Shown piece after piece: positions 1-64,000 of a stretch of 64,000 nucleotides of DNA. The notes beneath the pieces are model-generated. The model did not search any database. It saw nothing but the letters and a program-made list of their open reading frames with translations, and was not told the DNA's origin. The position numbers and the translations under genes were made by a program. The stretch lies in NCBI GenBank assembly GCA_024613925.1, contig GCA_024613925.1_4713.1. One strand, written 5' to 3'. Position 1 is the first letter of the stretch; each line of letters starts with the position of its first letter. The stretch comes from a phage.

Positions 1-1
1 C

Positions 2-667
2 GTAAGCTTTGCGAAGCTCTATCAAGTTGACAACAGCGCAATTACCAAACGTATGCGACAGATCATGACCGAAGGTCCGGTCATGACCGATGAACTTTTG
101 CGTGAGTATGCAAACGAACTGGGTGAAACGAACTCCCGCACGTTGGATCTGTCCGACAACGGTTCTGTTATCATTGAGCTTGAAGTGCCGAAGATTTCAC
201 GACAAATCGCCATGGGTGAACGTTGGTTAAGCGATACCTTGGAAGATCTGCGTGATATTCTATCGCGTCCGTCAATGACCGAAGAAGAGCGTGATCGTGT
301 TATTCGTGAACGTCAGTTCTATAGCTGGATGCGTCAGTATGATGCATGGATCAAATCGATGCATGTGTCAGTAAACGGTACCATGCGTCGTGTAAGCGAT
401 GCGGATACGGCAACGGTATTAGCACAGCTGTCTCGTGACAGCGACCTTCGTGAACGCTATATCGATGGGCTGATGCAATTCATCGGTGATTCGACGATTG
501 CGCTCGCAGCAATGCCTGCCTGGAAATGTCCGAAATGTAATGCCGATATTGCTGACAATCTGCGCGACCAGAAATACTACGATCTGATTGCTTTGGATGT
601 ACCCCAGCTTTTTTTTACCCTAAACTCCGTCCAATCTCTTCAGGAGGGGATGGACGCGGTATTCTAA
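2..667 (+). CDS. hypothetical protein, 5' end outside window (C-terminal CxxC pair WKCPKC)
   Basis: Reading frame open from window edge to TAA 665-667; first ATG at 53. Confidence 0.5.
   Translation, partial: VSFAKLYQVDNSAITKRMRQIMTEGPVMTDELLREYANELGETNSRTLDLSDNGSVIIELEVPKISRQIAMGERWLSDTLEDLRDILSRPSMTEEERDRVIRERQFYSWMRQYDAWIKSMHVSVNGTMRRVSDADTATVLAQLSRDSDLRERYIDGLMQFIGDSTIALAAMPAWKCPKCNADIADNLRDQKYYDLIALDVPQLFFTLNSVQSLQEGMDAVF
609..616 (+). other. T8 homopolymer forming a U_UUU_UUU -1 slippery heptamer (610-616) in the zero frame of ORF 2..667
   Basis: Read directly: codons CTT TTT TTT ACC in frame of ORF 53..667; the -1 frame is open from 556 to 1089. Confidence 0.9.
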
Positions 668-729
668 TCGATCCGCGATACGGGTTACATGACGGACAAC
701 TTGTTCGTAATGATGAAAAAATCTGGGAA

Positions 730-1089
730 TTGCTGTTAGCGCGTAAAGGCGACGGCGGCATGAAACTGAACATCGAAATGGGTATTGCGTACGATACCAT
801 GTTTGGTTTGTACGACCGCGTTAACGAATGGACACCGTTGAAATGGGTGGCTCAGCATCCCGCTGAAGATCCCTGGGACAGATTAGGGATTAAACCCTTA
901 ATCGAGGATTATGTTCGATTCGGTATTAAAGAGTTCATGACGCTGGATGCGTTTTTAAAAGCACCGTATCCTTACGCGCAAACGGTACTCAAAATCGCAC
1001 AAGACGAACTGCGGAAACGTAGTGCGGTACTGGACGACGATGAGGACAAGTTACGACGAGAAGAAGAACGTTTACGAAACGGAAAATAA
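730..1089 (+). CDS. hypothetical protein; possibly the -1 frameshift extension of the upstream ORF rather than an independent gene
   Basis: Frame open from 556; first in-frame start is TTG at 730 with no ATG until M at ~760; TAA at 1087-1089. Confidence 0.4.
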   Translation: MLLARKGDGGMKLNIEMGIAYDTMFGLYDRVNEWTPLKWVAQHPAEDPWDRLGIKPLIEDYVRFGIKEFMTLDAFLKAPYPYAQTVLKIAQDELRKRSAVLDDDEDKLRREEERLRNGK

Positions 1090-1090
1090 A

Positions 1091-1600
1091 ATGGCGAGAT
1101 TTACCAGTTTGATTGGGTTGGATATTTGGGAAACACCGGCTGACGTTCGGGTTATTCCTGTCAACACCGTCGGTGTGATGGGACGCGGTCTTGCCAAGCA
1201 GGCGGCCGATCGTGTACCCGGTCTTCTTGAAGCGTACCGTAAGCAATGTCAAGATGGGTTTAAGGTGGGCGAAGTCGTGTCATATCAGCATGGCGAGAAC
1301 GATCAGCTCACCTACGTGTTGTTTCCATCAAAATCGGATTGGCGCGAAAAAACACGACGTGAGTATATCGTTAATGGTTTACTGGCGTTAAAAGCGTGGT
1401 TATTGGAGCTTCAGTTCGAAAGAGACGGCTTCTCATACCACCGTCCGGCTGAACCGTTGATTGTCGCAATTCCTCCGGTTGGTTCTGGTTGCGGTAATAT
1501 CGGTTACGGACAATCCGAAACAATCCAGCCTCAATGGGTACGCGCACAAATCAAACAGTATCTTGCCACCGTGCCAAACGTTCATTTCTACTTGTTCTAA
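1091..1600 (+). CDS. macro domain protein (ADP-ribose binding/hydrolase fold)
   Basis: Motifs VIPVNTVGVMGRGLAKQ and PPVGSGCGNIGY resemble macrodomain Gly-rich signatures; ATG at 1091 one nt after upstream stop. Confidence 0.55.
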   Translation: MARFTSLIGLDIWETPADVRVIPVNTVGVMGRGLAKQAADRVPGLLEAYRKQCQDGFKVGEVVSYQHGENDQLTYVLFPSKSDWREKTRREYIVNGLLALKAWLLELQFERDGFSYHRPAEPLIVAIPPVGSGCGNIGYGQSETIQPQWVRAQIKQYLATVPNVHFYLF

Positions 1601-1616
1601 TGCAACGGTAACATAA

Positions 1617-1648
1617 CCCTCTCCCTTCCCTTACGGGTTGGGAGAGGG
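1617..1648. terminator. GC-rich hairpin between convergent genes (ccctctccc...gggagaggg), followed by CTTATGCTG
   Basis: 9-bp perfect stem with inner ccc/ggg pairing, read from sequence. Confidence 0.55.
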
Positions 1649-1665
1649 CTTATGCTGTTATGTTA

Positions 1666-2040
1666 TTAATGTTCGTTCCAGATGGCATCTTCCGGTGGAA
1701 CAATAGGATCTTTCTTCGGCATTGATGGCACTTCATGACGATGTTTACGGAACTGCCTATCAATAACCTCACGAAGCCGGTACGCGTCAACCCATGTTGA
1801 TTTATTGAACAGCTCCAACGTCACGGTTAATCGTGTTCTTGACATTGAATAGCTTTTCTTTGCAATCAAATTGGGATAATTCAGTTGAGCGAACCACGCA
1901 CGTATCTGTGCTTCGGTAAAAGCGATGCTGTAATAACTAAGTTTACCGTCATTAAAATCGTGCGCGTGGGTGTAGCGTCCAGCGTAACGCCAGACAAGAT
2001 GCACATTCAGATCGATCCATGGTGGGGTGGTATCAGCCAT
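1666..2040 (-). CDS. hypothetical protein
   Basis: 124-aa ORF, start abuts upstream gene stop. Confidence 0.5.
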   Translation of the reverse strand: MADTTPPWIDLNVHLVWRYAGRYTHAHDFNDGKLSYYSIAFTEAQIRAWFAQLNYPNLIAKKSYSMSRTRLTVTLELFNKSTWVDAYRLREVIDRQFRKHRHEVPSMPKKDPIVPPEDAIWNEH

Positions 2041-2049
2041 GTGTTACCC

Positions 2050-2619
2050 TCAACGATTCTTCATCACTTTACCCAGGCTTTCGATATTATCCCAAAAGCG
2101 ATTTTTACTTGGCGCATCGCCAACGATAACCGACATCAAATCGCGACGTTCACGACTGATGATGCCCTGTGATTTCCAGATCACCATCGTCCAGCAAGCT
2201 GCCAGAACGAACAGATGGTTAATGCTCGGTTTGGTTTGCGCGATGAACGCAAGCCATGCCCAGATACCGGTATATACTAGCGTCACTAAAAAGAGGGAGA
2301 TTGTCGCAATGACAACAACGAAGTTTTGGACAGCGGGTTGATTCGCGTTATCATGAATAGCGGTAAGATCGGGAAGGTTACCTTCAACTGAACTCGTTTC
2401 ATCGATTTCCAATTCTTCGATTTCTTTTCGTGTGTCGGGAGCTAATCCGGCATCATCAAGATGCTTTTTTAACCGCTGTATACTTAATCGTTGACCGACA
2501 GGAATGTTGATGTTGTCGTAACTATTAAGCGCATCAACCAGGGAGCGCCCGTCAACGAGAACCAAGCTCGCAGTACCCATTGTCTGCGGTTTTATTTTGT
2601 AAAGGTCTTTTACTTTCAT
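2050..2619 (-). CDS. membrane protein (C-terminal hydrophobic helices)
   Basis: 189-aa ORF; hydrophobic stretches FVVVIATISLFLVTLVYTGIWAWLAFI. Confidence 0.5.
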   Translation of the reverse strand: MKVKDLYKIKPQTMGTASLVLVDGRSLVDALNSYDNINIPVGQRLSIQRLKKHLDDAGLAPDTRKEIEELEIDETSSVEGNLPDLTAIHDNANQPAVQNFVVVIATISLFLVTLVYTGIWAWLAFIAQTKPSINHLFVLAACWTMVIWKSQGIISRERRDLMSVIVGDAPSKNRFWDNIESLGKVMKNR

Positions 2620-2640
2620 GTAGACACCACCTCCAACGTG

Positions 2641-5253
2641 TTAAGCGTCTGGTGTAAAATCAAAAGGAATGTCCGTACGAATGACATCATAGCGTTTTCC
2701 GAGGAAATAAAACTCTTCGGGAACCTGACCGGGAATAATGCTATCGCCGATGAACTGCGGATACGCCCAGATGTACTGAGTGAGTCCTTCGAACATATCC
2801 AGGTTATTTGCGTGGTTGCCCATGATACGTTTCCAGAGTTCGCGTTTATACGGTGTTTTAACATCGAACCCATAAAGCGGTGCAAGATCTTCACCAGGAA
2901 CAAATCCCAGGTAATAGTGAATCTGACTAACCGGGAAACCAAGCGTATCTCGCGGAATGGTGATCGCTTGCTCTGCCTTGGTGACATGCGTCTCAATAAT
3001 CCAGTCGTAACACTCCGAATAGAACCGATCGAATTTCTCTGGATTATACCACGCTTTGGGAAGATTCAGTTTCTCCGTGAACGCGTTCGACATGATCGTC
3101 GGCAAGAACGGAAGAATACCGGTTTTGATCTGCGTGTATTTCGATTTTACCCGGTTAACCAAATTCCAGCAACTGTATCCTAACTGTTCGTTACAAAACT
3201 CAACGTAGAGATCGTAGTCACCGCCGGATAATGGGTTGTTGATGTCACCGATGTCTGCGGCATATTTGTTGGGATATCGGTTATTGAAAGCCAGTTTGGT
3301 CTGGTAGTCGTAGATACACGGTTTGTTGTTCGCTGTATTGATCCACCACCAAGGTTCACCTACCTGCACACAAATGTCCTGGACATGAGGGTAGATGATA
3401 TCAGCGAATGCCGTTAACACATCCCCTAACCACGCCATCGCCTGTTGGTTACATGGAGACAGCAACCAAGATGGTGGCGTATATCCGGTTGCTGCGATGT
3501 TTCCTTCCCAATCCTGCTGCGCCCACTCGAACGGGCATGCGGTACTCATCAATTCGTAACTTAAACTGATGGTGACAGAGAAATGGTGTTTTGCAGCATA
3601 TGCGGCGAAAGCTTCATGCCACGCAATACAGGCCGGATTTAATACATCCGTGGTGTTTACCAGTAACTTACCTGCACTTGGCGTCCAGACAGTATCGTAG
3701 AAATGCGACATGCCAACATAATGCACTAATTCATCTTGATATCCCGCATAAACCAGGTTCTCAAATACGCGCTCCGGCGTGATGTTGTAATGGTCATCAT
3801 AAGCAGTTATCGCACGAAGTTCGTGTGGTGTACAGTGGTGGCGACTAACCGTCATTTCCTGATACACCCCATCGATAGGAAGAATCTCGAGGGTTAAGCC
3901 GAGGTCGATTGGCGTTTCCAGATAGGTCGTTTCAGTCGCACCTTCCTTATAATGTCGAGAACTCATGCTGAACATCAACGACGCTACCGATTCGAGTTCG
4001 ATAGGCTCGTCAGCATAGAACCCCGCCATTGCGTCATTGAAATCGATCGTCACGATTGCGCTTCTACCGTCTTCAGAGACATCGGTCGCATATCGGGTTA
4101 ATGAGATATACTGACGGCTATCGTCTTTGTGTACGACGGTTAAAACCGGCGGGTGTTCGGTATCTGCAAAGTTACGCTGGTCGCCAGTAAACGTGACCTT
4201 CGCTTTAAAGATCAAACCGAGTAACGATGTCATGGGATCATACGCAATACTGCCGTGATCCAGCGTATCCGTTGTCCGCCATTCTATCCCGACCAACCCG
4301 TTAGCGGTATGGCATCGCATATACGCATTAAGTGTCATGTCCTCACTGACAACCGCGAAGTTCTCTGTTGACTGACCGTTGATAATCCAATACATCGGTT
4401 GCCAGAGGTTACGCGTACCTTTTGCGTAGTGGTAGGTTGGTGCGCCTTTGGGATTGCCATTATTAAGATGAAATACAGCAGTACCTTGATAATGGTCGTT
4501 CGTATTAATCGGAACACTGTAAGCATCACCGAGGTCCGTACGTTCGACCTTCGTGACTGTTGCGTTTTCAAACAACCCACGTAACGCCGGTAAACCGATA
4601 TCTTCAGGTGCGTTTTCTCGACGAATCGCATCCGCGATGCGGTGGGCTAAGGCGGGGTAAATGGCATCACCCTGTTGTAGGTTTGCAAGACCTACAAAGC
4701 GATCGGGGTCGATGCCAGCAATCAATAACTCAACATCACCCTTCGTTCTATCGTTGTGAAGATATTTCAGTCCAGTAAGATCGAGGTGCTGAATAAGCGA
4801 CAACAGGTTGTATTTACGGTTTTCAACAGTTAGTACAAGATCGCCTGCCCAAACCAAACTTCCCTCATCCGCTGTTACTTTAACGGATTGTCGGCCTGTG
4901 GTAGACGTTGTTGTCGTTTTATTTAATTGTCCTTGTAGGAAGTCGGTTGCGAGGTCAAAGGCAATGCCGTAACGGTCAGCGACCGCTTGCATGATTTCAC
5001 GTAACTGGGTATCTTCTTCAATGATAATCTTGACAGGTATTCCCAAGAACGCTTTAGCGAGGTCTCGTTTAACCAACGAGACGAATACGGATTTGTAGTA
5101 TCGACTTCCATCTTTCCCTTTAAAAAGAATGGAGGTTGTTTCGGGTGACGATAGAATACGCGCAAATTCAACATCGTCGAAAGTAAGAGAAAGTCCGTTT
5201 TTCTCGTTGACCAATCTTAGTATTTCATTTTGCGCGGTTTCATGTAACTTCAT
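2641..5253 (-). CDS. tail fibre / tailspike-like receptor-binding protein with shared N-terminal adapter module (paralog A)
   Basis: 870 aa; N-terminal ~160 aa homologous to ORFs 10445..10993, 11128..12957, 52953..54410 (motifs RDLAKAFLGIPVK, DRYGIAFD). Confidence 0.6.
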   Translation of the reverse strand: MKLHETAQNEILRLVNEKNGLSLTFDDVEFARILSSPETTSILFKGKDGSRYYKSVFVSLVKRDLAKAFLGIPVKIIIEEDTQLREIMQAVADRYGIAFDLATDFLQGQLNKTTTTSTTGRQSVKVTADEGSLVWAGDLVLTVENRKYNLLSLIQHLDLTGLKYLHNDRTKGDVELLIAGIDPDRFVGLANLQQGDAIYPALAHRIADAIRRENAPEDIGLPALRGLFENATVTKVERTDLGDAYSVPINTNDHYQGTAVFHLNNGNPKGAPTYHYAKGTRNLWQPMYWIINGQSTENFAVVSEDMTLNAYMRCHTANGLVGIEWRTTDTLDHGSIAYDPMTSLLGLIFKAKVTFTGDQRNFADTEHPPVLTVVHKDDSRQYISLTRYATDVSEDGRSAIVTIDFNDAMAGFYADEPIELESVASLMFSMSSRHYKEGATETTYLETPIDLGLTLEILPIDGVYQEMTVSRHHCTPHELRAITAYDDHYNITPERVFENLVYAGYQDELVHYVGMSHFYDTVWTPSAGKLLVNTTDVLNPACIAWHEAFAAYAAKHHFSVTISLSYELMSTACPFEWAQQDWEGNIAATGYTPPSWLLSPCNQQAMAWLGDVLTAFADIIYPHVQDICVQVGEPWWWINTANNKPCIYDYQTKLAFNNRYPNKYAADIGDINNPLSGGDYDLYVEFCNEQLGYSCWNLVNRVKSKYTQIKTGILPFLPTIMSNAFTEKLNLPKAWYNPEKFDRFYSECYDWIIETHVTKAEQAITIPRDTLGFPVSQIHYYLGFVPGEDLAPLYGFDVKTPYKRELWKRIMGNHANNLDMFEGLTQYIWAYPQFIGDSIIPGQVPEEFYFLGKRYDVIRTDIPFDFTPDA

Positions 5254-5275
5254 TAAAAACCTCAGCCCTTTAGAA

Positions 5276-5917
5276 TTAAATGTACTGCTTACCGCCCACG
5301 AAGGAAGTTAACCAGTTACCCGAAACAAGCTGCGAAGCCCAGCCAGGCACTGCCCTACCATTCTGGCTCATGATGTTACCACACCAACCAGGGAATCCGG
5401 GACGGATGTAATAGAAAGTTAAATTGTAGAGATGGCAATTCCATACCGCAACGTTATGTTTACCAGAAACCGCTTTAAAGACAAACGCAACGGGTAAAGG
5501 CGACGATAACAATTCAGTCACAGGAACAGCTGACCAGTTCGCATTCGCGTTCCACGGCTGCCATGTGTGTTTGCGCGAGTCACAGTTAACGTTACCGTTG
5601 TTACCGCGCCCACCCGCATGCCACCATAGCGACGGACTCATGTTCTTAAGTGAGGTAAATTGCTGCGGTGGAATATTAGGAATGATAACAGGGTTGGTAC
5701 CTTGTCCGTGTTTCTTTTCTTTTGCGTTTACATACCCACTTATCGATTCGAGGTATTTGACACCAGGATAATTGTTCTGGACTTGTGTCGCAATATCACG
5801 AACGTCGAACGTCCAGCAGATCATGGTGTTGTAGTAAGCGTCGGTGTTATCGTGCCATGAGTTACCATCTTGTAAACGTGCGCCGCTATTCGGTGTTTTA
5901 TCTGTACTTATAGCCAT
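5276..5917 (-). CDS. hypothetical protein (Trp/Asn/Gly-rich), in fibre module
   Basis: 213-aa ORF between lipoprotein gene and paralog A. Confidence 0.5.
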   Translation of the reverse strand: MAISTDKTPNSGARLQDGNSWHDNTDAYYNTMICWTFDVRDIATQVQNNYPGVKYLESISGYVNAKEKKHGQGTNPVIIPNIPPQQFTSLKNMSPSLWWHAGGRGNNGNVNCDSRKHTWQPWNANANWSAVPVTELLSSPLPVAFVFKAVSGKHNVAVWNCHLYNLTFYYIRPGFPGWCGNIMSQNGRAVPGWASQLVSGNWLTSFVGGKQYI

Positions 5918-6056
5918 GGTCTTGTCCTATACGTTGGTGGTTGAAATGGCGGATATCGGATGCATGCTGGACGTGAACCCTATAATTCGCGCTATCGCCA
6001 TTTTCTACCTCGTTTCTATTCTCAAAAAGGAAATTTCATACGATGACGCCATAGCA

Positions 6057-6086
6057 GCTCCTCCTTCCCTGACGGGTTGGAGGAGC
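6057..6086 (-). terminator. GC-rich hairpin (gctcctcc...ggaggagc) downstream of lipoprotein gene
   Basis: 8-bp stem plus inner ccc/ggg; core ttccctNacgggttgg shared with hairpin at 1617. Confidence 0.5.
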
Positions 6087-6094
6087 ATACTTAA

Positions 6095-6601
6095 TTACTT
6101 ACTGATAACCTCAACGGAATCCGGGTCGGCGATCAGCGCACGATCGGTAGAACAATTGAAGAAGACCATACCAACACCATCACCGTTCGAGTTCAGGGTT
6201 GAACTTGCGTAAGACAGGGTTGGTTTATTCATGCGGTAGAAGCGTTCGCTGGTTGTGGTATTGAACCCCAGATCAACGTAGTCTTTCACCGTGGTGTACA
6301 ACTGTGTGGACTCGAAAACGGTTACCGGAGAGTCAACGGTAAACTGACTGCCTTCATCCACAACCAGAACTTTATCGTTCCAGATTTCAGTGGTTGAGAA
6401 CTTCGGTTTCCAATGTTCGAATTCCTGGGTTGCACCCCAGCAAGAATACACAGCGAGATTGCTGTTCTTCTCGACAGGTTTCAACCCCACCAGTTGTGTC
6501 AGGTCTTTATCCAGGTTCGGTAAACCTTCCAGCGTAGCACACCCACCCAGAGAAAGCACCATCAACATACCAAGAACGATCGTGCAAAGTTTCTTCATCA
6601 T
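6095..6601 (-). CDS. lipoprotein (signal peptide with lipobox LSLGGC)
   Basis: N-terminus MMKKLCTIVLGMLMVLSLGGCATLEG. Confidence 0.6.
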   Translation of the reverse strand: MMKKLCTIVLGMLMVLSLGGCATLEGLPNLDKDLTQLVGLKPVEKNSNLAVYSCWGATQEFEHWKPKFSTTEIWNDKVLVVDEGSQFTVDSPVTVFESTQLYTTVKDYVDLGFNTTTSERFYRMNKPTLSYASSTLNSNGDGVGMVFFNCSTDRALIADPDSVEVISK

Positions 6602-6641
6602 CGGATTTCCTTATGTGTAACGGGAGTGATCTCCATAGTAA

Positions 6642-7226
6642 TTACACAGTTGTAGGAAATTCCGGCCAATCGATATTTGGTGCTGTTGATGTGTCAACGC
6701 GATGCAGAGCCACCCGATACTTTTTCCATGCCGTCAACATGGACACCTCTTCTTCCGTTGCGATCTCCAGATCCACAGCATCCTGAAGTGGCGTAATATG
6801 ATCATTCGCCGCCTTCATCAGACTGTTTTTTGTTTCTTCCGCCTCCCGGATCCGGAACAGTTTTTCTGCTTCCGTATCCTTCACCCAGGCTGTGCCGTCC
6901 CACTTCTGAAACTCCCCTTCCGGCGATAACCAGGTAACATTTTCCGGTAACGGACCGAGTTCAGAAATAAATAACGCGTCGCCGGAAGCCACGTCATAAA
7001 CCGTTTTACCCCGATGATCTTCAACGAGATGCCACGATTCATTTTCATTGTTAAAAACTGCCACAAAACCAGCAGGAATTTCCGGTGGGGCGATATCTGT
7101 AGAATTAGCTGGCAGACCTGTATGAGGCGGAATATATGCATCACCTTCACCAATAAATTCATTAGTTCCGGCCAGCAGATTATAAATTTTTATGGTCCGT
7201 GGTTGTTCACTCATTCTGAATGCCAT
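6642..7226 (-). CDS. tail fibre assembly protein (Tfa-type chaperone)
   Basis: C-terminal region [45 protein letters not shown] typical of lambda/P2-type Tfa; start ATG overlaps fibre stop (TAATG). Confidence 0.8.
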
Positions 7227-10200
7227 TATGCAAGCCTCACGATGTAGTTAAATGCAATGTTTTTGACGGTGTTTTCCGCGTTACCCGTAGCGTTAACGGT
7301 GATGGTGTGTCCATGTGATCCAATCGCAACCGAGTGCGTATGCGCACCAATACCTACAGTATGTGCATGTGCGCCAGAACTTGCTGCAGTACCAGACAGC
7401 GAGTGGGTATGTGCTCCATCTGATGATGTCTTCCCTGATATACGGGTCATACCTGAGCCACCTTCCAGTGGTACAATTGGTGCTTTGACTGAAACCTGGG
7501 TATAACCGTTAGGAAAGAGTGCACCATTATTAGAATTCGTATATGGTCCAGAACTCCGGTGTTGGTGCCCACCTGCACTATTTGCAGTCCCGCTCACACT
7601 GTGTGTATGTGCCCCGGTGTTATTCGTGGATTTAGTGCCGTAATCAAACGACGATGTGGTTTTCGTCCCCAAATCCGTATTGGATGCGCTGGCGCTATGG
7701 TTGTGCGATTTTATGCCGTCCTGTTCCTGAGACAATACGGCACGACCACTGGCAGGTTTGCCCTTAATCGTCCAGCCACGCATATCAGGAATAACGCCTG
7801 ACGGATAAGCCACTGCAAGTTTCGGGTATACAGATTTGTCAAAAGTCTGCCCTTGCATCAGAGCATAACCAGACGGAACGGTATCTGAAGGCCATGGAAT
7901 AGGCGCGCCAACAGGCAACTCCGGAGGTGCGGTAAACTCACCCAACTCCTTTATTGCCTCAATAAGTAGAGCTATTTGGGCAGAGATAGAGACCGTTAAA
8001 ACGTCCTCACCATTAGCGTCTTTATAAGTAGAAACTGCTTCAGGTAACACTTTTTGTAAGGTTTGTGCTACAACGCCAACCTCACGATGAACATTAGTGG
8101 ATTTAAAGTTCTCCTTTTTGTCGTATATTAAACCTGACAATTTCTTTACCTTCTCCAATGCATTAGTTATTGGAGAGAAATTACTTTTCAGCCGGGCGTC
8201 TGATCGTGTATAAACTTCGTTAAAGTTACCGTTCCCATCACAATCTATATTTCCAGTAACGTTGAGAGGTACATAGCTTTGAACAGCCTCTCTCGTAAAG
8301 CGTAAAACGTGGTCATAATCGGCGTAAACATCTAGAACGCCGTCCCCGTTCTGCTTAAAGCCGGTGTCATCATCCCCTAAAGCTATGGAGTTCTCACCTA
8401 AATGATTCTCGGTTCCAATACCCAGATTATCGCTTAAAATACTATCAATAGCAAATATTGAATGAGAACAATAAAACCCTCGTCCATTGTTAAAATCCAA
8501 AATGGTTTGTGCGTTCGTGCTTTCTGTCGCGGGATTAGTTGCTCCCCACTTATAGGTTGTTTGACCGACGGTATAATTCTTGGTCGGAACACTAACCGAT
8601 AACCCTTCTTCGGCAAAAACTTGAATAGGGAAAGCCCTACCTTCGACGTAAAAAACGCTGCACACATCATCATCTTCCGCACCTGTTACAATGGAATGGA
8701 TTGCGCGCTCATCAGTATCATATATCGAAAAATACCCTGCTGCGTATGAACCACGATCAGTCCAACCGCCCGGCATTACCGTTCCATTGAATTCGCAGTT
8801 ATTCATTGCATAATCACCACTGGCAGATGTGGTTGTAATAACCACTCTGGAAGCCAGTTCGCCAGTGCTACCAGTGGAACGCCGGAAAATAACTGGATAC
8901 CACTTTCCGCCAACGGCTTTAGACGGCGCGTTAAATACGTACTGCCGCATTCCTTTTTTCTTATCCACCTCGTCTTTGCTGTAAACATTAATGTTACTCA
9001 GGAAGCGACCCTTATCAGGAATATCTGCGCCGTTAGAACTGCGTTGCATAGCGCCCGCAGCTTTATCAACAGTGGTTTTCAAACCCAGGAAGTTAATGAT
9101 ATCGGCCGTCGACCCTTTCGCTAACAAATCACGCGCAGTCGAGGTGAAATCCGCTAACCCTACCTGATTACTACCGGTAAAATAAGGGAGTTTATTCGCT
9201 TCTGTTGTTAGGTTAGACCACGCCGTGAGCAGCGCGTTCAAAGGTTGTTTACCCGCCAACGTATTGGTTATTGTCGTTGCGAAATTAGGATCGTTCCCTA
9301 AAGCTTGAGCCAGCTCATTAAGCGTATTTAGCGCTTCTGGAGACGAGTCGATCAGTGATGCGATAGCACGCATCACAAATTCCGTGTTGGCAATCTGTCG
9401 ACTGCTATCGTTCTCTGCAGCCGTAGGCGCTGCCGGGATACCGGTGAACACAGGGCTATTAAGATCTGCCTTGAGAGCGATGAGACGTTTAAGTGCGTCG
9501 ACATCGACTTTCAGGTTTTCCCATCCGATGAGAGAACCACCACTGCTGGCATGGTAACGGTTGTACCAGAAGTCACCGTTAACGCCTAAAAAGAATATTC
9601 CCTTCTCTTCGTTTTGTGGGCCGGAACTATTTCGTGACGAGCTGATGTAATTGATTTCAATGAGGCCGTTAAACGTCACTCCCGGGATGATTTTGTTGTC
9701 TCCAGCCGACTGTGATACCTGGTAAATCCCCGGGGTTGCGGCTTTGACCCATGTTAAGAATTCTGTTACTCCAGCGGTACCGCTGAAATTCTTAACGTCG
9801 GTAAGTATTGCCCCATAACCGAACATACCGGGTAGAGCCACTCGTCCGTTGGTGCGGTCACGAATATCTGTTGCAACAACAGGCAATTGTTTACGAACGG
9901 CATTAACCGCTTTAGGCGTGGCCGATTTTGTCTCGTCGTCGCTATCGGTTTCATTACTTAGAATAGTTAAACCGCGCGTAGCAGTCGTTGCATCAGGAAG
10001 AAATGCGTTATCCAACACCTTAAGCTGTATTGCACTCGTATTACTAACAACGACATGCACCTGACAGTTAAGAACGCTGGTTGCGCCTTCGGTAGGCGTA
10101 GGCTTATATCTTTCTGGCGCACTGCAGACGGCAATCAGAACACCTTGGTCATCATACAAACCGATCTCACGTACCCAGAACCCACCTTGACCAGCAGGAA

Positions 10201-10438
10201 TAATACCCTCAACGATAATCCTGGTTGTGCTGTCACCATCCGCATGGATATTAGAAACTTCCCCACGATAAACTTCGTGAACAAGCGCTGTTTGGCTGGC
10301 GTTCGGGGTTGGGATCGAGCCGTTACCATCACCAACGGCAAAGTGTGTGATTTTTAGTTTCTCACCGTCGGGAAGTAACGCAGCGGTGATACGTTCTGCT
10401 CCTTTATCGGTAACTACCGTTATATATGCTGTACTCAT
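7226..10438 (-). CDS. long tail fibre protein with C-terminal His-x-His repeat tip
   Basis: 1070 aa; repeats [38 protein letters not shown]; Gly/Ser/Thr-rich; followed by Tfa gene. Confidence 0.8.
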
Positions 10439-10444
10439 GGTGTT

Positions 10445-10993
10445 TTATCCTGGATAAATAGTGATGATATCACCAATGACGGTTGTGGCACCGGCGTAAA
10501 GATGAGCCGGGGATACATCGTGTTGGTTTGTCACAGTAAGATCCAATCGACCACGCCAAACCATGGAGGTATTCGCGATGGGGATAGAGATCTTTTTGGA
10601 TATATCGTCACGAAAATCAATAACAGTGGCAAGGGTAACTGCATCAAAATCGACGTCGGGGTCAAAGACGAACCCGTATCGATCTGAAATCGCCCGAATA
10701 ATCGCATGTATAGTTGTTGTCTCAACGGACTCTAAAACGATTTTTACCGGTATTCCTAAAAATGCCTTCGCGATATCGCGTCGAGCGTAAACGATAAAAC
10801 TTTCACCGCACCACTTTGTTCCTTCATTTGCTGTGACGATCACTTTTGCCCTGTTAGCACCAGAACTCCCATCCAATGTTAATGTAAGATCGGAGCTGCT
10901 GAACACGCTACCGTTACGTTGGTTTATCAACGTAATCAGTTCGTCTTTCCATGGCGGGTAAAGTGAACGCATAAGCGCACCCTCCTCCAACAA
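10445..10993 (-). CDS. stand-alone N-terminal adapter module protein (paralog B) immediately upstream of long fibre gene
   Basis: 182 aa, homologous only to the N-terminal module of paralogs A/C/E (RRDIAKAFLGIPVKIV, SDRYGFVFD); stop 6 nt before fibre ATG. Confidence 0.55.
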   Translation of the reverse strand: MLEEGALMRSLYPPWKDELITLINQRNGSVFSSSDLTLTLDGSSGANRAKVIVTANEGTKWCGESFIVYARRDIAKAFLGIPVKIVLESVETTTIHAIIRAISDRYGFVFDPDVDFDAVTLATVIDFRDDISKKISIPIANTSMVWRGRLDLTVTNQHDVSPAHLYAGATTVIGDIITIYPG

Positions 10994-11127
10994 TCAAATT
11001 AAATTGTAAACGCCTCGAGACCGGAGTGCGATTCGAGGTAAACGTAAACAGTCCAGACGACCGCATAAAATTCCGCGCATATTGCCCCTCTATCCCGACA
11101 AAGCGAGATAGAGGGAGGATAATACTT

Positions 11128-12957
11128 TTATGCTGCTACGTATCCCGGCCAACGTTCTCTTGGCCAGTTTGTTGCGCCCTGCCCAACGTTGTCCTTACCA
11201 GAAATTACATTACTTACGTCCCAACCGCTAAGGTCTTGGTTAAATGCGGTGTTATCGCGCATCATGAGATCGATCTCACGTAGTGACTGGGTATTCCAGC
11301 CGGAAATGTCTTGGTTAAATGCTTTATTGGAGGCAAACATGTTAGTCACGTTCTGTAATTTTGATGTGTTCCAACCACCGATATCACTATTGAACGACGT
11401 GTCCGAGAACATGCCTGCGGCGTTAATGAGGCTGTCTGTTTTCCAGTTAATCAGCTTGTCACCATCGAGCGCCCTGCAACCACCGAACATAAAACTCATA
11501 TCGTTAACTTTGGATACATTCCATTTATCTAACCCGTTACCAACGAACGCGTAACAAGACTGGAACATCCAGCTCATATCGGTAACCCGACTCACATTCC
11601 ATTTACTGAAGTCGAGGTTAAGTTTCTGACACCCTAAGAAGGTTTCACACATACTGGTGATACGACTAACATCCCACTCTTGGATGTTGGGGTCGTTAAG
11701 CGTCGTTAAATAGTTGAACAATTTGTCTAACGACGTCCATTTCTCTGGGATACGGTTTGGTACTGTATGAAGCGATGAAAGGTTATTGGTTGATGGAGAG
11801 CGGAACATGCCGTTATCCCAATTTACGATCTCCGTAATTTCGTACCCTCTGATCGTCTGAGTAGCGTAACCATCTTTCACCGTACCTGTAGCGACGATGG
11901 TATATTCACCAGTGTCCGCATAATCGTGGACGTAGGCATTGTTGCTGGCGGTCTCCGTCGTCTTAGTCCCATCACCCCAATCGATATTGACGTTATCCCA
12001 CCCACCTAGTTTGAACTGTACTTTGCCTCCGGTGGCTTTTAGGATGTATTTACCCCCATTGTCTGTATAATAACAGACAACCATTGGACCGTACAGATTA
12101 CCTATCTGCCAATCATCCTTTTGCGTTATTGCGATTTGCGCCGCACCACGCTGTACGAAGAGTACCGTACGATTCTCGGCAGTCTGTAATGTGGTTATTG
12201 CCTGAGCCTTATCGTCCTCGCTAATTTCACCAGACACCACTAAAGCGCTTAACATCCTTTCGAAGTATTCGATCGGTAACTCAGCTCCAACAGACTTATC
12301 AACAGACTGTACAGCAAGATCACCCAATGCTGCAGTGGTAGCCAATGCCAATGAACCCTTGGTCATATCTGTTTCTTGGATGTAATGCAGTCCCGTAAGC
12401 TGGTACGCTTGAATAATAGTAATCAGGTTCAGCGTATCGTTAACGACCTGTACTTGTAAATACCCGGACCACACATAGCTGTCTTCGGCAATTAGTAGAT
12501 CGACTGACTGAATACCTGATGTTTCAAAGGTGATCTTCTCATTAAGATCGGTTTCCAGGAAATCAACCGCGAGGTCGAAATTAATGCCGTACTTTTCAGC
12601 GATGGAATCTACGATATTTCTTAAAGTAACATCTGTGCTTACGATAAAACGTAACGGAATTCCTGTAAACGCTTTAGCAATGTCTCGACGAACATACGTA
12701 AGCGATTGTTCGAAGAAATACGGGCTGTTATCTCCAGGCTTGATGGTTACCTGGCACACTTCAGGATATTCGGCTGGGATGAACGATTCGAATTTAACAT
12801 CGGATTCTTTCAACGAAAGATTGTTATTCCGGTTCACTAACGCCAGAAGATCGGCTTTCCATCCGGGGTAAACTGTAGACATAAGCACTCCAAAGTTCAT
12901 GGGGCGGTAACCGCCCCGTTGGTTAAATTGTTGGTTTAATATCGCGTAATAGGGCAA
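11128..12957 (-). CDS. receptor-binding protein: N-terminal adapter module plus C-terminal BspA-like leucine-rich repeats (paralog C)
   Basis: Repeats WNVSRVTDMSWMFQSC, WNVSKVNDMSFMFGGC, GWNTSKLQNVTNMFAS, SGWNTQSL, SGWDVSNV; true start probably downstream near MSTVYPGWK. Confidence 0.65.
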   Translation of the reverse strand: MPYYAILNQQFNQRGGYRPMNFGVLMSTVYPGWKADLLALVNRNNNLSLKESDVKFESFIPAEYPEVCQVTIKPGDNSPYFFEQSLTYVRRDIAKAFTGIPLRFIVSTDVTLRNIVDSIAEKYGINFDLAVDFLETDLNEKITFETSGIQSVDLLIAEDSYVWSGYLQVQVVNDTLNLITIIQAYQLTGLHYIQETDMTKGSLALATTAALGDLAVQSVDKSVGAELPIEYFERMLSALVVSGEISEDDKAQAITTLQTAENRTVLFVQRGAAQIAITQKDDWQIGNLYGPMVVCYYTDNGGKYILKATGGKVQFKLGGWDNVNIDWGDGTKTTETASNNAYVHDYADTGEYTIVATGTVKDGYATQTIRGYEITEIVNWDNGMFRSPSTNNLSSLHTVPNRIPEKWTSLDKLFNYLTTLNDPNIQEWDVSRITSMCETFLGCQKLNLDFSKWNVSRVTDMSWMFQSCYAFVGNGLDKWNVSKVNDMSFMFGGCRALDGDKLINWKTDSLINAAGMFSDTSFNSDIGGWNTSKLQNVTNMFASNKAFNQDISGWNTQSLREIDLMMRDNTAFNQDLSGWDVSNVISGKDNVGQGATNWPRERWPGYVAA

Positions 12958-15900
12958 TATAATAGCCTAATCCTCGGAGGATCTCTCCACTCCAGAAACC
13001 AAAATACATTCCGTCTCTGCCGAGATTAGCGCTATCTGGTGCAGGACTCCACCCACCATTCATTACGTCATCAACGGTGTAGCGGTTGATGTAGTTCTCA
13101 ACGATTTCGTTATACGCATTAACCGCAACAGAATAGCCTTTATCGTTGGGATGTCCGTACAACATTGCTAACGACGCACCCGCCAACCATAATCCTGCCA
13201 TATGACCAGTAAAATCATTAGGGATAAAAGCAGGGGGTTTATCCATCGGAAAATCCGTAGGAGATTGATAAGCGTTTTCCTGTTGATACGTAAACAAGAA
13301 ATCGATCCAATGGCTGATGTAAGTGGTTAACTTCTCAGGGACGGCTAAACCACGATCGAGCAGTCCAGCATAAAGCCTCACCGCTGAGAAGAAAGCCCTC
13401 GGCTGATAACCAGACCATGCCGTCTGATCGCCGAAGTGGTACATCGTAAAATCATTAACTTTTGATCCGCTTGGCGCATCCCAACGATCCCACACGTACG
13501 CACTTGCCCCTGGCCCTAAAACCCCGAATTTCTGATAATACCACTGCTGCGAGTCATACCAGAAATTCACAACATTCTGAATCATGAGGTCACGTCGTTC
13601 AGCCGATACGTCCATATCCAGGAAGACCCATGGATGTTGGTAGCCGGGATAAGGCTGACCACGCCAACTGTCGAACGTCGGTGCGTTAGGGACATAGTTG
13701 TTCGAGAACGGAATAATACCCGGAGTATAAGGCAATGGATCCAGACGTTGGTTGACAATCGTACAATCGCCAACACGCAGTGTGCCCTCCGCCTCAAAGG
13801 TTGCTTTTAACGTAAACAGCATGGTATATCCGTCATCCGTGGTGTAAGTTGACGGTGGATTGTTGATGGCGTAAAGCTTAAATACCCCTTCAGCGATATC
13901 GCCGTCGTCAGGCAAGAACAGAATTTCAGTTGAACCATCGCCCCACACAGGTGCAGAAGGTTTAGGGTCAGTATCAGCGTGGCCCGGTTGATACCCTGAG
14001 AGCGTCCATCCGTTCGCCGAAAGCGTCAATGTATTTCTTGCTGTGGTGGCCGGTAGCATATACCACCATCGCCAGCCGTTTGTATCTTCTACACGAACGT
14101 TGTAGTCAATCGACGCGAAATAACTGACCTGCCTTACGATCTGTTTTGCGGTCGGATTGAATTCAAATTGCCCGCCTGCCGCAGTAAGCTGCGCTTTTAG
14201 GAACAACCCATCCCAGGAATCTTCCACCGCTTCGCTGAATTCTGTTGTGATGGCGACATCATCTTTCCAGCCGACTTTATCAGCCGATATCAACACAGAA
14301 CCTGTAACAGCATCGCCGGTTGGCGTTGAAGCTTCATCAACCGCATCAGCAGGAATCAACGAGCCTATTTTGAAATCCCATTCTTTCGGCTCGGCACTGG
14401 AAGGTAACACCAGCTTGTACGTTTTGGCTTTCGCTTCGGTTTTGTCCAAAGAAAGCGATAATGAGATCTCAACCGGAATTGCAATACCCGCTGTATCTTT
14501 ACCACCGCAGGTTACACGAAGAATTGAATCACGATTGACGCGGAACGGAATAGCCTGCTGTTCAAGGTAAATTTGTGCTGAGGATGCTTGAATCACGATC
14601 CAGCCGTCAGTATCACGTGTAATTGTGAACGGTGCTTTCGATGGATAGGTATACGTGTAAGCGATACCGTCGGTGTCGTAACGATCGGTTCCTTTTACCT
14701 GACGGAAGAACTTATCGTTGGCGTCGATACGAGTATATTCTTCAATCGTAAACAACGATGCCTTGTACGCTTTCTGATAGCGCTCCTGCTGCGTTAAACT
14801 GTATAAGGTGTAGGCTGCTTCACAAAACCACTGTTCAGCGTCTGACGCGTTTCCCATGTAGTCTCTGGTGACCGGCACCTGGATCGGTCGGTTATGCTGA
14901 CACTCGTTCGTTTTGATGAGGTATCCGCCATATTCAACAGGAACGCGGGGTGCCCACGCAACCAAATAAGAACCGCTGACGGACTTATCTTTGAGTACGA
15001 TGGTGCCCACCTCATCGTCAGTACACGCTTCAAGATCGTCCCCGCCCACACTTACGTATCGTTTTGTGCGTAACGCAACTTTCTCGATAGGGAACACCGT
15101 ACCCTTTGTATCCCAGTCAATCGTCCCATCATCATTGGTTTTGAACACATCGGCGTTCAAATTCTGCCAGCCGAGTTTACCCTCATAGACCTGAACAACA
15201 AGATCCATGTATTCCCCGAACGTTGGTGCCCCATGTGTTATTTTCCCGATACCGTTGGTGAATGTAACCGCGGTGTCATGGAAACCGCCATGTGTCGGGT
15301 AATCGTTTTTTGCAAGAGGATAATGGGCCAACACCGGCTGTTTACCATTAACAATCCAGTTAGCGATCCAGCGTGCCGGTGTATCCGGTGGTTCAAGACC
15401 CGCATAGAACGCTTTTATATACGCATCGAACGATGCCTCCGCTAATGTGAGATAGTGCGCTTTAAGCTTGGTATCATCCGTTGTATGACTGAATATACCC
15501 GCACCCAGAATTAACAACGACTGTCCTTCTGTTGTTGCGTCACCATCCGGTTGTGCTTCTTGTCGTGTTGCTGCAATGAAATGACGGTTGTTTACCATGA
15601 CCCCGCTTTCATTTAACACGTAATGATCGGTTTCTGGATCGGTAAACGTTCCTGTGTTTCGGGTTAAGAATCTTGCATGGCCATAACCAACGAAATTAAC
15701 CGGCGACGCTGTAATCATCCATTTACCGATAAGTTGAGCAACATCATTATAACGCTCGGATGCGGTGATTTGTTTCACGTACCAGTCTTTACGGTTAAAT
15801 GTCCAAAGCAGGAAGTAATAAGTTGTATCGATTTCCATCACTGGGAACGTCGGCGTTAACGGCTCCAGCATTAAGTAGTTGCTCCAGTCAATCTGTCCGC

Positions 15901-16519
15901 CAACAACCGATGGGGTAATCTCTAATAACTGACACCATTCATAACGGTCCGGTACACTACTGGACGTTGTTGGTAAAGGTAACTTGTATACGCCGGTACG
16001 ATTCAGATCGAACGCTTTTCTAGCCGATCCTAAATCAACATAAATACTCGATGATGCGCTTGCACTATACGCTCCCAAAGCACCTAGCGTTGACCGATAC
16101 ATTGAGATGAACAACGTATCTTTCCAGTACGGGTTATCCTTGGTTGGTTCTAAAGCGATTTGTGCGGAGATGCTGTTCTGTGTCCCTAACTGGTATGTTG
16201 CATTTAAAGATTCTTCCGTGAAATAACTTTCTGCAATTGCCAGATGGAACTGCTCGTTCAATAATGCGAGTGCGGCGCGTCCAGTAACATCCTCATTACC
16301 GGTTTCTTTTTTCATGATCGCGCCGAACGGAAACAATGTCGCGAATGACCGTTTTGGTTTATTAACCGTAACCGTCCCTGTGTAATTTCCAACACCATCA
16401 AGTTTTTGACTATCGCCAACAGCAGTGACTGCGATACCATCAGCCGGGATATCTGTTTTATTTAGTATATTGAGTTGGTCAACCAGATCCTGCTTATCGT
16501 CAGGTAAGAATGTCGCCAT
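12923..16519 (-). CDS. large (1198 aa) virion-associated protein of unknown function, possibly enzymatic tailspike
   Basis: Long ORF with SD GGTGGAG upstream of ATG; preceded by adapter-only ORF 16533..17363. Confidence 0.5.
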   Translation of the reverse strand: MATFLPDDKQDLVDQLNILNKTDIPADGIAVTAVGDSQKLDGVGNYTGTVTVNKPKRSFATLFPFGAIMKKETGNEDVTGRAALALLNEQFHLAIAESYFTEESLNATYQLGTQNSISAQIALEPTKDNPYWKDTLFISMYRSTLGALGAYSASASSSIYVDLGSARKAFDLNRTGVYKLPLPTTSSSVPDRYEWCQLLEITPSVVGGQIDWSNYLMLEPLTPTFPVMEIDTTYYFLLWTFNRKDWYVKQITASERYNDVAQLIGKWMITASPVNFVGYGHARFLTRNTGTFTDPETDHYVLNESGVMVNNRHFIAATRQEAQPDGDATTEGQSLLILGAGIFSHTTDDTKLKAHYLTLAEASFDAYIKAFYAGLEPPDTPARWIANWIVNGKQPVLAHYPLAKNDYPTHGGFHDTAVTFTNGIGKITHGAPTFGEYMDLVVQVYEGKLGWQNLNADVFKTNDDGTIDWDTKGTVFPIEKVALRTKRYVSVGGDDLEACTDDEVGTIVLKDKSVSGSYLVAWAPRVPVEYGGYLIKTNECQHNRPIQVPVTRDYMGNASDAEQWFCEAAYTLYSLTQQERYQKAYKASLFTIEEYTRIDANDKFFRQVKGTDRYDTDGIAYTYTYPSKAPFTITRDTDGWIVIQASSAQIYLEQQAIPFRVNRDSILRVTCGGKDTAGIAIPVEISLSLSLDKTEAKAKTYKLVLPSSAEPKEWDFKIGSLIPADAVDEASTPTGDAVTGSVLISADKVGWKDDVAITTEFSEAVEDSWDGLFLKAQLTAAGGQFEFNPTAKQIVRQVSYFASIDYNVRVEDTNGWRWWYMLPATTARNTLTLSANGWTLSGYQPGHADTDPKPSAPVWGDGSTEILFLPDDGDIAEGVFKLYAINNPPSTYTTDDGYTMLFTLKATFEAEGTLRVGDCTIVNQRLDPLPYTPGIIPFSNNYVPNAPTFDSWRGQPYPGYQHPWVFLDMDVSAERRDLMIQNVVNFWYDSQQWYYQKFGVLGPGASAYVWDRWDAPSGSKVNDFTMYHFGDQTAWSGYQPRAFFSAVRLYAGLLDRGLAVPEKLTTYISHWIDFLFTYQQENAYQSPTDFPMDKPPAFIPNDFTGHMAGLWLAGASLAMLYGHPNDKGYSVAVNAYNEIVENYINRYTVDDVMNGGWSPAPDSANLGRDGMYFGFWSGEILRGLGYYIALLRDIKPTI

Positions 16520-16532
16520 TATTTACTCCACC

Positions 16533-17363
16533 TTAATCGTAACTAAAATAAAGTTTGCTGCTGACGCCGCTATCGGAATGAGGTTTTAACACCAGAACAG
16601 AGCTTCCGAACGACGGAAGTATTGGAACATCTAAATCGTTCGCGTCAGCAACTTTTCCATTATAAACGACACTGGCTGTTGTGATGAGTTCCCAAGCTGA
16701 GGTATAACTCATTGAAATCAGCGATGAGGCTAAACGGAATGCGTTGTATCCTTCTGGACTATCTCCAACCGACATCGAACGTATCGCATCTTGCGGCGGT
16801 AAATTTAGCTTGATACCGTAAGTGCTGAATGTGTGGAAATCCCCTTGTTTACTATCTTCTGGATAGTACGAGGTTAGTGGTTCTCGCACCGTAAACAGTT
16901 CGCTAATATCGGTACTTACCGCTTTTCGTGCGAGGAATTGAAACGTACCGTACCACGATGCCGATGCATCAGAACGAACGGGAACAGATATGGTTTTCTC
17001 GCCGCTTTCAAATTTAACCTGTGATGCTAACGCTGAAGAATCAAAGATCGTTAAATCGATCTTCAACCCATACTTCTTAAACAGCTGCGTTAAGCAATCT
17101 GCTATCGTCGTCTTATCAGCAACGACAATAAAAGGTTGGTGTTTGATAAAGAGCTTATTAATGTCTCGACGTTGAAGATAAACCTGTACGGGGTCTTCGA
17201 CGTAGTAAACCGATTGTGGTGCGGGGGCTATAGAAAGGCGTAACCGACCCGATGCACCATACCAGGCTGGCGTTAACGTAATGTCTGACAGGGATAACGG
17301 ATGCTGGAGATAGGTGTTTATTTTAGATAACACTTCCTCCTGCCATGATGCTTCAGGATACAT
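16533..17363 (-). CDS. divergent adapter module protein (paralog D)
   Basis: 276 aa; weaker similarity to adapter module (RRDINKLFIKHQP, FKKYGLKIDL). Confidence 0.5.
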   Translation of the reverse strand: MYPEASWQEEVLSKINTYLQHPLSLSDITLTPAWYGASGRLRLSIAPAPQSVYYVEDPVQVYLQRRDINKLFIKHQPFIVVADKTTIADCLTQLFKKYGLKIDLTIFDSSALASQVKFESGEKTISVPVRSDASASWYGTFQFLARKAVSTDISELFTVREPLTSYYPEDSKQGDFHTFSTYGIKLNLPPQDAIRSMSVGDSPEGYNAFRLASSLISMSYTSAWELITTASVVYNGKVADANDLDVPILPSFGSSVLVLKPHSDSGVSSKLYFSYD

Positions 17364-17421
17364 GCTGACCTCATAGATGATCGTTGATAGGAAAGAGACC
17401 TAATTCATACCATGGGAACCT

Positions 17422-17475
17422 TAAAAAAAAGAAAAATAGGAAAACGGTGTTCATCCTTTTAGGGATGAACACCGT
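17422..17475 (-). terminator. intrinsic terminator: 13-bp perfect stem followed by U-rich tract on minus strand
   Basis: acggtgttcatcc/ggatgaacaccgt stem 17444-17475; minus strand then reads TTTCCTATTTTTCTTTTTTTT. Confidence 0.7.
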
Positions 17476-17494
17476 GTACCGTTATATCGAACGA

Positions 17495-18070
17495 TTAATG
17501 AGGAATCAGATCGTTAAGCTTTTCTTCTTCAATGACAAAGAAGTTGTTCTGGTCGTCTAAATCTGTTAACAGGACTTGCCCAACAGTAAAGCAAGTTCCG
17601 CCTTTCTTAGGCACCCATACAGGCTCGTTCGTTACCTTATCGGGATACCATTTGAAACGATTGGTATCTAAGAAGAACGCTGCTTTGTTCGCTTTATCGG
17701 TTGAACGATAGCTAACTAGCGCAGGCCACTCAATCCAGGTGTTTGTGCACGGCACATGTAAAGGATACCATGCGCGCCAGCGTTTGCCTGGCCTGTTAGG
17801 ATCAACCCAATACTCGGCAGTCAATACAGCATCTTTATAATGTTTCTGCATTAACATTTCGAGCACAAGCTCATTGCCTTTTGATGCGTCTAAAGTCACT
17901 TCCGTCATATAAAGAGATTTAGGTAATTCAGACTGTTTTGCGGGTGTTACAACACCGGTAACCAACGGTCTGCTCGGTTTACGTTTCTGTTCTTTCCGAC
18001 GTGTGTAAAAGAATAGTCCGATAGATACAGCAACAAGTATAATAAACAACACTACCTTAATCCAACTCAT
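17495..18070 (-). CDS. membrane-anchored protein (N-terminal TM helix)
   Basis: N-terminus MSWIKVVLFIILVAVSIGLFFY then basic stretch. Confidence 0.5.
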   Translation of the reverse strand: MSWIKVVLFIILVAVSIGLFFYTRRKEQKRKPSRPLVTGVVTPAKQSELPKSLYMTEVTLDASKGNELVLEMLMQKHYKDAVLTAEYWVDPNRPGKRWRAWYPLHVPCTNTWIEWPALVSYRSTDKANKAAFFLDTNRFKWYPDKVTNEPVWVPKKGGTCFTVGQVLLTDLDDQNNFFVIEEEKLNDLIPH

Positions 18071-18855
18071 TCGTCAATATCTCCTTCCACAAACAGAGTC
18101 AATTTGATTTCAGGGTCATAGAACATGGTAATCACATCATCTTGCTCTACTGAACGCTGTGCTGTCCATATTAACTGTTCATCCCGAATATCAAATTTAT
18201 GTCGTTCGTCACTCACCACAGCTTCCGCATCAACGTAGTGGTAAACATCACCGAGAGGATTCTCAATCCAGCCGCGTACCATCAAACGTTCTTTTTGTTT
18301 ACGTGTAAAGAAGCGATAAGGATCTTCGCACGTGCGCCACACGTCCCCGTTCTCGTTAACCAACTCATCATAAACTTTAGAGAGTTCGTCGGGTACCGGA
18401 ATCAAAATGTTATCTTGATAGTTCGACCAGAAACAACGTACATCTTGGATCAACTCATCGCCTGGGAGTTTAGTCGCTATGTTACTATAATCGATTTCAA
18501 CAGTATCGATATCAGGACGGGTAAACGGAAGAGCGTCTAGGTTTCCCACCATGACCTCGATACTATCATGATGAACACGAATCCATCCATCGAACCATCT
18601 GTACCCATCAGCTTGATATAACGTTGTGTGATAAGTGACGACGTTAATATCCTCGAACGATTCTAATAAGGCTTTAGCGGCTAAAAGCGGCGAAAAGTTC
18701 TTTGATTGTCCTGGTTTACGTATTTCTTCTTTGATGAACAATTTACCAAGCGCCGGGTGTTCGATAACAAAACCACAGGAGAGCATGATGCTTCCTTGAT
18801 AACGTGCTTCTTGCATTTTCCATTCCTTAAACAAAGTGTGTCTTTTACGCGACAT
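18067..18855 (-). CDS. hypothetical protein
   Basis: 262-aa ORF, 4-nt overlap with downstream gene. Confidence 0.5.
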   Translation of the reverse strand: MSRKRHTLFKEWKMQEARYQGSIMLSCGFVIEHPALGKLFIKEEIRKPGQSKNFSPLLAAKALLESFEDINVVTYHTTLYQADGYRWFDGWIRVHHDSIEVMVGNLDALPFTRPDIDTVEIDYSNIATKLPGDELIQDVRCFWSNYQDNILIPVPDELSKVYDELVNENGDVWRTCEDPYRFFTRKQKERLMVRGWIENPLGDVYHYVDAEAVVSDERHKFDIRDEQLIWTAQRSVEQDDVITMFYDPEIKLTLFVEGDIDE

Positions 18856-18892
18856 GATTACTAGTACACAGGTTACTGAATTTCTGTAAAAG

Positions 18893-19423
18893 TTAATGTT
18901 TGTTCTTTACGAACTCTATCGCCTCCAGAATACCAGCGTTTAATCGTTGACCGCGTTCCTCCATTGTCCCGCCATCGCGATGTTTGAAATTAACCGAGTG
19001 GATATCCCAAGCCCAGTAATGTGTCTCCGGCGTGTCGTCTTCTTTGGTGGGATCGCTCAATCTGTTAACCCCAATTCGCCAAATATAATCAGCGGGTTGT
19101 CGTCGTAAGCATTCACCTATAGCGTCTATATAAGACAACCCTTCGGTCGTCACAGCGACGACAACGTGTGGGTGTTTTTTGACTTCTTTGGTTGTTTGTT
19201 TGCCGTCCAATGTCACGCTGATCTTTTGAATTTCGTGTCCTTCGCACGACCATATCGGTGCAATACCTGGCGCATCTAACAACGCCTGGCATGCGGGTAA
19301 TATACCAGGTTCAATGACTCCTTCCTTGATAGCCATCCGTGCGCGTTCTTTGAATATCGCTAATTGTTCTTCGGTGACAACAAAAGAAAACATAATTACT
19401 CCTTTCTGGTTCTTCCCCTCCAC
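18893..19423 (-). CDS. hypothetical protein
   Basis: 176-aa ORF. Confidence 0.5.
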   Translation of the reverse strand: MEGKNQKGVIMFSFVVTEEQLAIFKERARMAIKEGVIEPGILPACQALLDAPGIAPIWSCEGHEIQKISVTLDGKQTTKEVKKHPHVVVAVTTEGLSYIDAIGECLRRQPADYIWRIGVNRLSDPTKEDDTPETHYWAWDIHSVNFKHRDGGTMEERGQRLNAGILEAIEFVKNKH

Positions 19424-19465
19424 AGCTTCAGGAAGAGAAGAACCGTTTGTTACGTTGCTAAGTAA

Positions 19466-19723
19466 TTAAAAGGCGTTGATTGGATTGTTCAATGCTTTAT
19501 CGCGGATTTGAATTGCTGCTCGCATTGCTTTCTGATACGAATCGTAAGCATCAACAGAAACCGTCATATCAACCAATTTCTCTAATACGGATTCAGCCGC
19601 TTTTACGCGGATGCGGAACTTGGTGATGGCGTTATCTTTGTTACGATAAACCGTGATATGGTGCAGCGGTTGAACGTTAGTTTTATTTGTTTTAACGGAT
19701 TTAGTTGCTTTGATCGTTTTCAT
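19466..19723 (-). CDS. hypothetical small protein
   Basis: 85-aa ORF. Confidence 0.4.
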   Translation of the reverse strand: MKTIKATKSVKTNKTNVQPLHHITVYRNKDNAITKFRIRVKAAESVLEKLVDMTVSVDAYDSYQKAMRAAIQIRDKALNNPINAF

Positions 19724-19778
19724 GATGATTTCCTTCTTTATTAGGATAATTACGTTTTAGTCAGTTTAACAGCATAAA

Positions 19779-19803
19779 CCCTTCCTGCGTAAGGCAGGAA
19801 GGG
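19779..19803 (-). terminator. GC-rich hairpin (cccttcctgc...gcaggaaggg) followed on minus strand by TTTATGCTG
   Basis: 10-bp stem read from sequence. Confidence 0.55.
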
Positions 19804-19817
19804 CATACGGATTTGTT

Positions 19818-20315
19818 TTACGTGTGTCGTCGTTTACCAAAGAAAATGTGGCTGTCTACCACGGTGATATTGGTAGCATGTTTTCTGAAATGTTTAGGGC
19901 GAAGATGTTTCGTGTTAAAGAATACGGCTCCTCGTGTTGGGTCGGCTTTATGGTAAGCCGCAATGTCAGTATAACGTAATGTTGCGACCTCTCGTGCTAT
20001 TGCTCTTGCTCGCTCAAAAGCAGCATGATCGCGTATGATAATACGCCTTTGTTTTGTCCAGGGGAATTGACCTCTTTGCAGTACGACGTCTTTGACGTTC
20101 GTAGGGAATCGGTAGTCCATAGATCGATTATGTATTAAAAACGCCACGGAGTATTGCCCTTTTACAGATTCGCCTCTGGCTTCCATATACACGGCGCATG
20201 CGACGATCTCTTTCCGGCAATCGATTCTAGGTCCTGCGTTCACTGATGCTTGACTGAACGGTGTGATAAGCAACATAACAAGCCCTAAAATCAACGTGTG
20301 TAAAATACCTTGCAT
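19818..20315 (-). CDS. SleB-like cell wall hydrolase with N-terminal signal peptide (candidate lysis enzyme)
   Basis: Motif CAVYMEARGE typical of SleB/Hydrolase_2 family; signal peptide ending SQA; SD GAGGT. Confidence 0.6.
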   Translation of the reverse strand: MQGILHTLILGLVMLLITPFSQASVNAGPRIDCRKEIVACAVYMEARGESVKGQYSVAFLIHNRSMDYRFPTNVKDVVLQRGQFPWTKQRRIIIRDHAAFERARAIAREVATLRYTDIAAYHKADPTRGAVFFNTKHLRPKHFRKHATNITVVDSHIFFGKRRHT

Positions 20316-20856
20316 CTTAATAACCTCACGATAAGGTGCTGTCCACTGGCGTCTTGATAACGCATCCCGTCATCGGGTTGTTCTATTCAGCGGGCAGCAG
20401 GTTAGCGTCAGATGTTTGCCCGACATCCACGACAGAAATAAACGGTACTGAAAATACGGTCTCCTCTGGTTTGGCAATAAACATAACGTTGGATAACAGA
20501 ACCCATTTCCCGCATCCAACGCGGTAAAGGTGTACATCGTTTGAATTCATATAGTTTCTCAAAGATGTTAACCTCTACCGTCGAGCCATAGGTTGTATTT
20601 ATCCCGAACATACGGATCGCGATAAATACGTCGATAGACTTGATGTGGTATAAACTCGCAATGTACGAGTTCGTCGCTTAATTTATGACGTCGTTCCATA
20701 ACGTTGTGAATACGACGTATCTCCCGGATATTAAAGGTTGTTTTATTCAAGAGAATAGACATAATGGCGGATCGATGATCCAGATTAAAGATCGCCATCA
20801 CGCTTCGTATCTCGCGTAAAACAACTTCCCTATCGACAAGGATGCGATTAGTTAAC

Positions 20857-21249
20857 TTAAGATTCTCCGTGATACCCATAACCTTCATCCTCGACACGTC
20901 GACACCTCGGTAAAAATAAACACCAGCTTGTTGCACTGAGGATCGCCGTTGCGATGATACTTGCGATATCACCCAGTCGAGCATCGACCTGCCACATAAC
21001 AAGCATAAAAAGCCACATAACAAGCATAAAAAGAACGTACGCGAACCCATACACGATAAACCGTTTGATGTTGCGCGTCGACCCCGTACAAATATACAAA
21101 AGGGGAAGCTGCCCTATAACACAAACGATGGTTCGGATAACGTAATAAACGCGTTCCGTCGTTGTTTCAAAATCGATATTCGTTGCAGAAATCCCGATCA
21201 TTATAAAAGTGAAAAAGAAATAGATTTTTGCGTATGTCTTTAAACTCAT
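20857..21249 (-). CDS. multi-pass membrane protein containing a 21-bp in-frame tandem duplication
   Basis: Hydrophobic segments; duplication 20991-21032 encodes repeated MLVMW. Confidence 0.45.
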   Translation of the reverse strand: MSLKTYAKIYFFFTFIMIGISATNIDFETTTERVYYVIRTIVCVIGQLPLLYICTGSTRNIKRFIVYGFAYVLFMLVMWLFMLVMWQVDARLGDIASIIATAILSATSWCLFLPRCRRVEDEGYGYHGES

Positions 21250-21265
21250 GGCTTTTCCCGATCGT

Positions 21266-21499
21266 TTATTTGTGTTTTCCTACATTCCTCAACAAGGTAA
21301 CGATAACGAATACCGCTATCATCAAGAAGACGAACCATAACCCTACGTTAATTCGAGCAGCAGGTTCATCGACCATGAAGAACATCATCCCACAAAACCC
21401 AATGACCATCCATGCTAGAACCATCCCCGTTAATCCCCGTAGTAGCATATGTCCCATCATGAACTCCTTCTTACTTTTTCTGATAAAGCGATGATTCAA
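21266..21499 (-). CDS. small two-TM membrane protein (holin-like)
   Basis: 77 aa with two hydrophobic helices and basic C-terminus. Confidence 0.4.
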   Translation of the reverse strand: MNHRFIRKSKKEFMMGHMLLRGLTGMVLAWMVIGFCGMMFFMVDEPAARINVGLWFVFLMIAVFVIVTLLRNVGKHK

Positions 21500-21633
21500 A
21501 TTTTAGAAACATCCCTAATGCGAATGCGAGTAATATCGCACGTACCCACATACCTCCTTGACAACTGTTGTACAACATAAAGACCAGAGCGATGCCGCCC
21601 ATATGCAGGCGGCACTTATCGAACAGTGTTGGT

Positions 21634-21861
21634 TTATACATAAGAGATCAATCGTTGAATGATTTTTACTTTGCCTTTACCTGGACCTTTCTTGCGGCGA
21701 TTCAACAGACGGATACTGTTTCCAGTTACGGTGTCGCCATCATAATCAGCCTGGAACTGTGATAAAAAAGCAGGCTGTATCGGATCGACACCAGGATTGC
21801 TATAGAAAGGATTGAGACTTAAAAGAGGATTAGCTGGAATCATCGTATTGTCCTTACTCAA
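21634..21861 (-). CDS. small basic protein with RRKKGPGKGK motif
   Basis: 75-aa ORF; motif shared with ORF 38457..38648. Confidence 0.35.
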   Translation of the reverse strand: MSKDNTMIPANPLLSLNPFYSNPGVDPIQPAFLSQFQADYDGDTVTGNSIRLLNRRKKGPGKGKVKIIQRLISYV

Positions 21862-22212
21862 TTATTTACCCAGATAGAGGTATTCACCACCCTGAACAAC
21901 CCCGGTTGCTGGATCAACAAGTATACGAACCCGCGCGTAGGTCTTGAAAGAGGGGTTGAAAACTTCGAAGTCTGCCACTTTCAATTTCACGCTGGGGTTG
22001 GTAGGGTTCTTAACTCCGGGAAGTTCTTTCGGGGTACCAAAATCAACACCACATTCTTCAAGGTCTGCTGGTGTCATGCTCTCCATGGCCATGTAGATTG
22101 CTTTTGCTTTATCGTAAACTTCTGGGCTATCCAGCAACCCAGCCTGTGCTGAACCGACAACACTACCGAACAGAATAGCAATAGCAACAAACAATTTAGT
22201 TAACGTTTTCAT
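21862..22212 (-). CDS. secreted protein (signal peptide)
   Basis: N-terminus MKTLTKLFVAIAILFGSVVGSAQA. Confidence 0.5.
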   Translation of the reverse strand: MKTLTKLFVAIAILFGSVVGSAQAGLLDSPEVYDKAKAIYMAMESMTPADLEECGVDFGTPKELPGVKNPTNPSVKLKVADFEVFNPSFKTYARVRILVDPATGVVQGGEYLYLGK

Positions 22213-22248
22213 GATATTTTCCTCGAAAGTAAAATGTTACAATACCTA

Positions 22249-22671
22249 TTAACGTACGGCCGCTACGCTGTTAGCGCATGCCTGAATATCATCGGTATTT
22301 ACGATGATGGTTTCGTTAAACGCACGAATACGCGCACGACGTGCTTCTTTAAGGCTGGCGATTGCGCTAGCAGCTTGATCTGTATTCGCAAGGCTAATAA
22401 CCGGGATCAAACGCATGTCAGGACTGCAGATATTCAATGCTTGGTATACACGCCCATTGATTCCTACGGTATCAGACATCGGATAGTGCGCGCTGCATTG
22501 AAATTGACCCATGACAACAAGCGAACGATCGGAGATACCAATCTGATAACGCCCGTCTTCGCTGTAGGCGTAGCAGTTATTCCCACGAGCCATCCAGTTA
22601 GCCTGTGCTTGCGTGCTAACAAAAGCCAGAGTGGTAACGATAGCGAATACGATATTTTTGAGCAGTTTCAT
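22249..22671 (-). CDS. secreted protein (signal peptide)
   Basis: Start placed at MKLLKNIVFAIVTTLAFVSTQAQA because hairpin 22706-22727 lies inside the longer ORF extension; SD GAGGA upstream. Confidence 0.5.
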   Translation of the reverse strand: MKLLKNIVFAIVTTLAFVSTQAQANWMARGNNCYAYSEDGRYQIGISDRSLVVMGQFQCSAHYPMSDTVGINGRVYQALNICSPDMRLIPVISLANTDQAASAIASLKEARRARIRAFNETIIVNTDDIQACANSVAAVR

Positions 22672-22705
22672 GATAAAGATCCTCGTTGAAATAAAATCGG
22701 TATAA

Positions 22706-22727
22706 AGGCCCCCATTTAGGGGGACCT
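22706..22727 (-). terminator. GC-rich hairpin (ccccc/ggggg core)
   Basis: aggccccc atttag gggggacct. Confidence 0.45.
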
Positions 22728-22729
22728 GA

Positions 22730-23047
22730 TTAGTTTGCACGTAAGAAATGACCCAGAACCGTTACGATTGGAAACAGTCCTGTAACAGTACCATCGCCCG
22801 AAAACATCATCATTGTTCCGTTAACGGTGATGAAACGGATGTCGGTTGCGGACCCATCGATAGCGACAAAACGCATCGAGTTCGGTGGAAGGTCCTCAAC
22901 CACTTCCACGAGATACTCGCGATTATCAAAGGCTTCTTTAACACGACGCATGAAACGAATCAATGTTCCTTCAGCGTCGGCTTCCAAATGGCCTAAGATA
23001 TCGCGATTATTACGAACAGCGAATACAGCCATTTTAAACATACACAT
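22730..23047 (-). CDS. hypothetical protein
   Basis: 105-aa ORF downstream of 24-nt conserved motif. Confidence 0.45.
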   Translation of the reverse strand: MCMFKMAVFAVRNNRDILGHLEADAEGTLIRFMRRVKEAFDNREYLVEVVEDLPPNSMRFVAIDGSATDIRFITVNGTMMMFSGDGTVTGLFPIVTVLGHFLRAN

Positions 23048-23113
23048 CTTGACATCCTTTTATATTGGATTGATTGCTAATAATTCAAGGTGAAGCTGAT
23101 TACTGCATTGCTT

Positions 23114-23137
23114 CACCTAAGTAATATAGCCGTGAAA
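23114..23137 (-). promoter_or_regulatory. conserved 24-nt intergenic motif, copy 1 (minus-strand reading TTTCACGGCTATATTACTTAGGTG), adjacent to hairpin 23088-23118
   Basis: 23/24 identical to 50604-50627; both upstream of minus-strand genes. Confidence 0.35.
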
Positions 23138-23155
23138 ATTAATGTATTAACCCAT

Positions 23156-24112
23156 TCACGCTTTTGCTAAGTAGGGTTGGATCTCATTAATCCGTTTAAC
23201 CACAACCTCAGGGAAAAGTTTGAGTATTTCATCAGGTGGTATCGCACCTTCTGTCCAACGATAGCGTTCAACCATCTCGATGCGTGGACTCCCTCCGACG
23301 TCAGCGATACGAAAGATGCAGGCGATGCCTAAATCGAAACATACGCTGTATATATCTTCCGTGCCTCCTTTATCAGCAAGTATTTTCGCAAAATGCTCGT
23401 TATCGGGAAGAATGGCTAAATTACGGATACACCAAACATTATTCCCCATTTCTTCAAGTTTTGGGTAGGTTAAAGTGTGCCCGTATTGTGTCAACCATCG
23501 ATGATTTTCGAGGTAGAAGTCCTTATCCCCTGGCCGATAACCCAGTATCACTCCCGTGTAGAAGAGATTGGGCATATCGAGCAGTTCTTGAATCGTTGGA
23601 CCCGTATGCTCCCAAAGACAGATTTGTTTACGGTCTATATCGTAATCTGTGACGTTACTCACCTCCCAACTTATCGTAAGTTCGTCGACAACGTGCCAAC
23701 CTAAAGCATGTTCGCCACCAAGCAGATTAACAATGGCTGATATTTCATACTTGTCAAATACGCCTAAATTACGCGGTGGTTGCATCGTACGTAATGGCTC
23801 CCACAGCACACTGTAATCATAGAGCAAATGGCGACATAAACTTTTTGTTAGCGGTGTCTGTTCGGTGAACAGCGGAAGAATTACCGTATCTAACAGTGGA
23901 CGTAATGGATGGTTGTCAGGTGGTAGAGGAGAAACCAGACGACCTCCTTCTTTGGGGTAATCGAGACCAAACCCGTAACGCTCCGAAATGAGCGCAATCA
24001 ACACTTTTGCTACGCGGTTACGTAGCATGCGATGGATATCATCACTGTAACTGAATTTCGGTTTATTACCGCAAACGAAGGTGAAGTATCTGGGCGTTAG
24101 CACAGCCATCAT
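23156..24112 (-). CDS. hypothetical protein
   Basis: 318-aa ORF. Confidence 0.5.
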   Translation of the reverse strand: MMAVLTPRYFTFVCGNKPKFSYSDDIHRMLRNRVAKVLIALISERYGFGLDYPKEGGRLVSPLPPDNHPLRPLLDTVILPLFTEQTPLTKSLCRHLLYDYSVLWEPLRTMQPPRNLGVFDKYEISAIVNLLGGEHALGWHVVDELTISWEVSNVTDYDIDRKQICLWEHTGPTIQELLDMPNLFYTGVILGYRPGDKDFYLENHRWLTQYGHTLTYPKLEEMGNNVWCIRNLAILPDNEHFAKILADKGGTEDIYSVCFDLGIACIFRIADVGGSPRIEMVERYRWTEGAIPPDEILKLFPEVVVKRINEIQPYLAKA

Positions 24113-24119
24113 CTTTCCC

Positions 24120-24566
24120 TCAATCTAAATAGTACGTGATGGATAGGTCTTTTCCATCGAATACGATATCCGTGCAATCGTGGATCGTCGGTAATACCAT
24201 TTTTGCCGCTATTGGGACGTACGCCTGCAGCTCCACGAAGTTATTCATGCGGAACGCACGACGTACCATCAGCGGTGTTAGTGTAAACGTTACGCTAACG
24301 TTACCGCTTGGGAGCAGGTGCATTATCGCATGCCCGTGATCGCACCAGCAATGGTTTTCGATCCATCCGGTGTAAATCAGAATGTCTTTATCTTCGTCGT
24401 AATAAGCAATGCCGGTCTGCTTTAAGTGGCTGGTAAATCGAGAGGCTTGCTCGTAGCCTGCACGCAACATTCGAGCAACCAGTCGAGTATTGTTAGCGAT
24501 TCGATTCTGTTCGTTGGTTTTTGTGGTTTTGAAAATTTCGATACGTTCTGCTTTTGTAATTTGCAT
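24120..24566 (-). CDS. hypothetical protein
   Basis: 148-aa ORF. Confidence 0.5.
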   Translation of the reverse strand: MQITKAERIEIFKTTKTNEQNRIANNTRLVARMLRAGYEQASRFTSHLKQTGIAYYDEDKDILIYTGWIENHCWCDHGHAIMHLLPSGNVSVTFTLTPLMVRRAFRMNNFVELQAYVPIAAKMVLPTIHDCTDIVFDGKDLSITYYLD

Positions 24567-24571
24567 GATTA

Positions 24572-24985
24572 CTAACCTAATGAATTGCGTTTAAATAATT
24601 GGATGTATGGGGTACCAAATAAAGGGCTATATGAATGTATTCGGTTCTCCTCCGATTCGTAATACTCGATAGGCCACGATATTGGTTTAGGTAGACGATC
24701 TAATGCTTGCAACACAGCAAGTTTAACATCATTACTTTCGATCGGATACGGAAGTACCGTCGACGAACAGAACACACGTGTTCGATGTAAATAAATGAGA
24801 TGCTGCTGTAGCTTAGACAAACGCCTACGTTTGATTAAGAAACCGATTACGCGGCAATCGGGGTGATCGTAGTGATAACGTGCGCTATCGAAATAAACCT
24901 GTTCTCCTCTAACAATGAGGTACTTTATTGCACGTATGAAAGAGTAACGGCGTAATTCTCCATTAGCCAACATAACACGAATCAT
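24572..24985 (-). CDS. hypothetical protein
   Basis: 137-aa ORF. Confidence 0.45.
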   Translation of the reverse strand: MIRVMLANGELRRYSFIRAIKYLIVRGEQVYFDSARYHYDHPDCRVIGFLIKRRRLSKLQQHLIYLHRTRVFCSSTVLPYPIESNDVKLAVLQALDRLPKPISWPIEYYESEENRIHSYSPLFGTPYIQLFKRNSLG

Positions 24986-25584
24986 TACTTAGGTTCCAGT
25001 GTTGGTCCAAACAACCAGAATGTCAGGCGCTGATAGACCTGCTCAACGACTGCGGCTTCTGTTTGCTCTTCCAGTGCTTTCCCTTTCTTATGTTGTATTT
25101 CTGGCGGGATGTCTCCGCTGTAAACATACTCTGTTGAGAAGTCCCACGCCAACCGTTTACCGAAAGTGGGTAAGAACACCTCTTCGAATCGGAACGCTTT
25201 CGAATTCCAATGAAGTAGCTGATCGGATTCAACATGTAAAGCTTTATTACGTTTGCTTGGCACGTTTCCGAAGTACTGAACGATAGCTGATTTCATAACC
25301 CGATCTGCGAAGTCTTTGGCTTCGGCCTCATCGAGGGGAGGCAGACGATGCGACAGATTCAGCTTGCGTTGTTCAACATCGATCTTACGCATCGCTTTAA
25401 TCAAATCACCAGGAACGATTTTACCTTTATGTCCTTCCTGTCGATGTACGAAACACCCCTGGAATAACACGCAAAGCTCTTGAGGCGCGCTGCTTTCCAT
25501 TCGTCCGTAAGCAACGATCACCGATCGACGACGATCGATAACTTCGCGGATAAACCGCGGCTCAGTAATACTCACCACTGTCAT
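24985..25584 (-). CDS. hypothetical protein
   Basis: 199-aa ORF; 1-nt stop/start overlap with downstream gene. Confidence 0.5.
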   Translation of the reverse strand: MTVVSITEPRFIREVIDRRRSVIVAYGRMESSAPQELCVLFQGCFVHRQEGHKGKIVPGDLIKAMRKIDVEQRKLNLSHRLPPLDEAEAKDFADRVMKSAIVQYFGNVPSKRNKALHVESDQLLHWNSKAFRFEEVFLPTFGKRLAWDFSTEYVYSGDIPPEIQHKKGKALEEQTEAAVVEQVYQRLTFWLFGPTLEPK

Positions 25585-25629
25585 TTAAAGCCCTCTTTAT
25601 CTTTTTTCCATTTCTCTTTACATAACCAC

Positions 25630-26355
25630 TTAAGACGTTGCCATCTTATCTTCCAGAGACTTCTTCGGTAAACCATGGATAACTCCTTCCGGGGTTAAGA
25701 ACACGCAGTCTGGATTCTGCGTTCGTGAACGGTCGTCTGGACTGTTCAACGAAAACAACAACGCAGAAATACCTTTTGTCCGGTTTAACGTCGCTACGAT
25801 CACGTCAAGCTGCCGTAGCGCATCCGATACGGTTCGATGCGGAACGATTCGTGACTGTTTGAAGCTGGCTAACCGCCAAGTCTCGAACAAACAACGCAGT
25901 TTAAACACGTCGGACGGAATAGCTGTAGATCCCTGTTCGATAACCTCAACCCGATCCGCTTCAGGATAACCTACAGCAACCGCACTAAAGTGTCTTACCC
26001 CATTATGAAAATCATCGATAGACGCTTCAGCGTATTTACATACCGTACCAGAAACGACCATCACTTTTGCTAAACCGCGATAATTGATCGTTAACGGAAT
26101 ACGAAATACGCGTAAAGCATGTTCCGGATTTAATGAGACGTCATTCACTTTCGCAGATACCAGCGCACCTCGTTCATATCGAGCTTTGAACGGCAGTCCA
26201 TTATAAACGGGATTGATCACAACGCCCCCTGGGGAGGCGTTAGCGTTAAGATGAATGTTAAGCCAATCGGATACTTCCTGTCTGCTGGTTACGATTAACA
26301 TAAAACGGTCCTCCATTTCTTTTCCTTCATTCATGGCGCATATCTTCCAAATCAT
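25630..26355 (-). CDS. hypothetical protein
   Basis: 241-aa ORF. Confidence 0.5.
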   Translation of the reverse strand: MIWKICAMNEGKEMEDRFMLIVTSRQEVSDWLNIHLNANASPGGVVINPVYNGLPFKARYERGALVSAKVNDVSLNPEHALRVFRIPLTINYRGLAKVMVVSGTVCKYAEASIDDFHNGVRHFSAVAVGYPEADRVEVIEQGSTAIPSDVFKLRCLFETWRLASFKQSRIVPHRTVSDALRQLDVIVATLNRTKGISALLFSLNSPDDRSRTQNPDCVFLTPEGVIHGLPKKSLEDKMATS

Positions 26356-26977
26356 CCTTTTGTTTTGTAAATTCTGATTGCTTGCGATAAACCGTCCATG
26401 AGTCGTATATACCGTAAAAGTTCAAATGACGTGCATTTAAGTTCACAGTAAATTCTTCCACAGAGGCAAAATCAGAACGAAGCATCGAATGGAAGGTGTC
26501 GTCTCCGGTACAGCCTCCGTATCCTTCACCCTGATAGACCAAAAGCTGGTGAGGTTGGATACGTGCGGTAACCAATGCCGCTTGTGGTTTGTCGTAAGGC
26601 GGCCACGACAGTAAAATAACGTCGTACTGTGAAAGATCGATGTTTGTATAGTCGGCTTGCTGGATATCATCGATAAACGGATGGGGATGTACTGTAACAT
26701 CGTACGCGGTAATATCCTCCACGCCGAGTTTGCGTAACACGTATGTCAGGTAACCTGTCCCACAACCCAAGTCAGCGACACGTCGTCCGTAACAGATGTT
26801 CGCCAACTGGAGCGCGGTATCCATGGTTAACAACGACCATCCGACATGCTGAGTATATTCTTCACGCACAATCCATTGTTGATGGTGCGTCATCGGTTCT
26901 AAGATAGCAGCAAGCTGCTGGTACGGCAACGGCATTTTGGTTTCGCCTTGCGTGAGTAATGCGATAACATCGTTCAT
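26327..26977 (-). CDS. SAM-dependent methyltransferase with xPPY motif (amino-methyltransferase family)
   Basis: Motif I VADLGCGTGYL and motif IV-like ILLSWPPY; start set at MNDVIAL (SD AAGGAA) since hairpin 27003-27021 lies in the longer extension. Confidence 0.55.
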   Translation of the reverse strand: MNDVIALLTQGETKMPLPYQQLAAILEPMTHHQQWIVREEYTQHVGWSLLTMDTALQLANICYGRRVADLGCGTGYLTYVLRKLGVEDITAYDVTVHPHPFIDDIQQADYTNIDLSQYDVILLSWPPYDKPQAALVTARIQPHQLLVYQGEGYGGCTGDDTFHSMLRSDFASVEEFTVNLNARHLNFYGIYDSWTVYRKQSEFTKQKDDLEDMRHE

Positions 26978-27002
26978 TCTGTTTCCTTTTATCGGCATAA
27001 GC

Positions 27003-27021
27003 CCTCCCGGCATGGGAGGGT
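27003..27021 (-). terminator. GC-rich hairpin ccctccc ggcat gggaggg
   Basis: 7-bp stem; followed on minus strand by TTATGCC. Confidence 0.5.
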
Positions 27022-27118
27022 ACAATTATTCATTTATGTGGGTAAAGGTGTGGATCGGCGGCCGTTGAGGCGATAACGCAATAGAACGGCCGTTCATTAA
27101 TAACTACGGTTTTGATGT

Positions 27119-27625
27119 TCATGCTAAAATTCCTTCATTACCTAACAGTCGATTACGATGACGTCGGTACATTTGACAAAGTGTTGTGATTTGATAATGT
27201 TTGTTGTAACGTACCTCGATACGTTTTTGCACCTCTTTCCATGGAAGTTTATCGTATTGCCGATAACGATGGATTTCATTTAACATACGAAGACGAGTAG
27301 GATCGGTGTTCTTTATCGTCGTGAGCTTCACGCGTTGATATCCACGCTGTAGTCCCGATTCGGAATACGTGACGTCAAACTCATCCTGAATGATGGTGAT
27401 GATCTCCCGCCACCGACGGTTCTCGCCGTCACGTAAATGGACAACCCGCGATAAGATATCGTTCCGATTACGATGACTCAGTTTGATGTTAAGCATTGAA
27501 GCAATCGCGCTAATTGCTCTCTGACTCCGTCCTAACGCTTCACCGATTTCTTTCGATGTCATGACGCCCGCGTTTCGGCGTATGAATGCGATTTCGGTTG
27601 TTGTGTATTCTTTACCTGCTGCCAT
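27119..27625 (-). CDS. HTH DNA-binding protein, tandem paralog 1 of 6 (GcrA/Myb-like HTH)
   Basis: TTTEIAFIRRNAGVMTSKEIGEALGRSQRAISAIASMLNIKL; C-terminal W/YQR motif shared with neighbours. Confidence 0.55.
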   Translation of the reverse strand: MAAGKEYTTTEIAFIRRNAGVMTSKEIGEALGRSQRAISAIASMLNIKLSHRNRNDILSRVVHLRDGENRRWREIITIIQDEFDVTYSESGLQRGYQRVKLTTIKNTDPTRLRMLNEIHRYRQYDKLPWKEVQKRIEVRYNKHYQITTLCQMYRRHRNRLLGNEGILA

Positions 27626-28191
27626 TTCTTACCACGTGTGTTATAATAGTAACGCTGACAAAGATGTGTGTGACGATACTCCCGTTTGAACTCGACGCTG
27701 ATAATGCGAGCAACTTCTCTCCAGTTAACCCCTTCACGTCGAAGTGCTGTAATACGGTCTGAAATTCTGCACCATTCATCCGGGTCGTATCGTCGTAGCT
27801 TGAGTCGTCGTATTACGGAGGCGACACTCGCTCTCGATCGGCCAAGATGATTTGACAGCTGTTTAACCGAGTATCTGTGGATATTGTCACGAATATAGGA
27901 AATCTCGTTGTCCGTATATGCCTCATTGGTTCTCGACGAAGGGAACAGCATATACAGCTTATTCTTAATCGCGCTTTCTGTGCGTTGAAATACAGCAGCC
28001 AGCTCACTAACCGGTGGTCTGGGTATCCGGTCCGCGTAATCCTCGAGGCGTGAGAGTTCCTCATCTGTCCAGCGATGGTACTTGCGCATGGGCAACTCCT
28101 TTGTTTTTCGTGTAGTAACACCAACGTTGATACAACGCATGTTTATTCGTTGTAATCCCAAATTTAACAACAACGTCGTAGGTAATAACAT
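27559..28191 (-). CDS. HTH DNA-binding protein, tandem paralog 2 of 6
   Basis: WTDEELSRLEDYADRIPRPPVSELAAVFQRTESAIKNKLY plus second HTH; true start likely downstream (MRKYHRW). Confidence 0.55.
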   Translation of the reverse strand: MLLPTTLLLNLGLQRINMRCINVGVTTRKTKELPMRKYHRWTDEELSRLEDYADRIPRPPVSELAAVFQRTESAIKNKLYMLFPSSRTNEAYTDNEISYIRDNIHRYSVKQLSNHLGRSRASVASVIRRLKLRRYDPDEWCRISDRITALRREGVNWREVARIISVEFKREYRHTHLCQRYYYNTRGKKWQQVKNTQQPKSHSYAETRAS

Positions 28192-28564
28192 CCCAATTTT
28201 GGGTGACGTTAAGTCGTTCCGCGATAAACGCGATAATCGCTTCCCGTTCTTGCTTGGTTAGCGCACGACGAATTCCGTTAAGCCGTATAAACTGACGAAC
28301 CGAGTCATACGAACGGTTTAAATCGTACGCAATCTCCCGCAGCGATTTTTGTCTGATTACCGACTTGATGTATGTGCGTTCTTCTTCCGTATACGGCCGA
28401 TGCTTTTGACGTTGACGTATTCCCAAACGCCCCAGACGCGCGTCGACGCTGGCGCGTGTTCGCCCTGTCCGTTGCGCGATTTCATCAATCGTCATCGATG
28501 TGTTCAAATACAGATGCGTAACATCTTTCAGCTCGTCGTCACGCCACGGTCGAGATCGTCCCAT
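28061..28564 (-). CDS. HTH DNA-binding protein, tandem paralog 3 of 6
   Basis: WRDDELKDVTHLYLNTSMTIDEIAQRTGRTRASVDARLGRLGI; C-terminal ALYQRW. Confidence 0.55.
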   Translation of the reverse strand: MGRSRPWRDDELKDVTHLYLNTSMTIDEIAQRTGRTRASVDARLGRLGIRQRQKHRPYTEEERTYIKSVIRQKSLREIAYDLNRSYDSVRQFIRLNGIRRALTKQEREAIIAFIAERLNVTQNWDVITYDVVVKFGITTNKHALYQRWCYYTKNKGVAHAQVPSLDR

Positions 28565-29042
28565 CTTGTATCCCTCTTTTCTTTCTATGATGCCACCAAC
28601 GCTGATAGACAGCTTGCTTCGTACGTGTTATACCGAAATGCGCATTAACCCGTTCAGCAATGTGGTGCCAATCCTGCGTTTCTTCCAACAATGTATCAAC
28701 GAAGGCTATGAAGATCTTAGTATCAGCCTCGCTTAACCGCTTGAAACCATGACGATGTGCTATCGTTCTGATACTGTTTGGATCCCTGTTTAAATCGCGT
28801 GCGAGTTGTTTGTAACTTTTGTGTTTGCAGTGTGCTCTGATATATTCCAACTCATCGACGCTGAAACGTTTATGTGGTTTACGACGTTCAACATTTAAGT
28901 ATACCAACCTCGATTTAATTGCACCGTACGTTGTTTCCATGATTTCTGCGATTTCACGGATTTTTAATTTCGGGTGACGATAGTACAATTCCAGCAACTG
29001 TTCATCATCCTTACGATTCCATCGTCGTACTGGAGGTTTCAC
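28539..29042 (-). CDS. HTH DNA-binding protein, tandem paralog 4 of 6
   Basis: WNRKDDEQLLELYYRHPKLKIREIAEIMETTYGAIKSRL; C-terminal AVYQRWW. Confidence 0.55.
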   Translation of the reverse strand: MKPPVRRWNRKDDEQLLELYYRHPKLKIREIAEIMETTYGAIKSRLVYLNVERRKPHKRFSVDELEYIRAHCKHKSYKQLARDLNRDPNSIRTIAHRHGFKRLSEADTKIFIAFVDTLLEETQDWHHIAERVNAHFGITRTKQAVYQRWWHHRKKRGIQDGTISTVA

Positions 29043-29055
29043 AACGAGATTTCTC

Positions 29056-29523
29056 CTATTCTACGCGTTTTAATGCTTGAGTGTAGTAGAGGCTATGAAC
29101 ACCGCTTAACGTGTAATGGGTGTTAAATTCGTTATTGATGATATTCCGTATTCTCTCCCAGGTGTTATTCTCTTTTCTAAGGGTGTGTATTCGATAATAA
29201 ATCATCTCTCGACGTTGCGCTTTGCATGCAACAATGCCATAACGGTAGCAGAGTTTAGCGATTGCGTCCACGCTACGATTGAACATCGCTGCAGCTTCTT
29301 TTACGCTATGCGTCTTAAGATAATCAGCTAACATCACACGTTCTTCGAAACAGCAATAGCGGTGACGCGACATGAGTTTCCAGCGCTTGCGATTGCGGTT
29401 AATTCGACCTTGAACAGAGCCTTCTGTTCGGTCAAGCCGTGCCGCAATCTCTTGCATCGGGATACCGTTTCGGTACAGGGTAATCAATATCGCGTCTTCT
29501 TCGGGTGTCCAGTCCTTGACCAT
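29056..29523 (-). CDS. HTH DNA-binding protein, tandem paralog 5 of 6
   Basis: WTPEEDAILITLYRNGIPMQEIAARLDRTEGSVQGRINR. Confidence 0.55.
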   Translation of the reverse strand: MVKDWTPEEDAILITLYRNGIPMQEIAARLDRTEGSVQGRINRNRKRWKLMSRHRYCCFEERVMLADYLKTHSVKEAAAMFNRSVDAIAKLCYRYGIVACKAQRREMIYYRIHTLRKENNTWERIRNIINNEFNTHYTLSGVHSLYYTQALKRVE

Positions 29524-29535
29524 AGCGCCACCCCA

Positions 29536-32271
<2,736 letters not shown>

Positions 32272-32306
32272 GATGGGAGGGACACAGGCAATACACTTTT
32301 ATTTCG

Positions 32307-32939
32307 TCAAGACTTCACGACGCATTCGACTTCGTCGTTCATATAAGCTTCGTATAACGACAGCACTTCCTTCATTTTAATTTCAGGTAACGCAACGGAA
32401 CGAATCGCTTTCAGGATATTCCGTGTTTGATGGTGTTTAACCTTCGCTTCACGGGATTTACAGAATTGACGAATACAGGTATTAACCTTACCGCCTTCTG
32501 CACGTTCGAGGGCGACATGCAGTTTCAGGTCAAGTAATACTTCCGTGAGTTCCTGGGTGGCAGGATCGTTACGAATAAGCCGCACCGTCCGTTCATCTGG
32601 ATTCAGCATCTCGAGGAACTGAAGCTTGATCTGTTCGGGTACGGGTTTCGTGTTCATCATGATGGCATCAAGCTGTTCCTTAACACCCGGCTCATTGAAC
32701 ACGTAACGTTCGATGCTTACGACGTGTGCTTTTCCTGACTCGCCATAAACCGCCATCGCACGATAGTCATCAAACAACACAGCATACAACAAATCCTGTT
32801 CCGGTCCGATGGTACCATCCATGAGCTTCGGCGCATGCTTCTTCAGGAAGCCATAGCGAACAGCCTCATCCGGCATGAGCGTCCACGCATTAACGGGTTG
32901 CTTTACGAGTTCCATGTAACACCTCATCAAGATTATCAC
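32307..32939 (-). CDS. hypothetical protein
   Basis: 210-aa ORF. Confidence 0.5.
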   Translation of the reverse strand: MIILMRCYMELVKQPVNAWTLMPDEAVRYGFLKKHAPKLMDGTIGPEQDLLYAVLFDDYRAMAVYGESGKAHVVSIERYVFNEPGVKEQLDAIMMNTKPVPEQIKLQFLEMLNPDERTVRLIRNDPATQELTEVLLDLKLHVALERAEGGKVNTCIRQFCKSREAKVKHHQTRNILKAIRSVALPEIKMKEVLSLYEAYMNDEVECVVKS

Positions 32940-33210
32940 TTACACCTGGCGGTACCACGATACCAGTACGAATCACAGCAGCAACTTCCTGCATGCCTTT
33001 ACCCTTCAACGCATAGGTTTCATATACCGTATTACGACGCGTCGTTAACCCAACAAATTTACATACAACCATGTTGTTTTCTGAAAGGTAGGCGGTGTCG
33101 AGTTCACCGTGCAACAATTCTTTTTCTTTGGTGTCAATACCCAATAACGCAATTTGATAAGCTGAAAGTTTCCAATAACGCATGTTATCACCCAAACTGT
33201 TAAGAAGCAT
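32890..33210 (-). CDS. hypothetical protein (start probably downstream of track start)
   Basis: 106-aa ORF overlapping neighbour by 50 nt. Confidence 0.35.
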   Translation of the reverse strand: MLLNSLGDNMRYWKLSAYQIALLGIDTKEKELLHGELDTAYLSENNMVVCKFVGLTTRRNTVYETYALKGKGMQEVAAVIRTGIVVPPGVSDNLDEVLHGTRKATR

Positions 33211-33616
33211 CCTGTTTAATGTTGATGAGTATTTCCGTTCGAACCGGATTAGTCAGCACGGCACGCATGCGTTCAAGCATCATTGGGTTATCCGTAACCA
33301 CCACATCGGCGTAACACAACGGATGACTTTCGAACGCTTCGGTGTCACTTACTAACAGAACACCCATCACATTTACGTATTGCGGTATGCGACCACGAAT
33401 GCGTTGCCACATGTCTTGAGTAAGGTCCTCGCTTTCTAATGCAACCACGACAACAGGACTGATATTTACCGGGAAACGCGGATGCACCGTGCGGCGAAAG
33501 GTTACCCAGCTTTCGACGTGGGATAATGCAAGTTCGAGAGAACAGCACTTTGGAGAAATCTGTATGTTTATTTGCTGAATCAATGAAAGGGGGTTTTGTA
33601 CAGTCGCTTCAGCCAT
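33200..33616 (-). CDS. hypothetical protein
   Basis: 138-aa ORF, 1-nt gap to upstream gene. Confidence 0.45.
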   Translation of the reverse strand: MAEATVQNPLSLIQQINIQISPKCCSLELALSHVESWVTFRRTVHPRFPVNISPVVVVALESEDLTQDMWQRIRGRIPQYVNVMGVLLVSDTEAFESHPLCYADVVVTDNPMMLERMRAVLTNPVRTEILINIKQDAS

Positions 33617-34594
33617 TTACTTTTTCCTGAAAATTAATGTCGGTAAGCCGTTTCTTACAGCATAATACAACACTAAGAGGTTAATCTTGCCAGCGGATAC
33701 CGTAAGCATTTTACGACGACGTGGTAAACTAACCGGTACGGTAGATGCCATCGTTGCGCTGTTCTTGAACGTTTGGGAATAACGTCGCAGCGATGCTTCA
33801 CCTAACAATGGAAGGAACAGATCCTCAGTAAGAATATCATCGCAGATATACGTAATCGCAAGTAACGGCGGATTCCACTCGTTCAGGAACTCGAAAATCT
33901 CGTTTGCGATACCCAGCGCGTTATTGGGAAGCGGAACCTCACGAACGTATTTCTGATTGCCTTTATCCAGCAGGATTCTTGACATACAGTAATCGTGGAT
34001 TATACCCGAAATATCATCCGCTGTTTCTGCGCTCTGCATCAACGCCTGTGCTTCTTCCCAGGTCAGTTGACGTTTTGTTTCGTAGTAGGTTGGTTTCAAA
34101 ACCGCGTAAAAATCGTGGATTAAGCGACCAACGTCCCCGCGGGTTTTCTCCGCCAACGCGATCGCGTATGCTTTCTTCTCCGCATCCGTTAAGATCTGAT
34201 TGCGCCACAGCTCGTATTCGTCTAACAGCTCGGTATATTTAGCTGTCCATTCAGAGGAAAGATAATAACCAATACTGTCAATCAATGCGTGCGTTAAAAC
34301 ACCCAGACGCTCCCGTCTTGGATCGACCGACGGCTCATAGACAAAAGGTAGCTTCGGTTTTTCAAAGCCGCTGGCTACGACGGTATCTGAAAAAGCGTTA
34401 GCGAAAACACCCATCGGTTTCCACGACGTAAGGAGATCCTGATACAGCATTGGATGAACGTTATTAATCGCTGTGAGTTTGTCATCGAAAAGACTCACGC
34501 TTGGATGTTCGGCATTCGCAAGCTCAAAATAAATTCTTTCGAGCAATGCCTTTACCGCATCGCGTGTCTTATCGATTGGGCCAACAGAAGCCAT
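33617..34594 (-). CDS. hypothetical protein
   Basis: 325-aa ORF. Confidence 0.5.
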   Translation of the reverse strand: MASVGPIDKTRDAVKALLERIYFELANAEHPSVSLFDDKLTAINNVHPMLYQDLLTSWKPMGVFANAFSDTVVASGFEKPKLPFVYEPSVDPRRERLGVLTHALIDSIGYYLSSEWTAKYTELLDEYELWRNQILTDAEKKAYAIALAEKTRGDVGRLIHDFYAVLKPTYYETKRQLTWEEAQALMQSAETADDISGIIHDYCMSRILLDKGNQKYVREVPLPNNALGIANEIFEFLNEWNPPLLAITYICDDILTEDLFLPLLGEASLRRYSQTFKNSATMASTVPVSLPRRRKMLTVSAGKINLLVLYYAVRNGLPTLIFRKK

Positions 34595-34608
34595 GTAAAT
34601 TATCCTCG

Positions 34609-34875
34609 TTAAAAAGTACCCATGATCGATAGGGCAATATGGTCTTTGTTCGCACGCGCTTGTAACGACATATCAAGACCGCTTTTCTTAATATGCCAAC
34701 GTGCCACCAGTTCCGGTTGGTCAACGGAATACAGCCCTTCTCGATGTTGATTCAACCATTTAGCAATTGGATGCAATTTATCAGGATCGACCACACCCAA
34801 TTCCAACCCACCGGGTGTTAATGGTTTAGAATAAAAGTCAAGTGCGTTCCGTAAAAAGTCATCCTCGATGCTCAT
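34609..34875 (-). CDS. hypothetical protein
   Basis: 88-aa ORF; ATG overlaps stop of small upstream ORF (ATGA). Confidence 0.45.
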   Translation of the reverse strand: MSIEDDFLRNALDFYSKPLTPGGLELGVVDPDKLHPIAKWLNQHREGLYSVDQPELVARWHIKKSGLDMSLQARANKDHIALSIMGTF

Positions 34876-34988
34876 CGTAGCATACCTACCATGCCGATTA
34901 CAGCAAACAGTACGCCGACAGCGCTATACGCAAGCAGCGCTTTAGCAACCCAAGTTTTTATTTCTGTATACTCTTCATTATTCACCAT
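34872..34988 (-). CDS. small hydrophobic peptide (38 aa), below ORF-track size cutoff
   Basis: Hand translation MVNNEEYTEIKTWVAKALLAYSAVGVLFAVIGMVGMLR; stop overlaps next ATG. Confidence 0.35.
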   Translation of the reverse strand: MVNNEEYTEIKTWVAKALLAYSAVGVLFAVIGMVGMLR

Positions 34989-35065
34989 GTTTCACCTCGT
35001 TCGGCTGTTGTCTGATCTCATACCTTTACTTAAGCGTATCCCCCGTCATTAAGACGGGGTGTTTA

Positions 35066-35440
35066 TCACCAGAGACGATTACCTTCCTCGTCCCACCAAG
35101 CAATCGCTCGTGTCGACTCGAATGTGTTAGGGCGTAACGTCATGCCCTTGTGGTCAACGATTAACCGCAACTCAGTACCGAACCATTCAATCGAGATAAA
35201 CAAACCCTTCCGAATGATTGCTTGATAACCTGATAGCCGCTCAAAGAGTCGTTGAAAGATCTCATCGTGCCCACACGACACTAATGCTTCTGAATAGCGT
35301 CGCATCGATATTGCATCGCTAGGTAAGCGTGTTTTACAGTCCCACCATAACACAGCGTACATCAGTGCAGCATTACGCAATCGTAGCGATTGAACCGGTG
35401 TTAATTGTCGTCCTTCAACATCGTCGATAATAACGTACAT
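35066..35440 (-). CDS. hypothetical protein
   Basis: 124-aa ORF. Confidence 0.45.
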   Translation of the reverse strand: MYVIIDDVEGRQLTPVQSLRLRNAALMYAVLWWDCKTRLPSDAISMRRYSEALVSCGHDEIFQRLFERLSGYQAIIRKGLFISIEWFGTELRLIVDHKGMTLRPNTFESTRAIAWWDEEGNRLW

Positions 35441-35674
35441 TGCGTCTTATTCCGCACTTGTTTCCTTAACATGGACACATTCCGCATCGATAGTCACACC
35501 GGTAGAACGACTGGTCTCGTGGGTAGAATCAAATCCGCTGTTGAACAACATGGCGAACGTGTTATTATCCATACGAGCAAAGGTCTCCGCAATACGATCG
35601 GGATGAAAATCGGTGCGGTTGATGGTCGATTTCACAAAAACTCCTATAAACAATTTAATTATTGGTATTAAAGA

Positions 35675-36160
35675 TTAAAGCAGGATCTGCGGACAGCAGC
35701 ATGATTCGTAACCGCCTTCATGTGGTAACGTATTGCTGGTGTCAGGCCAAACAAGCTGAATACCTGCAACTTTTTTACCATATCGAGCGAAAGCCGCTAT
35801 CGCATACACTTCGTTGAAGGATTCAATATCCTCGATTTCGCGTACGTCAAGACGCAAGGTTTCACCCGTACCTTTCAGAGTTAGATTACCATCGAACGCG
35901 CCTAACGGGATGGTCTTTGCCTTCACCATGAAGTTACCCAGTTTGTTGATTGCTGAACCGAGGGCAGGGCAGTAACCGGATACGAAGATTTCCGGCATTC
36001 CGTATTCGGTTAGACCAACAGTATACATAAAGCCAGGCTCGTCGCTTCCCTCATCAGGAGCGACACTGATAATAGCCCATTGCTTTTTCTCGATATATTC
36101 TTCGATAAAATCGTCCAGTTTTGAAAAATTGTTTTCATTAAGTTTAACAGTGTTACTCAT
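35675..36160 (-). CDS. hypothetical protein
   Basis: 161-aa ORF. Confidence 0.5.
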   Translation of the reverse strand: MSNTVKLNENNFSKLDDFIEEYIEKKQWAIISVAPDEGSDEPGFMYTVGLTEYGMPEIFVSGYCPALGSAINKLGNFMVKAKTIPLGAFDGNLTLKGTGETLRLDVREIEDIESFNEVYAIAAFARYGKKVAGIQLVWPDTSNTLPHEGGYESCCCPQILL

Positions 36161-36446
36161 GTTCTTTATCCTTTAATGCGTTTTCTAACCAGCGGACATA
36201 ACTTTCACGATAAAGGTGAATGTGTCTTTTACCGTCGCGAAAGTTAGGGTCAATAAGATGAATCGCAGCATGGGTTGAAGTCATCGCATGCTGTAAATGT
36301 TTTCGTGTTAATCGCCCAAGTTTTACCCAGCGTTGAATATACCGTGCGTCTGCTGCTAAACAGGTACGTTCATCGATGAAGGGTACCAATACCTGAACGA
36401 TACTACCGTAATACACCATCGAGCTGTTGAACATCTGCGTCTCCAT
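36153..36446 (-). CDS. hypothetical protein
   Basis: 97-aa ORF. Confidence 0.45.
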   Translation of the reverse strand: METQMFNSSMVYYGSIVQVLVPFIDERTCLAADARYIQRWVKLGRLTRKHLQHAMTSTHAAIHLIDPNFRDGKRHIHLYRESYVRWLENALKDKEHE

Positions 36447-36464
36447 GCAAATGGATGGGGTGGA

Positions 36465-36773
36465 TTAGTGAAGAATTACTGTTTGCGACCCTTTCTCGTA
36501 TTCGGTAAGTAACTCGTCGTACCGACGATCAACTGCCTTGATTGCATTATCGATCTCTGTCATGTCTGATGCAACAGATCGTTTCGCTTCCAGTCGATAT
36601 ACTAACGCATCACGCATACCCTCGGCTGCAGCGAGTTCACAGGTTGCTTGATGTTTATTATCCGAAAAGATGAAGAATGGTTTGTTCTCTTCATCAGCCA
36701 GGAAGTAGTTACGAATCTCAACCAACCTTTCATCTGGAACCAGATCGCAATTGTTTTCGTTCATTCTCATCAT
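36465..36773 (-). CDS. hypothetical protein
   Basis: 102-aa ORF. Confidence 0.45.
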   Translation of the reverse strand: MMRMNENNCDLVPDERLVEIRNYFLADEENKPFFIFSDNKHQATCELAAAEGMRDALVYRLEAKRSVASDMTEIDNAIKAVDRRYDELLTEYEKGSQTVILH

Positions 36774-36778
36774 CTCTC

Positions 36779-37105
36779 TTAAAGTTTTAACGTGTTGACG
36801 CCGCTTATAAAGGCGTTGATTTCATTGTCGATGTCGCCAGTTTGCTCGATAATCTTCTCCACCATCAATCTTGGTTTGTTGTAAGCAATACTTACAGCAT
36901 CGGGACCATTTCCATACATGCTCGCGACGTAAATTCGAAGTTCTTTTAAACGATCGAGCAACAACTGCGCGATTTCCAGAACTTCTTCTGTGGCGGTCTG
37001 TGTGTTGCATTCGCGTAACTTGTGCTCTAACAGCGAAGTCGCAGCATCGAGCATGGATGTGTATTTACGATAGTTATAAATATCAATTATAGCTGTCTGA
37101 TTCAT
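36779..37105 (-). CDS. hypothetical protein
   Basis: 108-aa ORF. Confidence 0.45.
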   Translation of the reverse strand: MNQTAIIDIYNYRKYTSMLDAATSLLEHKLRECNTQTATEEVLEIAQLLLDRLKELRIYVASMYGNGPDAVSIAYNKPRLMVEKIIEQTGDIDNEINAFISGVNTLKL

Positions 37106-37116
37106 ACATACGCTAC

Positions 37117-37485
37117 TTATTTGTTAGGGTCTATTAGCGTCAGATACAACGTATACAGATCGGTAATCCCTTTTCTAATATACCGTGCTTGAAGACGTCT
37201 CATATCCCGGGTTTTATAAGGGAAATCAGGATCCATATACAAACGATAATTCGCTTTCATTAAAACCAACACATCCTCTATAAACCGAAGATATTGCTTG
37301 ATAGCTGGGTCTGTATCATACGCGTAATGGCGCGCCCCACCGAATCCCAATTCCCTGTTCAGCTCTCTTAGTCGTATCGATACTAATCCGAAATCAACAA
37401 GCTCGACGAGCTGACGTAAATTACGATTAAACCAATATCGATACCAAAATGACTGTATACCCCAACCAGTTCTATTTAACTTCAT
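37117..37485 (-). CDS. hypothetical protein
   Basis: 122-aa ORF. Confidence 0.45.
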   Translation of the reverse strand: MKLNRTGWGIQSFWYRYWFNRNLRQLVELVDFGLVSIRLRELNRELGFGGARHYAYDTDPAIKQYLRFIEDVLVLMKANYRLYMDPDFPYKTRDMRRLQARYIRKGITDLYTLYLTLIDPNK

Positions 37486-38116
37486 TGATACCTTCTATTA
37501 GTTGTACAGCAACTTCTTTTTCGGTGCTATAAAAGAACTTGCGGTGGAACTGAACAAGAAGCTTTTCGAATTTACATTGAACGATCTTTTTGCGTTCGAT
37601 GTGACCCAGGGAGAGCAAAGCACCCATGCAACGTACCGCTTGTTCGAGAACCTGTTTCGCGGTATCGTGATCGTCCGGTAACGGTAAATCTTCCTCGTCA
37701 TCTTTAGCGATAAGACGTCTAATGATGTTATCGATACGTATCTCATCACCGTTAATGAAAGCGCCTTTCTCCCACTCTTCAAATCGTTGATGGATTCGAC
37801 GTTGTAAGTTGGCCCTGTCTTCCATTAACTCTTTCAACTGGCTTTCTAAGTGGGATACGGTACGACGGTCGGTATCAGTGAAGTTTTCCGATTCTTTATA
37901 CCACCAATCATTACGCGCTTGTAGGTCATTGATGCGAGAAATCGTCCGACGACACTCGTTAACAAACACATCACCGTTCGATAGCCCCGTACCGAAATAG
38001 CATTTGTATTTATAACGCATAACACGGATTAAACGTTTCGCTAGAAAACCTTGTTTCTCCAGTTTCTTCTTCAGTTGTGCGTATTTCTCTTCTTTTGTTT
38101 CCGCGATATCTTTCAT
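37472..38116 (-). CDS. hypothetical protein (charged, probably coiled-coil)
   Basis: 214-aa ORF. Confidence 0.5.
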   Translation of the reverse strand: MKDIAETKEEKYAQLKKKLEKQGFLAKRLIRVMRYKYKCYFGTGLSNGDVFVNECRRTISRINDLQARNDWWYKESENFTDTDRRTVSHLESQLKELMEDRANLQRRIHQRFEEWEKGAFINGDEIRIDNIIRRLIAKDDEEDLPLPDDHDTAKQVLEQAVRCMGALLSLGHIERKKIVQCKFEKLLVQFHRKFFYSTEKEVAVQLIEGINEVK

Positions 38117-38460
38117 GCCATATTCTCCGTTATATGCTCTAAACTGTTACGTATACTTTTCAATCGATGGTTAAATCCGGAACGATAACATTTCCGTACA
38201 ACCCTTGGCGCTCGCACTTTATTCGCCTGATGAAGCTGTTCATTCACCTGCGACGCTATACGTAAACGTTCTAATAAAGACCTCAACCGAACGACAACCA
38301 ACGGTTGTTCTTTCACCTTCTCTAGTTTGAGTAAAGAGTCAATATGAAACTTTATATCGATAATCTGATTCCTGTTTTTGCGGTACTGATGAATATACCA
38401 GCATCGACGAAAATAAGTGATGCTAAGCATAGGGTAGATCCTCTTCAACGCTATCTTCAA
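38113..38460 (-). CDS. hypothetical protein
   Basis: 115-aa ORF, 4-nt overlaps both sides. Confidence 0.45.
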   Translation of the reverse strand: MKIALKRIYPMLSITYFRRCWYIHQYRKNRNQIIDIKFHIDSLLKLEKVKEQPLVVVRLRSLLERLRIASQVNEQLHQANKVRAPRVVRKCYRSGFNHRLKSIRNSLEHITENMA

Positions 38461-38648
38461 TAATACACCGGATTAGGCGCTTTATGGCATTTATAAATAC
38501 TTACTTTCTTCTGTCTGCCTTTACCTGGGCCACGTTTAACGCGTTTGTTATAAACACGATCCAAATATCGAGTGGCGATAAATCGGGATGAATATATCGG
38601 GTCGATATATTCTAGCGTACCTGCTTCTGTCACTTCGAGACATTGCAT
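38457..38648 (-). CDS. small basic protein with KRGPGKGRQKK motif
   Basis: 63-aa ORF; motif shared with ORF 21634..21861. Confidence 0.4.
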   Translation of the reverse strand: MQCLEVTEAGTLEYIDPIYSSRFIATRYLDRVYNKRVKRGPGKGRQKKVSIYKCHKAPNPVYY

Positions 38649-38673
38649 GCGTAACCTCTCTTTCCACTAAAAG

Positions 38674-38880
38674 TCAGTCCAACATAAGCCATGGCATCGC
38701 TTTCGCGATAGAATCCACCGCAGCATTTGCGATCCTTCGTTCAGTCGTTGGTACCACATGCGCCACGAACCGTTTTCCTTTATTGCAACCTTTCTTGTGT
38801 TTTCCTTTGACCAAACGAACACCAATCATGTCGTTGATAACATGATTTAGTATATGGCGCTGTAGAGAATTAATCATCAC
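38674..38880 (-). CDS. hypothetical small protein
   Basis: 68-aa ORF. Confidence 0.3.
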   Translation of the reverse strand: MMINSLQRHILNHVINDMIGVRLVKGKHKKGCNKGKRFVAHVVPTTERRIANAAVDSIAKAMPWLMLD

Positions 38881-39046
38881 TTTTACTCCAGGCAGAGAAG
38901 ATTCTCGGTTTTAGTTCTATCTGTCCGCATATCCAGGTGTATCTCCATTTACCTTTACGGGGACCTTTCTTATTTTTAACACCTATCAGAATACGATAGG
39001 GGTATGACCAGGCCATTCTAAACTCCTAAAATAAATCTCGATATTC

Positions 39047-39340
39047 TTAATGCAATTGCTTCTTAAAACCTAATTTAAGAAGCGTCATTCTCTTGTCGAT
39101 GGTATCCAATGCTTCCAGCAAGGATTCACGCTGTTCTTTCGTAAGCGTATCGACGCGTAGACGCTCGTTAATTCTCGTCTTAAGCTGTATATGCATGGTT
39201 TGTGTAAGTATGCTATCAGCTTCTATCTCGTAACTATTCTTCGGTGGGGGTAATGCTGCAATAACACCAACGAGATAACAACCGAGAATGGTCATTCGTT
39301 TATCCATTGCTTCTAGCAGCTCAGAACTTACTTCATCCAT
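39047..39340 (-). CDS. hypothetical protein
   Basis: 97-aa ORF. Confidence 0.45.
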   Translation of the reverse strand: MDEVSSELLEAMDKRMTILGCYLVGVIAALPPPKNSYEIEADSILTQTMHIQLKTRINERLRVDTLTKEQRESLLEALDTIDKRMTLLKLGFKKQLH

Positions 39341-39341
39341 G

Positions 39342-39617
39342 TTAATCCTCCATGAGTTCCTTTATTTCTTTTACGATCTGTGTAATACGCGACGGTGTAA
39401 AGCCGTACCGTTTAGCTATTTCCTTATTGCTCGTGCCATTTAAATGGTCGCGATATATCATTGCACGATTTAGTATTTTGATATCGTCAGAAAGTTCTAA
39501 TAGTCTAGCGACCTCACGATCGTCAAGTTTGTTTTTCGTGTTTAAGCTATGTTCTATTACGCTTAACTCAGCCTTACAACTCTTGATAAAATCACCAACG
39601 GTGGTAATAACTTGCAT
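39342..39617 (-). CDS. small HTH DNA-binding protein
   Basis: HLNGTSNKEIAKRYGFTPSRITQIVKEIK resembles sigma-70 region-4 / LuxR-type HTH; SD AGGTGA. Confidence 0.5.
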   Translation of the reverse strand: MQVITTVGDFIKSCKAELSVIEHSLNTKNKLDDREVARLLELSDDIKILNRAMIYRDHLNGTSNKEIAKRYGFTPSRITQIVKEIKELMED

Positions 39618-39636
39618 AAATCACCTATTTCCGTGT

Positions 39637-39660
39637 TGCGGGTGGATGCGCCCACCCGCA
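39637..39660 (-). terminator. hairpin tgcgggtgg atgcgc ccacccgca downstream of thyA-like gene
   Basis: 9-bp perfect stem. Confidence 0.55.
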
Positions 39661-39668
39661 TCGTTAAT

Positions 39669-40688
39669 TTACACCGCCACCTTAGCCTTGATAGCCGGAT
39701 GTGATTGATATCCAACGAACACAAAGTCTTCGTAACGGTAATCCGTAATACTTTCCGGTTTACGTACGATTGTTAGCTTCGGTAATGGGTACGGCTCACG
39801 ACCGAGCTGCTCTTTAACCTGTTCGAAGTGGTTGTGATAGATGTGGCAATCCCCACCCGTCCACACGAACTCACCAACGTCCATATTCAGCTGTTGGGCA
39901 AGCATATGCGTCAGCAACGAATATGATGCGATGTTGAACGGTGTTCCGAGCAACACGTCCTGTGATCTGGCTAACAGCATACAAGACAAGGCACGTGTTG
40001 GTACGTTATGCGCATTCAACCAAAGTTCCGTTTCACTATGTCGTACATCATCCGTAACCCACTGAGTTCTTAATACGTCGTTGCGTTGAACATAATCAAC
40101 GCGTTCATCGACTGTGAGTTCGTGGGTATAGAACTGATAGAAACTGTGGCATGCGGGAAGCGCCATATCGTCTAAATCGCCTACGTTCCACGCGCTAACG
40201 ATGATCCGTCGAGAATCAGGATCTTCTTTAAGCTGATGTATCACGTTTGCAATCTGATCGTGAGGTTTAACATACACGAGGTGTTTTAGCATACCGTCAT
40301 TAAGAATGCCGCAATACTCATAGCCGCGTTGCATCAACTCACGAGTACGTTCTGTATCGTGCGGAACAACCACTTTGTAGTCGATCCATTCCCGCCATTG
40401 TTTGCCGTAAATCGGTCCTAGATTCCCTTCTTCGTCAGCCCATTCATTCCAGATACGAACACCGTTATCTTGAAGATAAACAACGTTTGTGTCACCGTTA
40501 AGAAACCAGAGCAGTTCGTGGATAACGCTCTTAAGGTGAATCTTCTTGGTGGTTACCAGCGGGAATCCTTTCTTCAAGTCAAAACGCATTTGACGCCCGA
40601 ATACGGAACGGGTTCCGGTACCTGTACGATCGGCCTTATCGCGACCATTATCCATGATGTCTTGCAAAAGGTCCAAATACTGTTTCAT
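39669..40688 (-). CDS. thyA: thymidylate synthase family protein with ~55-aa insertion after the active-site Cys motif
   Basis: [21 protein letters not shown] (PCH active site), [31 protein letters not shown]; 339 aa vs ~264 aa typical. Confidence 0.7.
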
Positions 40689-40897
40689 TTTAATCCTCTA
40701 AGTGTTTCGAGTAGTTCCTGAAATTTATAACGATATTTAGGATTGCTTAACGTGTAACAGCAACCATGTAACACGTTATACGCGTAATCAACTTGTAAAC
40801 CACGAACCTTCGGATCCAATGATAGATTCAACGGCGCATTATCAAAAATCCATGCTTCAATGTTCTTCTTGGATTCCTTCGTTAACATCGTTTTCAC
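40685..40897 (-). CDS. hypothetical small protein
   Basis: 70-aa ORF; 4-nt overlap with thyA start. Confidence 0.45.
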
Positions 40898-41019
40898 CTC
40901 GTCGTAAAAGTAAATAGAGTTTTGTCGAGACGCCCTAATTACTTACAACGTCGGTTCTCCTGGCTTCAGAGAATTCTTAAAATCCGTTAGTTTTGATGGA
41001 CGGGATATGGCAGCATAAA

Positions 41020-41040
41020 AGCCTCCCATTACGGGAGGCT
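41020..41040 (-). terminator. GC-rich hairpin agcctccc atta gggaggct, followed on minus strand by TTTTATGCTG
   Basis: 8-bp stem. Confidence 0.55.
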
Positions 41041-41052
41041 CCATCAATCAAC

Positions 41053-41601
41053 TTATTTCACGAGAACAGCGAATTCGAGAACGTAAATAATTTCGTCATC
41101 CATCGGATTTGTTGTGGTATAGCCAGCAAATTGATAACCCATATCCGCGATAAAATCGCTAAGTTTATCAATATCGCCTACATTGATACGATCGTCAACA
41201 GACAGACGACATTTACGGGTTATGCCGCATCCGCGAGGAACGCAAGATAACACAGTTAGGAAATGCGCGATCTGGTTATTGGTTGCGAACTGTGCATAAT
41301 CGTCGTAGCGTTTAAGGTCTTTCATCACAGACTCTACTGTCATACGGCGACCAGGTGACACGTACTCAGAATAAGAATAAGCTGCGATCGTGCGGCGGTC
41401 TTCAGTTAAGTAAGTGTTCCCTTCAGGATGATAACTCTCGATTGTTCCGTCTTCATAGGCGACGGTCACAACAGGTGCGCCGTACTCGTCGCGACCAAAA
41501 TCAATTTTACATTTATCCGAAAGCGGTAGAACTGTACAAGGCTTTGCGTTGTTCTCATCTGGAAGATCGTAACCGCTCATCATTTTCAAAAACATAGACA
41601 T
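41053..41601 (-). CDS. hypothetical protein, paralog of 41688..42221
   Basis: Shared motifs NNAKP and TIAAYSYS/TIATYAYS. Confidence 0.5.
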   Translation of the reverse strand: MSMFLKMMSGYDLPDENNAKPCTVLPLSDKCKIDFGRDEYGAPVVTVAYEDGTIESYHPEGNTYLTEDRRTIAAYSYSEYVSPGRRMTVESVMKDLKRYDDYAQFATNNQIAHFLTVLSCVPRGCGITRKCRLSVDDRINVGDIDKLSDFIADMGYQFAGYTTTNPMDDEIIYVLEFAVLVK

Positions 41602-41653
41602 AATAGAACCTCATGATAATAGATAATAGAAATGATAGATAGTACAACAAATT

Positions 41654-41677
41654 GAGGGGGTATTATCCCACCCCCTC
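41654..41677 (-). terminator. hairpin gagggggt attatccc accccctc
   Basis: 8-bp stem. Confidence 0.5.
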
Positions 41678-41687
41678 GTAGGGATTA

Positions 41688-42221
41688 TTATCTGACGACT
41701 GCGGTGATTTTGCCATCCATGCCGTCGTAATATGCTGTTAACTTACCAGTAAACAACTCTTCTAAAAGATGATTTACATCACTAACAAAGTTAGGATTGC
41801 CCGCTTTTACAAACTCGATATGACGCGTTTGTTTTACATCACGATCGATTAAACGGATTTCCAACAACGCACAAATAAGGCTATCGTTAAGTTTGCCATT
41901 CAAATCCAACGCTTTCCCATACGTCGTAGCACGGACGTCTGCATACATACGGTCAACATCATCCTTCCCAAAACCACAGGAATAGGCATACGTTGCGATG
42001 GTGTTACCATTGTCCATCACATAAACGTTACCACCTGGGTAATCGATAAATCGTTGATCCTTATCACCATGAGCGACGAACTCCAGTGTCGGTCTACCCA
42101 TCGAATCACGGTTGAATTCAATTGTGGTCAAGCGATCTGGTACCACATGCAACGTAAACGGTTTCGCATTGTTACGATCACTGGTATCGCAGTTGCCCAT
42201 TACTTTTACAATAACACTCAT
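41688..42221 (-). CDS. hypothetical protein, paralog of 41053..41601
   Basis: 177-aa ORF; shared motifs with neighbour. Confidence 0.5.
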   Translation of the reverse strand: MSVIVKVMGNCDTSDRNNAKPFTLHVVPDRLTTIEFNRDSMGRPTLEFVAHGDKDQRFIDYPGGNVYVMDNGNTIATYAYSCGFGKDDVDRMYADVRATTYGKALDLNGKLNDSLICALLEIRLIDRDVKQTRHIEFVKAGNPNFVSDVNHLLEELFTGKLTAYYDGMDGKITAVVR

Positions 42222-42330
42222 GTTTTATTCCTTAGTAGTCCTAGTAGTAGTATTGAGGAATTTCACCTCATTAGATAGTCTAATTTAGTAATGTTTTACT
42301 GAGCTATTGTTAACCCCAATACGAGCATAA

Positions 42331-42362
42331 CCCTCCTCCAACCCAACAGGGAAGGAGGAGGG
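42331..42362 (-). terminator. GC-rich hairpin ccctcctcc...ggaggaggg with inner ccc/ggg; followed on minus strand by TTATGCTCG
   Basis: 9-bp stem. Confidence 0.55.
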
Positions 42363-42371
42363 AATATGCTG

Positions 42372-42686
42372 TTATTCTGTTTTCGGTGTTGAACCGTTCT
42401 TCTTGAAGTCGGATTCGTATTTCACGTTAGAATCGAGAACCTCACGAACGGTTTTATCTGTACAACCACGAGCGATGTACGCATTAAGATCGTCGCGTAA
42501 TTTACGCATCGTTGTTTTATTAGCATCAGAAATATCTGACTTGGTAAGACGGAATGCAATTGCATCACGAACTTTATTCAGCGTTGCTGGGTTATTACGC
42601 TGTTCTGCAAATACCGCTTTGATGAATGTACCGCTATCTTTCGAAGCGATGGCTGCATCAAGAATTTCAATATGCTTTTCAGACAT
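42372..42686 (-). CDS. hypothetical protein
   Basis: 104-aa ORF. Confidence 0.5.
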   Translation of the reverse strand: MSEKHIEILDAAIASKDSGTFIKAVFAEQRNNPATLNKVRDAIAFRLTKSDISDANKTTMRKLRDDLNAYIARGCTDKTVREVLDSNVKYESDFKKNGSTPKTE

Positions 42687-42737
42687 CTTCTTTCCTTTAA
42701 TAAACGATCATCGTCATATTCATTGCGCAGGGTGCTA

Positions 42738-44063
42738 TCACTTCAGTAGCTTAGACGTCGCCATGCTTCGCGCTAACGCAACGTCATACGCATCCATGAT
42801 TGCGTCACCGATAGCGGTATGACGGATCAGCGGAATACCCATGTCTGGATACTCTTTGGTGCCTAAGATGGATACCGGTTTGTCTTGATACGCAGCAATC
42901 ATCGAACGAATATCCTGAACCTGGTTATAACGACAAACTGGCTTAAAGCCCGCTTTACGGAACCAATGCTCTAATTGAGGCCAATCTGTTTCACCGCGAG
43001 CAAGATAATAGAAGGTATCTTTACCGTAGTATTCGGTCATTTTGTCACGAATACTGTTGACGAACGCATTTACTTCGGCGATGGCTTCTTTATAACCCAT
43101 TGCCTTACAATGTTGAAAACAATAGTCGCGCGCTTCCTTTGGTGCTTTGGTTTGCCACCATTCTACTGTTGATTCACTGATACGACCACCGTCAGCGATT
43201 TGACCATGAACGTCAGGGAAGATATCTATACGCGGACCGTTAACAATGGATTCTGGATTAGCCAGATCGAAGAACACGATACCGATTTCCAGCAATACTC
43301 CATTCTTTTCCAGACTAAGGTTTTCAACATCTAAACAAAATGCAGGCTTCTCTACCGCTAACGGCTCGAACGAATGGTTGCTGGTATCCGATTCGGTTTT
43401 AAGTTCGACGACAACCGGATCGGTATCCGTAGGTTTCAGTTCTACTACAGCATCATCGAGTCCCGATAATGAAAAATAGTCTTCGAAGAAATCGGGTATC
43501 GTCATACCATGCAAATTGATATCGCAATCTTCCAACCATTGCTTCAACTGGTGCTCACCGGCATGAATCGCTAAACGGCATGGTCCGGAACGATCATCTA
43601 GCGCTGCATCGATCCAGAAGAAAGCACGTATAAGTAAGTAAGGATTATACTCCGCGATGATTTCTTGGCTAGCCGAGAAATCGTACACCATTAGTTGTAT
43701 TATTCCCTTACGTGTGTTATACGGATCAACTTTCAATCGACGCACTATTTCTTCTACGAATTCCAGCGCACGCGTGTACGATGTGGACCCACCTTGTTCA
43801 TACGAACATATACCCGTCAAAAGTTCCTTATAGGACGCATATGGAACCATAGGCGATAATTTGTACGACAGTTCAGTATTGTAATTATCGCATAATTTCT
43901 TCGGGGCGATAGCATCCTGTATCGCTGTAATAAACGCCGGTCCATCAATATCAAACAACCATCCTTGACGCCGGTATGCAGTGTATCGTAATAACGCACC
44001 GATAACTGCCTGGGGCGGTGTATATTCTTTCCCGTTAATTTCAAACAGTAGTTTGCTCATCAT
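42738..44063 (-). CDS. protein with C-terminal DEDDh-type 3'-5' exonuclease domain and unknown N-terminal domain
   Basis: FCLDVENLS (Exo I D-x-E) and HTAIGDAIMDA (Exo III H-x-A-x-x-D-A). Confidence 0.5.
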   Translation of the reverse strand: MMSKLLFEINGKEYTPPQAVIGALLRYTAYRRQGWLFDIDGPAFITAIQDAIAPKKLCDNYNTELSYKLSPMVPYASYKELLTGICSYEQGGSTSYTRALEFVEEIVRRLKVDPYNTRKGIIQLMVYDFSASQEIIAEYNPYLLIRAFFWIDAALDDRSGPCRLAIHAGEHQLKQWLEDCDINLHGMTIPDFFEDYFSLSGLDDAVVELKPTDTDPVVVELKTESDTSNHSFEPLAVEKPAFCLDVENLSLEKNGVLLEIGIVFFDLANPESIVNGPRIDIFPDVHGQIADGGRISESTVEWWQTKAPKEARDYCFQHCKAMGYKEAIAEVNAFVNSIRDKMTEYYGKDTFYYLARGETDWPQLEHWFRKAGFKPVCRYNQVQDIRSMIAAYQDKPVSILGTKEYPDMGIPLIRHTAIGDAIMDAYDVALARSMATSKLLK

Positions 44064-44075
44064 AACACCTTTTCA

Positions 44076-44411
44076 TTATTCTGGTTTATCTGTTGTCAGG
44101 CCGAGTCCAGCCAATATCACGTAGTCGTACCAAGCTTTTACTTTTGCTTTCGCTTCATCTAAACTATCAGCGTTGATGTGCGGAAACTCCTCGTTGATTG
44201 GGAAAGGTAAATCGCAGTCGTAGCTGGTATAATCCTTCCAGCCTTTCCATTCGATAGTTAGAGAACCAAAAACGGTCTCAGCGACAACATGGTTATAGCG
44301 ACAGTTTTCACATGGCGCGCGCTCTTCCGACCAAACAAGCTCATGCTGCGCTAAAAGTTGTTGTACGACCGATAATGGCTGCTCTTCATTAAGTTCGATA
44401 CTGTCTATCAT
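44076..44411 (-). CDS. hypothetical protein
   Basis: 111-aa ORF. Confidence 0.45.
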   Translation of the reverse strand: MIDSIELNEEQPLSVVQQLLAQHELVWSEERAPCENCRYNHVVAETVFGSLTIEWKGWKDYTSYDCDLPFPINEEFPHINADSLDEAKAKVKAWYDYVILAGLGLTTDKPE

Positions 44412-45004
44412 CGCATACCCTCCTTTTCCTTATCGTAATCGCTGCAAATATTGACAAACGCCGTATTATCAGACAGCCTGCTGACCATCTGACGTATTGC
44501 GGCCAATGGTTCAAGTTTAGGATTGATTGATTCACCGGTCAACGCGCTTATTGCTCGTGTGATCTCAACCAAATTAACGTTCGGGTCTTTGTCATCAATA
44601 ATGAGCAGATTCTTCGCTGGTTTCTGACGACGTTTGATGATCAACAAATACGTGATGAGGTTCTCACGCCAAGCATCAGAATCCAGATTACGTATTACGG
44701 TTAACGCGCGACGTTCTTCCGCCCATGATGGTTTCTCACGGATAACGGGCATGTAAGATAATTGCTCAGCAAGCCCTTTCAAACTGACACGGTTGGTGCC
44801 ACCAGGATGCTCACTAATCCGCAACATCTCGGTTAACAAACGGACGTAGGCGGCCGTTGTCGAAACACCCCGCAGCGGCAGGAACAAATTATGTCCTGGA
44901 ACCCCATCATGACTCAGCGGTGCGATATATGCCATGAATCGCCGAATATCATCGTCGGTCTGTTCTCCAGCAACGAACTTAAACGCTTCACGTAAAACGC
45001 TCAC
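44408..45004 (-). CDS. hypothetical protein
   Basis: 198-aa ORF. Confidence 0.5.
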   Translation of the reverse strand: MSVLREAFKFVAGEQTDDDIRRFMAYIAPLSHDGVPGHNLFLPLRGVSTTAAYVRLLTEMLRISEHPGGTNRVSLKGLAEQLSYMPVIREKPSWAEERRALTVIRNLDSDAWRENLITYLLIIKRRQKPAKNLLIIDDKDPNVNLVEITRAISALTGESINPKLEPLAAIRQMVSRLSDNTAFVNICSDYDKEKEGMR

Positions 45005-45290
45005 TATGACGTCTCCTTAATGTTTCTTGTATATGCAGTCTCTCCGGCAGGTACAGACGTTTGTACAGATCAACTAACAGATAACGCATAACGGAAGCAA
45101 CCACCAGGTATTCGCCTTCAGCTTCCGAATAACGTATCATGTTAATCGGGTAGTTCAAATAAGAATAAGAAAAGAGATCATCGTTGGTGAGGCGATGATC
45201 TTCAAGATACTGACGAAACAATTTTGCTAAGGCATCGTACTCCATTCCGTAGTAACACAACGACACCTGTCTTGCAGATAGTCGTTTCAT
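44988..45290 (-). CDS. hypothetical protein
   Basis: 100-aa ORF. Confidence 0.45.
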   Translation of the reverse strand: MKRLSARQVSLCYYGMEYDALAKLFRQYLEDHRLTNDDLFSYSYLNYPINMIRYSEAEGEYLVVASVMRYLLVDLYKRLYLPERLHIQETLRRRHSERFT

Positions 45291-46129
45291 GCTGGGTTAC
45301 CTTTTAGTTTTCCACGTACCATGTCGACAACGCGTGAGGGATCAGAAATAACAGTGGCGATAAGATGATCGATAGGTAAGTCGAGAATGATATTCTTCAG
45401 CTGGAAAGCCGTATCTTTACGACGCACGCCGTAGAACACGCCATCTTTAAACACAACCTCGTACGAAATGGGGAGCTGGCTAATAACCGTGTTAGCGTAA
45501 TCACCCAACCACATCGACCCCGCCATCAGATGCGCACAAACCGCATGACTAATACGCACATCTTTGTTCTTCCGGCTAACGTCTTTGGTTTTCGACATGG
45601 TGACCAGAAGCTCACCGATCTTACTCAGCATATCGTCGTATACCCCAAAGAACTTAATCAGTTGTCGGGCACCTAACGATATATATGTTTCTCGCGGTAA
45701 GACACAACACACCTGCGGTAACGTTCCAACCCCATAGACACAACTGTGTGGTGATAATGGGAGCAAATCAGCAACCGCGTTCTTGATGTTGTTATACTCA
45801 ACGATGTCGTTGAACGGTGAAAGACCTTTCGTAATCGGTTTATCGATCGCCACATCGAACTCCGCGAACGTCCATGCTGCTTTACGGGGTTTCCCTTTCT
45901 GGTACGGTGGAGCCAGTACCGCGACAACACGAAGTCGATGTTCATGGGTATCACGTAGCTTAAGTTGGATACCCTCATCGCCACCCTCACGCACAAGCGA
46001 GTAGCGGCTTGCGCAGTCATCACATACCACCGTTGGTTCGTGTTGACCGTATGCTGCAAGCATCGGTTTACTAAGATCTTTATCACAGTGTTTACAGCGA
46101 TGATCCTGTTCCTGATAACTGATTTTCAC
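45287..46129 (-). CDS. hypothetical protein with N-terminal zinc ribbon
   Basis: CKHCDK...CDDC. Confidence 0.5.
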   Translation of the reverse strand: MKISYQEQDHRCKHCDKDLSKPMLAAYGQHEPTVVCDDCASRYSLVREGGDEGIQLKLRDTHEHRLRVVAVLAPPYQKGKPRKAAWTFAEFDVAIDKPITKGLSPFNDIVEYNNIKNAVADLLPLSPHSCVYGVGTLPQVCCVLPRETYISLGARQLIKFFGVYDDMLSKIGELLVTMSKTKDVSRKNKDVRISHAVCAHLMAGSMWLGDYANTVISQLPISYEVVFKDGVFYGVRRKDTAFQLKNIILDLPIDHLIATVISDPSRVVDMVRGKLKGNPA

Positions 46130-46144
46130 ACCGAGACCCCTTTG

Positions 46145-47101
46145 TTAATGCAAGACACGATCTGCCGGAATTATCGAGGCATTGCTGTCGGACAGATTCG
46201 TCGCTTTACGATCAGGACTGAATCGACGCGCATTCTCTTCATGGTGGTTGACAGGGTTATCCTGTTTTAACAGTTCCATTGCCTCATCAAACGTTAGTTC
46301 CCGAAATCCTCTTGGATAGAGGAACAGGGGTTCATCAACATCCAACCCTTTAACAAACCCGTGCGACAACCAGACGCTACCATCAGCACTGTAAAGAACC
46401 GGCTCAACGTCATAATCCAAGACGTATTGATACCAATAATTAAACAGTTGAGCAATCCACCGATTACGTAATAAGTAATCGATCACAACCGCACTACGCA
46501 CGCTGTGACACCAGCCCATCTTACCATCGACTTTCTGCAACAACGTACCCTCATTTGCTTGATGAATAACCGCATTAAATAACCACGCAAGATCGGTTGC
46601 GAAAAGTGCGGCTTCTTGAATATCGCTAATGTAACGCACGGGTATCGTCAGATGCGTGCGGTAATGCGACATCGCCTCTTCGTAGTTGTCTCCTTCGATG
46701 CAGAGAGTCCCGTTTGGTGACAGATGCCCTTGATTCAACGACTGACCAATATAAAGATCGGCGATCGCGTTAATATGTTCGACGGTGCCCAAGGTTAACT
46801 CGGACATAAAACAATCGACATCAACAGCCATCGATGTACTGGAAACAAACGGATTGGCTGGGCGAGTTGTATTAGAGAAAATAATCGACCAAATCGCTTC
46901 ATGCTTTTCATCCGATGGCAAAAACGAAATATGGCGTTCTGCGCTGTTATCGACAACAAATACCTTTACGGTTTTCAAGCAGTTAGTACAAACGTAGCAC
47001 GTGTTCGGCAACGGCATATCCGAAAACATATCGTAACGAATCGATGCCAGCGAAATGTCATGTCCGCAATGAGGGCATGTCGTATCAATAAGCGTTTTCA
47101 T
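46145..47101 (-). CDS. hypothetical protein with N-terminal zinc ribbon
   Basis: CPHCGH...CYVCTNC. Confidence 0.5.
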   Translation of the reverse strand: MKTLIDTTCPHCGHDISLASIRYDMFSDMPLPNTCYVCTNCLKTVKVFVVDNSAERHISFLPSDEKHEAIWSIIFSNTTRPANPFVSSTSMAVDVDCFMSELTLGTVEHINAIADLYIGQSLNQGHLSPNGTLCIEGDNYEEAMSHYRTHLTIPVRYISDIQEAALFATDLAWLFNAVIHQANEGTLLQKVDGKMGWCHSVRSAVVIDYLLRNRWIAQLFNYWYQYVLDYDVEPVLYSADGSVWLSHGFVKGLDVDEPLFLYPRGFRELTFDEAMELLKQDNPVNHHEENARRFSPDRKATNLSDSNASIIPADRVLH

Positions 47102-47331
47102 TATTGAATTCCTTTTGATAAGAATAACTGAATATCGGTAAACTGTTCTTCAGGAACATCGTCAGCAGCCGTTAGAACCTTATGGCCGTGTTCATTGAGG
47201 TAAGCTTCCCGTAGACAACGATGACGTCGATTGGCTTCCTGGAACTCAGTGTCCGTCATGTAAACCAGCGTAAACTTCGAACGTTTATTCGGATTATATC
47301 TCTTATTACGTTTCTTTGGTTTCTTCGCCAT
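47101..47331 (-). CDS. small basic protein
   Basis: Start placed at MAKKPKKRNKRY (SD GAGG); hairpin 47343-47372 lies in longer extension. Confidence 0.4.
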   Translation of the reverse strand: MAKKPKKRNKRYNPNKRSKFTLVYMTDTEFQEANRRHRCLREAYLNEHGHKVLTAADDVPEEQFTDIQLFLSKGIQ

Positions 47332-47342
47332 AATAGCCTCGT

Positions 47343-47372
47343 GAAGGTGGATGGGCACACCCATCCACCTTC
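47343..47372 (-). terminator. hairpin with 13-bp perfect stem gaaggtggatggg caca cccatccaccttc
   Basis: Read from sequence. Confidence 0.6.
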
Positions 47373-47379
47373 CTCCATG

Positions 47380-47901
47380 TTAAAGTGCGTTCATTTCTTC
47401 AGGTGTGCGTACAGTACGCGTGTTGGGATCAACCATTGCTGGCACGCCCGCTGGGCATTTACGGACATCGATTCGCATCTCCGGTTCGATCGGACGAACG
47501 CGATACGTTTTGCCGTCATCGGTTAACACCGAAATGGTCAACGCCTGATTCAATTCACTAACGAAGTTCACCAAACGTTGTTGTCCGCCCTTCGACCAGA
47601 AGTTAAGATCGGTTTCTCCATTGAAATAACTGATTCCATCAGCGGTTCCAATCGTGATTTTAACGATACCTGGATAGTCACGAAGAAGAGGTGCCTGATA
47701 ACCTTCATCTTCCGTATCCAGTTTTACCCACGCGCCTCCCGTAGACAAGCAGTTAACTTCCAGGGCGGTTGGTGCACTGACTTCTGCTGATGACCAGGTA
47801 TACATCGTGCCTAGTTTAGCGTGCCCAGTTTCCAGTTCGCTATAATCCCAAGCATGTGCTGAAGCCGTAATAAACAAAGTCGCAAGAAACAACTTTTTCA
47901 T
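47380..47901 (-). CDS. secreted protein (signal peptide)
   Basis: MKKLFLATLFITASAHA. Confidence 0.5.
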   Translation of the reverse strand: MKKLFLATLFITASAHAWDYSELETGHAKLGTMYTWSSAEVSAPTALEVNCLSTGGAWVKLDTEDEGYQAPLLRDYPGIVKITIGTADGISYFNGETDLNFWSKGGQQRLVNFVSELNQALTISVLTDDGKTYRVRPIEPEMRIDVRKCPAGVPAMVDPNTRTVRTPEEMNAL

Positions 47902-47955
47902 TCTTTCGATTCCTATTAAAAGTGACCGATTTCTGTGGTCGAGATTGCTAATAAA

Positions 47956-48417
47956 TTAATTCCGGTTTTGTTTCCGTATTGCACGGTTACGTTTACGTTC
48001 TTGGTCTTTGATGACACCAAGAAACTTCTTTAATTCTGACGGTTCGAGTGTACCCTCACGTACCACACCGTTTTGTTCGATATGGTACGACCAATAACCA
48101 ACTTCAGCCGTTAAGGATAACGTTGTCGGTTGCTCATCGGGTAACGATCGGGGTGAGAAAATAAAGAGTAATTCAAAAGGCATTTCTCGGCTGATGGTGG
48201 GACGGATACTAACGTCAAGCCCCTCCCATCGCTGAGGTTTAAATATTCCTCCGGCGGCGATGATTGTCTCCGAGCGCTGGTCTACAAGCTCAGCTAATTC
48301 ACGATCATCATTGAAATAAATATCGTGAAGGATATCCGTATCGATAAAAAACCCGCGATCCGAATCGTGACGAACAATGGAATTCTTCATTCTAACGCCT
48401 TTATTGTTTGTTTTCAT
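47956..48417 (-). CDS. hypothetical protein
   Basis: 153-aa ORF. Confidence 0.5.
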   Translation of the reverse strand: MKTNNKGVRMKNSIVRHDSDRGFFIDTDILHDIYFNDDRELAELVDQRSETIIAAGGIFKPQRWEGLDVSIRPTISREMPFELLFIFSPRSLPDEQPTTLSLTAEVGYWSYHIEQNGVVREGTLEPSELKKFLGVIKDQERKRNRAIRKQNRN

Positions 48418-48466
48418 GTCCTATACGAACATGAAAAACCGTTAATTTTTACCATAGCCGCGTGTG

Positions 48467-48742
48467 TTAAAAATCCACACCGCGACCCGTCATCGACGAA
48501 GGAACCGCGCGATAATAGAAGTAGATGTAATGGTCACGATGGCTAAAATAGTTTTTGCAAGCATAGAACTCTCCAGATCCAATGAATGATTTAATACGTG
48601 TAACTTGAGGGTGTCGTGTGAGTAACGCCTGTAGAACGATTTCCATTTGGTGTGCGCTCAAACCCGGTCGAGCTGCGACATGATAATGAAGCTCCTTAAG
48701 AAATCGCTTCCAGGGGTCAGGTTGTGTCGATGATCGAGACAT
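48467..48742 (-). CDS. hypothetical protein
   Basis: 91-aa ORF. Confidence 0.45.
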   Translation of the reverse strand: MSRSSTQPDPWKRFLKELHYHVAARPGLSAHQMEIVLQALLTRHPQVTRIKSFIGSGEFYACKNYFSHRDHYIYFYYRAVPSSMTGRGVDF

Positions 48743-48779
48743 CTTTATCTCCTTAACAGGTGCTGGTAACGCAGCATAA

Positions 48780-48799
48780 GCCCTCCCCGAAGGGAGGGC
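48780..48799 (-). terminator. GC-rich hairpin gccctccc cgaa gggagggc, followed on minus strand by TTATGCTG
   Basis: 8-bp stem. Confidence 0.55.
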
Positions 48800-48808
48800 G
48801 GTTAACGA

Positions 48809-49366
48809 TCACTCCATCCATACTTCTTCGTCGTAATGATTTTCTATCGCATTACGCCAAAAACGCACGGTGTCCAAACTAATCGGTGCGTAAAAGTGTT
48901 GGTCAACGCCTACGTTAAGTCCGTTGGCCTTCGCTAACATACAACGATGAATATGCCCGAATAGATTAAAGTAGCCTGGATTTCTTTCGCTGGGCTTATG
49001 GCATAGCCAGTAGGATTCGTCATTGCTAATCGGCAACACCAACGGGTGTTCATAAACAGCAGCAAACCCCATACCGAGCAGTTTATCACGCCACGCTTCG
49101 AAGCTTAATCCTGTCGCTTTGTATGCGTCTTCGTCCCAATTCCCCAATACCAATTGAACCTGGATATCAGAACGAATGGCTTCCACGAACTCGAACTTAC
49201 CCCAATCACCTAAATGCCACAACACACTGTTCTTTGGAAGCTTGTTGATGGCTTTCAGCATATGCTGGTTCATATCGGCGACGCTTGCGAACGGACGGCG
49301 TGAATACGTCCATGTACGCTCGCTATCAAAATGGGTATCCGACATAAAGAAGATGGGTGGGGTCAT
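48809..49366 (-). CDS. metallophosphoesterase (calcineurin-like phosphatase)
   Basis: SDTHFD, LGDWGK, GNWDE, FGHIH motifs. Confidence 0.7.
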   Translation of the reverse strand: MTPPIFFMSDTHFDSERTWTYSRRPFASVADMNQHMLKAINKLPKNSVLWHLGDWGKFEFVEAIRSDIQVQLVLGNWDEDAYKATGLSFEAWRDKLLGMGFAAVYEHPLVLPISNDESYWLCHKPSERNPGYFNLFGHIHRCMLAKANGLNVGVDQHFYAPISLDTVRFWRNAIENHYDEEVWME

Positions 49367-49845
49367 TGATCTAATTGCTCCAGAAACGCACGACCCGATT
49401 TACTTGCTTTTAAATGCTGTTCTGCGGAAGTAAGCAGAAGATCGGTTGGTGTGAATGCAGCGCTACCTTTCCACGCTGTTTTCAGTTTGCCCTTTTCGAT
49501 ACTGAACTGAATCAGTTGCTGGGTACCGAAGTTAAGCGTGTTCGTCGCGGCGCTAAATACACCACCCATCATGCTGTAACCAAAGACTTTCACGTTTTCC
49601 GTGTAGAAGTCATTGTCGATCAATTTGTTCTGGAGCTCGAGTTGGTCGGACGGCAGCAATCCCCCATCAAAGATGCTTAAAATACCAGCCAGGCGATACA
49701 TACTCACCTTTCCTGAAACACCCACCACGTAATTGCCGTACACGGTTTCTTCCAGTTTAGCAACAACGGTGCGATCGTCGGAGGTTTTCATCGAAACCTC
49801 AATACCATCACCAACTTCTGTTAATGTTAAATCAACGATACTCAT
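49363..49845 (-). CDS. hypothetical protein
   Basis: 160-aa ORF, 4-nt overlap. Confidence 0.5.
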   Translation of the reverse strand: MSIVDLTLTEVGDGIEVSMKTSDDRTVVAKLEETVYGNYVVGVSGKVSMYRLAGILSIFDGGLLPSDQLELQNKLIDNDFYTENVKVFGYSMMGGVFSAATNTLNFGTQQLIQFSIEKGKLKTAWKGSAAFTPTDLLLTSAEQHLKASKSGRAFLEQLDQ

Positions 49846-49867
49846 TCATTATTCTCCGCTTTCATGT

Positions 49868-50554
49868 TTAACACATGATTTCACCATGTTTCTTTTCAAC
49901 ATACGTATAAACGTCATCCAAATAAGCAATGAGTTTATCACGATCCGCACACAGCGATTTAATCACCGCAATCTCTTTCATATAAAGCTGCTGACCTAAC
50001 GCCGGATAGGTAATCCAAGCGTAGCCGTCAGGCGCAAATTTAGAAATAAGATAATCAGCGGTTTCCTGCAAGGCGAACTCTTTGCTCATCTGGCCGTAAC
50101 GGTGTTCGATTGCACGGATACCAAAACGTTCGCTATCAAGACGACCCATATCCGCCAGACGAAGCACCTGAGAAGCAACCGAGCTACGTGGACCAGAGTA
50201 CGAGGCGCGGTGTTCAGCAATAAGTACGCGTATCTCCTCGATGTCTTCCGGTGTGAAAATATGCTGCTCGTTACGAAGCAGGATAACCGATGCACGAATA
50301 CCCCCGATAAGGTGGTGGTATGTTCTGTTTTCGTGGCAAGCGATATCATGCATAAAAGCAGCGGTTAATAGACGACGACGTTCCGTAGGTCTGATGATCC
50401 CAACCACATCAGCAAGTTCATTTGCCAGTTCAACAACAGCAAGCACATGTTCTTCTTGATGGGCAAGATCGTTCTTCCGAATATTTTCAATTACTTCAGC
50501 GCGAGTTTCCTGAGATAAGAAATTTAAACAATCCAACGAATATAAAGATTTCAT
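49868..50554 (-). CDS. HD-domain phosphohydrolase
   Basis: EEH...AAFMHDIACH...D pattern. Confidence 0.5.
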   Translation of the reverse strand: MKSLYSLDCLNFLSQETRAEVIENIRKNDLAHQEEHVLAVVELANELADVVGIIRPTERRRLLTAAFMHDIACHENRTYHHLIGGIRASVILLRNEQHIFTPEDIEEIRVLIAEHRASYSGPRSSVASQVLRLADMGRLDSERFGIRAIEHRYGQMSKEFALQETADYLISKFAPDGYAWITYPALGQQLYMKEIAVIKSLCADRDKLIAYLDDVYTYVEKKHGEIMC

Positions 50555-50603
50555 CGCACGTACCTCTTTGAATCGGTAGATAGATTAATAGATATTGATT
50601 ACT

Positions 50604-50627
50604 CACGTAAGTAATATAGCCGTGAAA
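50604..50627 (-). promoter_or_regulatory. conserved 24-nt intergenic motif, copy 2 (minus-strand reading TTTCACGGCTATATTACTTACGTG), ~50 nt upstream of HD-domain gene start
   Basis: 23/24 identical to 23114-23137. Confidence 0.35.
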
Positions 50628-50706
50628 GGATTTGTGTTGGTCCGTTTCGATGCCTATCGTATTTTATGGATTGTCGAATGACGTCATTTTAAGGGACATC
50701 CCCGGC

Positions 50707-50740
50707 CTCCTCCCCAGGAAAGGTGTGGGGAGGAGTTTTT
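50707..50740 (+). promoter_or_regulatory. GC-rich hairpin ctcctcccca...tggggaggag followed by TTTTT, in divergent intergenic region upstream of helicase gene
   Basis: 10-bp stem plus T5 on plus strand; no plus-strand gene upstream within window. Confidence 0.4.
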
Positions 50741-50770
50741 ATCATACATTCTATTAAATCGAGCGCGATT

Positions 50771-52852
50771 ATGTTGGATAGAATCAATCGTTTAATGAAC
50801 CGAATAACGGTTAAAAATCAGAGTAACAATACCGTGCATATCGGGGGTATCGATGCCTGGCGTCTTTCAGATGACATTCAGCGAATATGGGGTACCTCCC
50901 GATTTATGAAACATATGTTTCGTAATTTCTCTTCTAGTGGACTCAGTCTCCACAACTTTTACCTTCCCGATTTCGTTTATATTCTCGAAACGATCATCGA
51001 GGCAAAGAATACTCGCAGTAATAAACGCATGCTGAAACACCTTATTGAGGTACTGCTGCAGGAAACCTGGTTGCAAAATACCACAATCGAGCAACCTGCA
51101 ATCCTCGATAAAGCACGCATGAACAAAATGCTAACGCTCTCCCTGTTCGATTATCAAGATGAGTTTATCGACATCTATAACCGTAACGTACCTAAATATC
51201 GACTGAAAGGATACGTGTGCGCGATGGGTGCGGGTGCGGGTAAAACAATCACCGCATTGGCTTTAAGCGCCGCAATGAACGTCGATGTATTTGTGGTTTG
51301 CTGTCCTAAGAACACCATGCGTTCAGCATGGCAATCCGATGTAAACAAAGCCATCGTTGACCCTGCAACAGAAACCGCGTTCTGGTCAGATACAATGCCC
51401 CCATCACAGCTGCAGAAAAGCGATAAGTATTATTTTCTGCATTACGAGTCGATGGGTTTATTAAACGAAGTAATGATCAAGCATAAACGCACAGCGAAGC
51501 GCGTGTTGATCGTGGTTGACGAAAGCCATAACTTCAACGACAAGAACAGCCAACGTTCCCAACGACTGGTTGATCTCGTACAGACGATGCGTCAGACCAT
51601 GAATGCGGATGTGCATGTCTTGTTTATGTCGGGTACGCCTGTTAAACAGATGGGTTCTGAGATGATCCCCTGTTTAGGTTGTATCGACCCGATGTTCCAA
51701 GGACAGGTGGTCGATAGCTTCAAAGCAATTTACGGTTTAACCAGCAGTCGCGCTAACGATATCCTCAGACATCGTCTTGGGTTCATGATGCATGTCGTAC
51801 CTAAAGAGGCTTACCGTAAAACCCGTCCGGAAGTTCAGGATGTTTACGTGAAGCTTCCTAACGGTAGCGATTATACCATCTCGAGCATTCGTGACGATAT
51901 GGCGATATTTGTACGCGATCGGGCGAAGTATTACAAGGATAACTGGGGGCATTACAGAAAGATTTTTGATGACGCGTTGGACTACTATCGCAAGACTATT
52001 CGTACCGATGGTGAACGTAAAGAGCTATCTCGATACGAATCGATTGTTGCTCGTTTCCAGAAAGGTTACGACCCCGTCAGAGACAAAGAAGATGCGATGT
52101 TCTGCAACACGTTTGAAAAACGAGCGATCATGCCGGTTCTTCCTTCCGATTTAAGGGTTGCTTTCAAAGACGCCAAGAGCGTCATCAAGTACGTTGGGTT
52201 GAAAATTCAGGGTGAAGCGTTGGCGCGTGTTCTAGGTGCAGCCCGCATTCGGTGTCATGTCGACATGGTGGAATACATCGACTTCGAAGGGTACATCAAC
52301 AACGCTGAAGCCAAGGTGTTGATCTTCACGTCGTATGTTCAGGTGGTTGAGCGCGTCGACAACCTGCTTCGTGATGCGGGTTTCTTACCTGAACCCATTT
52401 ACGGGAAGACCAACAAGAACATCAACCAGATACTTGTTCGTCTACGGGACGATCCTGACAGCGGTCCCGCTATCGCAACATTTGATAGCTTAGCTGAAGG
52501 GGTTCCGATGCTGATGTGTAATGTGGGTCTTTTCCTGAACAACCCGTGGCGTTCGTCCGATGAAATCCAAGCCATCAGCCGTCTCGATCGTGTAGGGCAA
52601 ACGCAACCTGTTCGGATTTATCGTTTCATGTTGGATACAGGAAGCGAGGGTAACGTTTCTACACGTAGCCACGAAATCATGGAGTTAAGTCGGCAGCTTG
52701 TTGAAGAAATCACGGGTGTCAAATACGTGGTGAACAAGCAAGACGATGTTAACTTGCAAGAAACGTTGGCGATGGAAGGATACGATCAATACGTTACCGT
52801 AAACACCACGGAATACGATATTAAACCGCGACCTGCGTTCTTGGAATGGTAA
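50771..52852 (+). CDS. SNF2-family (SF2) helicase/ATPase
   Basis: Walker A GAGAGKT, DExH VVDESHN, C-terminal QAISRLDRVGQ; start set at ATG 50771 downstream of hairpin. Confidence 0.7.
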   Translation: MLDRINRLMNRITVKNQSNNTVHIGGIDAWRLSDDIQRIWGTSRFMKHMFRNFSSSGLSLHNFYLPDFVYILETIIEAKNTRSNKRMLKHLIEVLLQETWLQNTTIEQPAILDKARMNKMLTLSLFDYQDEFIDIYNRNVPKYRLKGYVCAMGAGAGKTITALALSAAMNVDVFVVCCPKNTMRSAWQSDVNKAIVDPATETAFWSDTMPPSQLQKSDKYYFLHYESMGLLNEVMIKHKRTAKRVLIVVDESHNFNDKNSQRSQRLVDLVQTMRQTMNADVHVLFMSGTPVKQMGSEMIPCLGCIDPMFQGQVVDSFKAIYGLTSSRANDILRHRLGFMMHVVPKEAYRKTRPEVQDVYVKLPNGSDYTISSIRDDMAIFVRDRAKYYKDNWGHYRKIFDDALDYYRKTIRTDGERKELSRYESIVARFQKGYDPVRDKEDAMFCNTFEKRAIMPVLPSDLRVAFKDAKSVIKYVGLKIQGEALARVLGAARIRCHVDMVEYIDFEGYINNAEAKVLIFTSYVQVVERVDNLLRDAGFLPEPIYGKTNKNINQILVRLRDDPDSGPAIATFDSLAEGVPMLMCNVGLFLNNPWRSSDEIQAISRLDRVGQTQPVRIYRFMLDTGSEGNVSTRSHEIMELSRQLVEEITGVKYVVNKQDDVNLQETLAMEGYDQYVTVNTTEYDIKPRPAFLEW

Positions 52853-52860
52853 TTAAGAAG

Positions 52861-52886
52861 CTCTGCCTGATGTCAGGCAGAGCTTT
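52861..52886 (+). terminator. hairpin ctctgcct gatgtc aggcagag followed by CTTTATGCTG
   Basis: 8-bp stem 9 nt after helicase stop. Confidence 0.55.
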
Positions 52887-52912
52887 ATGCTGCGTTCGCT
52901 GCAAAATCGTAT

Positions 52913-52926
52913 GACGTATATACGTC
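52913..52926 (+). promoter_or_regulatory. perfect 14-bp palindrome gacgtatatacgtc, 27 nt upstream of fibre gene start
   Basis: Read from sequence. Confidence 0.3.
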
Positions 52927-52952
52927 GTAATTATTAAAATAGGGCAGAATAC

Positions 52953-54410
52953 ATGAAACTCAAACAAAGCTGGAAAGACGAACTTCTCGCGTTAGTAAAT
53001 AGCAAAAACGGTTTACAGCTGACATTAGCCGACGTAAAATTTGAACTAACTGAACCGGTAAGCGAAGTGCCCGGAACGGTTGTTGTTACGATCAAACCGA
53101 ACGATAATAGCCGTTACTTTAACGAGCAGTCTCTGACCTACATCCGTCGAGACATCGCTAAAAACTTCACCGGGATCCCGTTACGGGTTATCGTTAAAAA
53201 TGATACTGCTGTACGGGATATCATCAACACGATCGCCGAACGTTACGGATTAGTATTTGACACAACCGTCGACTTCCTCGAATCCGAGCTGAATAAACAA
53301 ATTACGTTCGAAGACACCGGTATTAAAGACATTACGGTTCCGGTTGCAAACACGTCTTATGTTTGGGCTGGTAATCTTCAGTTCAATATCGCTAACGATA
53401 CGTTGAGCTTGATTACAATCATCAAGCAAACCAATCTTACGAATCTGGTTTATCTGGATGGTGTTGAAGCTGACACATCGGGTTCGTTACTATTAGCGAC
53501 GGCCTCGATTATTGACGATACCGGAAATACCGAAGCGGCTGAAGGTATCCTTGACGCCGCGTACTTCCAGAATGTCCTGAACGTCATGGTTCGTTATGGT
53601 GATATTACCAGCGAACAAATGCAACAAGCAATGCAGACAATTAACCAAAGCGAAGACGCACGTAAAGTAGTGACGAGGTCATACGGTGACGTCGAATTAC
53701 TGGTAACCGCCAAGAAAGATTGGGTTATCGGTAGCCTTAAGGGTGTTATGGCTGTTGTTCGCGTTCTACCTAAACCAATCCAATACGTTTTTAAAACAAA
53801 AGGCGGCAGCGTTGCAATGTCATTAGCAGGTTGGAAAAATGTTTCCATCGATTGGGGTGATGGGACTAAGACGACGGAGACCGCCAGCAATAATGAATAT
53901 CGGCACTACTATGCGGACGGTGACACTACAGAACGTACGGTCGTCGCTACGGGTACTCCCTCCATAATCGTCGATACATCCGCAATGCATGGCTTCATTG
54001 GTGAAAACATCACTGAAATCGTTGACTGGAACAACGGATTACCTTACGCCCCAGTATACCTTTCGAGGTACAATTTAATTAAGGTTCCCGATTATATCCC
54101 GTCATATTGGACATCGTTAAATGGTATGTTTATGCAATGCCGCGCTCTTAACGACGTGAACATCACCAAATGGAACACCAGCAACATTACTTCAATGGAT
54201 AACCTCTTCTACAATTGCGCTGCGTTCAATCAGCCGATCGGTTCGTGGGATGTTTCGTCTGTTAAGAGTGTAAACAATATGTTGTCTGGGTGCTCCGCGT
54301 TCAATCAGGATCTGAGTGGTTGGACATTCCCGGCAGGCACTTCACACATCGACTACGACAACACTACCCACGCATGGCAGTCCGATTACAAACCACACTT
54401 CACCGAGTAA
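52953..54410 (+). CDS. receptor-binding protein: N-terminal adapter module plus C-terminal BspA-like leucine-rich repeats (paralog E)
   Basis: N-terminus closely matches paralog C (SLTYIRRDIAKNFTGIPLRVIV, AERYGLVFD); repeats KWNTSNITSMDNLFYNCAAFNQPIGSWDVSSVKSVNNMLSGCSAFNQDLSGW. Confidence 0.65.
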   Translation: MKLKQSWKDELLALVNSKNGLQLTLADVKFELTEPVSEVPGTVVVTIKPNDNSRYFNEQSLTYIRRDIAKNFTGIPLRVIVKNDTAVRDIINTIAERYGLVFDTTVDFLESELNKQITFEDTGIKDITVPVANTSYVWAGNLQFNIANDTLSLITIIKQTNLTNLVYLDGVEADTSGSLLLATASIIDDTGNTEAAEGILDAAYFQNVLNVMVRYGDITSEQMQQAMQTINQSEDARKVVTRSYGDVELLVTAKKDWVIGSLKGVMAVVRVLPKPIQYVFKTKGGSVAMSLAGWKNVSIDWGDGTKTTETASNNEYRHYYADGDTTERTVVATGTPSIIVDTSAMHGFIGENITEIVDWNNGLPYAPVYLSRYNLIKVPDYIPSYWTSLNGMFMQCRALNDVNITKWNTSNITSMDNLFYNCAAFNQPIGSWDVSSVKSVNNMLSGCSAFNQDLSGWTFPAGTSHIDYDNTTHAWQSDYKPHFTE

Positions 54411-54431
54411 AAAAAAAAATAGTTAGCACAT

Positions 54432-54464
54432 CTTCCTCCCTACCCATAACGGGCGGGGAGGAAG
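54432..54464. terminator. GC-rich hairpin cttcctccc...gggaggaag between convergent genes; A9 run at 54411-54419
   Basis: 9-bp stem with inner ccc/ggg; followed on plus strand by TTTATGTC. Confidence 0.55.
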
Positions 54465-54481
54465 GTTTATGTCAATTTAAT

Positions 54482-54820
54482 TTAGAACCAGAGTTCTTTC
54501 ATGAGATAGGCTTCCATATCGTAGATAAGCCATTCGTCAGGGATTTCTAAAGGATCGTCTTCGGTTAAGGTCAGCATGTGCAGAGCGAACGCACGCTTAA
54601 TATCGTTCAGCAGTTTCTCGTCGTCGTAACCTTCGGGTAGTTTACGGTCAACCAGCTGGGTTTGTTTATAGACGTCGCGGAACGCTTCAGGGCTGTGTTT
54701 ATCCATCGGGAATTGTTCAGCAGCCTGAACCATCGAAAGCGTCCAGCTTACAACATTGTAACGCTCACCGTTAATTTCACTGAACTGATCATCGATTAAA
54801 CAGATTTGTTGTACGTTCAT
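54482..54820 (-). CDS. hypothetical protein
   Basis: 112-aa ORF. Confidence 0.45.
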   Translation of the reverse strand: MNVQQICLIDDQFSEINGERYNVVSWTLSMVQAAEQFPMDKHSPEAFRDVYKQTQLVDRKLPEGYDDEKLLNDIKRAFALHMLTLTEDDPLEIPDEWLIYDMEAYLMKELWF

Positions 54821-55710
54821 TCATTTTCTCCATTCTTATCTTGGTCGCAATCACACTCTTCGATGTCTTTCTTACTTAAACGTAAGACACTGAGTGCAGC
54901 ATGCTTAAGTTCTTGCAACGCGCTTTTCAGCTGACCTTCTTCATCGAAATCAAAATACTTCTCGTTGTAGCTTAACGCTGGAATCATATTTACGAGAGGT
55001 TCGATGGCGGGCATCAGCATTTCAATGACGACCTTAGGATCAACAAAGCGATCGAACCCTTCAGGAAGTTTGCTCGCTACAACCTTATCGTTTTTGATGT
55101 AGAATTTGTTCTTGAACAAATCGTCAAGAATAGCATTCTCTTCATCCGTACGTTTTGCGTAAGGACGATCGATCATCTGCACAAACACACCGCTCAACGC
55201 TTCAGGCAACGTCGGATTTTCACGAAGATAAGTTCCAGCCGGAATTTCAATATCGATCTTCGTCCACTCAACAACCTGATGGTCTCGCGTATAGATGACG
55301 TCAACTTCCCATGCCAGGCCATCAGCGCTTTCTACGGTGTAACGTGTTTTCGCCTGTCCTTCAGGAGCCATGCGTTCGATCGCGTCAAACATCTCGACTG
55401 GAATTTCGACTTCGCTTTCCGTTGCGTCACCTGGACCACGATACACCTTCGTGGTCATGATGTATTTCGGTTCTTCGTTATCGATCTGTATCGCACGTGC
55501 TCGTACTTGACCTTTCACACCACCAACAGCCGTGTTATCAAACAACCATTGATGTTGCACCATATGTTCGATTTTTGATGCGACTTGACGAAGACGTTCA
55601 ACACCGTCTTCAGCCAGTTTGCCAAAGAAGACCAGCTCACGTTCCTGCTGTGTCTCACCACTTAACATCATTAAATTGGCGATTTGTTTCACGCCTCTTA
55701 CTTGTGACAT
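54817..55710 (-). CDS. hypothetical protein
   Basis: 297-aa ORF. Confidence 0.5.
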   Translation of the reverse strand: MSQVRGVKQIANLMMLSGETQQERELVFFGKLAEDGVERLRQVASKIEHMVQHQWLFDNTAVGGVKGQVRARAIQIDNEEPKYIMTTKVYRGPGDATESEVEIPVEMFDAIERMAPEGQAKTRYTVESADGLAWEVDVIYTRDHQVVEWTKIDIEIPAGTYLRENPTLPEALSGVFVQMIDRPYAKRTDEENAILDDLFKNKFYIKNDKVVASKLPEGFDRFVDPKVVIEMLMPAIEPLVNMIPALSYNEKYFDFDEEGQLKSALQELKHAALSVLRLSKKDIEECDCDQDKNGENE

Positions 55711-55779
55711 ACATGCTCCGGTTATAAGGGCCTACATCGAGGCCCCTCATTGATTTTTTGATTCCATCAAACGCTATCG

Positions 55780-57354
55780 TTACAATTCAAAATCTTCATC
55801 GATAACGCGCTGGGTAAGCACTTTGTCGCTGAAGAACTCCACCTTGCGCTGATGGTATTTACGGTGCGCTTCAATAGAAGTACATACCAGATACCAGAAC
55901 GTTGGTGTCATTCCTTCAAACTTCCCTTTCAGCTGACGCAGTCGCCCCAACACCTGAATGTTACCGGTTCGTGACCCCATCGCTAATGTCATGAACGTCA
56001 TCACCAAGTCAGGAAGGTCGATACCTGTACCTGCCGATTTCACGGTTGTAACGCTGATATCGTTATCCAACAAGACCATGAAATCTTCTTCAGCAGTATA
56101 AGGACCAATCTCTAACTCAGGAATACGTTCACTGAGATAATGCGATAACGACTTACACATATCAACGGTTGCACAATACACCAGCATCTTCATACCTTCC
56201 TGATACTGGTTCATGAAACCTTTGATGATAACCGTATAGATAAAGTTGAAATAGGCGAGTTTGAGTTGCTTGTTCTTCATGATAGACTGTTCGAATATCG
56301 TGTGAGAATAAGAACCCCCAAACCCTTTGTATCTGACTTTATCTGTACTGCGTAGTCGATACGTCACGGCATTTACCGCAATGTATTTCTTGTATTCGCA
56401 TTTCGCATAACGCGCTTCTTTCGGATACATCAAATACAACATCCGCTCGATGAACGGATCGTCAGACACCGCTGTTGCCGACAGATAGATGATTTCCGGA
56501 ATATTTGCATAGCACTTCACTTTGAACAAGAAATGCAAGGCTTCATGGCATTCATCGTGGATCAACAACCCAATACCTGTTTTCTCCCAGAACTCGGCGG
56601 GATGGAAAACATAAGGTGCGACACAATTGTTCTTTTCATAATCGGTTATGTATCTCTGAAACATGTTCAGCGAGAATAACGCAATTTTGAAATCCAGCTC
56701 ACCTTGTTCCACCAACGTCTGGAATTCCAGCATGCTGTAACGAGGAATGTCTGGATGCGGTGGGTCAGATTGGGCTGTACCGCGTATCTCGATAACATCG
56801 CCTGGTTCCATACCGAAGAAACTTAGCAACGAGCTGCGCCATCCAGGCATGTATCTCGGTGACAGAATAATGCCCGTCCGTACACCACGTCGGAAGGTGA
56901 TCTCCTGCGACATGGCTGTTTTACCACTGCCCGTGCCTGCGGTGTTTAGGCTCATTCTGAAGGGGGTATCCTTACCCCCATCCATGTACTCCAACCATTC
57001 TTGCTGATCTTCGCGCCACGGGAACTTCCATTTCTTTACGAACTCCACTTCCTTACCTGGCACCGGATCGTGATAAACGATTTCCAACCACTCTTTTCGG
57101 ATTCCTCGAGAGAAGATAAAATCCAAAAACGATTTCAACTGTTCACGGAGTAAGTATACCTCGCTATAATCGCTTCTTGCCGCGGCATACGTGTTTATGG
57201 TATCGGTAACCATTCTCCGTGTACGAGGGTCACGTCGTTTCCTCAGATGCAAACAACGGTCTCGAAGGTAATGGCCGATAAGATGGGCAAATCGAAGTCC
57301 GTATCCGCTCAGCCTCATGCCATGCGAGAAGACGTCGATACGAGCTAACTTCAT
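55780..57354 (-). CDS. DEAD/DEAH-box-like SF2 helicase
   Basis: Walker A GTGSGKT, motif II LIHDECHE, motif III SAT, TAT... GRLRQ. Confidence 0.65.
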   Translation of the reverse strand: MKLARIDVFSHGMRLSGYGLRFAHLIGHYLRDRCLHLRKRRDPRTRRMVTDTINTYAAARSDYSEVYLLREQLKSFLDFIFSRGIRKEWLEIVYHDPVPGKEVEFVKKWKFPWREDQQEWLEYMDGGKDTPFRMSLNTAGTGSGKTAMSQEITFRRGVRTGIILSPRYMPGWRSSLLSFFGMEPGDVIEIRGTAQSDPPHPDIPRYSMLEFQTLVEQGELDFKIALFSLNMFQRYITDYEKNNCVAPYVFHPAEFWEKTGIGLLIHDECHEALHFLFKVKCYANIPEIIYLSATAVSDDPFIERMLYLMYPKEARYAKCEYKKYIAVNAVTYRLRSTDKVRYKGFGGSYSHTIFEQSIMKNKQLKLAYFNFIYTVIIKGFMNQYQEGMKMLVYCATVDMCKSLSHYLSERIPELEIGPYTAEEDFMVLLDNDISVTTVKSAGTGIDLPDLVMTFMTLAMGSRTGNIQVLGRLRQLKGKFEGMTPTFWYLVCTSIEAHRKYHQRKVEFFSDKVLTQRVIDEDFEL

Positions 57355-59357
57355 AACGTGATTACATCCTCCGGTTTAGGTTCTTTACGCGGTAACAGCA
57401 TGTAGTCGATCGGATGATCCGGCTTCATGGTTGGGATATAACTGTTCGGGTTTTGGAACGCATCCAGCTGCTCTTGGTGAGCGAACTTCATACTCAAGGA
57501 GCGCATGTTCATGTTCTTCTTGAAGGTACTGAAGTATCGTGTTGTTCCCTGTTTCGGCATGCGATAATCTTTCGTGTGTGGCGAACGAATCATGCTGGCG
57601 TAGAGAATAACATCGAGATGCGAAAGGTTCATTCGCAGACGCTGGGCACACAGACGATGCCAATAGTACAGCACGTTTGCAACTTCCTCCGGTGTTGCTT
57701 CGTCTTCCGAGAGGAATCCGGCACTGAAAGAACATTTCCCGAATTTGAACTCACGTTCGATTTCTTTTGCGTACTCCATCATGTTTTTGTGGATTAACGG
57801 CATCTGGAATAACGTACGTGAATTGTCCCAGTGTTTCAAGTCGAAAATCACAATCCCGTCAGACGTCACTTCCCAGCTATGGCGTTTGAGGTAACGGATA
57901 AACGCTTTACTCGGTACAACAGGACGACCACAGAAATCGAAATTGACTTTGAGCTTACGATAGCTTTCATCTTTCCTGTCGTAAATCTCCATATCGCAAA
58001 GCGTCATGTTAAACAGACGTTGCGGTATCAGCGAACTGATTTCTTCCGCTTCCGCTACGTCATACAACATGTTCGCAAGACCTAACTTCATCTTAATCAA
58101 CACGTGTTTACCTTTCAGCTCACGTGCGAGTTTGATGTCGTTCATGTTCTGGCTGTAGCGAAGGATATGTTGATATTCCGGTGGGATTGGTGCTGTGGAT
58201 ACCGTTGACGAACCATCGTGATGTTTGGTAGAAAGAATGTTCTGCGTTACCTGTTGCGAACAGGTACGTGCTGCACCATCACCGACATTATCAGTCAATG
58301 CGAAGTTATGACTTAATTCACCGTAACACGTCGTACATACCCCAGCAGGATCGGGATGATGACAATAGTTAACGGAGCGCATGCGTACCGTCGTACCAAT
58401 CAATTCTTTCATGTGTGGCTGTATCGCTACCAACGAACCGTCATCACGAATAATGAATCGACCGTGGAAGCCACGCAGGTCGGTCTCATCACGGATTGGC
58501 ATCGGGATGGTCTCTTTACTACCACAATCACCAGGATGGAGTCGCTGTACAACCGCCGTCGCTATCTGAAGTTCACGACCGAAATATTCAGACTTTTTAA
58601 TCTGCTCTTTGTTGAACAGCAACGATTTCGCCGCAGAACGACTTTCTTTCAAGCTGTCAGGAAGAGAGATCAAACCGGCTGCATACGACCGCATTACCGG
58701 ATCGCGGAATATCTCGGAGTTAATATCGGTCAAGAATCCACGCATCCCAATACACTGCAGCACCTGCCCAATCGAAACGTGTTCGGTTCTTACCGCACGT
58801 GCAATAGGGTTTGCATGTAGCGTTTTATCGGTGCTCAGTACCTTCGTCAGTTTCTTGTATGCGCTTTCAATGCCTTCGCGGGTGGGTTCCGCTTCGGCGA
58901 TGATTTTCTTAACTTCGGGATGTACGGTAATCTGATAAAAATCGTCCGCGCAAATCGTTGTTACGTATTCCTCCAACGCATACGTAAAGAAGTTATATAC
59001 ATTGTTAAACATATCGAACAATGCTTTCCAGAGAACCTCACGATTCTCTTGCGGATAAGCATACATGCATTGACGATACGCGGCGCTTTGCAACGCAACC
59101 GATGAACCCGCTGTGAACTTGCGTTTATCAACCAGGTTCTCTTTTGTCAGTGGGGTCTCAGGATACATGCGATGCACAGACCAGTGCATGTAACTAAAGA
59201 AAATGCGTCGCGCACGCAATTCATGAACGCCATCGTCCATCTCGATATACACACGGTCATTAGGCTGTGCCCACTCGAACACCTCATCAACCGGCCAATG
59301 CATAAGCTCGCGTGCCCTCACACGACGTTTCGTGGTGGTTGTCTGTGTTGTAATCAT
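57351..59357 (-). CDS. RNA polymerase beta-prime-like subunit, C-terminal portion (bridge helix and trigger-loop region)
   Basis: By-eye alignment to bacterial RpoC: GMRG (bridge helix) and RSVNYCHHPDPAGVCTTCYGEL...GDGAARTCSQQVTQNILSTKHHDG vs RSVVSCDTDFGVCAHCYG...IGEPGTQLTMRTFHIGG. Confidence 0.6.
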   Translation of the reverse strand: MITTQTTTTKRRVRARELMHWPVDEVFEWAQPNDRVYIEMDDGVHELRARRIFFSYMHWSVHRMYPETPLTKENLVDKRKFTAGSSVALQSAAYRQCMYAYPQENREVLWKALFDMFNNVYNFFTYALEEYVTTICADDFYQITVHPEVKKIIAEAEPTREGIESAYKKLTKVLSTDKTLHANPIARAVRTEHVSIGQVLQCIGMRGFLTDINSEIFRDPVMRSYAAGLISLPDSLKESRSAAKSLLFNKEQIKKSEYFGRELQIATAVVQRLHPGDCGSKETIPMPIRDETDLRGFHGRFIIRDDGSLVAIQPHMKELIGTTVRMRSVNYCHHPDPAGVCTTCYGELSHNFALTDNVGDGAARTCSQQVTQNILSTKHHDGSSTVSTAPIPPEYQHILRYSQNMNDIKLARELKGKHVLIKMKLGLANMLYDVAEAEEISSLIPQRLFNMTLCDMEIYDRKDESYRKLKVNFDFCGRPVVPSKAFIRYLKRHSWEVTSDGIVIFDLKHWDNSRTLFQMPLIHKNMMEYAKEIEREFKFGKCSFSAGFLSEDEATPEEVANVLYYWHRLCAQRLRMNLSHLDVILYASMIRSPHTKDYRMPKQGTTRYFSTFKKNMNMRSLSMKFAHQEQLDAFQNPNSYIPTMKPDHPIDYMLLPRKEPKPEDVITL

Positions 59358-59502
59358 TATTACTTTCCGATTTAAATGGTTTTATCATACGGTTTACCAA
59401 TTCCGTTGGAATTTACTATCATCATGATAGCATCGGGAATCCCTTCTCTTAGGTTATGTAGGTGTTAATATATCTCCACTACCGGAGTAAAAGTCGGCAA
59501 CA

Positions 59503-59988
59503 TTACCCGGCTTTCTGTCGTAGAGCGTACGGATCCATAGCGTCTGATATATCCGAAACAACCGTGAGAATGAAGCCCTTTATCTGTCTCACTTCGGTCA
59601 CACGCAATCCTTTATCGTTACGATATACGTTTTCTTCACCAACCAACTTTGGTCGGATAACATAAACGCCATCAACAAACGGGAATGTCGAATACGGATA
59701 AACACCAATAGAAATGATGTTTGGATAATCGCCTCGAAGGTCACGTCCGAACTTATCGACTCGACCATAAATCGTTCCATCCGCACCCTCCACTTCAATG
59801 AGGTCGTTACGAATATCCTGAAATAGCTGTTCTAAGGTGTCGACAGGATACGTATATGCGACGCCTAACGCAGGATCCTCGATCGTTTTGACATTGAATC
59901 CGTTAAGCCAAACAATCCGTTCATTCGCCCATGTTTCTTCATATACCGTTAACCCATCGCCGTATATGTTGGCGTGTACTATCTCCAT
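59503..59988 (-). CDS. hypothetical protein
   Basis: 161-aa ORF. Confidence 0.45.
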   Translation of the reverse strand: MEIVHANIYGDGLTVYEETWANERIVWLNGFNVKTIEDPALGVAYTYPVDTLEQLFQDIRNDLIEVEGADGTIYGRVDKFGRDLRGDYPNIISIGVYPYSTFPFVDGVYVIRPKLVGEENVYRNDKGLRVTEVRQIKGFILTVVSDISDAMDPYALRQKAG

Positions 59989-60102
59989 AATCTCATTTCC
60001 TCTTCTACGTAGAAATAGATGACATGTTGGATATACGTTGCCTTTGCATATATTGCTTTATTTCCGTCAGAAATAACGGAAAATAAAAACAACGACATAA
60101 TT

Positions 60103-60132
60103 CCCTCCCACCTCCACATGGGAGAGGGAGGG
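60103..60132 (-). terminator. GC-rich hairpin ccctccc...cacatggg...gggaggg, followed on minus strand by AATTATGTC
   Basis: Imperfect stem read from sequence. Confidence 0.5.
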
Positions 60133-60145
60133 TTATTCGTGTTTA

Positions 60146-60508
60146 TTATTCTACGCTGTCTTCTTCCGTATCGTCCTCTTCAGAACCATCGAATGTTTTC
60201 ATTGTGACGGTGGTATCCCAGTTAGCTGCGTAATCGGCCATCGCTTCACGCAATGCTTCTTCACCAGCATCACCAGCCAGGTCAAGTACAACCAAACCCT
60301 GTGCGACGTTTTGAGCAACGGTATCAATAACGGTTGCATCTTCTTCAAAACTACGTACGGGTTCAATGGTACCTACATCAACAGCGTAGTTCGTGGTTGC
60401 TGTAAACACGGCGACTTGTAGCGCATTGCTATCTTCATCATGCAGTGCTGCTTCAATACCGATTGGACGAGCCAGTTCTTGCAGTGTTAATTTGCGAATT
60501 AAGTTCAT
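60146..60508 (-). CDS. hypothetical acidic protein
   Basis: 120-aa ORF. Confidence 0.45.
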   Translation of the reverse strand: MNLIRKLTLQELARPIGIEAALHDEDSNALQVAVFTATTNYAVDVGTIEPVRSFEEDATVIDTVAQNVAQGLVVLDLAGDAGEEALREAMADYAANWDTTVTMKTFDGSEEDDTEEDSVE

Positions 60509-60530
60509 TATGTTTTTCCTCAGGTGAATG

Positions 60531-60881
60531 TTAGCAATCGTTTAAAACTTTTTCGATACGATGGTTGACGAATTCATTGAACGACTCTTCGGCTTGTTCG
60601 ATAATTTCATCAACATCGATATCTAATTGTTGGGGTTGGATAACATGCTCTTTCATGGTTTCCAGCCAGTATTCAGCTTTAACCATAACGTTAGCGACGT
60701 GTTCGACCTGGCTGCGTATGTCGACGATCTGGCAATCAGGATTGTTAATATCGATGATGTGTCCGTGGTGTTTGATAAACCCTAACTTATTCGACGCCCT
60801 TACCGCATCGCGGGCAAGGTCTTGCAAGATTAAATTATTGACGTAGTTCACTGCTATGGAACGATTTTCTTTATCACTCAT
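60531..60881 (-). CDS. hypothetical protein
   Basis: 116-aa ORF. Confidence 0.45.
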   Translation of the reverse strand: MSDKENRSIAVNYVNNLILQDLARDAVRASNKLGFIKHHGHIIDINNPDCQIVDIRSQVEHVANVMVKAEYWLETMKEHVIQPQQLDIDVDEIIEQAEESFNEFVNHRIEKVLNDC

Positions 60882-60960
60882 ACCAGGGATCCTCTTTTAA
60901 GTGTTCACATTCTAGTGTTAAGCAGTTAAAATAAACCGTCCCTTTAATCAGCATAAACAT

Positions 60961-60989
60961 CCTCCTCCCACCACATGGGCAGGAGGAGG
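60961..60989 (-). terminator. GC-rich hairpin cctcctcc...cacatggg...ggaggagg, followed on minus strand by TGTTTATGCTG
   Basis: 8-bp stem. Confidence 0.55.
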
Positions 60990-61000
60990 CGTAATATGCA

Positions 61001-61411
61001 TCAGAAAGGAGGACGATCTTTAAATTCTAGCAATGTATCTTCGAAGCAAGCGATAAGTTCAGACTGCAATTCGGTACGGCCTTGTTCACCGAAGAGTTCC
61101 AGCAACATTAACCCCCGAGCGGTCTTCGTAGCAACCTCTTCGCAGATGCGGAGATCGCGAACTTCATCATCGCCGACATCTTTACGTAACTGCGCTGCAA
61201 TGGGCTTAAGATTGCCGTTTTCATCGTGTTCGTCACGAAATGCATCATAAGCCGCATCGATGTTCGCGATCCGTGTCAATCCTTCAGAATCCCGCCAGTC
61301 TCGATATAATCCAAGCAGACGGTTATGATTCTTCGTTTTGACGTTCGGTGCTGGAAGGTTGCGCAACAGATGTGGTGTAATCATTGCTATCACGCTATCC
61401 GAATGATCCAT
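61001..61411 (-). CDS. hypothetical protein
   Basis: 136-aa ORF. Confidence 0.45.
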   Translation of the reverse strand: MDHSDSVIAMITPHLLRNLPAPNVKTKNHNRLLGLYRDWRDSEGLTRIANIDAAYDAFRDEHDENGNLKPIAAQLRKDVGDDEVRDLRICEEVATKTARGLMLLELFGEQGRTELQSELIACFEDTLLEFKDRPPF

Positions 61412-61422
61412 CGTATACCTCG

Positions 61423-63591
61423 TTAGCTTTCGCAGTCATCTGCGTCGATGATTTGTCCGCCAGCAACGTTCAGTTGATGATACAGAATCCTCAACGCACG
61501 GTTGCCGCCAATTGGATACTTCTCGAAGTTGGTCGCAATAGGAATCGCTGACGGTTTATCGGTCGCATAGATGCTTTCAGTGATGCTATCCACCTGTTTT
61601 GGATTGTTCGCATAATCCATAAAGACGCTTGCGAACCATCCGCCAGCAAAGGCGGTAACTTCGCGATGCTCAGATTCACCACAGTAACGAGTTGGTTGCT
61701 CTTTACCCGGAGAACTGTATTTATCGCTATTACTGAGTTTCGACGGTAATCCGTGCGCTTGCAGTTTAGGAATACCCACCGCTGACCAATCGTTCGCCGT
61801 CTTCTCCAGCATCATGATGTACGTGTCACCGATCGCAATATCGTTCTTGGTTGTCCGCCACTGCCCGGAACGCCCACGATACCGTACAGGACCTTTCTTC
61901 AACGGGAACTCACGAATCAGATTCTCCATACGTTCTGAACCTGCTGCGATACTGTCCGTCGGGATATAAACTTCCGTACCGTGGCGTTGTACGTACCGTA
62001 AATGATCCCATTTATCCTCATCCGTGATACAGTATTTTTCAACAACCTGTTCCACGAATTCAGGACTGACGATATAGTAGTAGCGCATCAGTGTGTTCCA
62101 AGCGGTCTCCAGATCGCCTGCATCCATCACCGGTTTCAGTTCACGCATGATCTGATCACCAACGCCGTTGATGTACGGTGCGTTAACACGACTTAAACTC
62201 ATCCTTTTGATTACCGTACTATCGTCGAACATGAAGTCCGCAACATTACCCCATTGGTCAACCGGCATTTCATCGTCTTCCATGATGTCGGTTACAACGA
62301 ATTTATCACCCGCCATACCGGTGAATTTAAACCCGATACCTGGAACAACGTCATACGTGTACGTGATGGTCACACGCCAATCATCGAGATTCTCTTTGCG
62401 GTAATCGCGGGTCGGTAGCACATGACGTAGCTGTCCGTTGGGATTGCGGATATCAATACCATGTTCAGCATCAGCCAGGTTCAACCACCACATCACCGTT
62501 TGATGATGACGTATCGGCGTACCAACGCGTTCACGTTCGTACTTACGAACAGCATCCTGAATTCGGGTGTAAAGCAAACCGATCGCGTTCTCGTATTTCA
62601 GGAATTGACGATACGGAGGACGCATCTTCTCTTCCATCATAATCGCACGCTCGCGGGCTTGACGTCCAGAACGACGATGTCGATCGCTGACAACATCGAT
62701 ATCCGTTACACGCGCATTCGGTTCCGCGTAAGTGAGATCATCGTAAACATAATCCACACGCTGAAGGTTACACGTCATCATGTCAACAACGCTGAGGATA
62801 GGATCGATTTCGCGTGTTGCTGCAAGCAACCCATCTTTACGAATACGCTCGCCGTTCTCGGGTATTGCTTGGTATACTTCGTCATCACCGTAGAGATTGA
62901 TTGGGTATCGCGATTTACCTGACGTGATTGTTCGCTTCTCAATACCTGTGCTGGTGAAATGCTTCAATACACCACGACGGGCAACGCCACCATCTTCAAT
63001 ACATTGGTAGAAGCTACCGAAACACACCTTGCAATCGCGACCGTAACCCCACTCACGTGTTTCTTGATTGATCGCTGGGCTTTCCATCAAACGAGAATAT
63101 CGCGGTACGATCTGGCCTCGACGGAGGGAATGGAACAAGTTGGTTGGTCGAAAACGGAAACCGTACTGCTGATGCATGATGTGATGCTCAGGCACTTCAA
63201 GCAAGCGTAGCTCGTGACGGTTACCATCCTCTTGGTTTTCGTACAGCACGTAATGCATCGTGTTTGTTTTGATGCTGTTTGCTGTATGCCCCGGTTGGAA
63301 ACGTGGGATGATATCTATGATGCGAGATTCGACTGGAAACTCTACTGACCACGTGTTCTGTCCGTACTGGTATTCGATCCCCGTCGTCAGTCGGGACGGT
63401 TTCGCATCTTTGATAACCAACGCTTGGCTAAGATGTCCACCAAACATCGCAGCGCGCTGTGCTGAGTTATAATGCAATAGCCCGTTAAGTCCAGTCCCTA
63501 CGCCAGTATACTCCTGTTTAATGGGAATGATTTTACCTTCAGCGATTGCCTGCTTCACAGATTCATAAAGAGGTTTTTCTTTATAATGCAT
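61423..63591 (-). CDS. RNA polymerase beta-like subunit (C-terminal portion homologue)
   Basis: Weak by-eye similarity to RpoB C-terminal regions (GMAGDKFVVTDIMEDDEMPVDQWGNVADFMFD; YIMMLEKTANDWSA...GESEHREVTAFAGGWFASVFMDY); start set at MHYKEK (SD AGGAAG) rather than track start 63756. Confidence 0.45.
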   Translation of the reverse strand: MHYKEKPLYESVKQAIAEGKIIPIKQEYTGVGTGLNGLLHYNSAQRAAMFGGHLSQALVIKDAKPSRLTTGIEYQYGQNTWSVEFPVESRIIDIIPRFQPGHTANSIKTNTMHYVLYENQEDGNRHELRLLEVPEHHIMHQQYGFRFRPTNLFHSLRRGQIVPRYSRLMESPAINQETREWGYGRDCKVCFGSFYQCIEDGGVARRGVLKHFTSTGIEKRTITSGKSRYPINLYGDDEVYQAIPENGERIRKDGLLAATREIDPILSVVDMMTCNLQRVDYVYDDLTYAEPNARVTDIDVVSDRHRRSGRQARERAIMMEEKMRPPYRQFLKYENAIGLLYTRIQDAVRKYERERVGTPIRHHQTVMWWLNLADAEHGIDIRNPNGQLRHVLPTRDYRKENLDDWRVTITYTYDVVPGIGFKFTGMAGDKFVVTDIMEDDEMPVDQWGNVADFMFDDSTVIKRMSLSRVNAPYINGVGDQIMRELKPVMDAGDLETAWNTLMRYYYIVSPEFVEQVVEKYCITDEDKWDHLRYVQRHGTEVYIPTDSIAAGSERMENLIREFPLKKGPVRYRGRSGQWRTTKNDIAIGDTYIMMLEKTANDWSAVGIPKLQAHGLPSKLSNSDKYSSPGKEQPTRYCGESEHREVTAFAGGWFASVFMDYANNPKQVDSITESIYATDKPSAIPIATNFEKYPIGGNRALRILYHQLNVAGGQIIDADDCES

Positions 63592-63622
63592 AGGACTTCC
63601 TATTATCGAATTGAGGTACGTC

Positions 63623-63976
63623 ATGTCTAACACGCCCCTGAACGACTTTCTTAAGACAAACCCCGATGACCTCATCCACGATCTTGATTTCAGGAACGTT
63701 GTTGAGATGCATCTGGAATATTTCAAAAATGCCGGACTGGTCTCTACGATAGACATACCACCCGAACGTGCCTACGAATTCGATGGTAACTTTTATGGAT
63801 TGTGCCGTGTTCTGCTCGGTGAGGGCAGTGAACCAATGCACTGGATAACCATGAGACTCAATGGCTATCGTGACCCCACGGAATACACCGCCGATGTTCT
63901 AACCATGAAGATTGTCGATACAAGCGCAATCAACACATTAAAACAACAGTACCGCACAATCCACTACAGCGCTTAA
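63623..63976 (+). CDS. hypothetical protein (plus strand)
   Basis: ATG at 63623 with SD GAGGT; ORF runs to 63976. Confidence 0.35.
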   Translation: MSNTPLNDFLKTNPDDLIHDLDFRNVVEMHLEYFKNAGLVSTIDIPPERAYEFDGNFYGLCRVLLGEGSEPMHWITMRLNGYRDPTEYTADVLTMKIVDTSAINTLKQQYRTIHYSA

Positions 63977-64000
63977 GATAACCCTCCCACAGCGTAAAGC

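Follow-up and report, generated by a model that had tools for sequence, protein, structure and literature searches.

Canonical chemistry very probable for an enlarged thymidylate synthase with two inserts from a Goslar-like jumbo phage

Does an enlarged phage homologue of thymidylate synthase (ThyA) still make dTMP, or does the extra length point to a pyrimidine hydroxymethylase that feeds DNA base modification? The question is raised by a gene in the window, which here means the whole 64,000-nucleotide stretch of phage DNA that was analysed. According to the list of open reading frames (ORFs) and the translation, a frame of 339 codons runs without interruption on the minus strand at 39669-40688, while the plus-strand frame over the same interval contains many stops. 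This gene, thyA, encodes 339 amino acids followed by a TAA stop and is the orthologue of gp141 (YP_009820826) of Escherichia phage vB_EcoM_Goslar, the closest relative, in which ThyA is already annotated. The first-pass annotation had taken the enlargement as a hint of a pyrimidine hydroxymethylase. We consider that the gene is very probably the canonical, folate-dependent ThyA of a Goslar-like, nucleus-forming E. coli jumbo phage, and that its larger size gives no link between the protein and the hydroxymethylases.

The product was matched over its full length by the Pfam model PF00303 (Thymidylat_synt; E 3e-113, score 377.6 against a cut-off of 24.3) and carries the catalytic Cys180 in the motif MALPACH, which confirms the earlier description of a 339-residue ThyA homologue with canonical motifs including LPACH. 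It also scored above the cut-offs of the NCBIfam ThyA equivalog models NF002497 (414.1 bits, cut-off 327), NF002499 (412.7, cut-off 405) and TIGR03284 (356.6, cut-off 108.35). When aligned to E. coli ThyA with phmmer, three collinear blocks were obtained (residues 1-101, 144-188 and 233-339, corresponding to E. coli 1-101, 110-154 and 158-264, respectively), and in this core, with the inserts excluded, 173 of 253 positions are identical (68%). An AlphaFold2 monomer model built on a 70-sequence alignment reached a mean pLDDT of 95.2 and a pTM of 0.93, and Foldseek superposed it on E. coli ThyA with an E-value of 1e-41 and a target-normalised TM-score of 0.96, so that the fold is that of ThyA. 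By every sequence and fold criterion tested, save the residue at E. coli position Gln165, the protein belongs to the ThyA family.

The 237-kb genome of the jumbo phage Goslar is annotated with, among other genes, those for a nuclear shell protein and the tubulin PhuZ. Its gp141, also 339 residues long, is 95.6% identical to the window protein in amino acids and 93% in nucleotides, and it shares both inserts, the LPACH motif, a further 11-residue motif and the same gene neighbourhood. The 72 nucleotide differences between the two genes are densest at codons 121-150 and 221-260. Two more Goslar-like alleles come from metagenomes, one (P0001) on a contig of 18 kb and the other (P0002) on a scaffold of 248 kb, and the Goslar-like alleles diverge unevenly, with patches near codons 171-180 and 231-250. 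Gene conversion from a host thyA was considered for the canonical-looking patch in P0001 (MHLAPCH / CQLYQRSC) but is not supported, since just 21 of 30 nucleotides match E. coli thyA.

The gaps between the phmmer blocks also located the extra length. An insertion between the PCH motif and the PFNIASY segment had been described as a single stretch of about 55 residues; it is present, but the alignment confines it to residues 189-232 (insert 2; codons at 39993..40124, minus strand), where 44 residues stand in place of 3 for a net gain of 41. It is actually one of two, and residues 102-143 had been missed (insert 1; codons at 40260..40385, minus strand), where 42 residues stand in place of 8 for a net gain of 34. 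Together the inserts explain the length of 339 residues as compared with 264 in E. coli ThyA (PDB 1AOB, 2TSC), which lacks both of them and reads LAPCH where the phage protein reads LPACH. Since this two-insert architecture recurs in Goslar, SPN3US-like, Erwinia, Cronobacter and Pseudomonas jumbo phages, it is not a product of chance. In the ThyAs of Pseudomonas phage 201phi2-1, Salmonella phage SPN3US, Erwinia jumbo phages and Cronobacter phage CR5 both insert sites are occupied (with the exception of Erwinia phage Stratton, which lacks insert 1). These other jumbo-phage ThyAs are 36-66% identical to the window protein and vary in the middle of insert 2. The enzymes of 201phi2-1 (gp350, 457 residues, whose record describes a likeness to phiKZ gp235) and of Erwinia phage pEa_SNUABM_9 contain both inserts and bear further extra segments, and the predicted structure of the 201phi2-1 protein covers 91% of the window ThyA model.

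The active site was then compared residue by residue with that of E. coli ThyA at 36 dUMP- or folate-contacting positions, chosen from established ThyA enzymology, and 30 of the 36 were identical. The catalytic Cys180 (E. coli Cys146; codon at 40149..40151, minus strand) lies in the motif L-P-A-C-H, and both this residue and His181 (His147) are invariant in the 70-sequence alignment. The phosphate clamp is kept, with R21, R160, R161, R241 and S242 corresponding to Arg21, Arg126', Arg127', Arg166 and Ser167, respectively. The folate and hydride-transfer set is identical at Glu58, Ile79, Trp80, Trp83, Tyr94, Asp169, Leu172, Gly173, Phe176, His207 and Tyr209, and the terminal I264V is the sole change in this set. 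The C-terminus (...KVAV) is retained, with the codons of V337, A338 and V339 at 39672..39680 (minus strand); the last residue is Val or Ile in nearly all relatives, Val being the commoner. In ThyA the free C-terminal carboxylate closes over the folate. Five of the changes are conservative or peripheral (R49K, I55V, N76G, P261K and I264V). The remaining one, Gln165 to Ala at residue 240 (codon at 39969..39971, minus strand), is the sole non-conservative change among the nucleotide-contacting positions checked. The first-pass annotation had proposed beforehand that identity at all dUMP and folate specificity residues would speak against a hydroxymethylase; such identity was found with the exception of Gln165.

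In E. coli ThyA, Gln165 helps to orient Asn177, and the strand residues near Ala240 are also changed in the phage protein (Q162M, Y164L and C168Q). The loss of Gln165 could thus free Asn252 for cytosine and turn the protein into an enzyme of the T4 gp42 kind that methylates or hydroxymethylates dCMP, and the neighbouring strand changes would fit with this. From the substitutions as read, some relaxation of nucleotide discrimination may have occurred. However, position 165 varies naturally: the Burkholderia thailandensis ThyA of known structure, 3V8H, has Ile there, 23 of 100 insert-bearing representatives have Met, Ile, Leu, Ala or some other residue in place of Gln, and the 95%-identical allele P0001 has Gln. 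Judged from these sequences, the change is best treated as subfamily variation and not as a disqualifier. The residue that separates uracil from cytosine specificity (PMC8670742), E. coli Asn177, is retained as Asn252 within the motif TPFNIASY (codon at 39933..39935, minus strand), where dCMP-specific relatives have Asp. In a metagenome association study, positions 147 and 177 set apart the thymidylate synthases of contigs with unmodified DNA and those of contigs with modified cytosine (PMC8670742), and at both positions the window protein has the canonical residue (H181 and N252), Asn and His being the states that mark unmodified contigs (PMC8670742). T4 gp42 (dCMP hydroxymethylase; PDB 1B49/1B5E, its sequence verified against 1B49) belongs to the same fold superfamily and has equivalents of the catalytic Cys and Glu58, but at 246 residues it is shorter than ThyA, it is only 25% identical to the window protein, it has Asp at the Asn177 position, it lacks the ThyA C-terminus and it has no insert at either site. 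With Asn252 and a full C-terminus, the window protein lacks the marks of the gp42 type, and neither dCTPase nor glucosyltransferase is annotated in Goslar. We therefore regard action on dCMP as very improbable.

The same alignment with ThyA and with both kinds of hydroxymethylase bears on a dUMP hydroxymethylase like SPO1 gp29, which would supply 5-hmdUMP for incorporation into DNA and for later hypermodification of thymine. The resemblance is real in part: gp29 (383 residues) is larger than ThyA, belongs to the ThyA fold family and has the catalytic Cys and an Asn at the uracil-reading position, as the window protein does, and Gln165 is changed in the latter. But the two proteins are 23% identical, as compared with 67-68% between the window protein and E. 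coli ThyA. The extra length of gp29 is a C-terminal extension, without enlargement at the insert sites of the window protein. In the alignment no Trp of gp29 falls at Trp80 or Trp83, its active-site motif is P-C-N, with Asn for His147, and the ThyA C-terminal tail is missing, whereas the window protein keeps both tryptophans, P-A-C-H and the tail. The inserts thus occupy two surface sites that are not where the known hydroxymethylases differ from ThyA, and the supposed hint from size is lost.

The genomic company of the gene gives the same answer. The 5-hydroxymethyluracil pathway of phages also needs a dTTPase or dTMPase, a dCMP deaminase and a special dNMP kinase, and hypermodifying phages add 5-HMUDK and aGPT-Pplase (PMC8989533). 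The SPO1 genome encodes a putative dCMP deaminase (gp21.8) and gp22.1, annotated as a possible dUTPase/dTTPase or HMdUMP kinase. The annotation of Goslar includes a thymidylate kinase (gp008), an HD-domain phosphohydrolase and a metallophosphoesterase. No dCMP deaminase, dUTPase, dTTPase, DNA glycosyltransferase, 5-hmU DNA kinase or aGPT-Pplase is listed in the complete Goslar annotation, nor is a dCTPase, these absences resting on annotation, a weaker basis than profile searches across all ORFs. With FolA and Dut of E. coli, Frd and gp42 of T4 and gp29 of SPO1 as queries, tblastn against the window and the whole Goslar genome returned neither a DHFR nor a dUTPase, and no further gene of the ThyA fold. 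Several restriction enzymes were able to cut Goslar DNA (PMC6563267), which speaks against a hydroxymethylase; the digest concerns a phage other than that of the window, and subtle modifications would be compatible with it. Neither the sequence nor the genomic company of the window protein is that of the gp29 type, and we hold a dUMP hydroxymethylase to be very unlikely. The lineage of the window phage most likely carries ordinary thymine, and for phage ThyA homologues size alone should not flag base-modifying enzymes.

The canonical ThyA would convert dUMP and 5,10-methylene-THF to dTMP and DHF. In its core, Cys180 would act as the nucleophile, Asn252 would read the uracil, and Arg21, Arg160', Arg161' and Arg241 would clamp the phosphate, while Trp80, Trp83, Tyr94, Glu58 and the C-terminal carboxylate, by analogy with ThyA enzymology, would hold the folate for hydride transfer. 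Onto this core two lineage-specific surface modules appear to have been grafted. With no DHFR found in the window or in Goslar, recycling of the dihydrofolate would fall to the host enzyme. In a study of PhiPA3, GFP fusions of thymidylate synthase and thymidylate kinase were excluded from the phage nucleus (PMC9067925). In nucleus-forming phages thymidylate synthase is kept in the cytoplasm. The window ThyA would likewise be cytoplasmic and feed dTMP to the phage thymidylate kinase.

Insert 1 is a known type of small-domain elaboration, with a solved counterpart. In the AlphaFold2 model, residues 101-143 fold with pLDDT values above 95 into a strand, a helix and then two further strands, and the insert would add a small alpha/beta unit to the small domain. 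The PDB entry with the best query coverage was 3V8H (TMq 0.81, rmsd 2.3 Å), the B. thailandensis ThyA of 323 residues and NF010393 type. BLASTP aligned the two proteins without a gap over residues 98-168, and the small-domain insert of 3V8H matches insert 1 in length and site and shares its anchors W..YKV..H...RG[FY]...G...K..DQ. 3V8H was reached by fold search and full-length BLASTP, while phmmer against the PDB with insert 1 alone (E up to 10) gave no match. It also shares LPACH and LGTPFN with the window protein, but overall the two are 33% identical, 3V8H has other inserts of its own, and it lacks insert 2, with a 39-residue gap exactly there. The window protein scored 222 bits against the model of the long Burkholderia-type family (NF010393 / PRK13821), well below the cut-off of 576, and thus has only the small-domain insert in common with that type. 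The longer insert of Lactobacillus casei ThyA lies at the same site. In Salmonella phage SE_PL, ThyA has insert 1 and lacks insert 2. Among the four Goslar-like alleles the dN/dS of insert 1 is 0.24-0.34.

The beta-hairpin after Cys180 carries insert 2 at its tip. In the model, the strand that begins just past Cys180 runs to residue 190 and is followed by a helix (193-202), a loop (203-216, pLDDT about 70) and a second helix (217-226), forming a helix-loop-helix, before the return strand (232-244) that bears Arg241, Ser242 and Asp244. A phmmer search of the PDB with insert 2 alone (E up to 10) gave no match, and no solved counterpart was found. Homologues were taken from a library of 1.8 billion proteins clustered at 50% identity. 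Among the 150 best-scoring cluster representatives, 100 have an insertion there with a net length of 28 residues or more, a proportion that is not a frequency among ThyAs generally since the ranking favours query-like inserts. The net lengths range from 29 to 90 residues with a median of 41.5. The ends of the insert are conserved while the middle varies in sequence and length. At the start, counted from the catalytic Cys, Leu is found at +11 (60%), Glu at +15 (75%) and Arg at +16 (89%), and at the end, counted back from Arg166, Val or Ile is found at -12 (87%), Pro at -11 (91%) and Arg at -9 (59%); the equivalents in the window protein are Leu191, Glu195, Arg196, Val229, Pro230 and Arg232. From this alignment the module would be delimited by a near-invariant Glu-Arg at its start and by [Val/Ile]-Pro-x-Arg at its end. 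Insert 2 occurs without insert 1 in Erwinia phage Stratton, N4-like Delftia phage RG-2014 and Prevotella megaphage Lak-A1, and the Delftia phage, the Lak megaphage and 201phi2-1 are unrelated phages that all bear it. Judged from this distribution of sequences, the inserts appear to be independent modules.

Because thyA and td genes are classic targets of intron homing, and the Goslar-like alleles diverge in patches (codons 171-180 and 231-250), the inserts might be relics of mobile elements, such as a degenerate intein or intron read-through, or belong to a decaying gene, the extra residues being junk. Against this, the frame is intact in every relative examined, the GC content of both inserts equals that of the rest of thyA, and dN/dS is low, being 0.02-0.21 for insert 2 and 0.06-0.21 for the core among the four Goslar-like alleles. 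The inserts also fold with high confidence in the AlphaFold2 model. Pfam found only PF00303 and no intein or endonuclease domain, even in relatives with larger inserts (about 250-275 residues at site 1, and the longer 201phi2-1 and pEa_SNUABM_9 enzymes), and Rfam found no intron in thyA. A mobile relic or decaying gene is thus highly improbable. Insert 2 is a selected and integral part of the protein and not the scar of a mobile element, and a large, mostly metagenomic set of ThyAs has a conserved, selected helix-loop-helix at the tip of the catalytic beta-hairpin. Searches of the literature for a ThyA hairpin insert in phages and for human TS Gln214 found nothing relevant. The module is widespread and appears undescribed, a novelty that is modest and descriptive.

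Where insert 2 leaves the core bears on its role. It begins two residues past Tyr187, the counterpart of Tyr153 in E. coli ThyA and of Tyr202 in human TS. The human residue sits at the perimeter of the monomer-monomer interface and stacks on Phe59' of the partner; its neighbours are Arg175 in the same chain and, from the partner, Lys47', Thr55' and Asp254' (PMC9831607). By alignment, human Arg175 is Arg160 of the window protein, one of the two arginines that complete the dUMP site of the partner, and human Lys47' to Phe59' flank the Arg21 phosphate loop of the partner. In view of these contacts, insert 2 should emerge at the rim of the dimer interface, near the phosphate-binding entrance of the partner, a placement derived from the monomer model together with the published contacts of human TS. 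About one strand (10 residues, roughly 30 Å) should separate it from the catalytic Cys of the same chain. Such a location favours a structural role, and insert 2 is probably a structural element beside the partner-completing arginines, which would buttress the obligate dimer or the cross-subunit arginines and leave the chemistry unchanged.

Compatible with canonical chemistry, and with conversion of dUMP to dTMP in particular, is a more far-reaching but doubtful reading, in which insert 2 would be an undescribed, ancient and possibly phage-specific module that adds a specific new function, giving phage ThyAs a property absent from cellular ones. It might dock to a phage nucleotide-metabolism protein or into a phage assembly for dNTP synthesis, gate or regulate the active site of the partner subunit, or insulate the enzyme from the host by avoiding mixed dimers with the 68%-identical host ThyA, or by avoiding inhibitors or other factors that act on it. 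The strong purifying selection (the dN/dS given above), an Arg (89%) and a Pro (91%) that hardly vary even between very distant phages, the independent retention from insert 1 in unrelated phage groups, and the attachment at the interface rim beside arginines that reach the site of the partner are in keeping with a new function. The variable middle (29-90 residues net) and its lower model confidence are rather those of a tolerated surface loop, and no gene consistently adjacent to thyA was found in the Goslar-like relatives looked at. If insert 2 does mediate protein contacts or cross-subunit control, it would provide a handle on how phages organise their nucleotide supply. Nothing about insert 2 points to non-canonical chemistry or to modified DNA.

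The neighbours of thyA are small hypothetical ORFs on the same strand, both in the window and in Goslar. The ATG of thyA overlaps the TGA stop of the preceding ORF (70 residues, 40685-40897) as ATGA, and a Shine-Dalgarno-like GAGGA was read at 40694..40698 on the minus strand, 5 nt 5' of this ATG. Scans for promoters and terminators remained at the background level, and terminator-like signals around thyA did not exceed the expectation from shuffled sequence. A GC-rich hairpin of 9 pairs lies at 39637..39660, 9 nt past the thyA stop, with a T-rich tail on the plus strand only.

Patchy divergence was found among the four Goslar-like thyA alleles, namely those of the window, of Escherichia jumbo phage vB_EcoM_Goslar (Goslar) and of the metagenomic relatives P0001 and P0002 (window compared with nucleotide loci L001, L009 and L010). 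Codons 171-180 and 231-250, which encode the active-site strands on either side of insert 2 (residues 189-232), carried 8-12 differences per 30 nt, most other codons carried 0-5, and insert 2 itself, lying between the two divergent patches, was nearly constant. The canonical 'MHLAPCH ... CQLYQRSC' is seen in the ThyA of P0001, against 'MALPACH ... CMLLARSQ' in the other three. Judged from the alleles' sequences, the two patches look like recombination or gene-conversion tracts. E. coli thyA is not supported as the tract donor, matching at only 21/30 nt. The second patch stops a few codons before the T4 td intron site (FLG|LPFN).

Further insertions were present in other ThyA relatives. The metagenomic proteins P0124, P0131, P0143, P0148, P0150 and others carry, besides insert 2, an insert of ~250-275 residues at the site of insert 1 (residues 102-143), in which Pfam detected no domain, including no intein or endonuclease. 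Both inserts are also found in the ThyAs of two jumbo phages, 201phi2-1 (gp350, L011:301-1674, 457 aa) and Erwinia phage pEa_SNUABM_9 (L015:301-1524, 407 aa), together with another ~70-120 residues outside them; the two ORFs are unbroken, with zero internal stops. The pEa_SNUABM_9 gene is labelled only as a hypothetical protein in its record.

Many two-insert ThyAs of 339-344 aa, ~65% identical to the window protein, were encoded, in assemblies of E. coli, Salmonella and Shigella, on contigs of ~220-227 kb labelled bacterial, and one was on a 222-kb 'plasmid' record of Enterobacter ludwigii (NZ_CP134650.1). The size of these contigs and their thyA gene suggest that they are genomes of SPN3US-like jumbo phages, which the isolates carried or which were assembled together with them.

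Both ThyA and thymidylate kinase are phage-encoded. In the whole Goslar genome (loci L001 and L003-L007) and in the window, DHFR and dUTPase were neither annotated nor detected by tblastn, and no ribonucleotide reductase was annotated. Folate recycling and the supply of dUMP and dNDPs appear to be host-dependent.

Just upstream of the thyA operon, an ORF of 182 aa (41053-41601, minus strand; N-terminus MSMFLKMMSGYDLPDENNAKPCTVLPL) adjoins one of 177 aa (41688-42221, minus strand; N-terminus MSVIVKVMGNCDTSDRNNAKPFTLHVVP). Their N-termini are alike, and by sequence the two are probably tandem paralogues, corresponding to Goslar gp143 and gp144, each of which is followed by a terminator-like hairpin according to the Goslar annotation.

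The sole Rfam match at the gathering threshold in the window was IS009 (RF02111; 6685-6883, minus strand, 163 bits). The offset from thyA (~91,964 bases) maps this segment to Goslar gp089, a tail-fibre-assembly gene that adjoins a P1 gpS-like tail fibre gene and is noted in the Goslar record as similar to a Shigella phage SfIV protein. If this mapping holds, the match sits in coding sequence and marks no independent sRNA gene.

Follow-up and report, generated by a model that had tools for sequence, protein, structure and literature searches.

The GC-rich intergenic hairpins followed by TTATG in the window, by which we mean the whole 64,000-nt stretch of phage DNA analysed here, are most probably factor-independent terminators of the phiKZ-like (Chimalliviridae) type, serving the phages' own split multisubunit RNA polymerases (RNAPs). 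We put the probability of this reading at about 85%. The hairpins share one motif, occur non-randomly, are placed and oriented in a regular way with respect to genes, and have a motif identical with that of phiKZ; it is this homology of signal that suggests the same function in the window phage. The signal is essentially known, having already been mapped in phiKZ, and the window adds a case from an E. coli phage that is closely related to Goslar.

The hairpin from which the analysis started lies at 41020-41040. The plus strand reads AGCCTCCC-attac-GGGAGGCT and the minus strand, which is the coding strand, reads GGAGCCTCCCGTAATGGGAGGCTTTTATGCTGCC. The complete putative terminator (41010..41042, minus strand) consists of GGAGCCTCCCG-taa-TGGGAGGCTTT and then TTATGCTG. 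Its fold has an energy of -17.5 kcal/mol (z = -3.3), and it begins 10 nt past the stop codon of ORF 41053..41601. In the record of Goslar, a nucleus-forming jumbo phage to which the window is about 93% identical, the orthologous hairpin (132985-133005) is annotated 'putative transcriptional terminator'; the hairpin together with TTTTATGC is unchanged there, and the flank downstream has diverged. Five orthologous hairpins in total are labelled putative terminators in that record.

How many such elements does the window hold? The first-pass annotation had listed 13 intergenic hairpins as a repeated family with a TTATG flank. The family is real, and stable hairpins are present at 13/13 of the listed sites, while the list itself needs revision. 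Eleven sites are members (1617, 6057, 19779, 27003, 41020, 42331, 48780, 52861, 54432, 60103 and 60961), each with [T/A/C]TATG 0-5 nt from the stem when read on the strand that carries the gene upstream. The other two, 39637 and 47343, were excluded as purine-arm-first hairpins without an abutting tail; the closest TTATG is about 12-20 nt off and belongs to the ribosome-binding site and start codon of the next gene. The list had also passed over two members, at about 11100 and 32270 (11085-11116, CAATATGCG, and 32255-32290, GTTATGCTG). This makes 15 instances of hairpin plus TATG at 13 intergenic sites, with energies from -14.6 to -27.1 kcal/mol. A pyrimidine-rich 5' arm, a purine-rich 3' arm and a short loop are found in all 15, and the tail after the stem is TTATG-C-Y-G, with the variants ATATG (11100 and the plus strand of 42331) and CTATG (6057).

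The inner ccc-loop-ggg tier, also pointed out in the first-pass annotation, is seen at 1617, 6057, 42331 and 54432. At 1617..1657 on the plus strand, CCCTCTCCC-TT-CCC-ttac-GGG-TT-GGGAGAGGG followed by cTTATGCTG ends ORF 1040..1600 (-27.1 kcal/mol, z = -5.9). Read on the minus strand (1609..1650), the same hairpin is followed by TTATGTTAC and ends the convergent ORF 1666..2040. With a tail on each strand and the two ORFs converging on it, this site would be a bidirectional terminator. The minus-strand element at 6046..6086 is GCTCCTCC-AA-CCC-gtca-GGG-AA-GGAGGAGC and then tGCTATGG (-25.9 kcal/mol), with a separate CGTATGAAATTTCC 14 nt beyond its tail. The GCTATG at this site resembles phiKZ late transcription start site (TSS) contexts in the part of the published table that was covered. 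At 42322..42362 (minus strand, 9 nt past the stop of ORF 42372..42686), CCCTCCTCC-TT-CCC-tgtt-GGG-TT-GGAGGAGGG is followed by TTATGCTCG (-26.6 kcal/mol), and the hairpin read on the plus strand (42331..42371) is followed by AATATGCTG, a copy of the tail on the antisense strand. The fourth two-tier element, at 54430..54474 on the plus strand, has ATCTTCCTCCC-t-ACCC-ataac-GGG-c-GGGGAGGAAGGT and then TTATGTCA (-26.1 kcal/mol), ending ORF 52953..54410 at a convergent junction.

Of the other members, seven more lie on the minus strand. Six of these are TCCCTCTATCTCG-ctttgt-CGGGATAGAGGGG plus CAATATGCG at 11074..11116 (-22.6 kcal/mol); GCCCTTCCTGC-cttac-GCAGGAAGGGT plus TTATGCTGT at 19768..19804, 13 nt past the stop of ORF 19818..20315 (-22.8 kcal/mol, z = -6.7); CCCTCCC-atgcc-GGGAGGG plus cTTATGCCG at 26992..27020 (-14.6 kcal/mol); TGCCTGTGTCCCTCCC-atcg-TGGGTGGGCACGGGCG plus TTATGCTGA at 32246..32290, 16 nt past the stop of ORF 32307..32915 (-27 kcal/mol); GCCCTCCC-ttcg-GGGAGGGC plus TTATGCTGC at 48771..48799, 9 nt past the stop of ORF 48809..49366 (-18.8 kcal/mol); and CCCTCCCTCTCC-catgt-GGAGGTGGGAGGG plus AATTATGTCG at 60093..60132, 13 nt past the stop of ORF 60146..60508 (-21.5 kcal/mol). 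The seventh, CCTCCTCCTGCC-catgt-GGTGGGAGGAGG plus atgtTTATGCTG, is found at 60949..60989, 11 nt past the stop of ORF 61001..61411 (-23.9 kcal/mol). On the plus strand, GAAGCTCTGCCTG-atgt-CAGGCAGAGCTT(T) plus TATGCTGC at 52857..52893 (-23.7 kcal/mol) stands 4 nt past the stop of the helicase ORF 50723..52852, and its Goslar orthologue carries a terminator annotation.

Is the association of hairpin and tail more than chance? The predicted enrichment of the tail over shuffled sequence was borne out: TTATGCTG occurs 11 times in the window versus 1.83 +/- 1.41 times in dinucleotide shuffles, and 11 copies were reached in 0 of 100 shuffles. Of the 11 copies, seven stand right beside a family hairpin and one more (11128) is found 11 nt beyond the 11100 hairpin on the opposite strand, at the extreme end of an ORF; the remaining three are ORF-internal and have no hairpin. 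TTAT follows 22 of 49 intergenic hairpins versus 0 of 31 ORF-internal ones (Fisher p = 3.5e-6). A hairpin of -15 kcal/mol or lower ends within 5 nt upstream of 15 among the 133 TTATG, and with a looser cut-off of -12 kcal/mol the number is 19/133, versus 2.6% of random positions. The hairpins begin 2-19 nt past the stop codon in sense orientation on the coding strand (median 14 nt for the hairpin plus TTAT instances of an automatic scan), with the tail sharing the strand of the gene before it, and present on both strands where genes converge. The TTAT is offset by -2 to +2 from the stem in 14 of 16 sense-oriented hairpin plus TTAT instances, and the following bases are G (12/16), C (10/16), T or C (14/16) and G (10/16), showing the K-Y-Y-G-T pattern of phiKZ. 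G next to TTAT is also strand-dependent, with 70/103 in sense versus 12/36 in antisense orientation (p = 4e-4).

In phiKZ, the conserved intrinsic-terminator motif BCCYCCCCHWWDGGGRRGGBYTTATKYYGT comes from 61 terminators mapped by ONT-cappable-seq (Putzeys et al. 2024, Microlife, PMC10914365). Goslar (whole genome), phiKZ (150 kb) and 126 viral-contig sites all yielded the same consensus. The consensus tails are TTATGCtG in the window, TTATGcyGt in Goslar and TTATGttgT in phiKZ, and the 126 sites, on uncultivated and mostly jumbo-sized IMG/VR contigs, give TTATG-Y(88%)-Y(90%)-G(59%)-T(51%). Searched as hairpin plus TTATG, 63 of the 80 loci listed are on contigs measuring 200 kb or more; searched as the hairpin core alone, 11 of the 80 listed are. 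On non-jumbo contigs, T-runs come after the core in 12 cases and TTATG is rare (2/154). The window and phiKZ share a pyrimidine-first GC-rich stem, short loops of the UUCG, GUAA or TTAC type, an abutting TTAT and then G/T-Y-Y-G-T; they also share the placement closely past stop codons, the bidirectional use at convergent genes, and the encoding of split multisubunit RNAPs. The phiKZ terminator behind the major head gene, GGCCCTCCCTTCGGGGAGGGCT-TTATGTTGT, is near-identical to the window element at 48771..48799, and in the same way GCCCTCCCTTCGGGGAGGGC-TTATGCTG of the window site 48780 pairs with GGCCCTCCCTTCGGGGAGGGCT-TTATGTTG of phiKZ. There are also differences. The window tail prefers TTATGC(T/C)G whereas phiKZ prefers TTATGTTGT, the G after TTAT is stricter in the window, and the subfamily with the long two-tier stem CCCTCCTCC-TT-CCC-loop-GGG-TT-GGAGGAGGG is unlike phiKZ. 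For 201phi2-1, a phage of another genus and host, the authors describe a terminator motif A with strong resemblance to that of phiKZ, and its terminators, most of them with motif A, proved active in vivo when tested with two reporters, lowering expression of the one downstream (Microb Biotechnol 2024, PMC11512511).

The Goslar genome has a full set of split multisubunit RNAP subunits as well as a nuclear shell protein, and the host of the window phage, which is Goslarvirus-like in genus, is E. coli, while phiKZ and 201phi2-1 are Pseudomonas phages. Two phage multisubunit RNAP subunit genes are inside the window, both on the minus strand: 57351..59357 (PHROG 3015 'RNA polymerase beta subunit', E = 5.8e-170, orthologue of Goslar gp165) and 61423..63756 (PHROG 3295, E = 2e-180, orthologue of Goslar gp171). 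A helicase gene comes next after the former, as phiKZ gp75 does after gp74. Note that both subunit genes are context, outside the hairpin motif itself.

Compared with the canonical Rho-independent terminator, the elements also have a GC-rich hairpin directly before a weak A/U hybrid and are bidirectional at convergent sites. The first-pass annotation was right that the tail is not classical, for the canonical U-tract is about 7-9 nt and mostly U, whereas here there is UUAU alone and then the conserved G-Y-Y-G-T. A generic terminator scan of the window (5 T in 8 nt) returned 41654 and 39637 and missed nearly all sites of the TTATG family. A generic sigma-70 promoter scan of the window gave fewer promoter-like sites than expected from shuffles, and an Rfam search placed the hairpins in no RNA family, its sole match being IS009, inside a tail-fibre-assembly-like ORF.

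How would such an element work? The nascent RNA would form a GC-rich hairpin of very high stability in which the pyrimidine-rich arm leads, and which often has a UUCG- or GNRA-like loop or a second inner CCC/GGG tier. The UUAU behind the stem would form a short weak hybrid segment in place of a long U-tract, and then come two junctions of a pyrimidine and G, namely between TTAT and G and between GYY and G. The polymerase would halt and free the RNA 4-8 nt past the stem. In the part of the phiKZ table covered (TSS P008-P126, transcription termination sites T034-T076), the published RNA 3' ends are 4-8 nt past the stem and mostly at pyrimidine-G junctions, and the termination sites placed on the genome range from TTA[T] to TTATGY[Y]. 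One explanation we offer for the conserved G..YYG might be this position of the 3' ends. The junctions may be pause or termination points by analogy with the pause consensus of E. coli RNAP, the basis of this suggestion, which is possibly inapplicable to divergent polymerases. Such elements would close single genes or small cassettes, act on both strands at convergent ends, and often be followed by separate promoters. Behind some hairpins the gaps are short, 19 nt at 27003 and 36 nt at 48780, so the downstream genes there must be served by read-through or by a start site that escaped recognition. Note also that ONT 3' ends alone cannot tell termination from 3' trimming to a protective hairpin.

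The first-pass annotation had taken the elements as composites, a terminator plus a TATG-containing promoter or processing signal. The terminator part agrees with sense-oriented hairpins 2-19 nt past stops that match the mapped phiKZ motif. Could the abutting TATG then restart transcription of the next cassette? This instinct has a basis, as late promoters of this phage family have TATG as their core: in phiKZ the late promoter is 5'-TATG-3' with G as +1, bound by gp123, a subunit of the non-virion RNAP (nvRNAP) (Yakunina 2015, PMC4666361; Chen 2026, PMC12809450). Initiation by nvRNAP needs TATG with a G start and gp123 reads the non-template strand, on which the hairpin tails have the same four bases; 7 of 14 residues of the gp123 TATG pocket are identical in Goslar gp039, an equivocal level of conservation. 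TATG is present in 15/15 window instances, a 4-mer being weak evidence alone; variants on jumbo contigs drop the first T and keep TATG (GTATGCC, CTATGCC, ATATGAC), and some downstream genes begin 19-36 nt past the G with no other promoter recognisable. The promoter role nevertheless fails at convergent ends, where TTATG is kept with no same-strand gene downstream (1617 on both strands, and 54432). The frequency of G after TTAT, pooled over window, Goslar and phiKZ, shows no significant difference between convergent (27/36) and tandem (43/67) sites. In phiKZ the base after TTAT is K (G or T) and not strictly G, the conserved YYGT is missing from late-promoter logos, and no hairpin precedes P119L, a validated late promoter. 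By the phiKZ proxy, 0 of the 57 late TSS inspected in the covered part of the table start at a hairpin-abutting TATG. For six of these 57 a terminator hairpin lies at most 50 nt upstream, and transcription begins at a second TATG, 6-38 nt on (P049 and P075 at a second GCTATG 6-10 nt on; P016, P054, P078 and P104 about 21-38 nt on). A restart at the abutting TATG, with G as +1 for nvRNAP, is therefore improbable. Terminators are indeed often followed by promoters, of all three classes, at a distance of a few to about 40 nt, and these are separate elements. A separate late-promoter motif, CGTATGA, was considered and set aside: 3 of its 15 copies are intergenic, and it is suggestive at 6057, 52861 and 59391 and not statistically solid. 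Among k-mers enriched in Goslar upstream regions were ribosome-binding sites, TATATTAC (early-promoter-like) and TTTATGC(CGT), which is the terminator tail, and no additional late-promoter word.

The processing alternative takes the hairpins as 3' protective caps and TTATG(C) as an endonuclease site, the 3' ends arising from cleavage and trimming. Processing and termination look alike in ONT-cappable-seq 3' ends, and an AU-rich single-stranded stretch behind a stem is a typical RNase E context; stems of 8-13 bp, on the other hand, are too short for RNase III. Against processing, the conserved YYGT extends beyond many of the mapped 3' ends in the covered part of the phiKZ table, the signal is common to Pseudomonas and E. 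coli phages and follows jumbo-sized contigs rather than hosts, and the mostly motif A terminators of 201phi2-1 lower reporter expression downstream. We regard this reading as very improbable, and nothing observed requires it. What if the hairpins were dispersed selfish or neutral palindromic repeats, like REP or MITE, with no role in transcription? Many loci do carry near-identical two-tier copies, a different place in Goslar (49766-49807) has a sequence with 100% identity to the 42-nt element of window 1617, and loop inversions between the window and Goslar, such as the exact reverse complement that Goslar has in the 27003 loop, show hairpin dynamics at the DNA level. The two genomes, being about 93% identical, are too similar for compensatory changes. 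Such repeats would have no fixed relation to gene ends and would show signatures of mobility, whereas here the tail orientation is strict relative to the upstream gene, the hairpins closely follow stop codons, and terminal repeats, target duplications or a transposase were not noted at the sites and flanks read. The consensus is moreover common to phiKZ despite weak protein similarity (29% identity between gp123 and Goslar gp039), and in the covered part of the phiKZ table transcript ends map at the motif, which makes a repeat of this kind hardly credible. Equally negligible is a translation signal, in which the GGAGG arm would be a Shine-Dalgarno sequence and TTATG would supply the ATG that opens a small ORF or the next gene. 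GGAGG is indeed 3-5 nt ahead of ATG, and at 27003 ORF picking took the hairpin-tail ATG as a start codon; the CDS annotated there in Goslar is equal in length, so its annotators apparently took the same ATG. The GGAGG, however, is held in a stem of about -15 to -27 kcal/mol, its spacing to ATG is shorter than in the phage's own ribosome-binding sites, the ORFs opened are just a few codons long in varying frames, phiKZ does not keep the ATG (TTATT and TTATA variants), and the motif is present at convergent ends too.

Returning to the termination reading, Pseudomonas and E. coli phages have kept this tail in common at protein identities of only about 30%, which points to a termination signal that co-evolved with the unusual phage RNAPs. 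It is conceivable, if rather unlikely, that one four-base element is both the start signal for the phage polymerase and a sequence-specific pause or stop signal after a nascent hairpin; no discussion of the overlap between the tail and the late-promoter core was found in the literature searched. If this were true, the enzyme might re-initiate nearby while still on the DNA, and it would explain why TATG and not a U-tract is kept across genera and why promoters cluster behind terminators. For annotation, the rule is a pyrimidine-first GC hairpin plus TTATG-YY-G no more than about 20 nt from a stop codon. It can be used to annotate the ends of transcription units in nucleus-forming jumbo phages, Goslar-like ones and others, where generic predictors mostly miss them, and the same signal flags jumbo-sized contigs in viral contig collections.

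Where does this DNA come from? Its region 38000-46000 matches Goslar (Escherichia phage vB_EcoM_Goslar) with 93% identity and 87% query coverage, the sole megablast match, and two ORFs match phage RNAP subunit families, 57351..59357 (E = 6e-170) and 61423..63756 (E = 2e-180). The window thus belongs to a phage of the Goslar type within the phiKZ-like group, in which transcription is independent of the host polymerase. The Goslar genome is 237 kb; this jumbo phage forms a nucleus, and its record includes several split "RNA polymerase beta subunit" genes along with PhuZ tubulin and a nuclear shell protein. A helicase gene follows ORF 57351..59357, in parallel to the order gp74 then gp75 in phiKZ, and nearly all genes of the window are on the minus strand, the exception being a block at 50.7-54.4 kb.

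The focal hairpin is at 41020-41040, where the first-pass annotation had placed it, and reads GGAGCCTCCCGTAATGGGAGGCTTTTATGCTGCC on the minus strand, which is the coding strand (-17.5 kcal/mol, z = -3.3). Stable hairpins are present at all 13 sites listed in that annotation, and the inner ccc-loop-ggg element is found at four sites as a second tier, TT-CCC-loop-GGG-TT. A TATG tail had been described for most of the listed sites; it is present at 11 of the 13, with (T/A/C)TATG 0-5 nt from the stem in the orientation of the upstream gene, and absent at 39637 and 47343. These two were rejected as family members, being purine-arm-first, and the closest TTATG belongs in each to the RBS and start codon of the gene that follows. 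Energy-based and stem-first scans added two members that had been overlooked, 11085-11116 and 32255-32290. With tails on both strands at 1617 and 42331, the family then counts 15 instances at 13 sites.

The stems of the family have pyrimidines mainly in the 5' arm and purines mainly in the 3' arm (CCCTCC...GGAGGG), and the loops are of TTCG, GTAA(T) or TTAC type. The hairpin starts 2-19 nt past the stop codon in those members with a called upstream ORF; when all cases of hairpin + TTAT from the automatic scan are taken, the median from stop codon to hairpin start is 14 nt. Aligned on TTAT, the tail in the window continues with G (12/16), C (10/16), Y (14/16) and G (10/16), and the next gene start on the same strand is 19-129 nt away. 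The enrichment on which the first-pass reading depended was borne out against shuffled sequence: 11 copies of TTATGCTG were observed where 1.83 are expected, a count not reached in any of 100 shuffles. Seven of the 11 copies are directly next to a family hairpin, one (11128) is at an ORF end 11 nt beyond the 11100 hairpin on the opposite strand, and the remaining three are ORF-internal without a hairpin. TTAT follows 22/49 intergenic hairpins of the window versus 0/31 ORF-internal ones (p = 3.5e-6).

This element is the phiKZ terminator motif, already mapped in that Pseudomonas jumbo phage by ONT-cappable-seq of transcript ends (Putzeys et al. 2024, PMC10914365). In another, 201phi2-1, motif A strongly resembles it, and eight terminators were validated in vivo (PMC11512511). 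The match upholds the terminator half of the first-pass interpretation; the 3' ends at the motif and the in vivo activity of related elements are taken from this literature, whereas terminator function in the window phage and a role of G..YYG are inferred. The Goslar record labels five orthologous hairpins, including the focal one, "putative transcriptional terminator". The whole Goslar genome was assembled and scanned as the window was, together with 150 kb of phiKZ. Goslar has about 40 family members with consensus TTATGcyGt, many sharing a near-identical two-tier stem, CCCTCCTCCTTCCCTTACGGGTTGGAGGAGGG, and TTAT follows 53/139 intergenic versus 10/138 ORF-internal hairpins. The numbers in phiKZ are 64/119 and 1/25, with consensus TTATGttgT, and some of its elements coincide almost completely with ones of the window, for example GGCCCTCCCTTCGGGGAGGGCT-TTATGTTGT past the major head gene and GCCCTCCCGTAATGGGAGGGC-aTTATGTTGT. 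The motif, its statistics, its geometry relative to genes and its identity across genera are established by the present sequence analysis. The family is real and strongly non-random: it represents, in an E. coli phage close to Goslar, the terminator signal of the phiKZ type.

Is the abutting TATG also a promoter, as had been proposed? The idea is reasonable, TATG with G at +1 being precisely the consensus of phiKZ late promoters, but it is not supported, and five results are against it. Convergent gene ends keep the tail with no downstream gene to express (1617 on both strands, and 54432), and G follows TTAT at 27/36 convergent and 43/67 tandem ends, no significant difference when window, Goslar and phiKZ are pooled. 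In the same pool G follows in 70/103 sense versus 12/36 antisense cases (p = 4e-4). No upstream hairpin is found at the validated phiKZ promoter P119L, and a conserved YYGT is absent from the phiKZ late-promoter logo (Yakunina 2015, PMC4666361). Of 119 phiKZ start sites inspected in the supplementary TSS table that accompanies the bioRxiv preprint by Putzeys et al., 57 are classed late; in six of these a terminator hairpin is present in the preceding 50 nt, and not one of the 57 begins at a hairpin-abutting TATG (calibrated on P119L, the reported position is one base past the G). For P049 and P075 the start is a second GCTATG, 6-10 nt beyond the abutting one, and for P016, P054, P078 and P104 it is about 21-38 nt beyond it. 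These start sites make it unlikely that at individual sites the hairpin stops transcription and the abutting TATG restarts it, although gaps of 19 nt at 27003 and 36 nt at 48780 leave scant space for another promoter. The phiKZ early/middle promoters P017, P023, P028 and P099 likewise stand directly behind terminator tails; therefore a terminator with a promoter behind it is a common arrangement, but the two are distinct elements. The sites 6057 (GCTATGG, then CGTATGAAATTTCC) and 52861 (CGTATGACG, 25 nt past the tail) look like candidate pairs of this kind. On the minus strand at 6029-6041, GTATGAAATTTCC follows the 6057 terminator at a distance of 14 nt and is a candidate late promoter (TATG) with initial transcribed sequence; it is seen again upstream of Goslar gp188 (about 235230), an unrelated virion gene. 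CGTATGA is also intergenic at 52908 (+) and 59391 (-).

A role of hairpin + TTATG in RNA processing or stability is very unlikely: ONT 3' ends alone do not distinguish processing from termination, but processing gives no account of the conserved bases past many mapped ends. The spread of near-identical copies, one 42-nt element being 100% identical at two loci, could fit a selfish repeat, yet the strict orientation relative to genes would be left unexplained, and we give this origin hardly any weight. Equally far-fetched is a translation start with GGAGG as RBS and the ATG of TTATG as start codon; this fails because the stem sequesters GGAGG and the phiKZ elements lack a conserved ATG.

Compared with Goslar, to which the window is about 93% identical, four hairpins have the loop or inner segment reverse-complemented with arms unchanged (1617-1648, 17439-17480, 27002-27020 and 52857-52886), for example ATGCC/GGCAT at 27003, ATGT/ACAT at 52861 and the entire inner tier at 1617. 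Flips of this kind arise where inverted repeats undergo recombination or template switching. At the 27003 terminator (about 27020-27030) the Goslar alignment is in two pieces, skipping about 860 bp of Goslar (117703-118565, gp112-gp113 region), an indel or replacement directly at the hairpin. A pyrimidine-first hairpin, CTCCTCCCCA...TGGGGAGGAG followed by TTTTTATCATAC, is at 50707-50735 (+) in the divergent region ahead of the plus-strand helicase gene, and its Goslar orthologue is annotated as a terminator. An A11/T11 run (54411-54421) is beside the 54432 hairpin, on the side suited to the minus-strand gene. There is also a second class of strong intergenic hairpins with the purine-rich arm first, at 39637-39660, 41654-41677 and 47343-47372 on the minus strand (arms TGCGGGTGGG..., GAGGGGGTGGG... 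and GAAGGTGGATGGG...), 7-10 nt past stop codons, with neither TTATG tail nor U-tract; the Goslar orthologue of 41654 is annotated as a terminator.

Other motifs were seen as well. Two intergenic regions on the minus strand, at about 23107-23140 and at about 50597-50630, have nearly identical copies of TTTCACGGCTATATTACTTA(G/C)GTGA, which probably serve as early promoters for the virion RNAP: TATATTAC matches the core of published phiKZ early promoters (TATATTAC), is the top-enriched 7-8-mer in Goslar upstream regions and is also ahead of the shell-protein gene. The repeat TTATTAGCAATC in two intergenic regions (23072-23083 and 47943-47954, -), in each some 30-40 nt ahead of a gene start, may act like a middle promoter. 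Coding ORF 20857..21249 contains, at about 20985-21035 (-), two direct tandem copies of a 21-nt sequence, CTTTTTATGCTTGTTATGTGG. The only Rfam match above gathering score, IS009 (RF02111; 6685-6883, -; 163 bits, full length), is inside ORF 6642..7226, adjoining a 1070-aa ORF placed like the Goslar P1 gpS-like tail-fibre gene. The match is probably due to homology at the DNA level with the tail-fibre-assembly region of an E. coli prophage, not to an RNA gene.

How would the terminator work? On the genome, published phiKZ TTS (rows T034-T076) range between TTA(T) and TTATGY(Y), at a distance of 4-8 nt from the stem, close to the range of cellular RNAPs, for which hairpin-dependent release is usually at about 7-9 nt. 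Many phiKZ 3' ends are at a pyrimidine-G junction (TTAT/G or GYY/G), which resembles Y(-1)G(+1), the consensus pause of bacterial RNAP. The element is most likely a compact intrinsic terminator, in which a very stable hairpin is followed by a weak hybrid of four bases, UUAU, and by one or two putative built-in pause junctions in place of a long U-tract. A speculative further reading is that at terminators TATG on the non-template strand enters the promoter-reading pocket of the type found in gp123, the phiKZ nvRNAP subunit; 7/14 of the pocket residues are kept in its Goslar homologue gp039.

How widely is the signal used? The pattern CCCTCCC-N4-5-GGGAGGG-N0-2-TTATG was scanned over 2.9 million viral contigs and gave 99 stretches, with contigs of at least 200 kb in 63/80 of the matches listed, often several per contig. 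Without the tail the hairpin pattern occurs in all contig sizes, jumbo-sized ones being 11/80 among the matches listed; in non-jumbo contigs T-runs come next in 12 cases and TTATG in only 2/154. After TTATG, 126 distinct sites show Y (88%), Y (90%), G (59%) and T (51%). Therefore hairpin + TTATG, not the hairpin alone, is a hallmark of jumbo-sized phage genomes.

Follow-up and report, generated by a model that had tools for sequence, protein, structure and literature searches.

A probable early promoter of the phiKZ-like class in the gap between an HD-domain gene and a helicase gene of a Goslar-like jumbo phage

A stretch of phage DNA of 64,000 nucleotides (the window) contains the 24-mer CACGTAAGTAATATAGCCGTGAAA at positions 50604-50627 of the plus strand, in the gap between two divergent genes. 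Which of these genes does the element serve, and which polymerase reads it? The first-pass annotation had described it as the second copy of a motif, 50 nt upstream of an HD-domain gene and inside a divergent intergenic region, and had proposed that the region is a regulatory hub for a switch to plus-strand expression. The coordinates bear out the placement: the edge of the 24-mer is exactly 50 nt away from the ATG (50554) of the minus-strand HD gene, and the opposite border of the gap is formed by the plus-strand helicase gene. Allowing up to 3 mismatches, the only further match in the 64 kb window is located at 23114-23137 (+) and has 1 mismatch. In 100 dinucleotide-preserving shuffles the 24-mer had 0 matches, and a repeat search joined the two copies in a 25-nt repeat family. 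Because both copies are situated upstream of minus-strand genes, the motif is to be read on the minus strand, in the form TTTCACGGC-TATATTAC-TTA(C/G)GT-G-A. The coordinates are collected in Table 1.

Table 1. Positions in the window of the motif copies and of neighbouring or related features, with corresponding elements from distant phages
Feature	Position	Strand	Remarks
24-nt motif, copy 2, about -23 to +1 of the promoter	50604-50627	-	reads TTTCACGGCTATATTACTTACGTG; identical in Goslar and UViG_3300011560
Full promoter footprint	50600-50640	-	A-rich -30 CCAACACAAA, -20 TTTCACGGC, -10 core, initiation region GTGA
Core octamer TATATTAC, about -14 to -7	50611-50618	-	identical to the published phiKZ/201phi2-1 early-promoter core
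Predicted transcription start, G, 6 nt past core	50604	-	predicted by the phiKZ/phiR1-37/AR9 rule
Copy 1 of motif, upstream of gp105 homologue (22730-23047)	23114-23137	-	core 23121-23128
Weak third candidate	59446-59492	-	core TACATAAC at 59453-59460; reads TTAACACC-TACATAAC-CTAAGA-G
HD-domain phosphohydrolase gene (Goslar gp159)	49868-50554	-	Pfam HD E=5.5e-8
SNF2/DEAD-type helicase gene (Goslar gp160)	50771-52852	+	Pfam ResIII, SNF2, Helicase_C; PHROG DNA helicase
Predicted 5'UTR of HD-gene mRNA	50555-50603	-	Shine-Dalgarno AAAGAGG at 50563-50569
Terminator-like hairpin	50707-50740	+	stem CCTCCTCCCC...GGGGAGGAG, then TTTTT(AT)
TTATGCYGY-type hairpin	about 1612-1661	+	
TTATGCYGY-type hairpin	about 19740-19785	-	
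TTATGCYGY-type hairpin	about 40980-41026	-	
TTATGCYGY-type hairpin	about 42326-42375	+	
TTATGCYGY-type hairpin	about 48740-48787	-	
TTATGCYGY-type hairpin	about 52850-52893	+	
TTATGCYGY-type hairpin	about 60060-60108	-	
RisingSun element			TTTCAAATC-TACATTAC-TAATGT-G
Proteus phage 10 element			TATATTAT-TAGTGT-G
Vibrio phage pTD1 element			TATATTAT-TTTAGT-G

With Escherichia phage vB_EcoM_Goslar (MK327938) both motif regions share 96-97% identity; no other record of the phage collection matches. The HD protein and gp159 of Goslar agree in 99% of their amino acids. Goslar, a member of the Chimalliviridae, is a jumbo phage of E. coli that forms a nucleus and encodes two multisubunit RNA polymerases with split beta/beta'-like subunits. 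Phages of its group are independent of the host RNA polymerase. Their early genes are transcribed by a virion-packaged polymerase (vRNAP), the middle and late genes by a second, non-virion one (nvRNAP). Transcription in phiKZ-like phages and AR9 is rifampicin-resistant and, for phiKZ and AR9, also proceeds without need for new protein synthesis. According to a review, a conserved AT-rich element with its centre near -10 precedes the early operons in each of these phages. A virion-packaged vRNAP has been reported for Goslar (bioRxiv 10.1101/2023.09.20.558163); up to 2017 none of the vRNAPs in this family had been obtained in purified form (PMC5312081). The window encodes two phage RNA polymerase beta-like subunits, which are barely detected by Pfam and clearly identified with PHROGs (E=6e-170 and 2e-180). 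More RNA polymerase subunits are annotated in Goslar.

The published early-promoter consensus of phiKZ is TATATTAC, that of 201phi2-1 is TTAWTAVAA_HYWTTTRARR_BTATATTACDWHDGTG (PMC7058600 Table 2). In AR9 the corresponding arrangement is AAATATATATTAT-(6N)-G+1, and in phiKZ and phiR1-37, too, transcription starts 6 nt past the element (PMC5312081). By this rule copy 2 would initiate at G 50604, giving a 5'UTR of 50 nt, and copy 1 at G 23114 with a 5'UTR of 67 nt; the Goslar counterparts of these two positions are 142786 and 113783. No significant structure is predicted for the leader of the HD gene (z = +0.83), and an Rfam scan of 50300-51000 at E<=1 returned 0 matches.

The timing of the genes concerned was taken from the per-gene reads in Sup. 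Table 2 of Armbruster et al., which compare a nucleus knockdown with its control at 30 min and do not constitute an early time course. Knockdown of ChmA blocks the nucleus, and the resulting transcriptome matches that of the wild-type at 5-20 min with r > 0.93 (Armbruster et al., bioRxiv 10.1101/2023.09.20.558163); the start site of chmA was mapped in the same study. According to log2 fold change the genes separate into two classes, nucleus-independent genes at about 0 to +1.3 and nucleus-dependent genes at about -3 to -8, with RefSeq-to-GenBank gene numbers after gp186 assigned by table row order.

How is the motif distributed with respect to these classes? In the whole Goslar genome TATATTAC occurs 10 times, and all ten are on the minus strand. 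Eight of them carry the extended motif and reside in gaps directly upstream of minus-strand genes, namely gp004, gp105, gp159, gp175, gp182, gp189 (chimallin, chmA), gp221 and gp236. The RNA-seq table also contains early blocks without an exact TATATTAC: gp014-021, gp037-040, gp044-047 and gp070-075. These four blocks had been listed ahead of a scan with a position weight matrix that was built from the eight extended sites. The next four matches of this matrix in the genome score 22.6-33.5, the best one after them 8.1. They are located at 15067, 43266, 49732 and 86705; each marks the upstream end of one of the four listed blocks, and the core is TACATTAC each time. A fifth, weaker match at 187639 heads the gp210 block. 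This brings the total to 13 Goslar sites. Every one is on the minus strand and in sense orientation to its downstream gene, and 12 are intergenic. Each of the nine nucleus-independent blocks is headed by one site; the remaining 4 sites are internal.

The consensus of the 13 sites reads tAat.cAaaa.atTTcAcGnc-TAyATTAC-yTAnrTGA. It contains both the -20 element (TTTRARR) and the A/T-rich -30 element when compared with 201phi2-1 and N1M2, and a G occupies the predicted start position in 13/13 sites. With a matrix of these 13 sites copy 2 scores 43.2 over a background of <=6.7, and copy 1 scores 50.5. In the published literature searched no Goslar-specific promoter description was found.

The Goslar site 49732 (core 49725-49732, predicted start 49718) directly follows a terminator hairpin and is contained in the annotated CDS Goslar_00047 (49584-49772). 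An early-promoter site inside a CDS implies that the annotated start codon of Goslar_00047 is probably wrong. Further, all 13 sites are on one strand and most plus-strand genes are nucleus-dependent, and the early program thus appears strand-exclusive. Exceptions among the plus-strand genes are Goslar_00190 (about -0.7) as well as Goslar_00145, 00172 and 00202, whose values place them in the early class; the values of the latter three possibly originate from unstranded antisense reads.

Inspection of the genes adjacent to the 13 sites gives a uniform picture. The gene directly downstream is nucleus-independent in every case (log2 fold change +0.5 to +1.3); of the genes downstream of the eight extended TATATTAC sites, seven come close to the +1 ceiling and gp236 reaches about +0.5. 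On the opposite flank the neighbouring gene is nucleus-dependent (-3 to -7) at 9/13 sites. Copy 2, which heads the largest early block (gp159 down to gp094), is such a case: upon ChmA knockdown the log2 fold changes of gp159 are +1.11, +0.90 and +0.96, those of gp160 are -5.1, -5.3 and -5.8. Expressed differently, blocking the nucleus lowers the reads of gp160-161 by a factor of about 30 to 50 and leaves gp159 unaffected. The knockdown counts, possibly not strand-specific, amount to about 320 reads for gp159 (0.69 kb), i.e., about 467/kb, and to about 12 for gp160 (2.1 kb), i.e., about 6/kb.

Hence, the gap 50555-50770 separates two divergent, differently regulated transcription units. Since the helicase gene is nucleus-dependent (log2 fold change about -5) the motif is not its driver, and since gp160-161 are of the opposite temporal class a different, nucleus-stage promoter must serve them. 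Of the proposed hub for the plus-strand switch a promoter and an early/late boundary persist. The motif itself is directional and serves the HD operon, and an action on the plus-strand island is contradicted by the common direction of all 13 Goslar sites and by the temporal class of gp160-161.

Copy 1 is positioned inside the gp159-gp094 block. From gp106 to gp105 the knockdown density increases from about 474 to about 1006 reads/kb, and across copy 1 the log2 fold change climbs from about +0.1 to about +1.0, a pattern consistent with an additional, additive 'booster' promoter inside the block, ahead of gp105. The weak third candidate of Table 1 precedes the RNA polymerase beta-like gene 57351-59357 by 89 nt. 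Its score is 24.8 in the window, the orthologous Goslar site scores 15.9, and across the candidate the log2 fold change moves from about +0.1 (gp166) to only about +0.5 (gp165).

An 8-bp inverted repeat, GGTGAAGC ... GCTTCACC with a 13-nt loop, covers 23089-23117 (-), and the predicted copy-1 transcript starts inside it, which would leave a 5-bp stem at the extreme 5' end of the RNA. In a 91%-identical relative the stems are unchanged and the loop has 4 substitutions. The repeat may form a 5'-terminal stabilising stem-loop of the copy-1 RNA. Elsewhere in the window, a perfect tandem duplication of the 21-mer GCCACATAACAAGCATAAAAA is present at 20991-21032 (+), and a third copy, 81% identical, at 20270-20290.

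To what extent is the motif conserved? In the window, Goslar and UViG_3300011560 (about 93% identical) the conservation of both copies extends from about -35 to +8. Promoter, hairpin and helicase leader are invariant across the three Goslar-like genomes; the sole part of the gap which differs from Goslar is 50572-50596, in the middle of the HD 5'UTR, with an 8-nt insertion and about 5 substitutions. Orthologous sites differ only at degenerate positions of the consensus, e.g., GAC-TACATTAC vs GGC-TATATTAC or TTACGTG vs CTAGGTG. At a larger distance, homologues of the HD protein with 30-34% amino-acid identity exist in RisingSun, Proteus phage 10 and Vibrio phage pTD1. In all three, TAyATTAy-(6N)-G precedes the HD gene, or the operon that contains it, in sense orientation at a distance of 42-64 nt. 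An exact 17-mer scan of IMG/VR retrieved only Goslar, two Goslar-like genomes and one unrelated contig. The latter match was discarded as chance; that contig has none of the other motif features and no further family-like site.

We consider it highly probable, at roughly 90%, that the motif functions as an early promoter in a chimallivirus of the Goslar type and belongs to the class which is read by the virion-packaged vRNAP. A different view starts from the inverted repeat which the first-pass annotation had seen overlapping the motif, and which indeed exists: ATTACT at 50598-50603 and AGTAAT at 50610-50615. A regulator bound to this 6+6 repeat might control both divergent genes and the plus-strand switch, and the genes on the two sides of the gap are indeed opposite in their temporal class. 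We regard such an operator as very unlikely. The distal arm (50598-50603) is in the variable stretch, where the gap is least conserved; Goslar and the 93%-identical UViG_3300011560 have AGTAAA there, a 5/6 match. The proximal arm coincides with the promoter core's own invariant ATTAC, upstream of the predicted start. Further, the motif is asymmetric, 13/13 copies have one orientation to the downstream gene, 9/13 are not at divergent junctions, and at copy 1 the ATTACT arm has a different spacing (15 nt). Judged from the sequence, the repeat is probably fortuitous. An RNA hairpin formed by its two arms was likewise ruled out, one arm being upstream of the predicted start.

Might the host enzyme be responsible? 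TATATT within the core is a 5/6 match to TATAAT, and the element is 50-67 nt upstream of start codons, as if E. coli RNA polymerase used a sigma-70 promoter with TATATT as -10 hexamer at the start of infection. Against this, a search of 50300-51000 on both strands for two hexamers at 16-18 nt spacing found 0 sites where 1.7 are expected by chance. The conserved TTTCACGGC abuts TATATT and hence cannot serve as a -35 element, and conservation extends to +1..+4, which fits a phage-specific consensus of the rifampicin-resistant phiKZ-like phages. A sigma-70 promoter is therefore scarcely credible. We give equally little credence to a signal at the RNA level, by which processing or stabilisation of a long read-through transcript, i.e., cleavage or differential stability, would generate the rise in density. 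True, at copy 1, gp175 and gp182 upstream genes are also transcribed, and density alone cannot tell re-initiation from processing. Yet at copy 2 and at eight other sites the upstream side is nearly silent in the knockdown; provided that the counts cover both strands, this silence means that transcription starts de novo at these sites. Moreover, primary 5' ends have been mapped for this sequence class in phiKZ, 201phi2-1 and AR9.

The gap harbors another element, which had been termed an orphan hairpin. It does exist, and it has no co-oriented gene upstream, the nearest upstream genes all being on the opposite strand. It is not unique, and it resembles a phiKZ-type terminator. A 10-bp stem (50707-50735) is followed by T5 (50736-50740), with a dG of -24.4 kcal/mol and z = -2.2. 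The hairpin is 30 nt upstream of the helicase ATG and about 65 nt behind the early promoter. A terminator scan missed it, probably because the 9-nt loop exceeds the limit of 8; direct folding revealed it, and in Goslar it is annotated as a putative terminator. Sequences of 93-96% identity have 0 substitutions in the hairpin, hence no covariation. With the conserved phiKZ terminator motif BCCYCCCCHWWDGGGRRGGBYTTATKYYGT (PMC10914365) it shares the pyrimidine-rich stem CCYCCCC/GGGRRGG and the subsequent TTAT; it differs in the flank, which is CATAC and not KYYGT, and in the lack of a co-oriented unit upstream.

Terminators within 5'UTRs are frequent in phiKZ and 201phi2-1, where they produce short RNAs by conditional termination. 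T102 and T131 of phiKZ, like the present hairpin, are placed before a gene; they yield short RNAs of 71-141 nt. It is conceivable, if rather doubtful, that the hairpin is a conditional leader terminator or insulator which aborts vesicle-stage transcription of the plus strand and is read through only by the nuclear polymerase. As a leader terminator it would possibly release a short RNA of about 70-100 nt. If true, the hairpin would be a cis-acting gate that helps to enforce the early-to-late switch in chimalliviruses.

Other G+C-rich hairpins in the window are followed by TTATGCYGY or a close variant; their stems are mostly pyrimidine/purine-rich, and they match the phiKZ terminator motif (Table 1). 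In Goslar, rises in log2 fold change from about +0.3 to about +1.0 are observed at gp184/gp183 and gp200/gp199 (about 166900-166930 and 180565-180617), where no early-promoter motif is present, only a terminator hairpin plus TTATGCCG. Inspection by eye of 48 regions upstream of nucleus-dependent Goslar genes found no shared late or middle promoter, nor the promoter of the helicase; the sole recurrent element was a terminator hairpin plus TTATGCYGT. Because the 3' flank of the terminators holds TATG, the core of phiKZ late promoters, coupled terminator-promoter modules are conceivable.

An early promoter at these positions suggests the following course of events. The vRNAP would enter the cell together with the DNA, read the -30 region, the -20 element TTTCACGGC and the -10 element TATATTAC, and initiate at the G six bases past the core, 50604 in copy 2 and 23114 in copy 1. 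From the first minutes onward copy 2 would drive leftward transcription of the HD gene and of a block of about 66 genes of mostly unknown function. Further along this block, 27.5 kb downstream, copy 1 would re-initiate and roughly double transcription. The helicase gene would remain silent until the phage nucleus exists and would then presumably depend on the nvRNAP; the terminator-like hairpin ahead of it would most likely be part of its leader, or else an insulator. That the vRNAP is the enzyme at the motif we infer by analogy and from the timing. Because promoters of this class are read by vRNAP and not by the sigma-70 holoenzyme, a fragment carrying the motif is expected to be silent in uninfected E. 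coli.

The 13 sites provide a testable early-promoter map for Goslar-type phages, the main E. coli model of nucleus-forming phages. The map explains why the published early transcriptome is organised in blocks, and by it the early program appears to be placed wholly on one strand. It also offers candidate vRNAP-specific promoters for engineering and reporters in an E. coli system. The HD/helicase gap represents a clean early/late boundary at which one may study how two phage polymerases stay apart.

Conceptually, nothing goes beyond what is known from phiKZ, 201phi2-1 and AR9. Promoters of the class to which the motif belongs had been described before in phiKZ-like phages, and because, according to reviews, bioinformatics can recover such a motif from every phage of the group, the Goslar set is an addition to a known class. 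AR9 has in common with it an AT-rich -10 element with TATATTA, a 6-nt spacer to the G start and an injected multisubunit polymerase; unlike Goslar, AR9 is not a chimallivirus, has uracil-containing DNA, and its motif lacks the TTTCACGG -20 element. The consensus of N1M2 ends in ...TTTCARRYAKATATTATYWAAGTGWA and that of EL in ...TACATTATY (PMC7058600 Table 2); the TACATTAC variant, as in EL, is used at 5/13 Goslar sites. From phiKZ, with its 28-32 sites, Goslar differs by having 13, all on one strand, and from phiKZ and 201phi2-1 by its host, E. coli, and by start sites which are predicted. With both it shares the core TATATTAC, the G 6 nt after the core, ...GTG, and the occurrence in multiple copies which are intergenic, sense, and head early operons, the chimallin gene included. 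The three-part layout is that of 201phi2-1; the upstream TTTCAcGG of the Goslar sites fits TTTRARR and is preceded by an A/T-rich -30 region. On every point of sequence, distribution and expression the motif agrees with the phiKZ-like early promoter class.

Follow-up and report, generated by a model that had tools for sequence, protein, structure and literature searches.

Probable genes for two subunits of a split non-virion RNA polymerase in a relative of Escherichia phage Goslar

Two minus-strand genes in a 64,000-nt stretch of phage DNA (the whole stretch analysed, referred to below as the window) resemble parts of the bacterial RNA polymerase (RNAP) subunits RpoC and RpoB, and the question is to which polymerase they belong. 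The first-pass annotation read them as split beta-prime and beta homologues of a phiKZ-like jumbo phage and left the enzyme type, virion or non-virion, open. That interpretation is supported, and the enzyme is of the non-virion type, an assignment drawn from orthology and from what is published on Goslar and phiKZ. The products of 57351..59357 and 61423..63591, both on the minus strand, are almost certainly two of the five subunits of the non-virion RNAP (nvRNAP), the C-terminal halves of beta-prime and beta; nothing contradicts this reading. The enzyme is already known: the Goslar RefSeq record annotates the genes, and for phiKZ the homologous enzyme is structurally solved and well described.

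The window shares 95.5% DNA identity with Escherichia phage Goslar and is collinear throughout with Goslar positions 91829-156171. By its sequence, it is a close relative of this phage (Goslarvirus, a nucleus-forming chimallivirus). The beta-prime protein is 99.6% identical to Goslar gp165 and the beta protein 100% identical to gp171 (NC_048170). Gene identity, order and lengths of the pair are shared, as are the five small ORFs between the polymerase genes and the downstream helicase, and the nucleotide identity of the pair is ~96-97%. The 78 (gp165) and 70 (gp171) nucleotide substitutions, nearly all synonymous, mark the window as a Goslar-like isolate in its own right. Both Goslar proteins bear the RefSeq product name 'RNA polymerase beta subunit', which is imprecise for the beta-prime C-terminal half.

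The beta-prime gene and its elements are as follows.

57351..59357, minus strand: gene for the nvRNAP beta-prime C-terminal-half subunit, 668 aa; orthologue of phiKZ gp74, Goslar gp165 and RAY gp249
58737..58748, minus strand: GMRG motif at residues 204-207, corresponding to G742-G745 of E. coli beta-prime, region F
58557..58664, minus strand: predicted bridge helix, residues 232-267, from the DSSP helix in the model and the residue map
58326..58526, minus strand: Zn-binding site C278, C332, C341, C344, the counterparts of C814, C888, C895, C898 in E. coli beta-prime
58218..58286, minus strand: the trigger loop's first helix, approximately residues 358-380 (helices 358-375 and 377-380 in the model)

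The 668-aa protein had been called RpoC-like, and the searches bear this out. It matches phrog_3015 over its full length (PHROG search, E 6e-170), and its residues 11-654 match chain D of PDB 7OGP (PHIKZ074) in a phmmer search of the PDB (E 2e-86), where the next match is an AR9 nvRNAP chain (E 1e-13). Identity to E. coli beta-prime is only ~26% over 212 residues, and the family profile aligns to residues 702-944 of that subunit with E 2.6e-15. The AF2 model (pLDDT 86.8) has phiKZ gp74, 8QUE_D, as its best Foldseek match, with TM 0.88/0.89. For the models of both proteins the structural ranking is headed by chains D/C of the phiKZ nvRNAP elongation complex, followed by the AR9 nvRNAP and then by bacterial beta-prime/beta.

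The GMRG motif, cited earlier as a bridge-helix signature, is real and conserved; it lies directly N-terminal to the bridge helix and not in it. In the residue map the bridge-helix residues K244, Y258 and R261 align with K781, Y795 and R798 of E. coli beta-prime, and the trigger-loop residues Q372 and H379 with Q929 and H936. The bridge helix of phiKZ gp74 is L242-Y279, and the phiKZ counterparts of the Zn-site cysteines are C288, C341, C350 and C353 (PMC8287921). The trigger-loop/region-G signatures that had been noticed are present as GVCTTCYG at 339 and KHHDG at 378, accompanied by DCGS at 277, and the conserved Cys and GMRG positions all fall on their E. coli equivalents, as had been proposed. 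All four Zn-site cysteines, H379 and G207 are invariant in 65 homologues, R206 is nearly so, and D277, G346 and K378 are likewise invariant or nearly invariant; this conservation places the motifs well beyond chance. The protein is supported as a homologue of the beta-prime C-terminal half that includes a bridge helix, a Zn site and a trigger loop.

The beta gene required a correction of its start.

61423..63591, minus strand: gene for the nvRNAP beta C-terminal-half subunit, 722 aa when counted from M56; orthologous to phiKZ gp71-73, Goslar gp171 and RAY gp248
63592..63756, minus strand: 5' extension of the maximal ORF, 165 nt, overlapping the divergent gene and the intergenic region
62992..62997, minus strand: acidic pair E199-D200; equivalent to E. 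coli beta E813-D814, the active-site acidic pair
62197..62379, minus strand: core of the beta double-psi beta-barrel with K422 and K430 (722-aa numbering), from the residue map and the alignment to 7OGP_C

The RpoB-like ORF had been given as 61423..63756, which is the maximal ORF of 777 aa on this strand; the homology stands and the start overshoots by 165 nt. Translation most probably begins at M56 (position 63591), since an AGGAAG Shine-Dalgarno sequence, found only before this codon, lies 4 nt upstream of it, the Goslar annotation starts there and 26 homologues have their N-termini aligned to this point. Matches to homologues set in around residue 79-88 of the 777-aa ORF, and the 5' extension is probably untranslated. 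The similarity to RpoB, described earlier as weak, is so in pairwise comparison (E 0.0065; Pfam Rpb2_6 below threshold) but not at the profile level, where the family aligns collinearly to E. coli beta 659-709, 771-837 and 1050-1241 with E 3.3e-27. Pfam gives no above-threshold match for either polymerase protein, which reflects divergence and not missing homology. Full-length matches are obtained to phrog_3295 (PHROG search, E 2e-180) and, by phmmer, to PDB 7OGP_C (gp71-73; E 1e-85), with an AR9 nvRNAP chain next (E 3e-17). The AF2 model (pLDDT 78.9) is matched best in Foldseek by 8QUE_C (TM 0.74/0.77; range 0.74-0.78 for the phiKZ chain C). The predicted structures of both proteins return phiKZ nvRNAP folds. 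In the residue map K422, K430 and R463 correspond to E. coli beta K1065, K1073 and R1106, and the two barrel lysines have counterparts in K386 and K394 of phiKZ gp71-73 (PMC8287921). K422 and D200 are invariant among the homologues, K430 and E199 nearly so. No intron was found in the window by Rfam, and the beta gene is uninterrupted, unlike that of phiKZ. The identification of this protein as a homologue of the beta C-terminal half with the double-psi beta-barrel lysines is supported.

By tblastn, homologues of the pair occur in about 310 jumbo-phage genomes, in jumbo phages only and at a single place per genome, in keeping with the split phiKZ-like enzyme proposed at the outset. The window holds two of the five subunit genes, and the complete enzyme is deduced from Goslar. 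The beta-prime N-terminal half was not found within the 64,000 nt, as the first-pass annotation had stated, and the partners it expected elsewhere are encoded in Goslar outside the window: gp247 is the equivalent of phiKZ gp55 (beta-prime N; E 5e-62), gp039 of RAY gp2 (nvRNAP beta subunit 1, beta N; E 2e-69), and gp175 is gp68-like (E 8e-28).

The neighbourhood of the pair includes phage tail fibre, endolysin and virion-protein genes and the following.

55780..57354, minus strand: gene for a non-virion SF2 helicase of DExH type, 524 aa; orthologous to Goslar gp164 and RAY gp250, in the position of phiKZ gp75
59503..61411, minus strand: lineage-specific insertion of small ORFs (161, 120, 116 and 136 aa) between the beta and beta-prime genes
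63623..63976, plus strand: conserved small gene divergent from the beta gene, 117 aa; orthologous to Goslar gp172 and RAY gp246

The adjoining SF2 helicase gene, also reported earlier, is orthologous to RAY gp250 (35% identity, BLASTP E 2e-97). It matches phrog_16 (PHROG search, E 2e-25), its Pfam matches to ResIII, DEAD and Helicase_C are all below threshold, and it differs from Goslar by 60 synonymous codons and 1 nonsynonymous codon. Its start and the beta-prime stop share 4 nt (ATGA); it is probably translationally coupled to the beta-prime gene and is a conserved, presumably nuclear-localized neighbour. The insertion, which also holds a 31-aa ORF annotated in Goslar, lies outside the polymerase. 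Its small ORFs gave no Pfam or PHROG match, it is missing between RAY gp248 and gp249 and in phiKZ-like phages (the gap in Churi is 73 bp), and in a relative of 66% identity 13 genes occupy the site. The 117-aa gene matches phrog_3455 (E 8.5e-22) and, in BLASTP, RAY gp246 (E 6e-10) and an opposite-strand 116-aa gene in L010 (E 1e-45). Gene order agrees with RAY gp246-gp250 and with the PhiPA3 block ChmC, gp62, gp63, gp64, gp65-66 and gp67.

Chimalliviruses carry two paralogous sets of split beta/beta-prime subunits (PMC8287921; PMC10299810), which sequence motifs alone do not distinguish, and the pair might in principle belong to the virion-packaged RNAP (vRNAP; phiKZ gp80/gp149 type) that is co-injected with the DNA and serves early-gene transcription. 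This is very unlikely. Both proteins match the phiKZ nvRNAP chains over their full length at ~1e-86, the single tblastn place per genome implies that the paralogues are much more distant, and the pair is syntenic with the gp68-like and ChmC block. A separate gene outside the window, gp078 (433 aa), is probably the one for the vRNAP beta-prime C-terminal half in Goslar, and phrog_2962, a profile of 433 positions, matches the beta-prime protein weakly (E 3e-10 over 114 residues). Mass spectrometry of Goslar virions names gp78, gp196, gp205, gp207 and gp210 as the vRNAP, and not gp165/gp171 (bioRxiv 10.64898/2026.04.21.720040).

The extreme divergence from RpoB/RpoC, with 12-16% identity to the bacterial subunits in structural alignments and a sub-threshold Rpb2_6 match as the only Pfam signal, would also suit decayed, catalytically dead relics, that is, pseudo-enzymes or structural proteins keeping the fold. 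Every catalytic or structural residue tested is kept, however, and is invariant across the family, both ORFs are unbroken and cover the whole length of their counterparts in the active phiKZ enzyme, and the orthologous subunits of phiKZ are active biochemically (PMC8287921). Synonymous and nonsynonymous codon differences from Goslar number 74:3 in the beta-prime and 70:0 in the beta gene, which indicates strong purifying selection on both. Decay is still less probable than a virion role. Least probable, to a negligible degree, is that the genes are rpoB/rpoC fragments of the host, recently captured or situated on a bacterial chromosome. In favour, E. coli is the host and its beta-prime and beta can be aligned with the two proteins, but such an origin is refuted by the low E. 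coli identity given above and by the DNA identity and collinearity of the entire window with Goslar; the restriction of homologues to jumbo phages and the tail fibre, endolysin and virion-protein neighbours also speak against it.

As subunits of the nvRNAP, the two proteins would, by analogy with phiKZ, RAY and Goslar, whose literature underlies the steps of assembly, import and transcription, assemble with a beta-prime N-terminal half carrying the DFDGD Mg site, a beta N-terminal half and a gp68-like, sigma-positioned subunit, all presumably encoded elsewhere in the genome, to give an enzyme that would lack alpha and omega subunits. It would be made from early transcripts of the injected virion RNAP, be imported into the phage nucleus and transcribe the middle and late genes of the phage without recourse to the host RNAP, probably by the same nucleotide-addition cycle as bacterial RNAP.

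Among known polymerases, phiKZ gp74 and gp71-73 (PDB 7OGP, 7OGR, 8QUE, 9RJS) are full-length orthologues with ~24-31% identity in structural alignments; tblastn gives 29% for phiKZ-like phages. Bridge helix, trigger loop, four-Cys Zn site, double-psi beta-barrel lysines and the gene order beta, beta-prime, helicase are common to both. Matches to the beta genes of phiKZ-like phages fall into two parts, between which one relative has an annotated HNH homing endonuclease, whereas the beta gene of the window is a single piece; the polymerase genes of those phages abut (73-bp gap in Churi), whereas those of the window lie 2.06 kb apart with five small ORFs between them. The host of phiKZ is Pseudomonas and that of the window phage E. 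coli.

In Erwinia phage RAY, gp248 (nvRNAP beta subunit 2) is 32% identical (E 9e-108) and gp249 (beta-prime subunit 2) 30% identical (E 5e-96) to the window orthologues, and the opposite-strand small gene gp246 upstream is conserved. RAY has no genes between beta and beta-prime, and its helicase start does not overlap the beta-prime stop, in contrast to the 4-nt overlap here. GFP fusions of gp248, gp249 and gp250 all localize to the phage nucleus (PMC10299810).

The non-virion RNAP of Bacillus phage AR9/PBS2 (PDB 7S00, 7S01, 7UM0) is likewise split and devoid of alpha and omega. It is homologous to the pair (E 1e-13 and 3e-17, TM 0.6-0.7) but far more distant, with 13-18% identity in structural alignment and a sequence alignment limited to the central part. 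It uses a specificity subunit, gp226, and AR9 is not known to form a phage nucleus. According to the title of a cited paper, AR9 recognizes the template strand of uracil-containing promoters.

Bacterial RpoC/RpoB share fold and active-site architecture with the pair over E. coli beta-prime 702-944 and beta 659-1241, including GMRG, bridge helix, Zn site, trigger-loop His, the ED pair, K1065 and K1073. Unlike the bacterial subunits, the halves are separately encoded in the window, the SI3-type insertion of the trigger loop and other lineage insertions are absent, and the split phage enzyme would lack alpha/omega.

The two polymerase-like genes of the window encode the C-terminal halves of the beta-prime and beta subunits of a multisubunit RNA polymerase (RNAP), and they belong to the non-virion enzyme (nvRNAP). 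Both ORFs proposed in the first-pass annotation are real, one encoding a protein of 668 aa and the other extending, as a maximal ORF, over 777 aa. The genes in question are as follows.

Polymerase genes of the window and their immediate neighbours
55780..57354 (-): SF2 helicase gene, 524 aa, equivalent of gp164 of Escherichia phage vB_EcoM_Goslar (NC_048170)
57351..59357 (-): C-terminal half of beta-prime (beta-prime C), 668 aa, Goslar gp165
60146..60508 (-): very acidic ORF, 120 aa, equivalent of Goslar gp168, 89% nucleotide identity, 8 nonsynonymous differences
61423..63591 (-): C-terminal half of beta (beta C), 722 aa from its most likely start, within the maximal ORF 61423..63756 (-), Goslar gp171
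63623..63976, opposite strand, upstream of beta C: conserved small gene, 117 aa, phrog_3455, orthologue of gp246 of Erwinia phage RAY

The RpoC motifs named in the first-pass annotation are present in beta-prime C: GMRG at residues 204-207 (window 58737..58748), DCGS at 277, GVCTTCYG at 339 and KHHDG at 378. They are not chance strings: across 65 aligned homologues drawn from public genomes and metagenomes, nothing varies at G207, D277, C278, C332, C341, C344, G346, K378 or H379. Neither polymerase protein has a Pfam match above threshold, the sole match being Rpb2_6 (E 0.0056), which covers the double-psi beta-barrel region of beta C. This is why only signatures could be noticed at first in beta-prime C. 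In view of the matches at the level of PHROGs, PDB sequences, profiles and folds, the silence of Pfam is no argument against RNAP homology. Over its whole length beta-prime C matches phrog_3015 ('RNA polymerase beta subunit'; E 6e-170), and its residues 11-654 match PHIKZ074, chain D of the phiKZ nvRNAP structure 7OGP (E 2e-86, phmmer against PDB sequences). The next PDB matches are the AR9 nvRNAP (1e-13) and then dozens of bacterial beta-prime subunits (1e-4 to 0.03). A profile made from the 65-homologue alignment matches E. coli beta-prime 702-944 (E 2.6e-15); the protein is indeed a homologue of RpoC. Its AlphaFold2 model (pLDDT 86.8, pTM 0.75) superposes on chain D of 8QUE, the phiKZ nvRNAP elongation complex, with a TM-score of 0.88/0.89, followed by the AR9 nvRNAP and the beta-prime subunits of T. 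thermophilus and E. coli (E about 1e-13, Foldseek). The profile map places the catalytic elements as listed.

Catalytic-core elements of beta-prime C and their E. coli beta-prime equivalents (profile map)
Region F: G204-M-R-G207, E. coli 742-745
Bridge helix: K244, Y258 and R261, E. coli K781, Y795 and R798; 36-residue model helix 232-267
Zn site: C278, C332, C341 and C344, E. coli C814, C888, C895 and C898; invariant in the 65 homologues
Trigger loop: Q372 and H379, E. coli Q929 and H936 (the catalytic His); model helix 358-375

In phiKZ gp74 the bridge helix spans L242-Y279, the trigger helix T365-V383, and the Zn site consists of C288, C341, C350 and C353 (PMC8287921); these four cysteines correspond to C278, C332, C341 and C344 of beta-prime C. 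GMRG had been taken as a signature of the bridge helix. The motif does align to the catalytic core, but it sits just N-terminal to the helix and outside it. The profile and fold matches to RNAP are significant, the conserved cysteines and GMRG align to elements of the core, and in every test applied beta-prime C has the properties of the C-terminal half (regions F-H) of a multisubunit beta-prime subunit.

The same is true of beta C with respect to the C-terminal half of beta. It matches phrog_3295 (E 2e-180) and, almost over its full length, phiKZ gp71-73 (7OGP_C, E 1e-85, phmmer against PDB). In pairwise comparison the similarity falls to 3e-17 for AR9 and to only 0.0065 for E. coli beta 1063-1241. 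The second ORF had been described as weakly similar to RpoB; the homology holds, but the weakness is confined to pairwise comparison, as a profile of the 26-sequence beta C family matches three stretches of E. coli beta in collinear order, 659-709, 771-837 and 1050-1241, with E 3.3e-27. The beta C model (pLDDT 78.9) is closest to 8QUE_C and 7OGP_C (TM 0.74-0.78, E 2e-55), then to AR9, and it also matches bacterial (E. coli) beta (E about 1e-29, Foldseek). In E. coli beta, E813 and D814 form the active-site acidic pair, and R678 and R1106 are active-site basic residues. All have counterparts in beta C.

Active-site residues of beta C (residue map, 722-aa numbering)
R46: basic residue, E. coli beta R678
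E199 and D200: acidic pair, E. coli beta E813 and D814
K422 and K430: double-psi beta-barrel lysines, E. coli beta K1065 and K1073; K386 and K394 in phiKZ gp71-73 (PMC8287921)
R463: basic residue, E. coli beta R1106

The upper coordinate first assigned to beta C, 63756, lies 165 nt too far upstream because the start is most likely M56 of the maximal ORF, at window 63591. M56 is the start used in the Goslar annotation, its ATG is preceded at 4 nt by an AGGAAG ribosome-binding site with none comparable before the other candidate starts, the N-termini of the homologues coincide with it (the M1 column is invariant in the 26-sequence family), and all PHROG and PDB homology begins downstream of it. 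Only about 30 nt (63592..63622) separate this start from the divergent gp172-like gene, and identity to Goslar is 100% here and over the 165 nt directly upstream of beta C, against about 96% in the flanks. The beta C promoter must therefore overlap the neighbouring gp172-like gene or sit further upstream. Neither sigma-70-type promoters (15 found, 16 expected) nor intrinsic terminators (6 found, 7.3 expected) are enriched around the RNAP genes, as expected, since such genes are transcribed by phage polymerases.

The first-pass annotation left the choice between the virion enzyme (vRNAP) and the nvRNAP to proteomics. The choice is resolved in favour of the nvRNAP by orthology, the two proteins being orthologous over their full length to phiKZ gp74 and gp71-73 (E about 1e-86). 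A vRNAP origin (phiKZ gp80 and gp149 type) is not supported: the best matches are to nvRNAP chains, and beta-prime C matches just one further RNAP family in PHROGs, phrog_2962, and that weakly (E 3e-10 over 114 residues). The Goslar vRNAP genes are at loci different from gp165 and gp171. Virion mass spectrometry of Goslar identifies gp78, gp196, gp205, gp207 and gp210 as the five vRNAP subunits (bioRxiv 10.64898/2026.04.21.720040); the main text of the preprint neither names gp165 and gp171 as vRNAP nor mentions them, the 87 detected proteins being given in its Table S4. Goslar gp078 has no PDB match, and its place in the vRNAP is taken from that preprint.

The remaining nvRNAP subunits would be encoded elsewhere, as the first-pass annotation had supposed. 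A six-frame motif scan and tblastn agree with it that the window has no beta-prime N-terminal half, no gp55-like, gp123-like or gp68-like partner subunit is present within the 64 kb, and tblastn with RAY gp2, E. coli RpoB and RpoC detected no further RNAP pieces in the window. In Goslar the partners are located outside the equivalent of the window: gp247 is the beta-prime N-terminal half of the phiKZ gp55 type (E 5e-62) and adjoins the nuclear-shell gene, gp175 is the fifth subunit of the phiKZ gp68 type (E 8e-28) about 3 kb past the window end, and gp039 is nvRNAP beta subunit 1 of the RAY gp2 type (E 2e-69). Goslar gp174, also considered as the gp68 homologue, has no PDB match; the homologue is gp175.

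One candidate for a fragment of the missing half was weighed. The motif ADYDGD occurs at 21733..21747 (-) within a 75-aa ORF, 21634..21861 (-), equivalent to the hypothetical Goslar gp102. The ORF carries QPAFLSQFQADYDGDTV, which resembles the beta-prime catalytic loop (E. coli HPLVCAAYNADFDGDQM), and it holds the sole contiguous AD[FY]DGD of the window and, likewise, of the whole Goslar genome. No PHROG family matches the ORF, its similarity to E. coli beta-prime 449-466 falls short of significance, its DNA does not resemble the Goslar RNAP genes, and past DGD the window and Goslar encode different residues. The resemblance is probably due to chance, and the conclusion that the beta-prime N-terminal half is absent is unchanged. 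That gp102 is the only contiguous occurrence in Goslar is explained by introns. The gp247 CDS ends in GYNADF/SFFN and a stop codon because an annotated group I intron (with the HNH gene gp186) splits the NADFDGD catalytic motif, and in the vRNAP region, too, the DGD frame, DGDTVSVNVLYS..., follows a second annotated intron. The intron loci (NC_048170 169269..170910 and about 211750..212245) are outside the window. Whereas phiKZ gp71-73 and Goslar gp247 carry introns, the window RNAP genes do not: Rfam detected none in them, and both are contiguous relative to their orthologues. A tRNA scan found none.

The polymerase genes are part of a conserved chimallivirus core-genome block, defined as ChmC, a gp68-like gene, two nucleus-associated proteins, beta C, beta-prime C and the SF2 helicase. 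The window contains the gp172-like gene, beta C, beta-prime C and the helicase, and the equivalents of Goslar gp173-176 are just past its end. RAY has the orthologues in a row: gp248, its beta subunit 2, then gp249, its beta-prime subunit 2, then gp250, a non-virion SF2 helicase. Fused to GFP, all three co-localize with the DNA inside the phage nucleus (PMC10299810). BLASTP supports the orthology of all three (E 9e-108, 5e-96 and 2e-97, respectively).

The RNAP region is 95.5% identical in DNA to Goslar 149525-155930, and Goslar is the sole phage in the searched collection matching it at that level. RefSeq annotates Goslar gp165 and gp171 as 'RNA polymerase beta subunit' and gp164 as 'DNA helicase'. 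Beta-prime C is 99.6% and beta C 100% identical to the Goslar proteins, and the synonymous to nonsynonymous codon differences (74:3 for beta-prime C, 70:0 for beta C and 60:1 for the helicase) show strong purifying selection on all three genes. Collinearity with Goslar 91829-156171 extends over the entire window; the few stretches that are replaced or inserted lie far from the RNAP genes. Window 11140..12885, 37133..37398, 39352..39650 and 43358..44070 have no megablast match to Goslar, and Goslar 117703-118565 and 121394-122106 are missing from the window; these indels show the window to be from a distinct Goslar-like phage. A further 2.5-kb stretch without a Goslar megablast match, 6684..9173, lies within the tail-fibre region, where Goslar gp090 resembles P1 gpS, and is edged by an Rfam IS009 match at 6685..6883 (-) (163 bits, E 1e-38), which suggests a swapped tail-fibre or host-range module.

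By tblastn, beta-prime C has homologues at 311 places in 311 phage records and beta C at 312 places in 308, nearly all jumbo-phage records having a single place for each. The records among the matches listed are all jumbo phages, with hosts that include Pseudomonas, Erwinia, Salmonella, Vibrio, Serratia, Aeromonas, Klebsiella, Ralstonia, Bacillus, Staphylococcus and others. This distribution and the full-length matches to the phiKZ nvRNAP bear out the initial recognition of a split, divergent RNAP of phiKZ-like jumbo phages.

The SF2 helicase gene noticed directly beside the RNAP genes is likewise genuine: its translation contains GTGSGKT and HDECHE, it matches phrog_16 (E 2e-25), and it is the orthologue of RAY gp250, the Pfam matches (ResIII, DEAD and Helicase_C) being sub-threshold only. 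Goslar-like phages, RAY and phiKZ all have it directly after beta-prime C; the phiKZ gene, gp75, adjoins gp74 and is regarded as a DNA helicase as well. The junction differs among relatives. In Goslar-like phages the start of the helicase gene lies over the stop of beta-prime C, with 4 nt (ATGA) shared in the window; a relative of 66-68% identity (L010) has an overlap of 40 nt, and in RAY 14 nt separate the genes.

Beta C and beta-prime C are separated by a gap of about 2 kb (59503..61411, -) with five small ORFs in both the window and Goslar, none of which matches a Pfam or PHROG family. RAY and phiKZ-like phages have 0 genes in this gap, the window and Goslar have 5, and L010 has 13 (3489..9958); in L010 only two of the window gap ORFs, those of 161 and 136 aa, have homologues. 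Two gap ORFs outpace the polymerase genes, with 89-90% nucleotide identity and 16 and 8 nonsynonymous codon differences from Goslar; one of the two, the acidic ORF 60146..60508, is among the fastest-evolving genes of the RNAP block. Its Goslar equivalent, gp168, is present in more than 200 copies per virion and is without predicted function, according to the virion study (bioRxiv 10.64898/2026.04.21.720040). Among ten uncharacterized virion proteins of high copy number listed in that study, gp158 ranks second in abundance; its counterpart by position in the window is a 160-aa ORF at 49363..49845 (-). A strong 12-bp hairpin (8 GC) with no clear T-tract is found at 60961..60989 (-), between the 136-aa and 116-aa ORFs, and may serve in termination by a phage polymerase or in RNA processing.

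An SF2 helicase beside beta-prime C is usually assumed to be a replication helicase. Its constant position, the overlap in Goslar-like phages and its nuclear localization in RAY leave room for another reading, in which the helicase would be a dedicated accessory factor of the nvRNAP and the variable gap an insertion site with fast-evolving acidic proteins; this joint reading strikes us as rather unlikely. Such an accessory factor could serve, for example, in transcript release, R-loop removal or mRNA hand-off for export. The window also encodes a second helicase, of the SNF2/ResIII type, at 50723..52852 (+) (709 aa, phrog_62, E 1e-89, Goslar gp160); RAY gp131 is a virion-associated helicase of the SWI/SNF family (PMC10299810). 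Beside it, at 52953..54410 (+), is a 485-aa gene, Goslar gp161, which the virion study counts as one of the DUF7941 filament proteins that bear leucine-rich or carbohydrate-binding domains (bioRxiv 10.64898/2026.04.21.720040).

Both RNAP genes are intact and selected and encode parts of the catalytic core, beta-prime C the bridge helix, trigger loop and Zn site, and beta C the double-psi beta-barrel of the beta side together with its active-site residues. On the strength of what is known of phiKZ biochemistry and structures (PMC8287921) and of chimallivirus cell biology (PMC10299810 and bioRxiv 10.64898/2026.04.21.720040), the following scheme is inferred. The nvRNAP genes would be transcribed early, by the injected vRNAP. 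Beta-prime C and beta C would assemble with the beta-prime N-terminal half, which would bring the DFDGD Mg site, the beta N-terminal half and the gp68-like subunit into a complex devoid of alpha and omega subunits. Gp68 would occupy the sigma position and be required for promoter binding and formation of the active centre. The enzyme would act within the chimallin nucleus and transcribe middle and late genes independently of the host RNAP.

The nvRNAP frees nucleus-forming jumbo phages from the host polymerase and is part of the core gene set of the Chimalliviridae. Beta-prime C and beta C thus mark the window as that of a Goslar-like chimallivirus, and they illustrate that divergent RNAP subunits are identifiable from motifs alone. 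The gains made here are small: the beta C start is corrected, the 668-aa protein is relabelled beta-prime, and the gap between the two genes is described as a variable site of accessory genes. No new biology is involved in the RNAP genes themselves, which are already known from the RefSeq annotation of Goslar, the cryo-EM structures of the phiKZ enzyme and the localization of the RAY proteins; rifampicin-resistant, host-independent middle and late transcription is known for phiKZ (PMC8287921).
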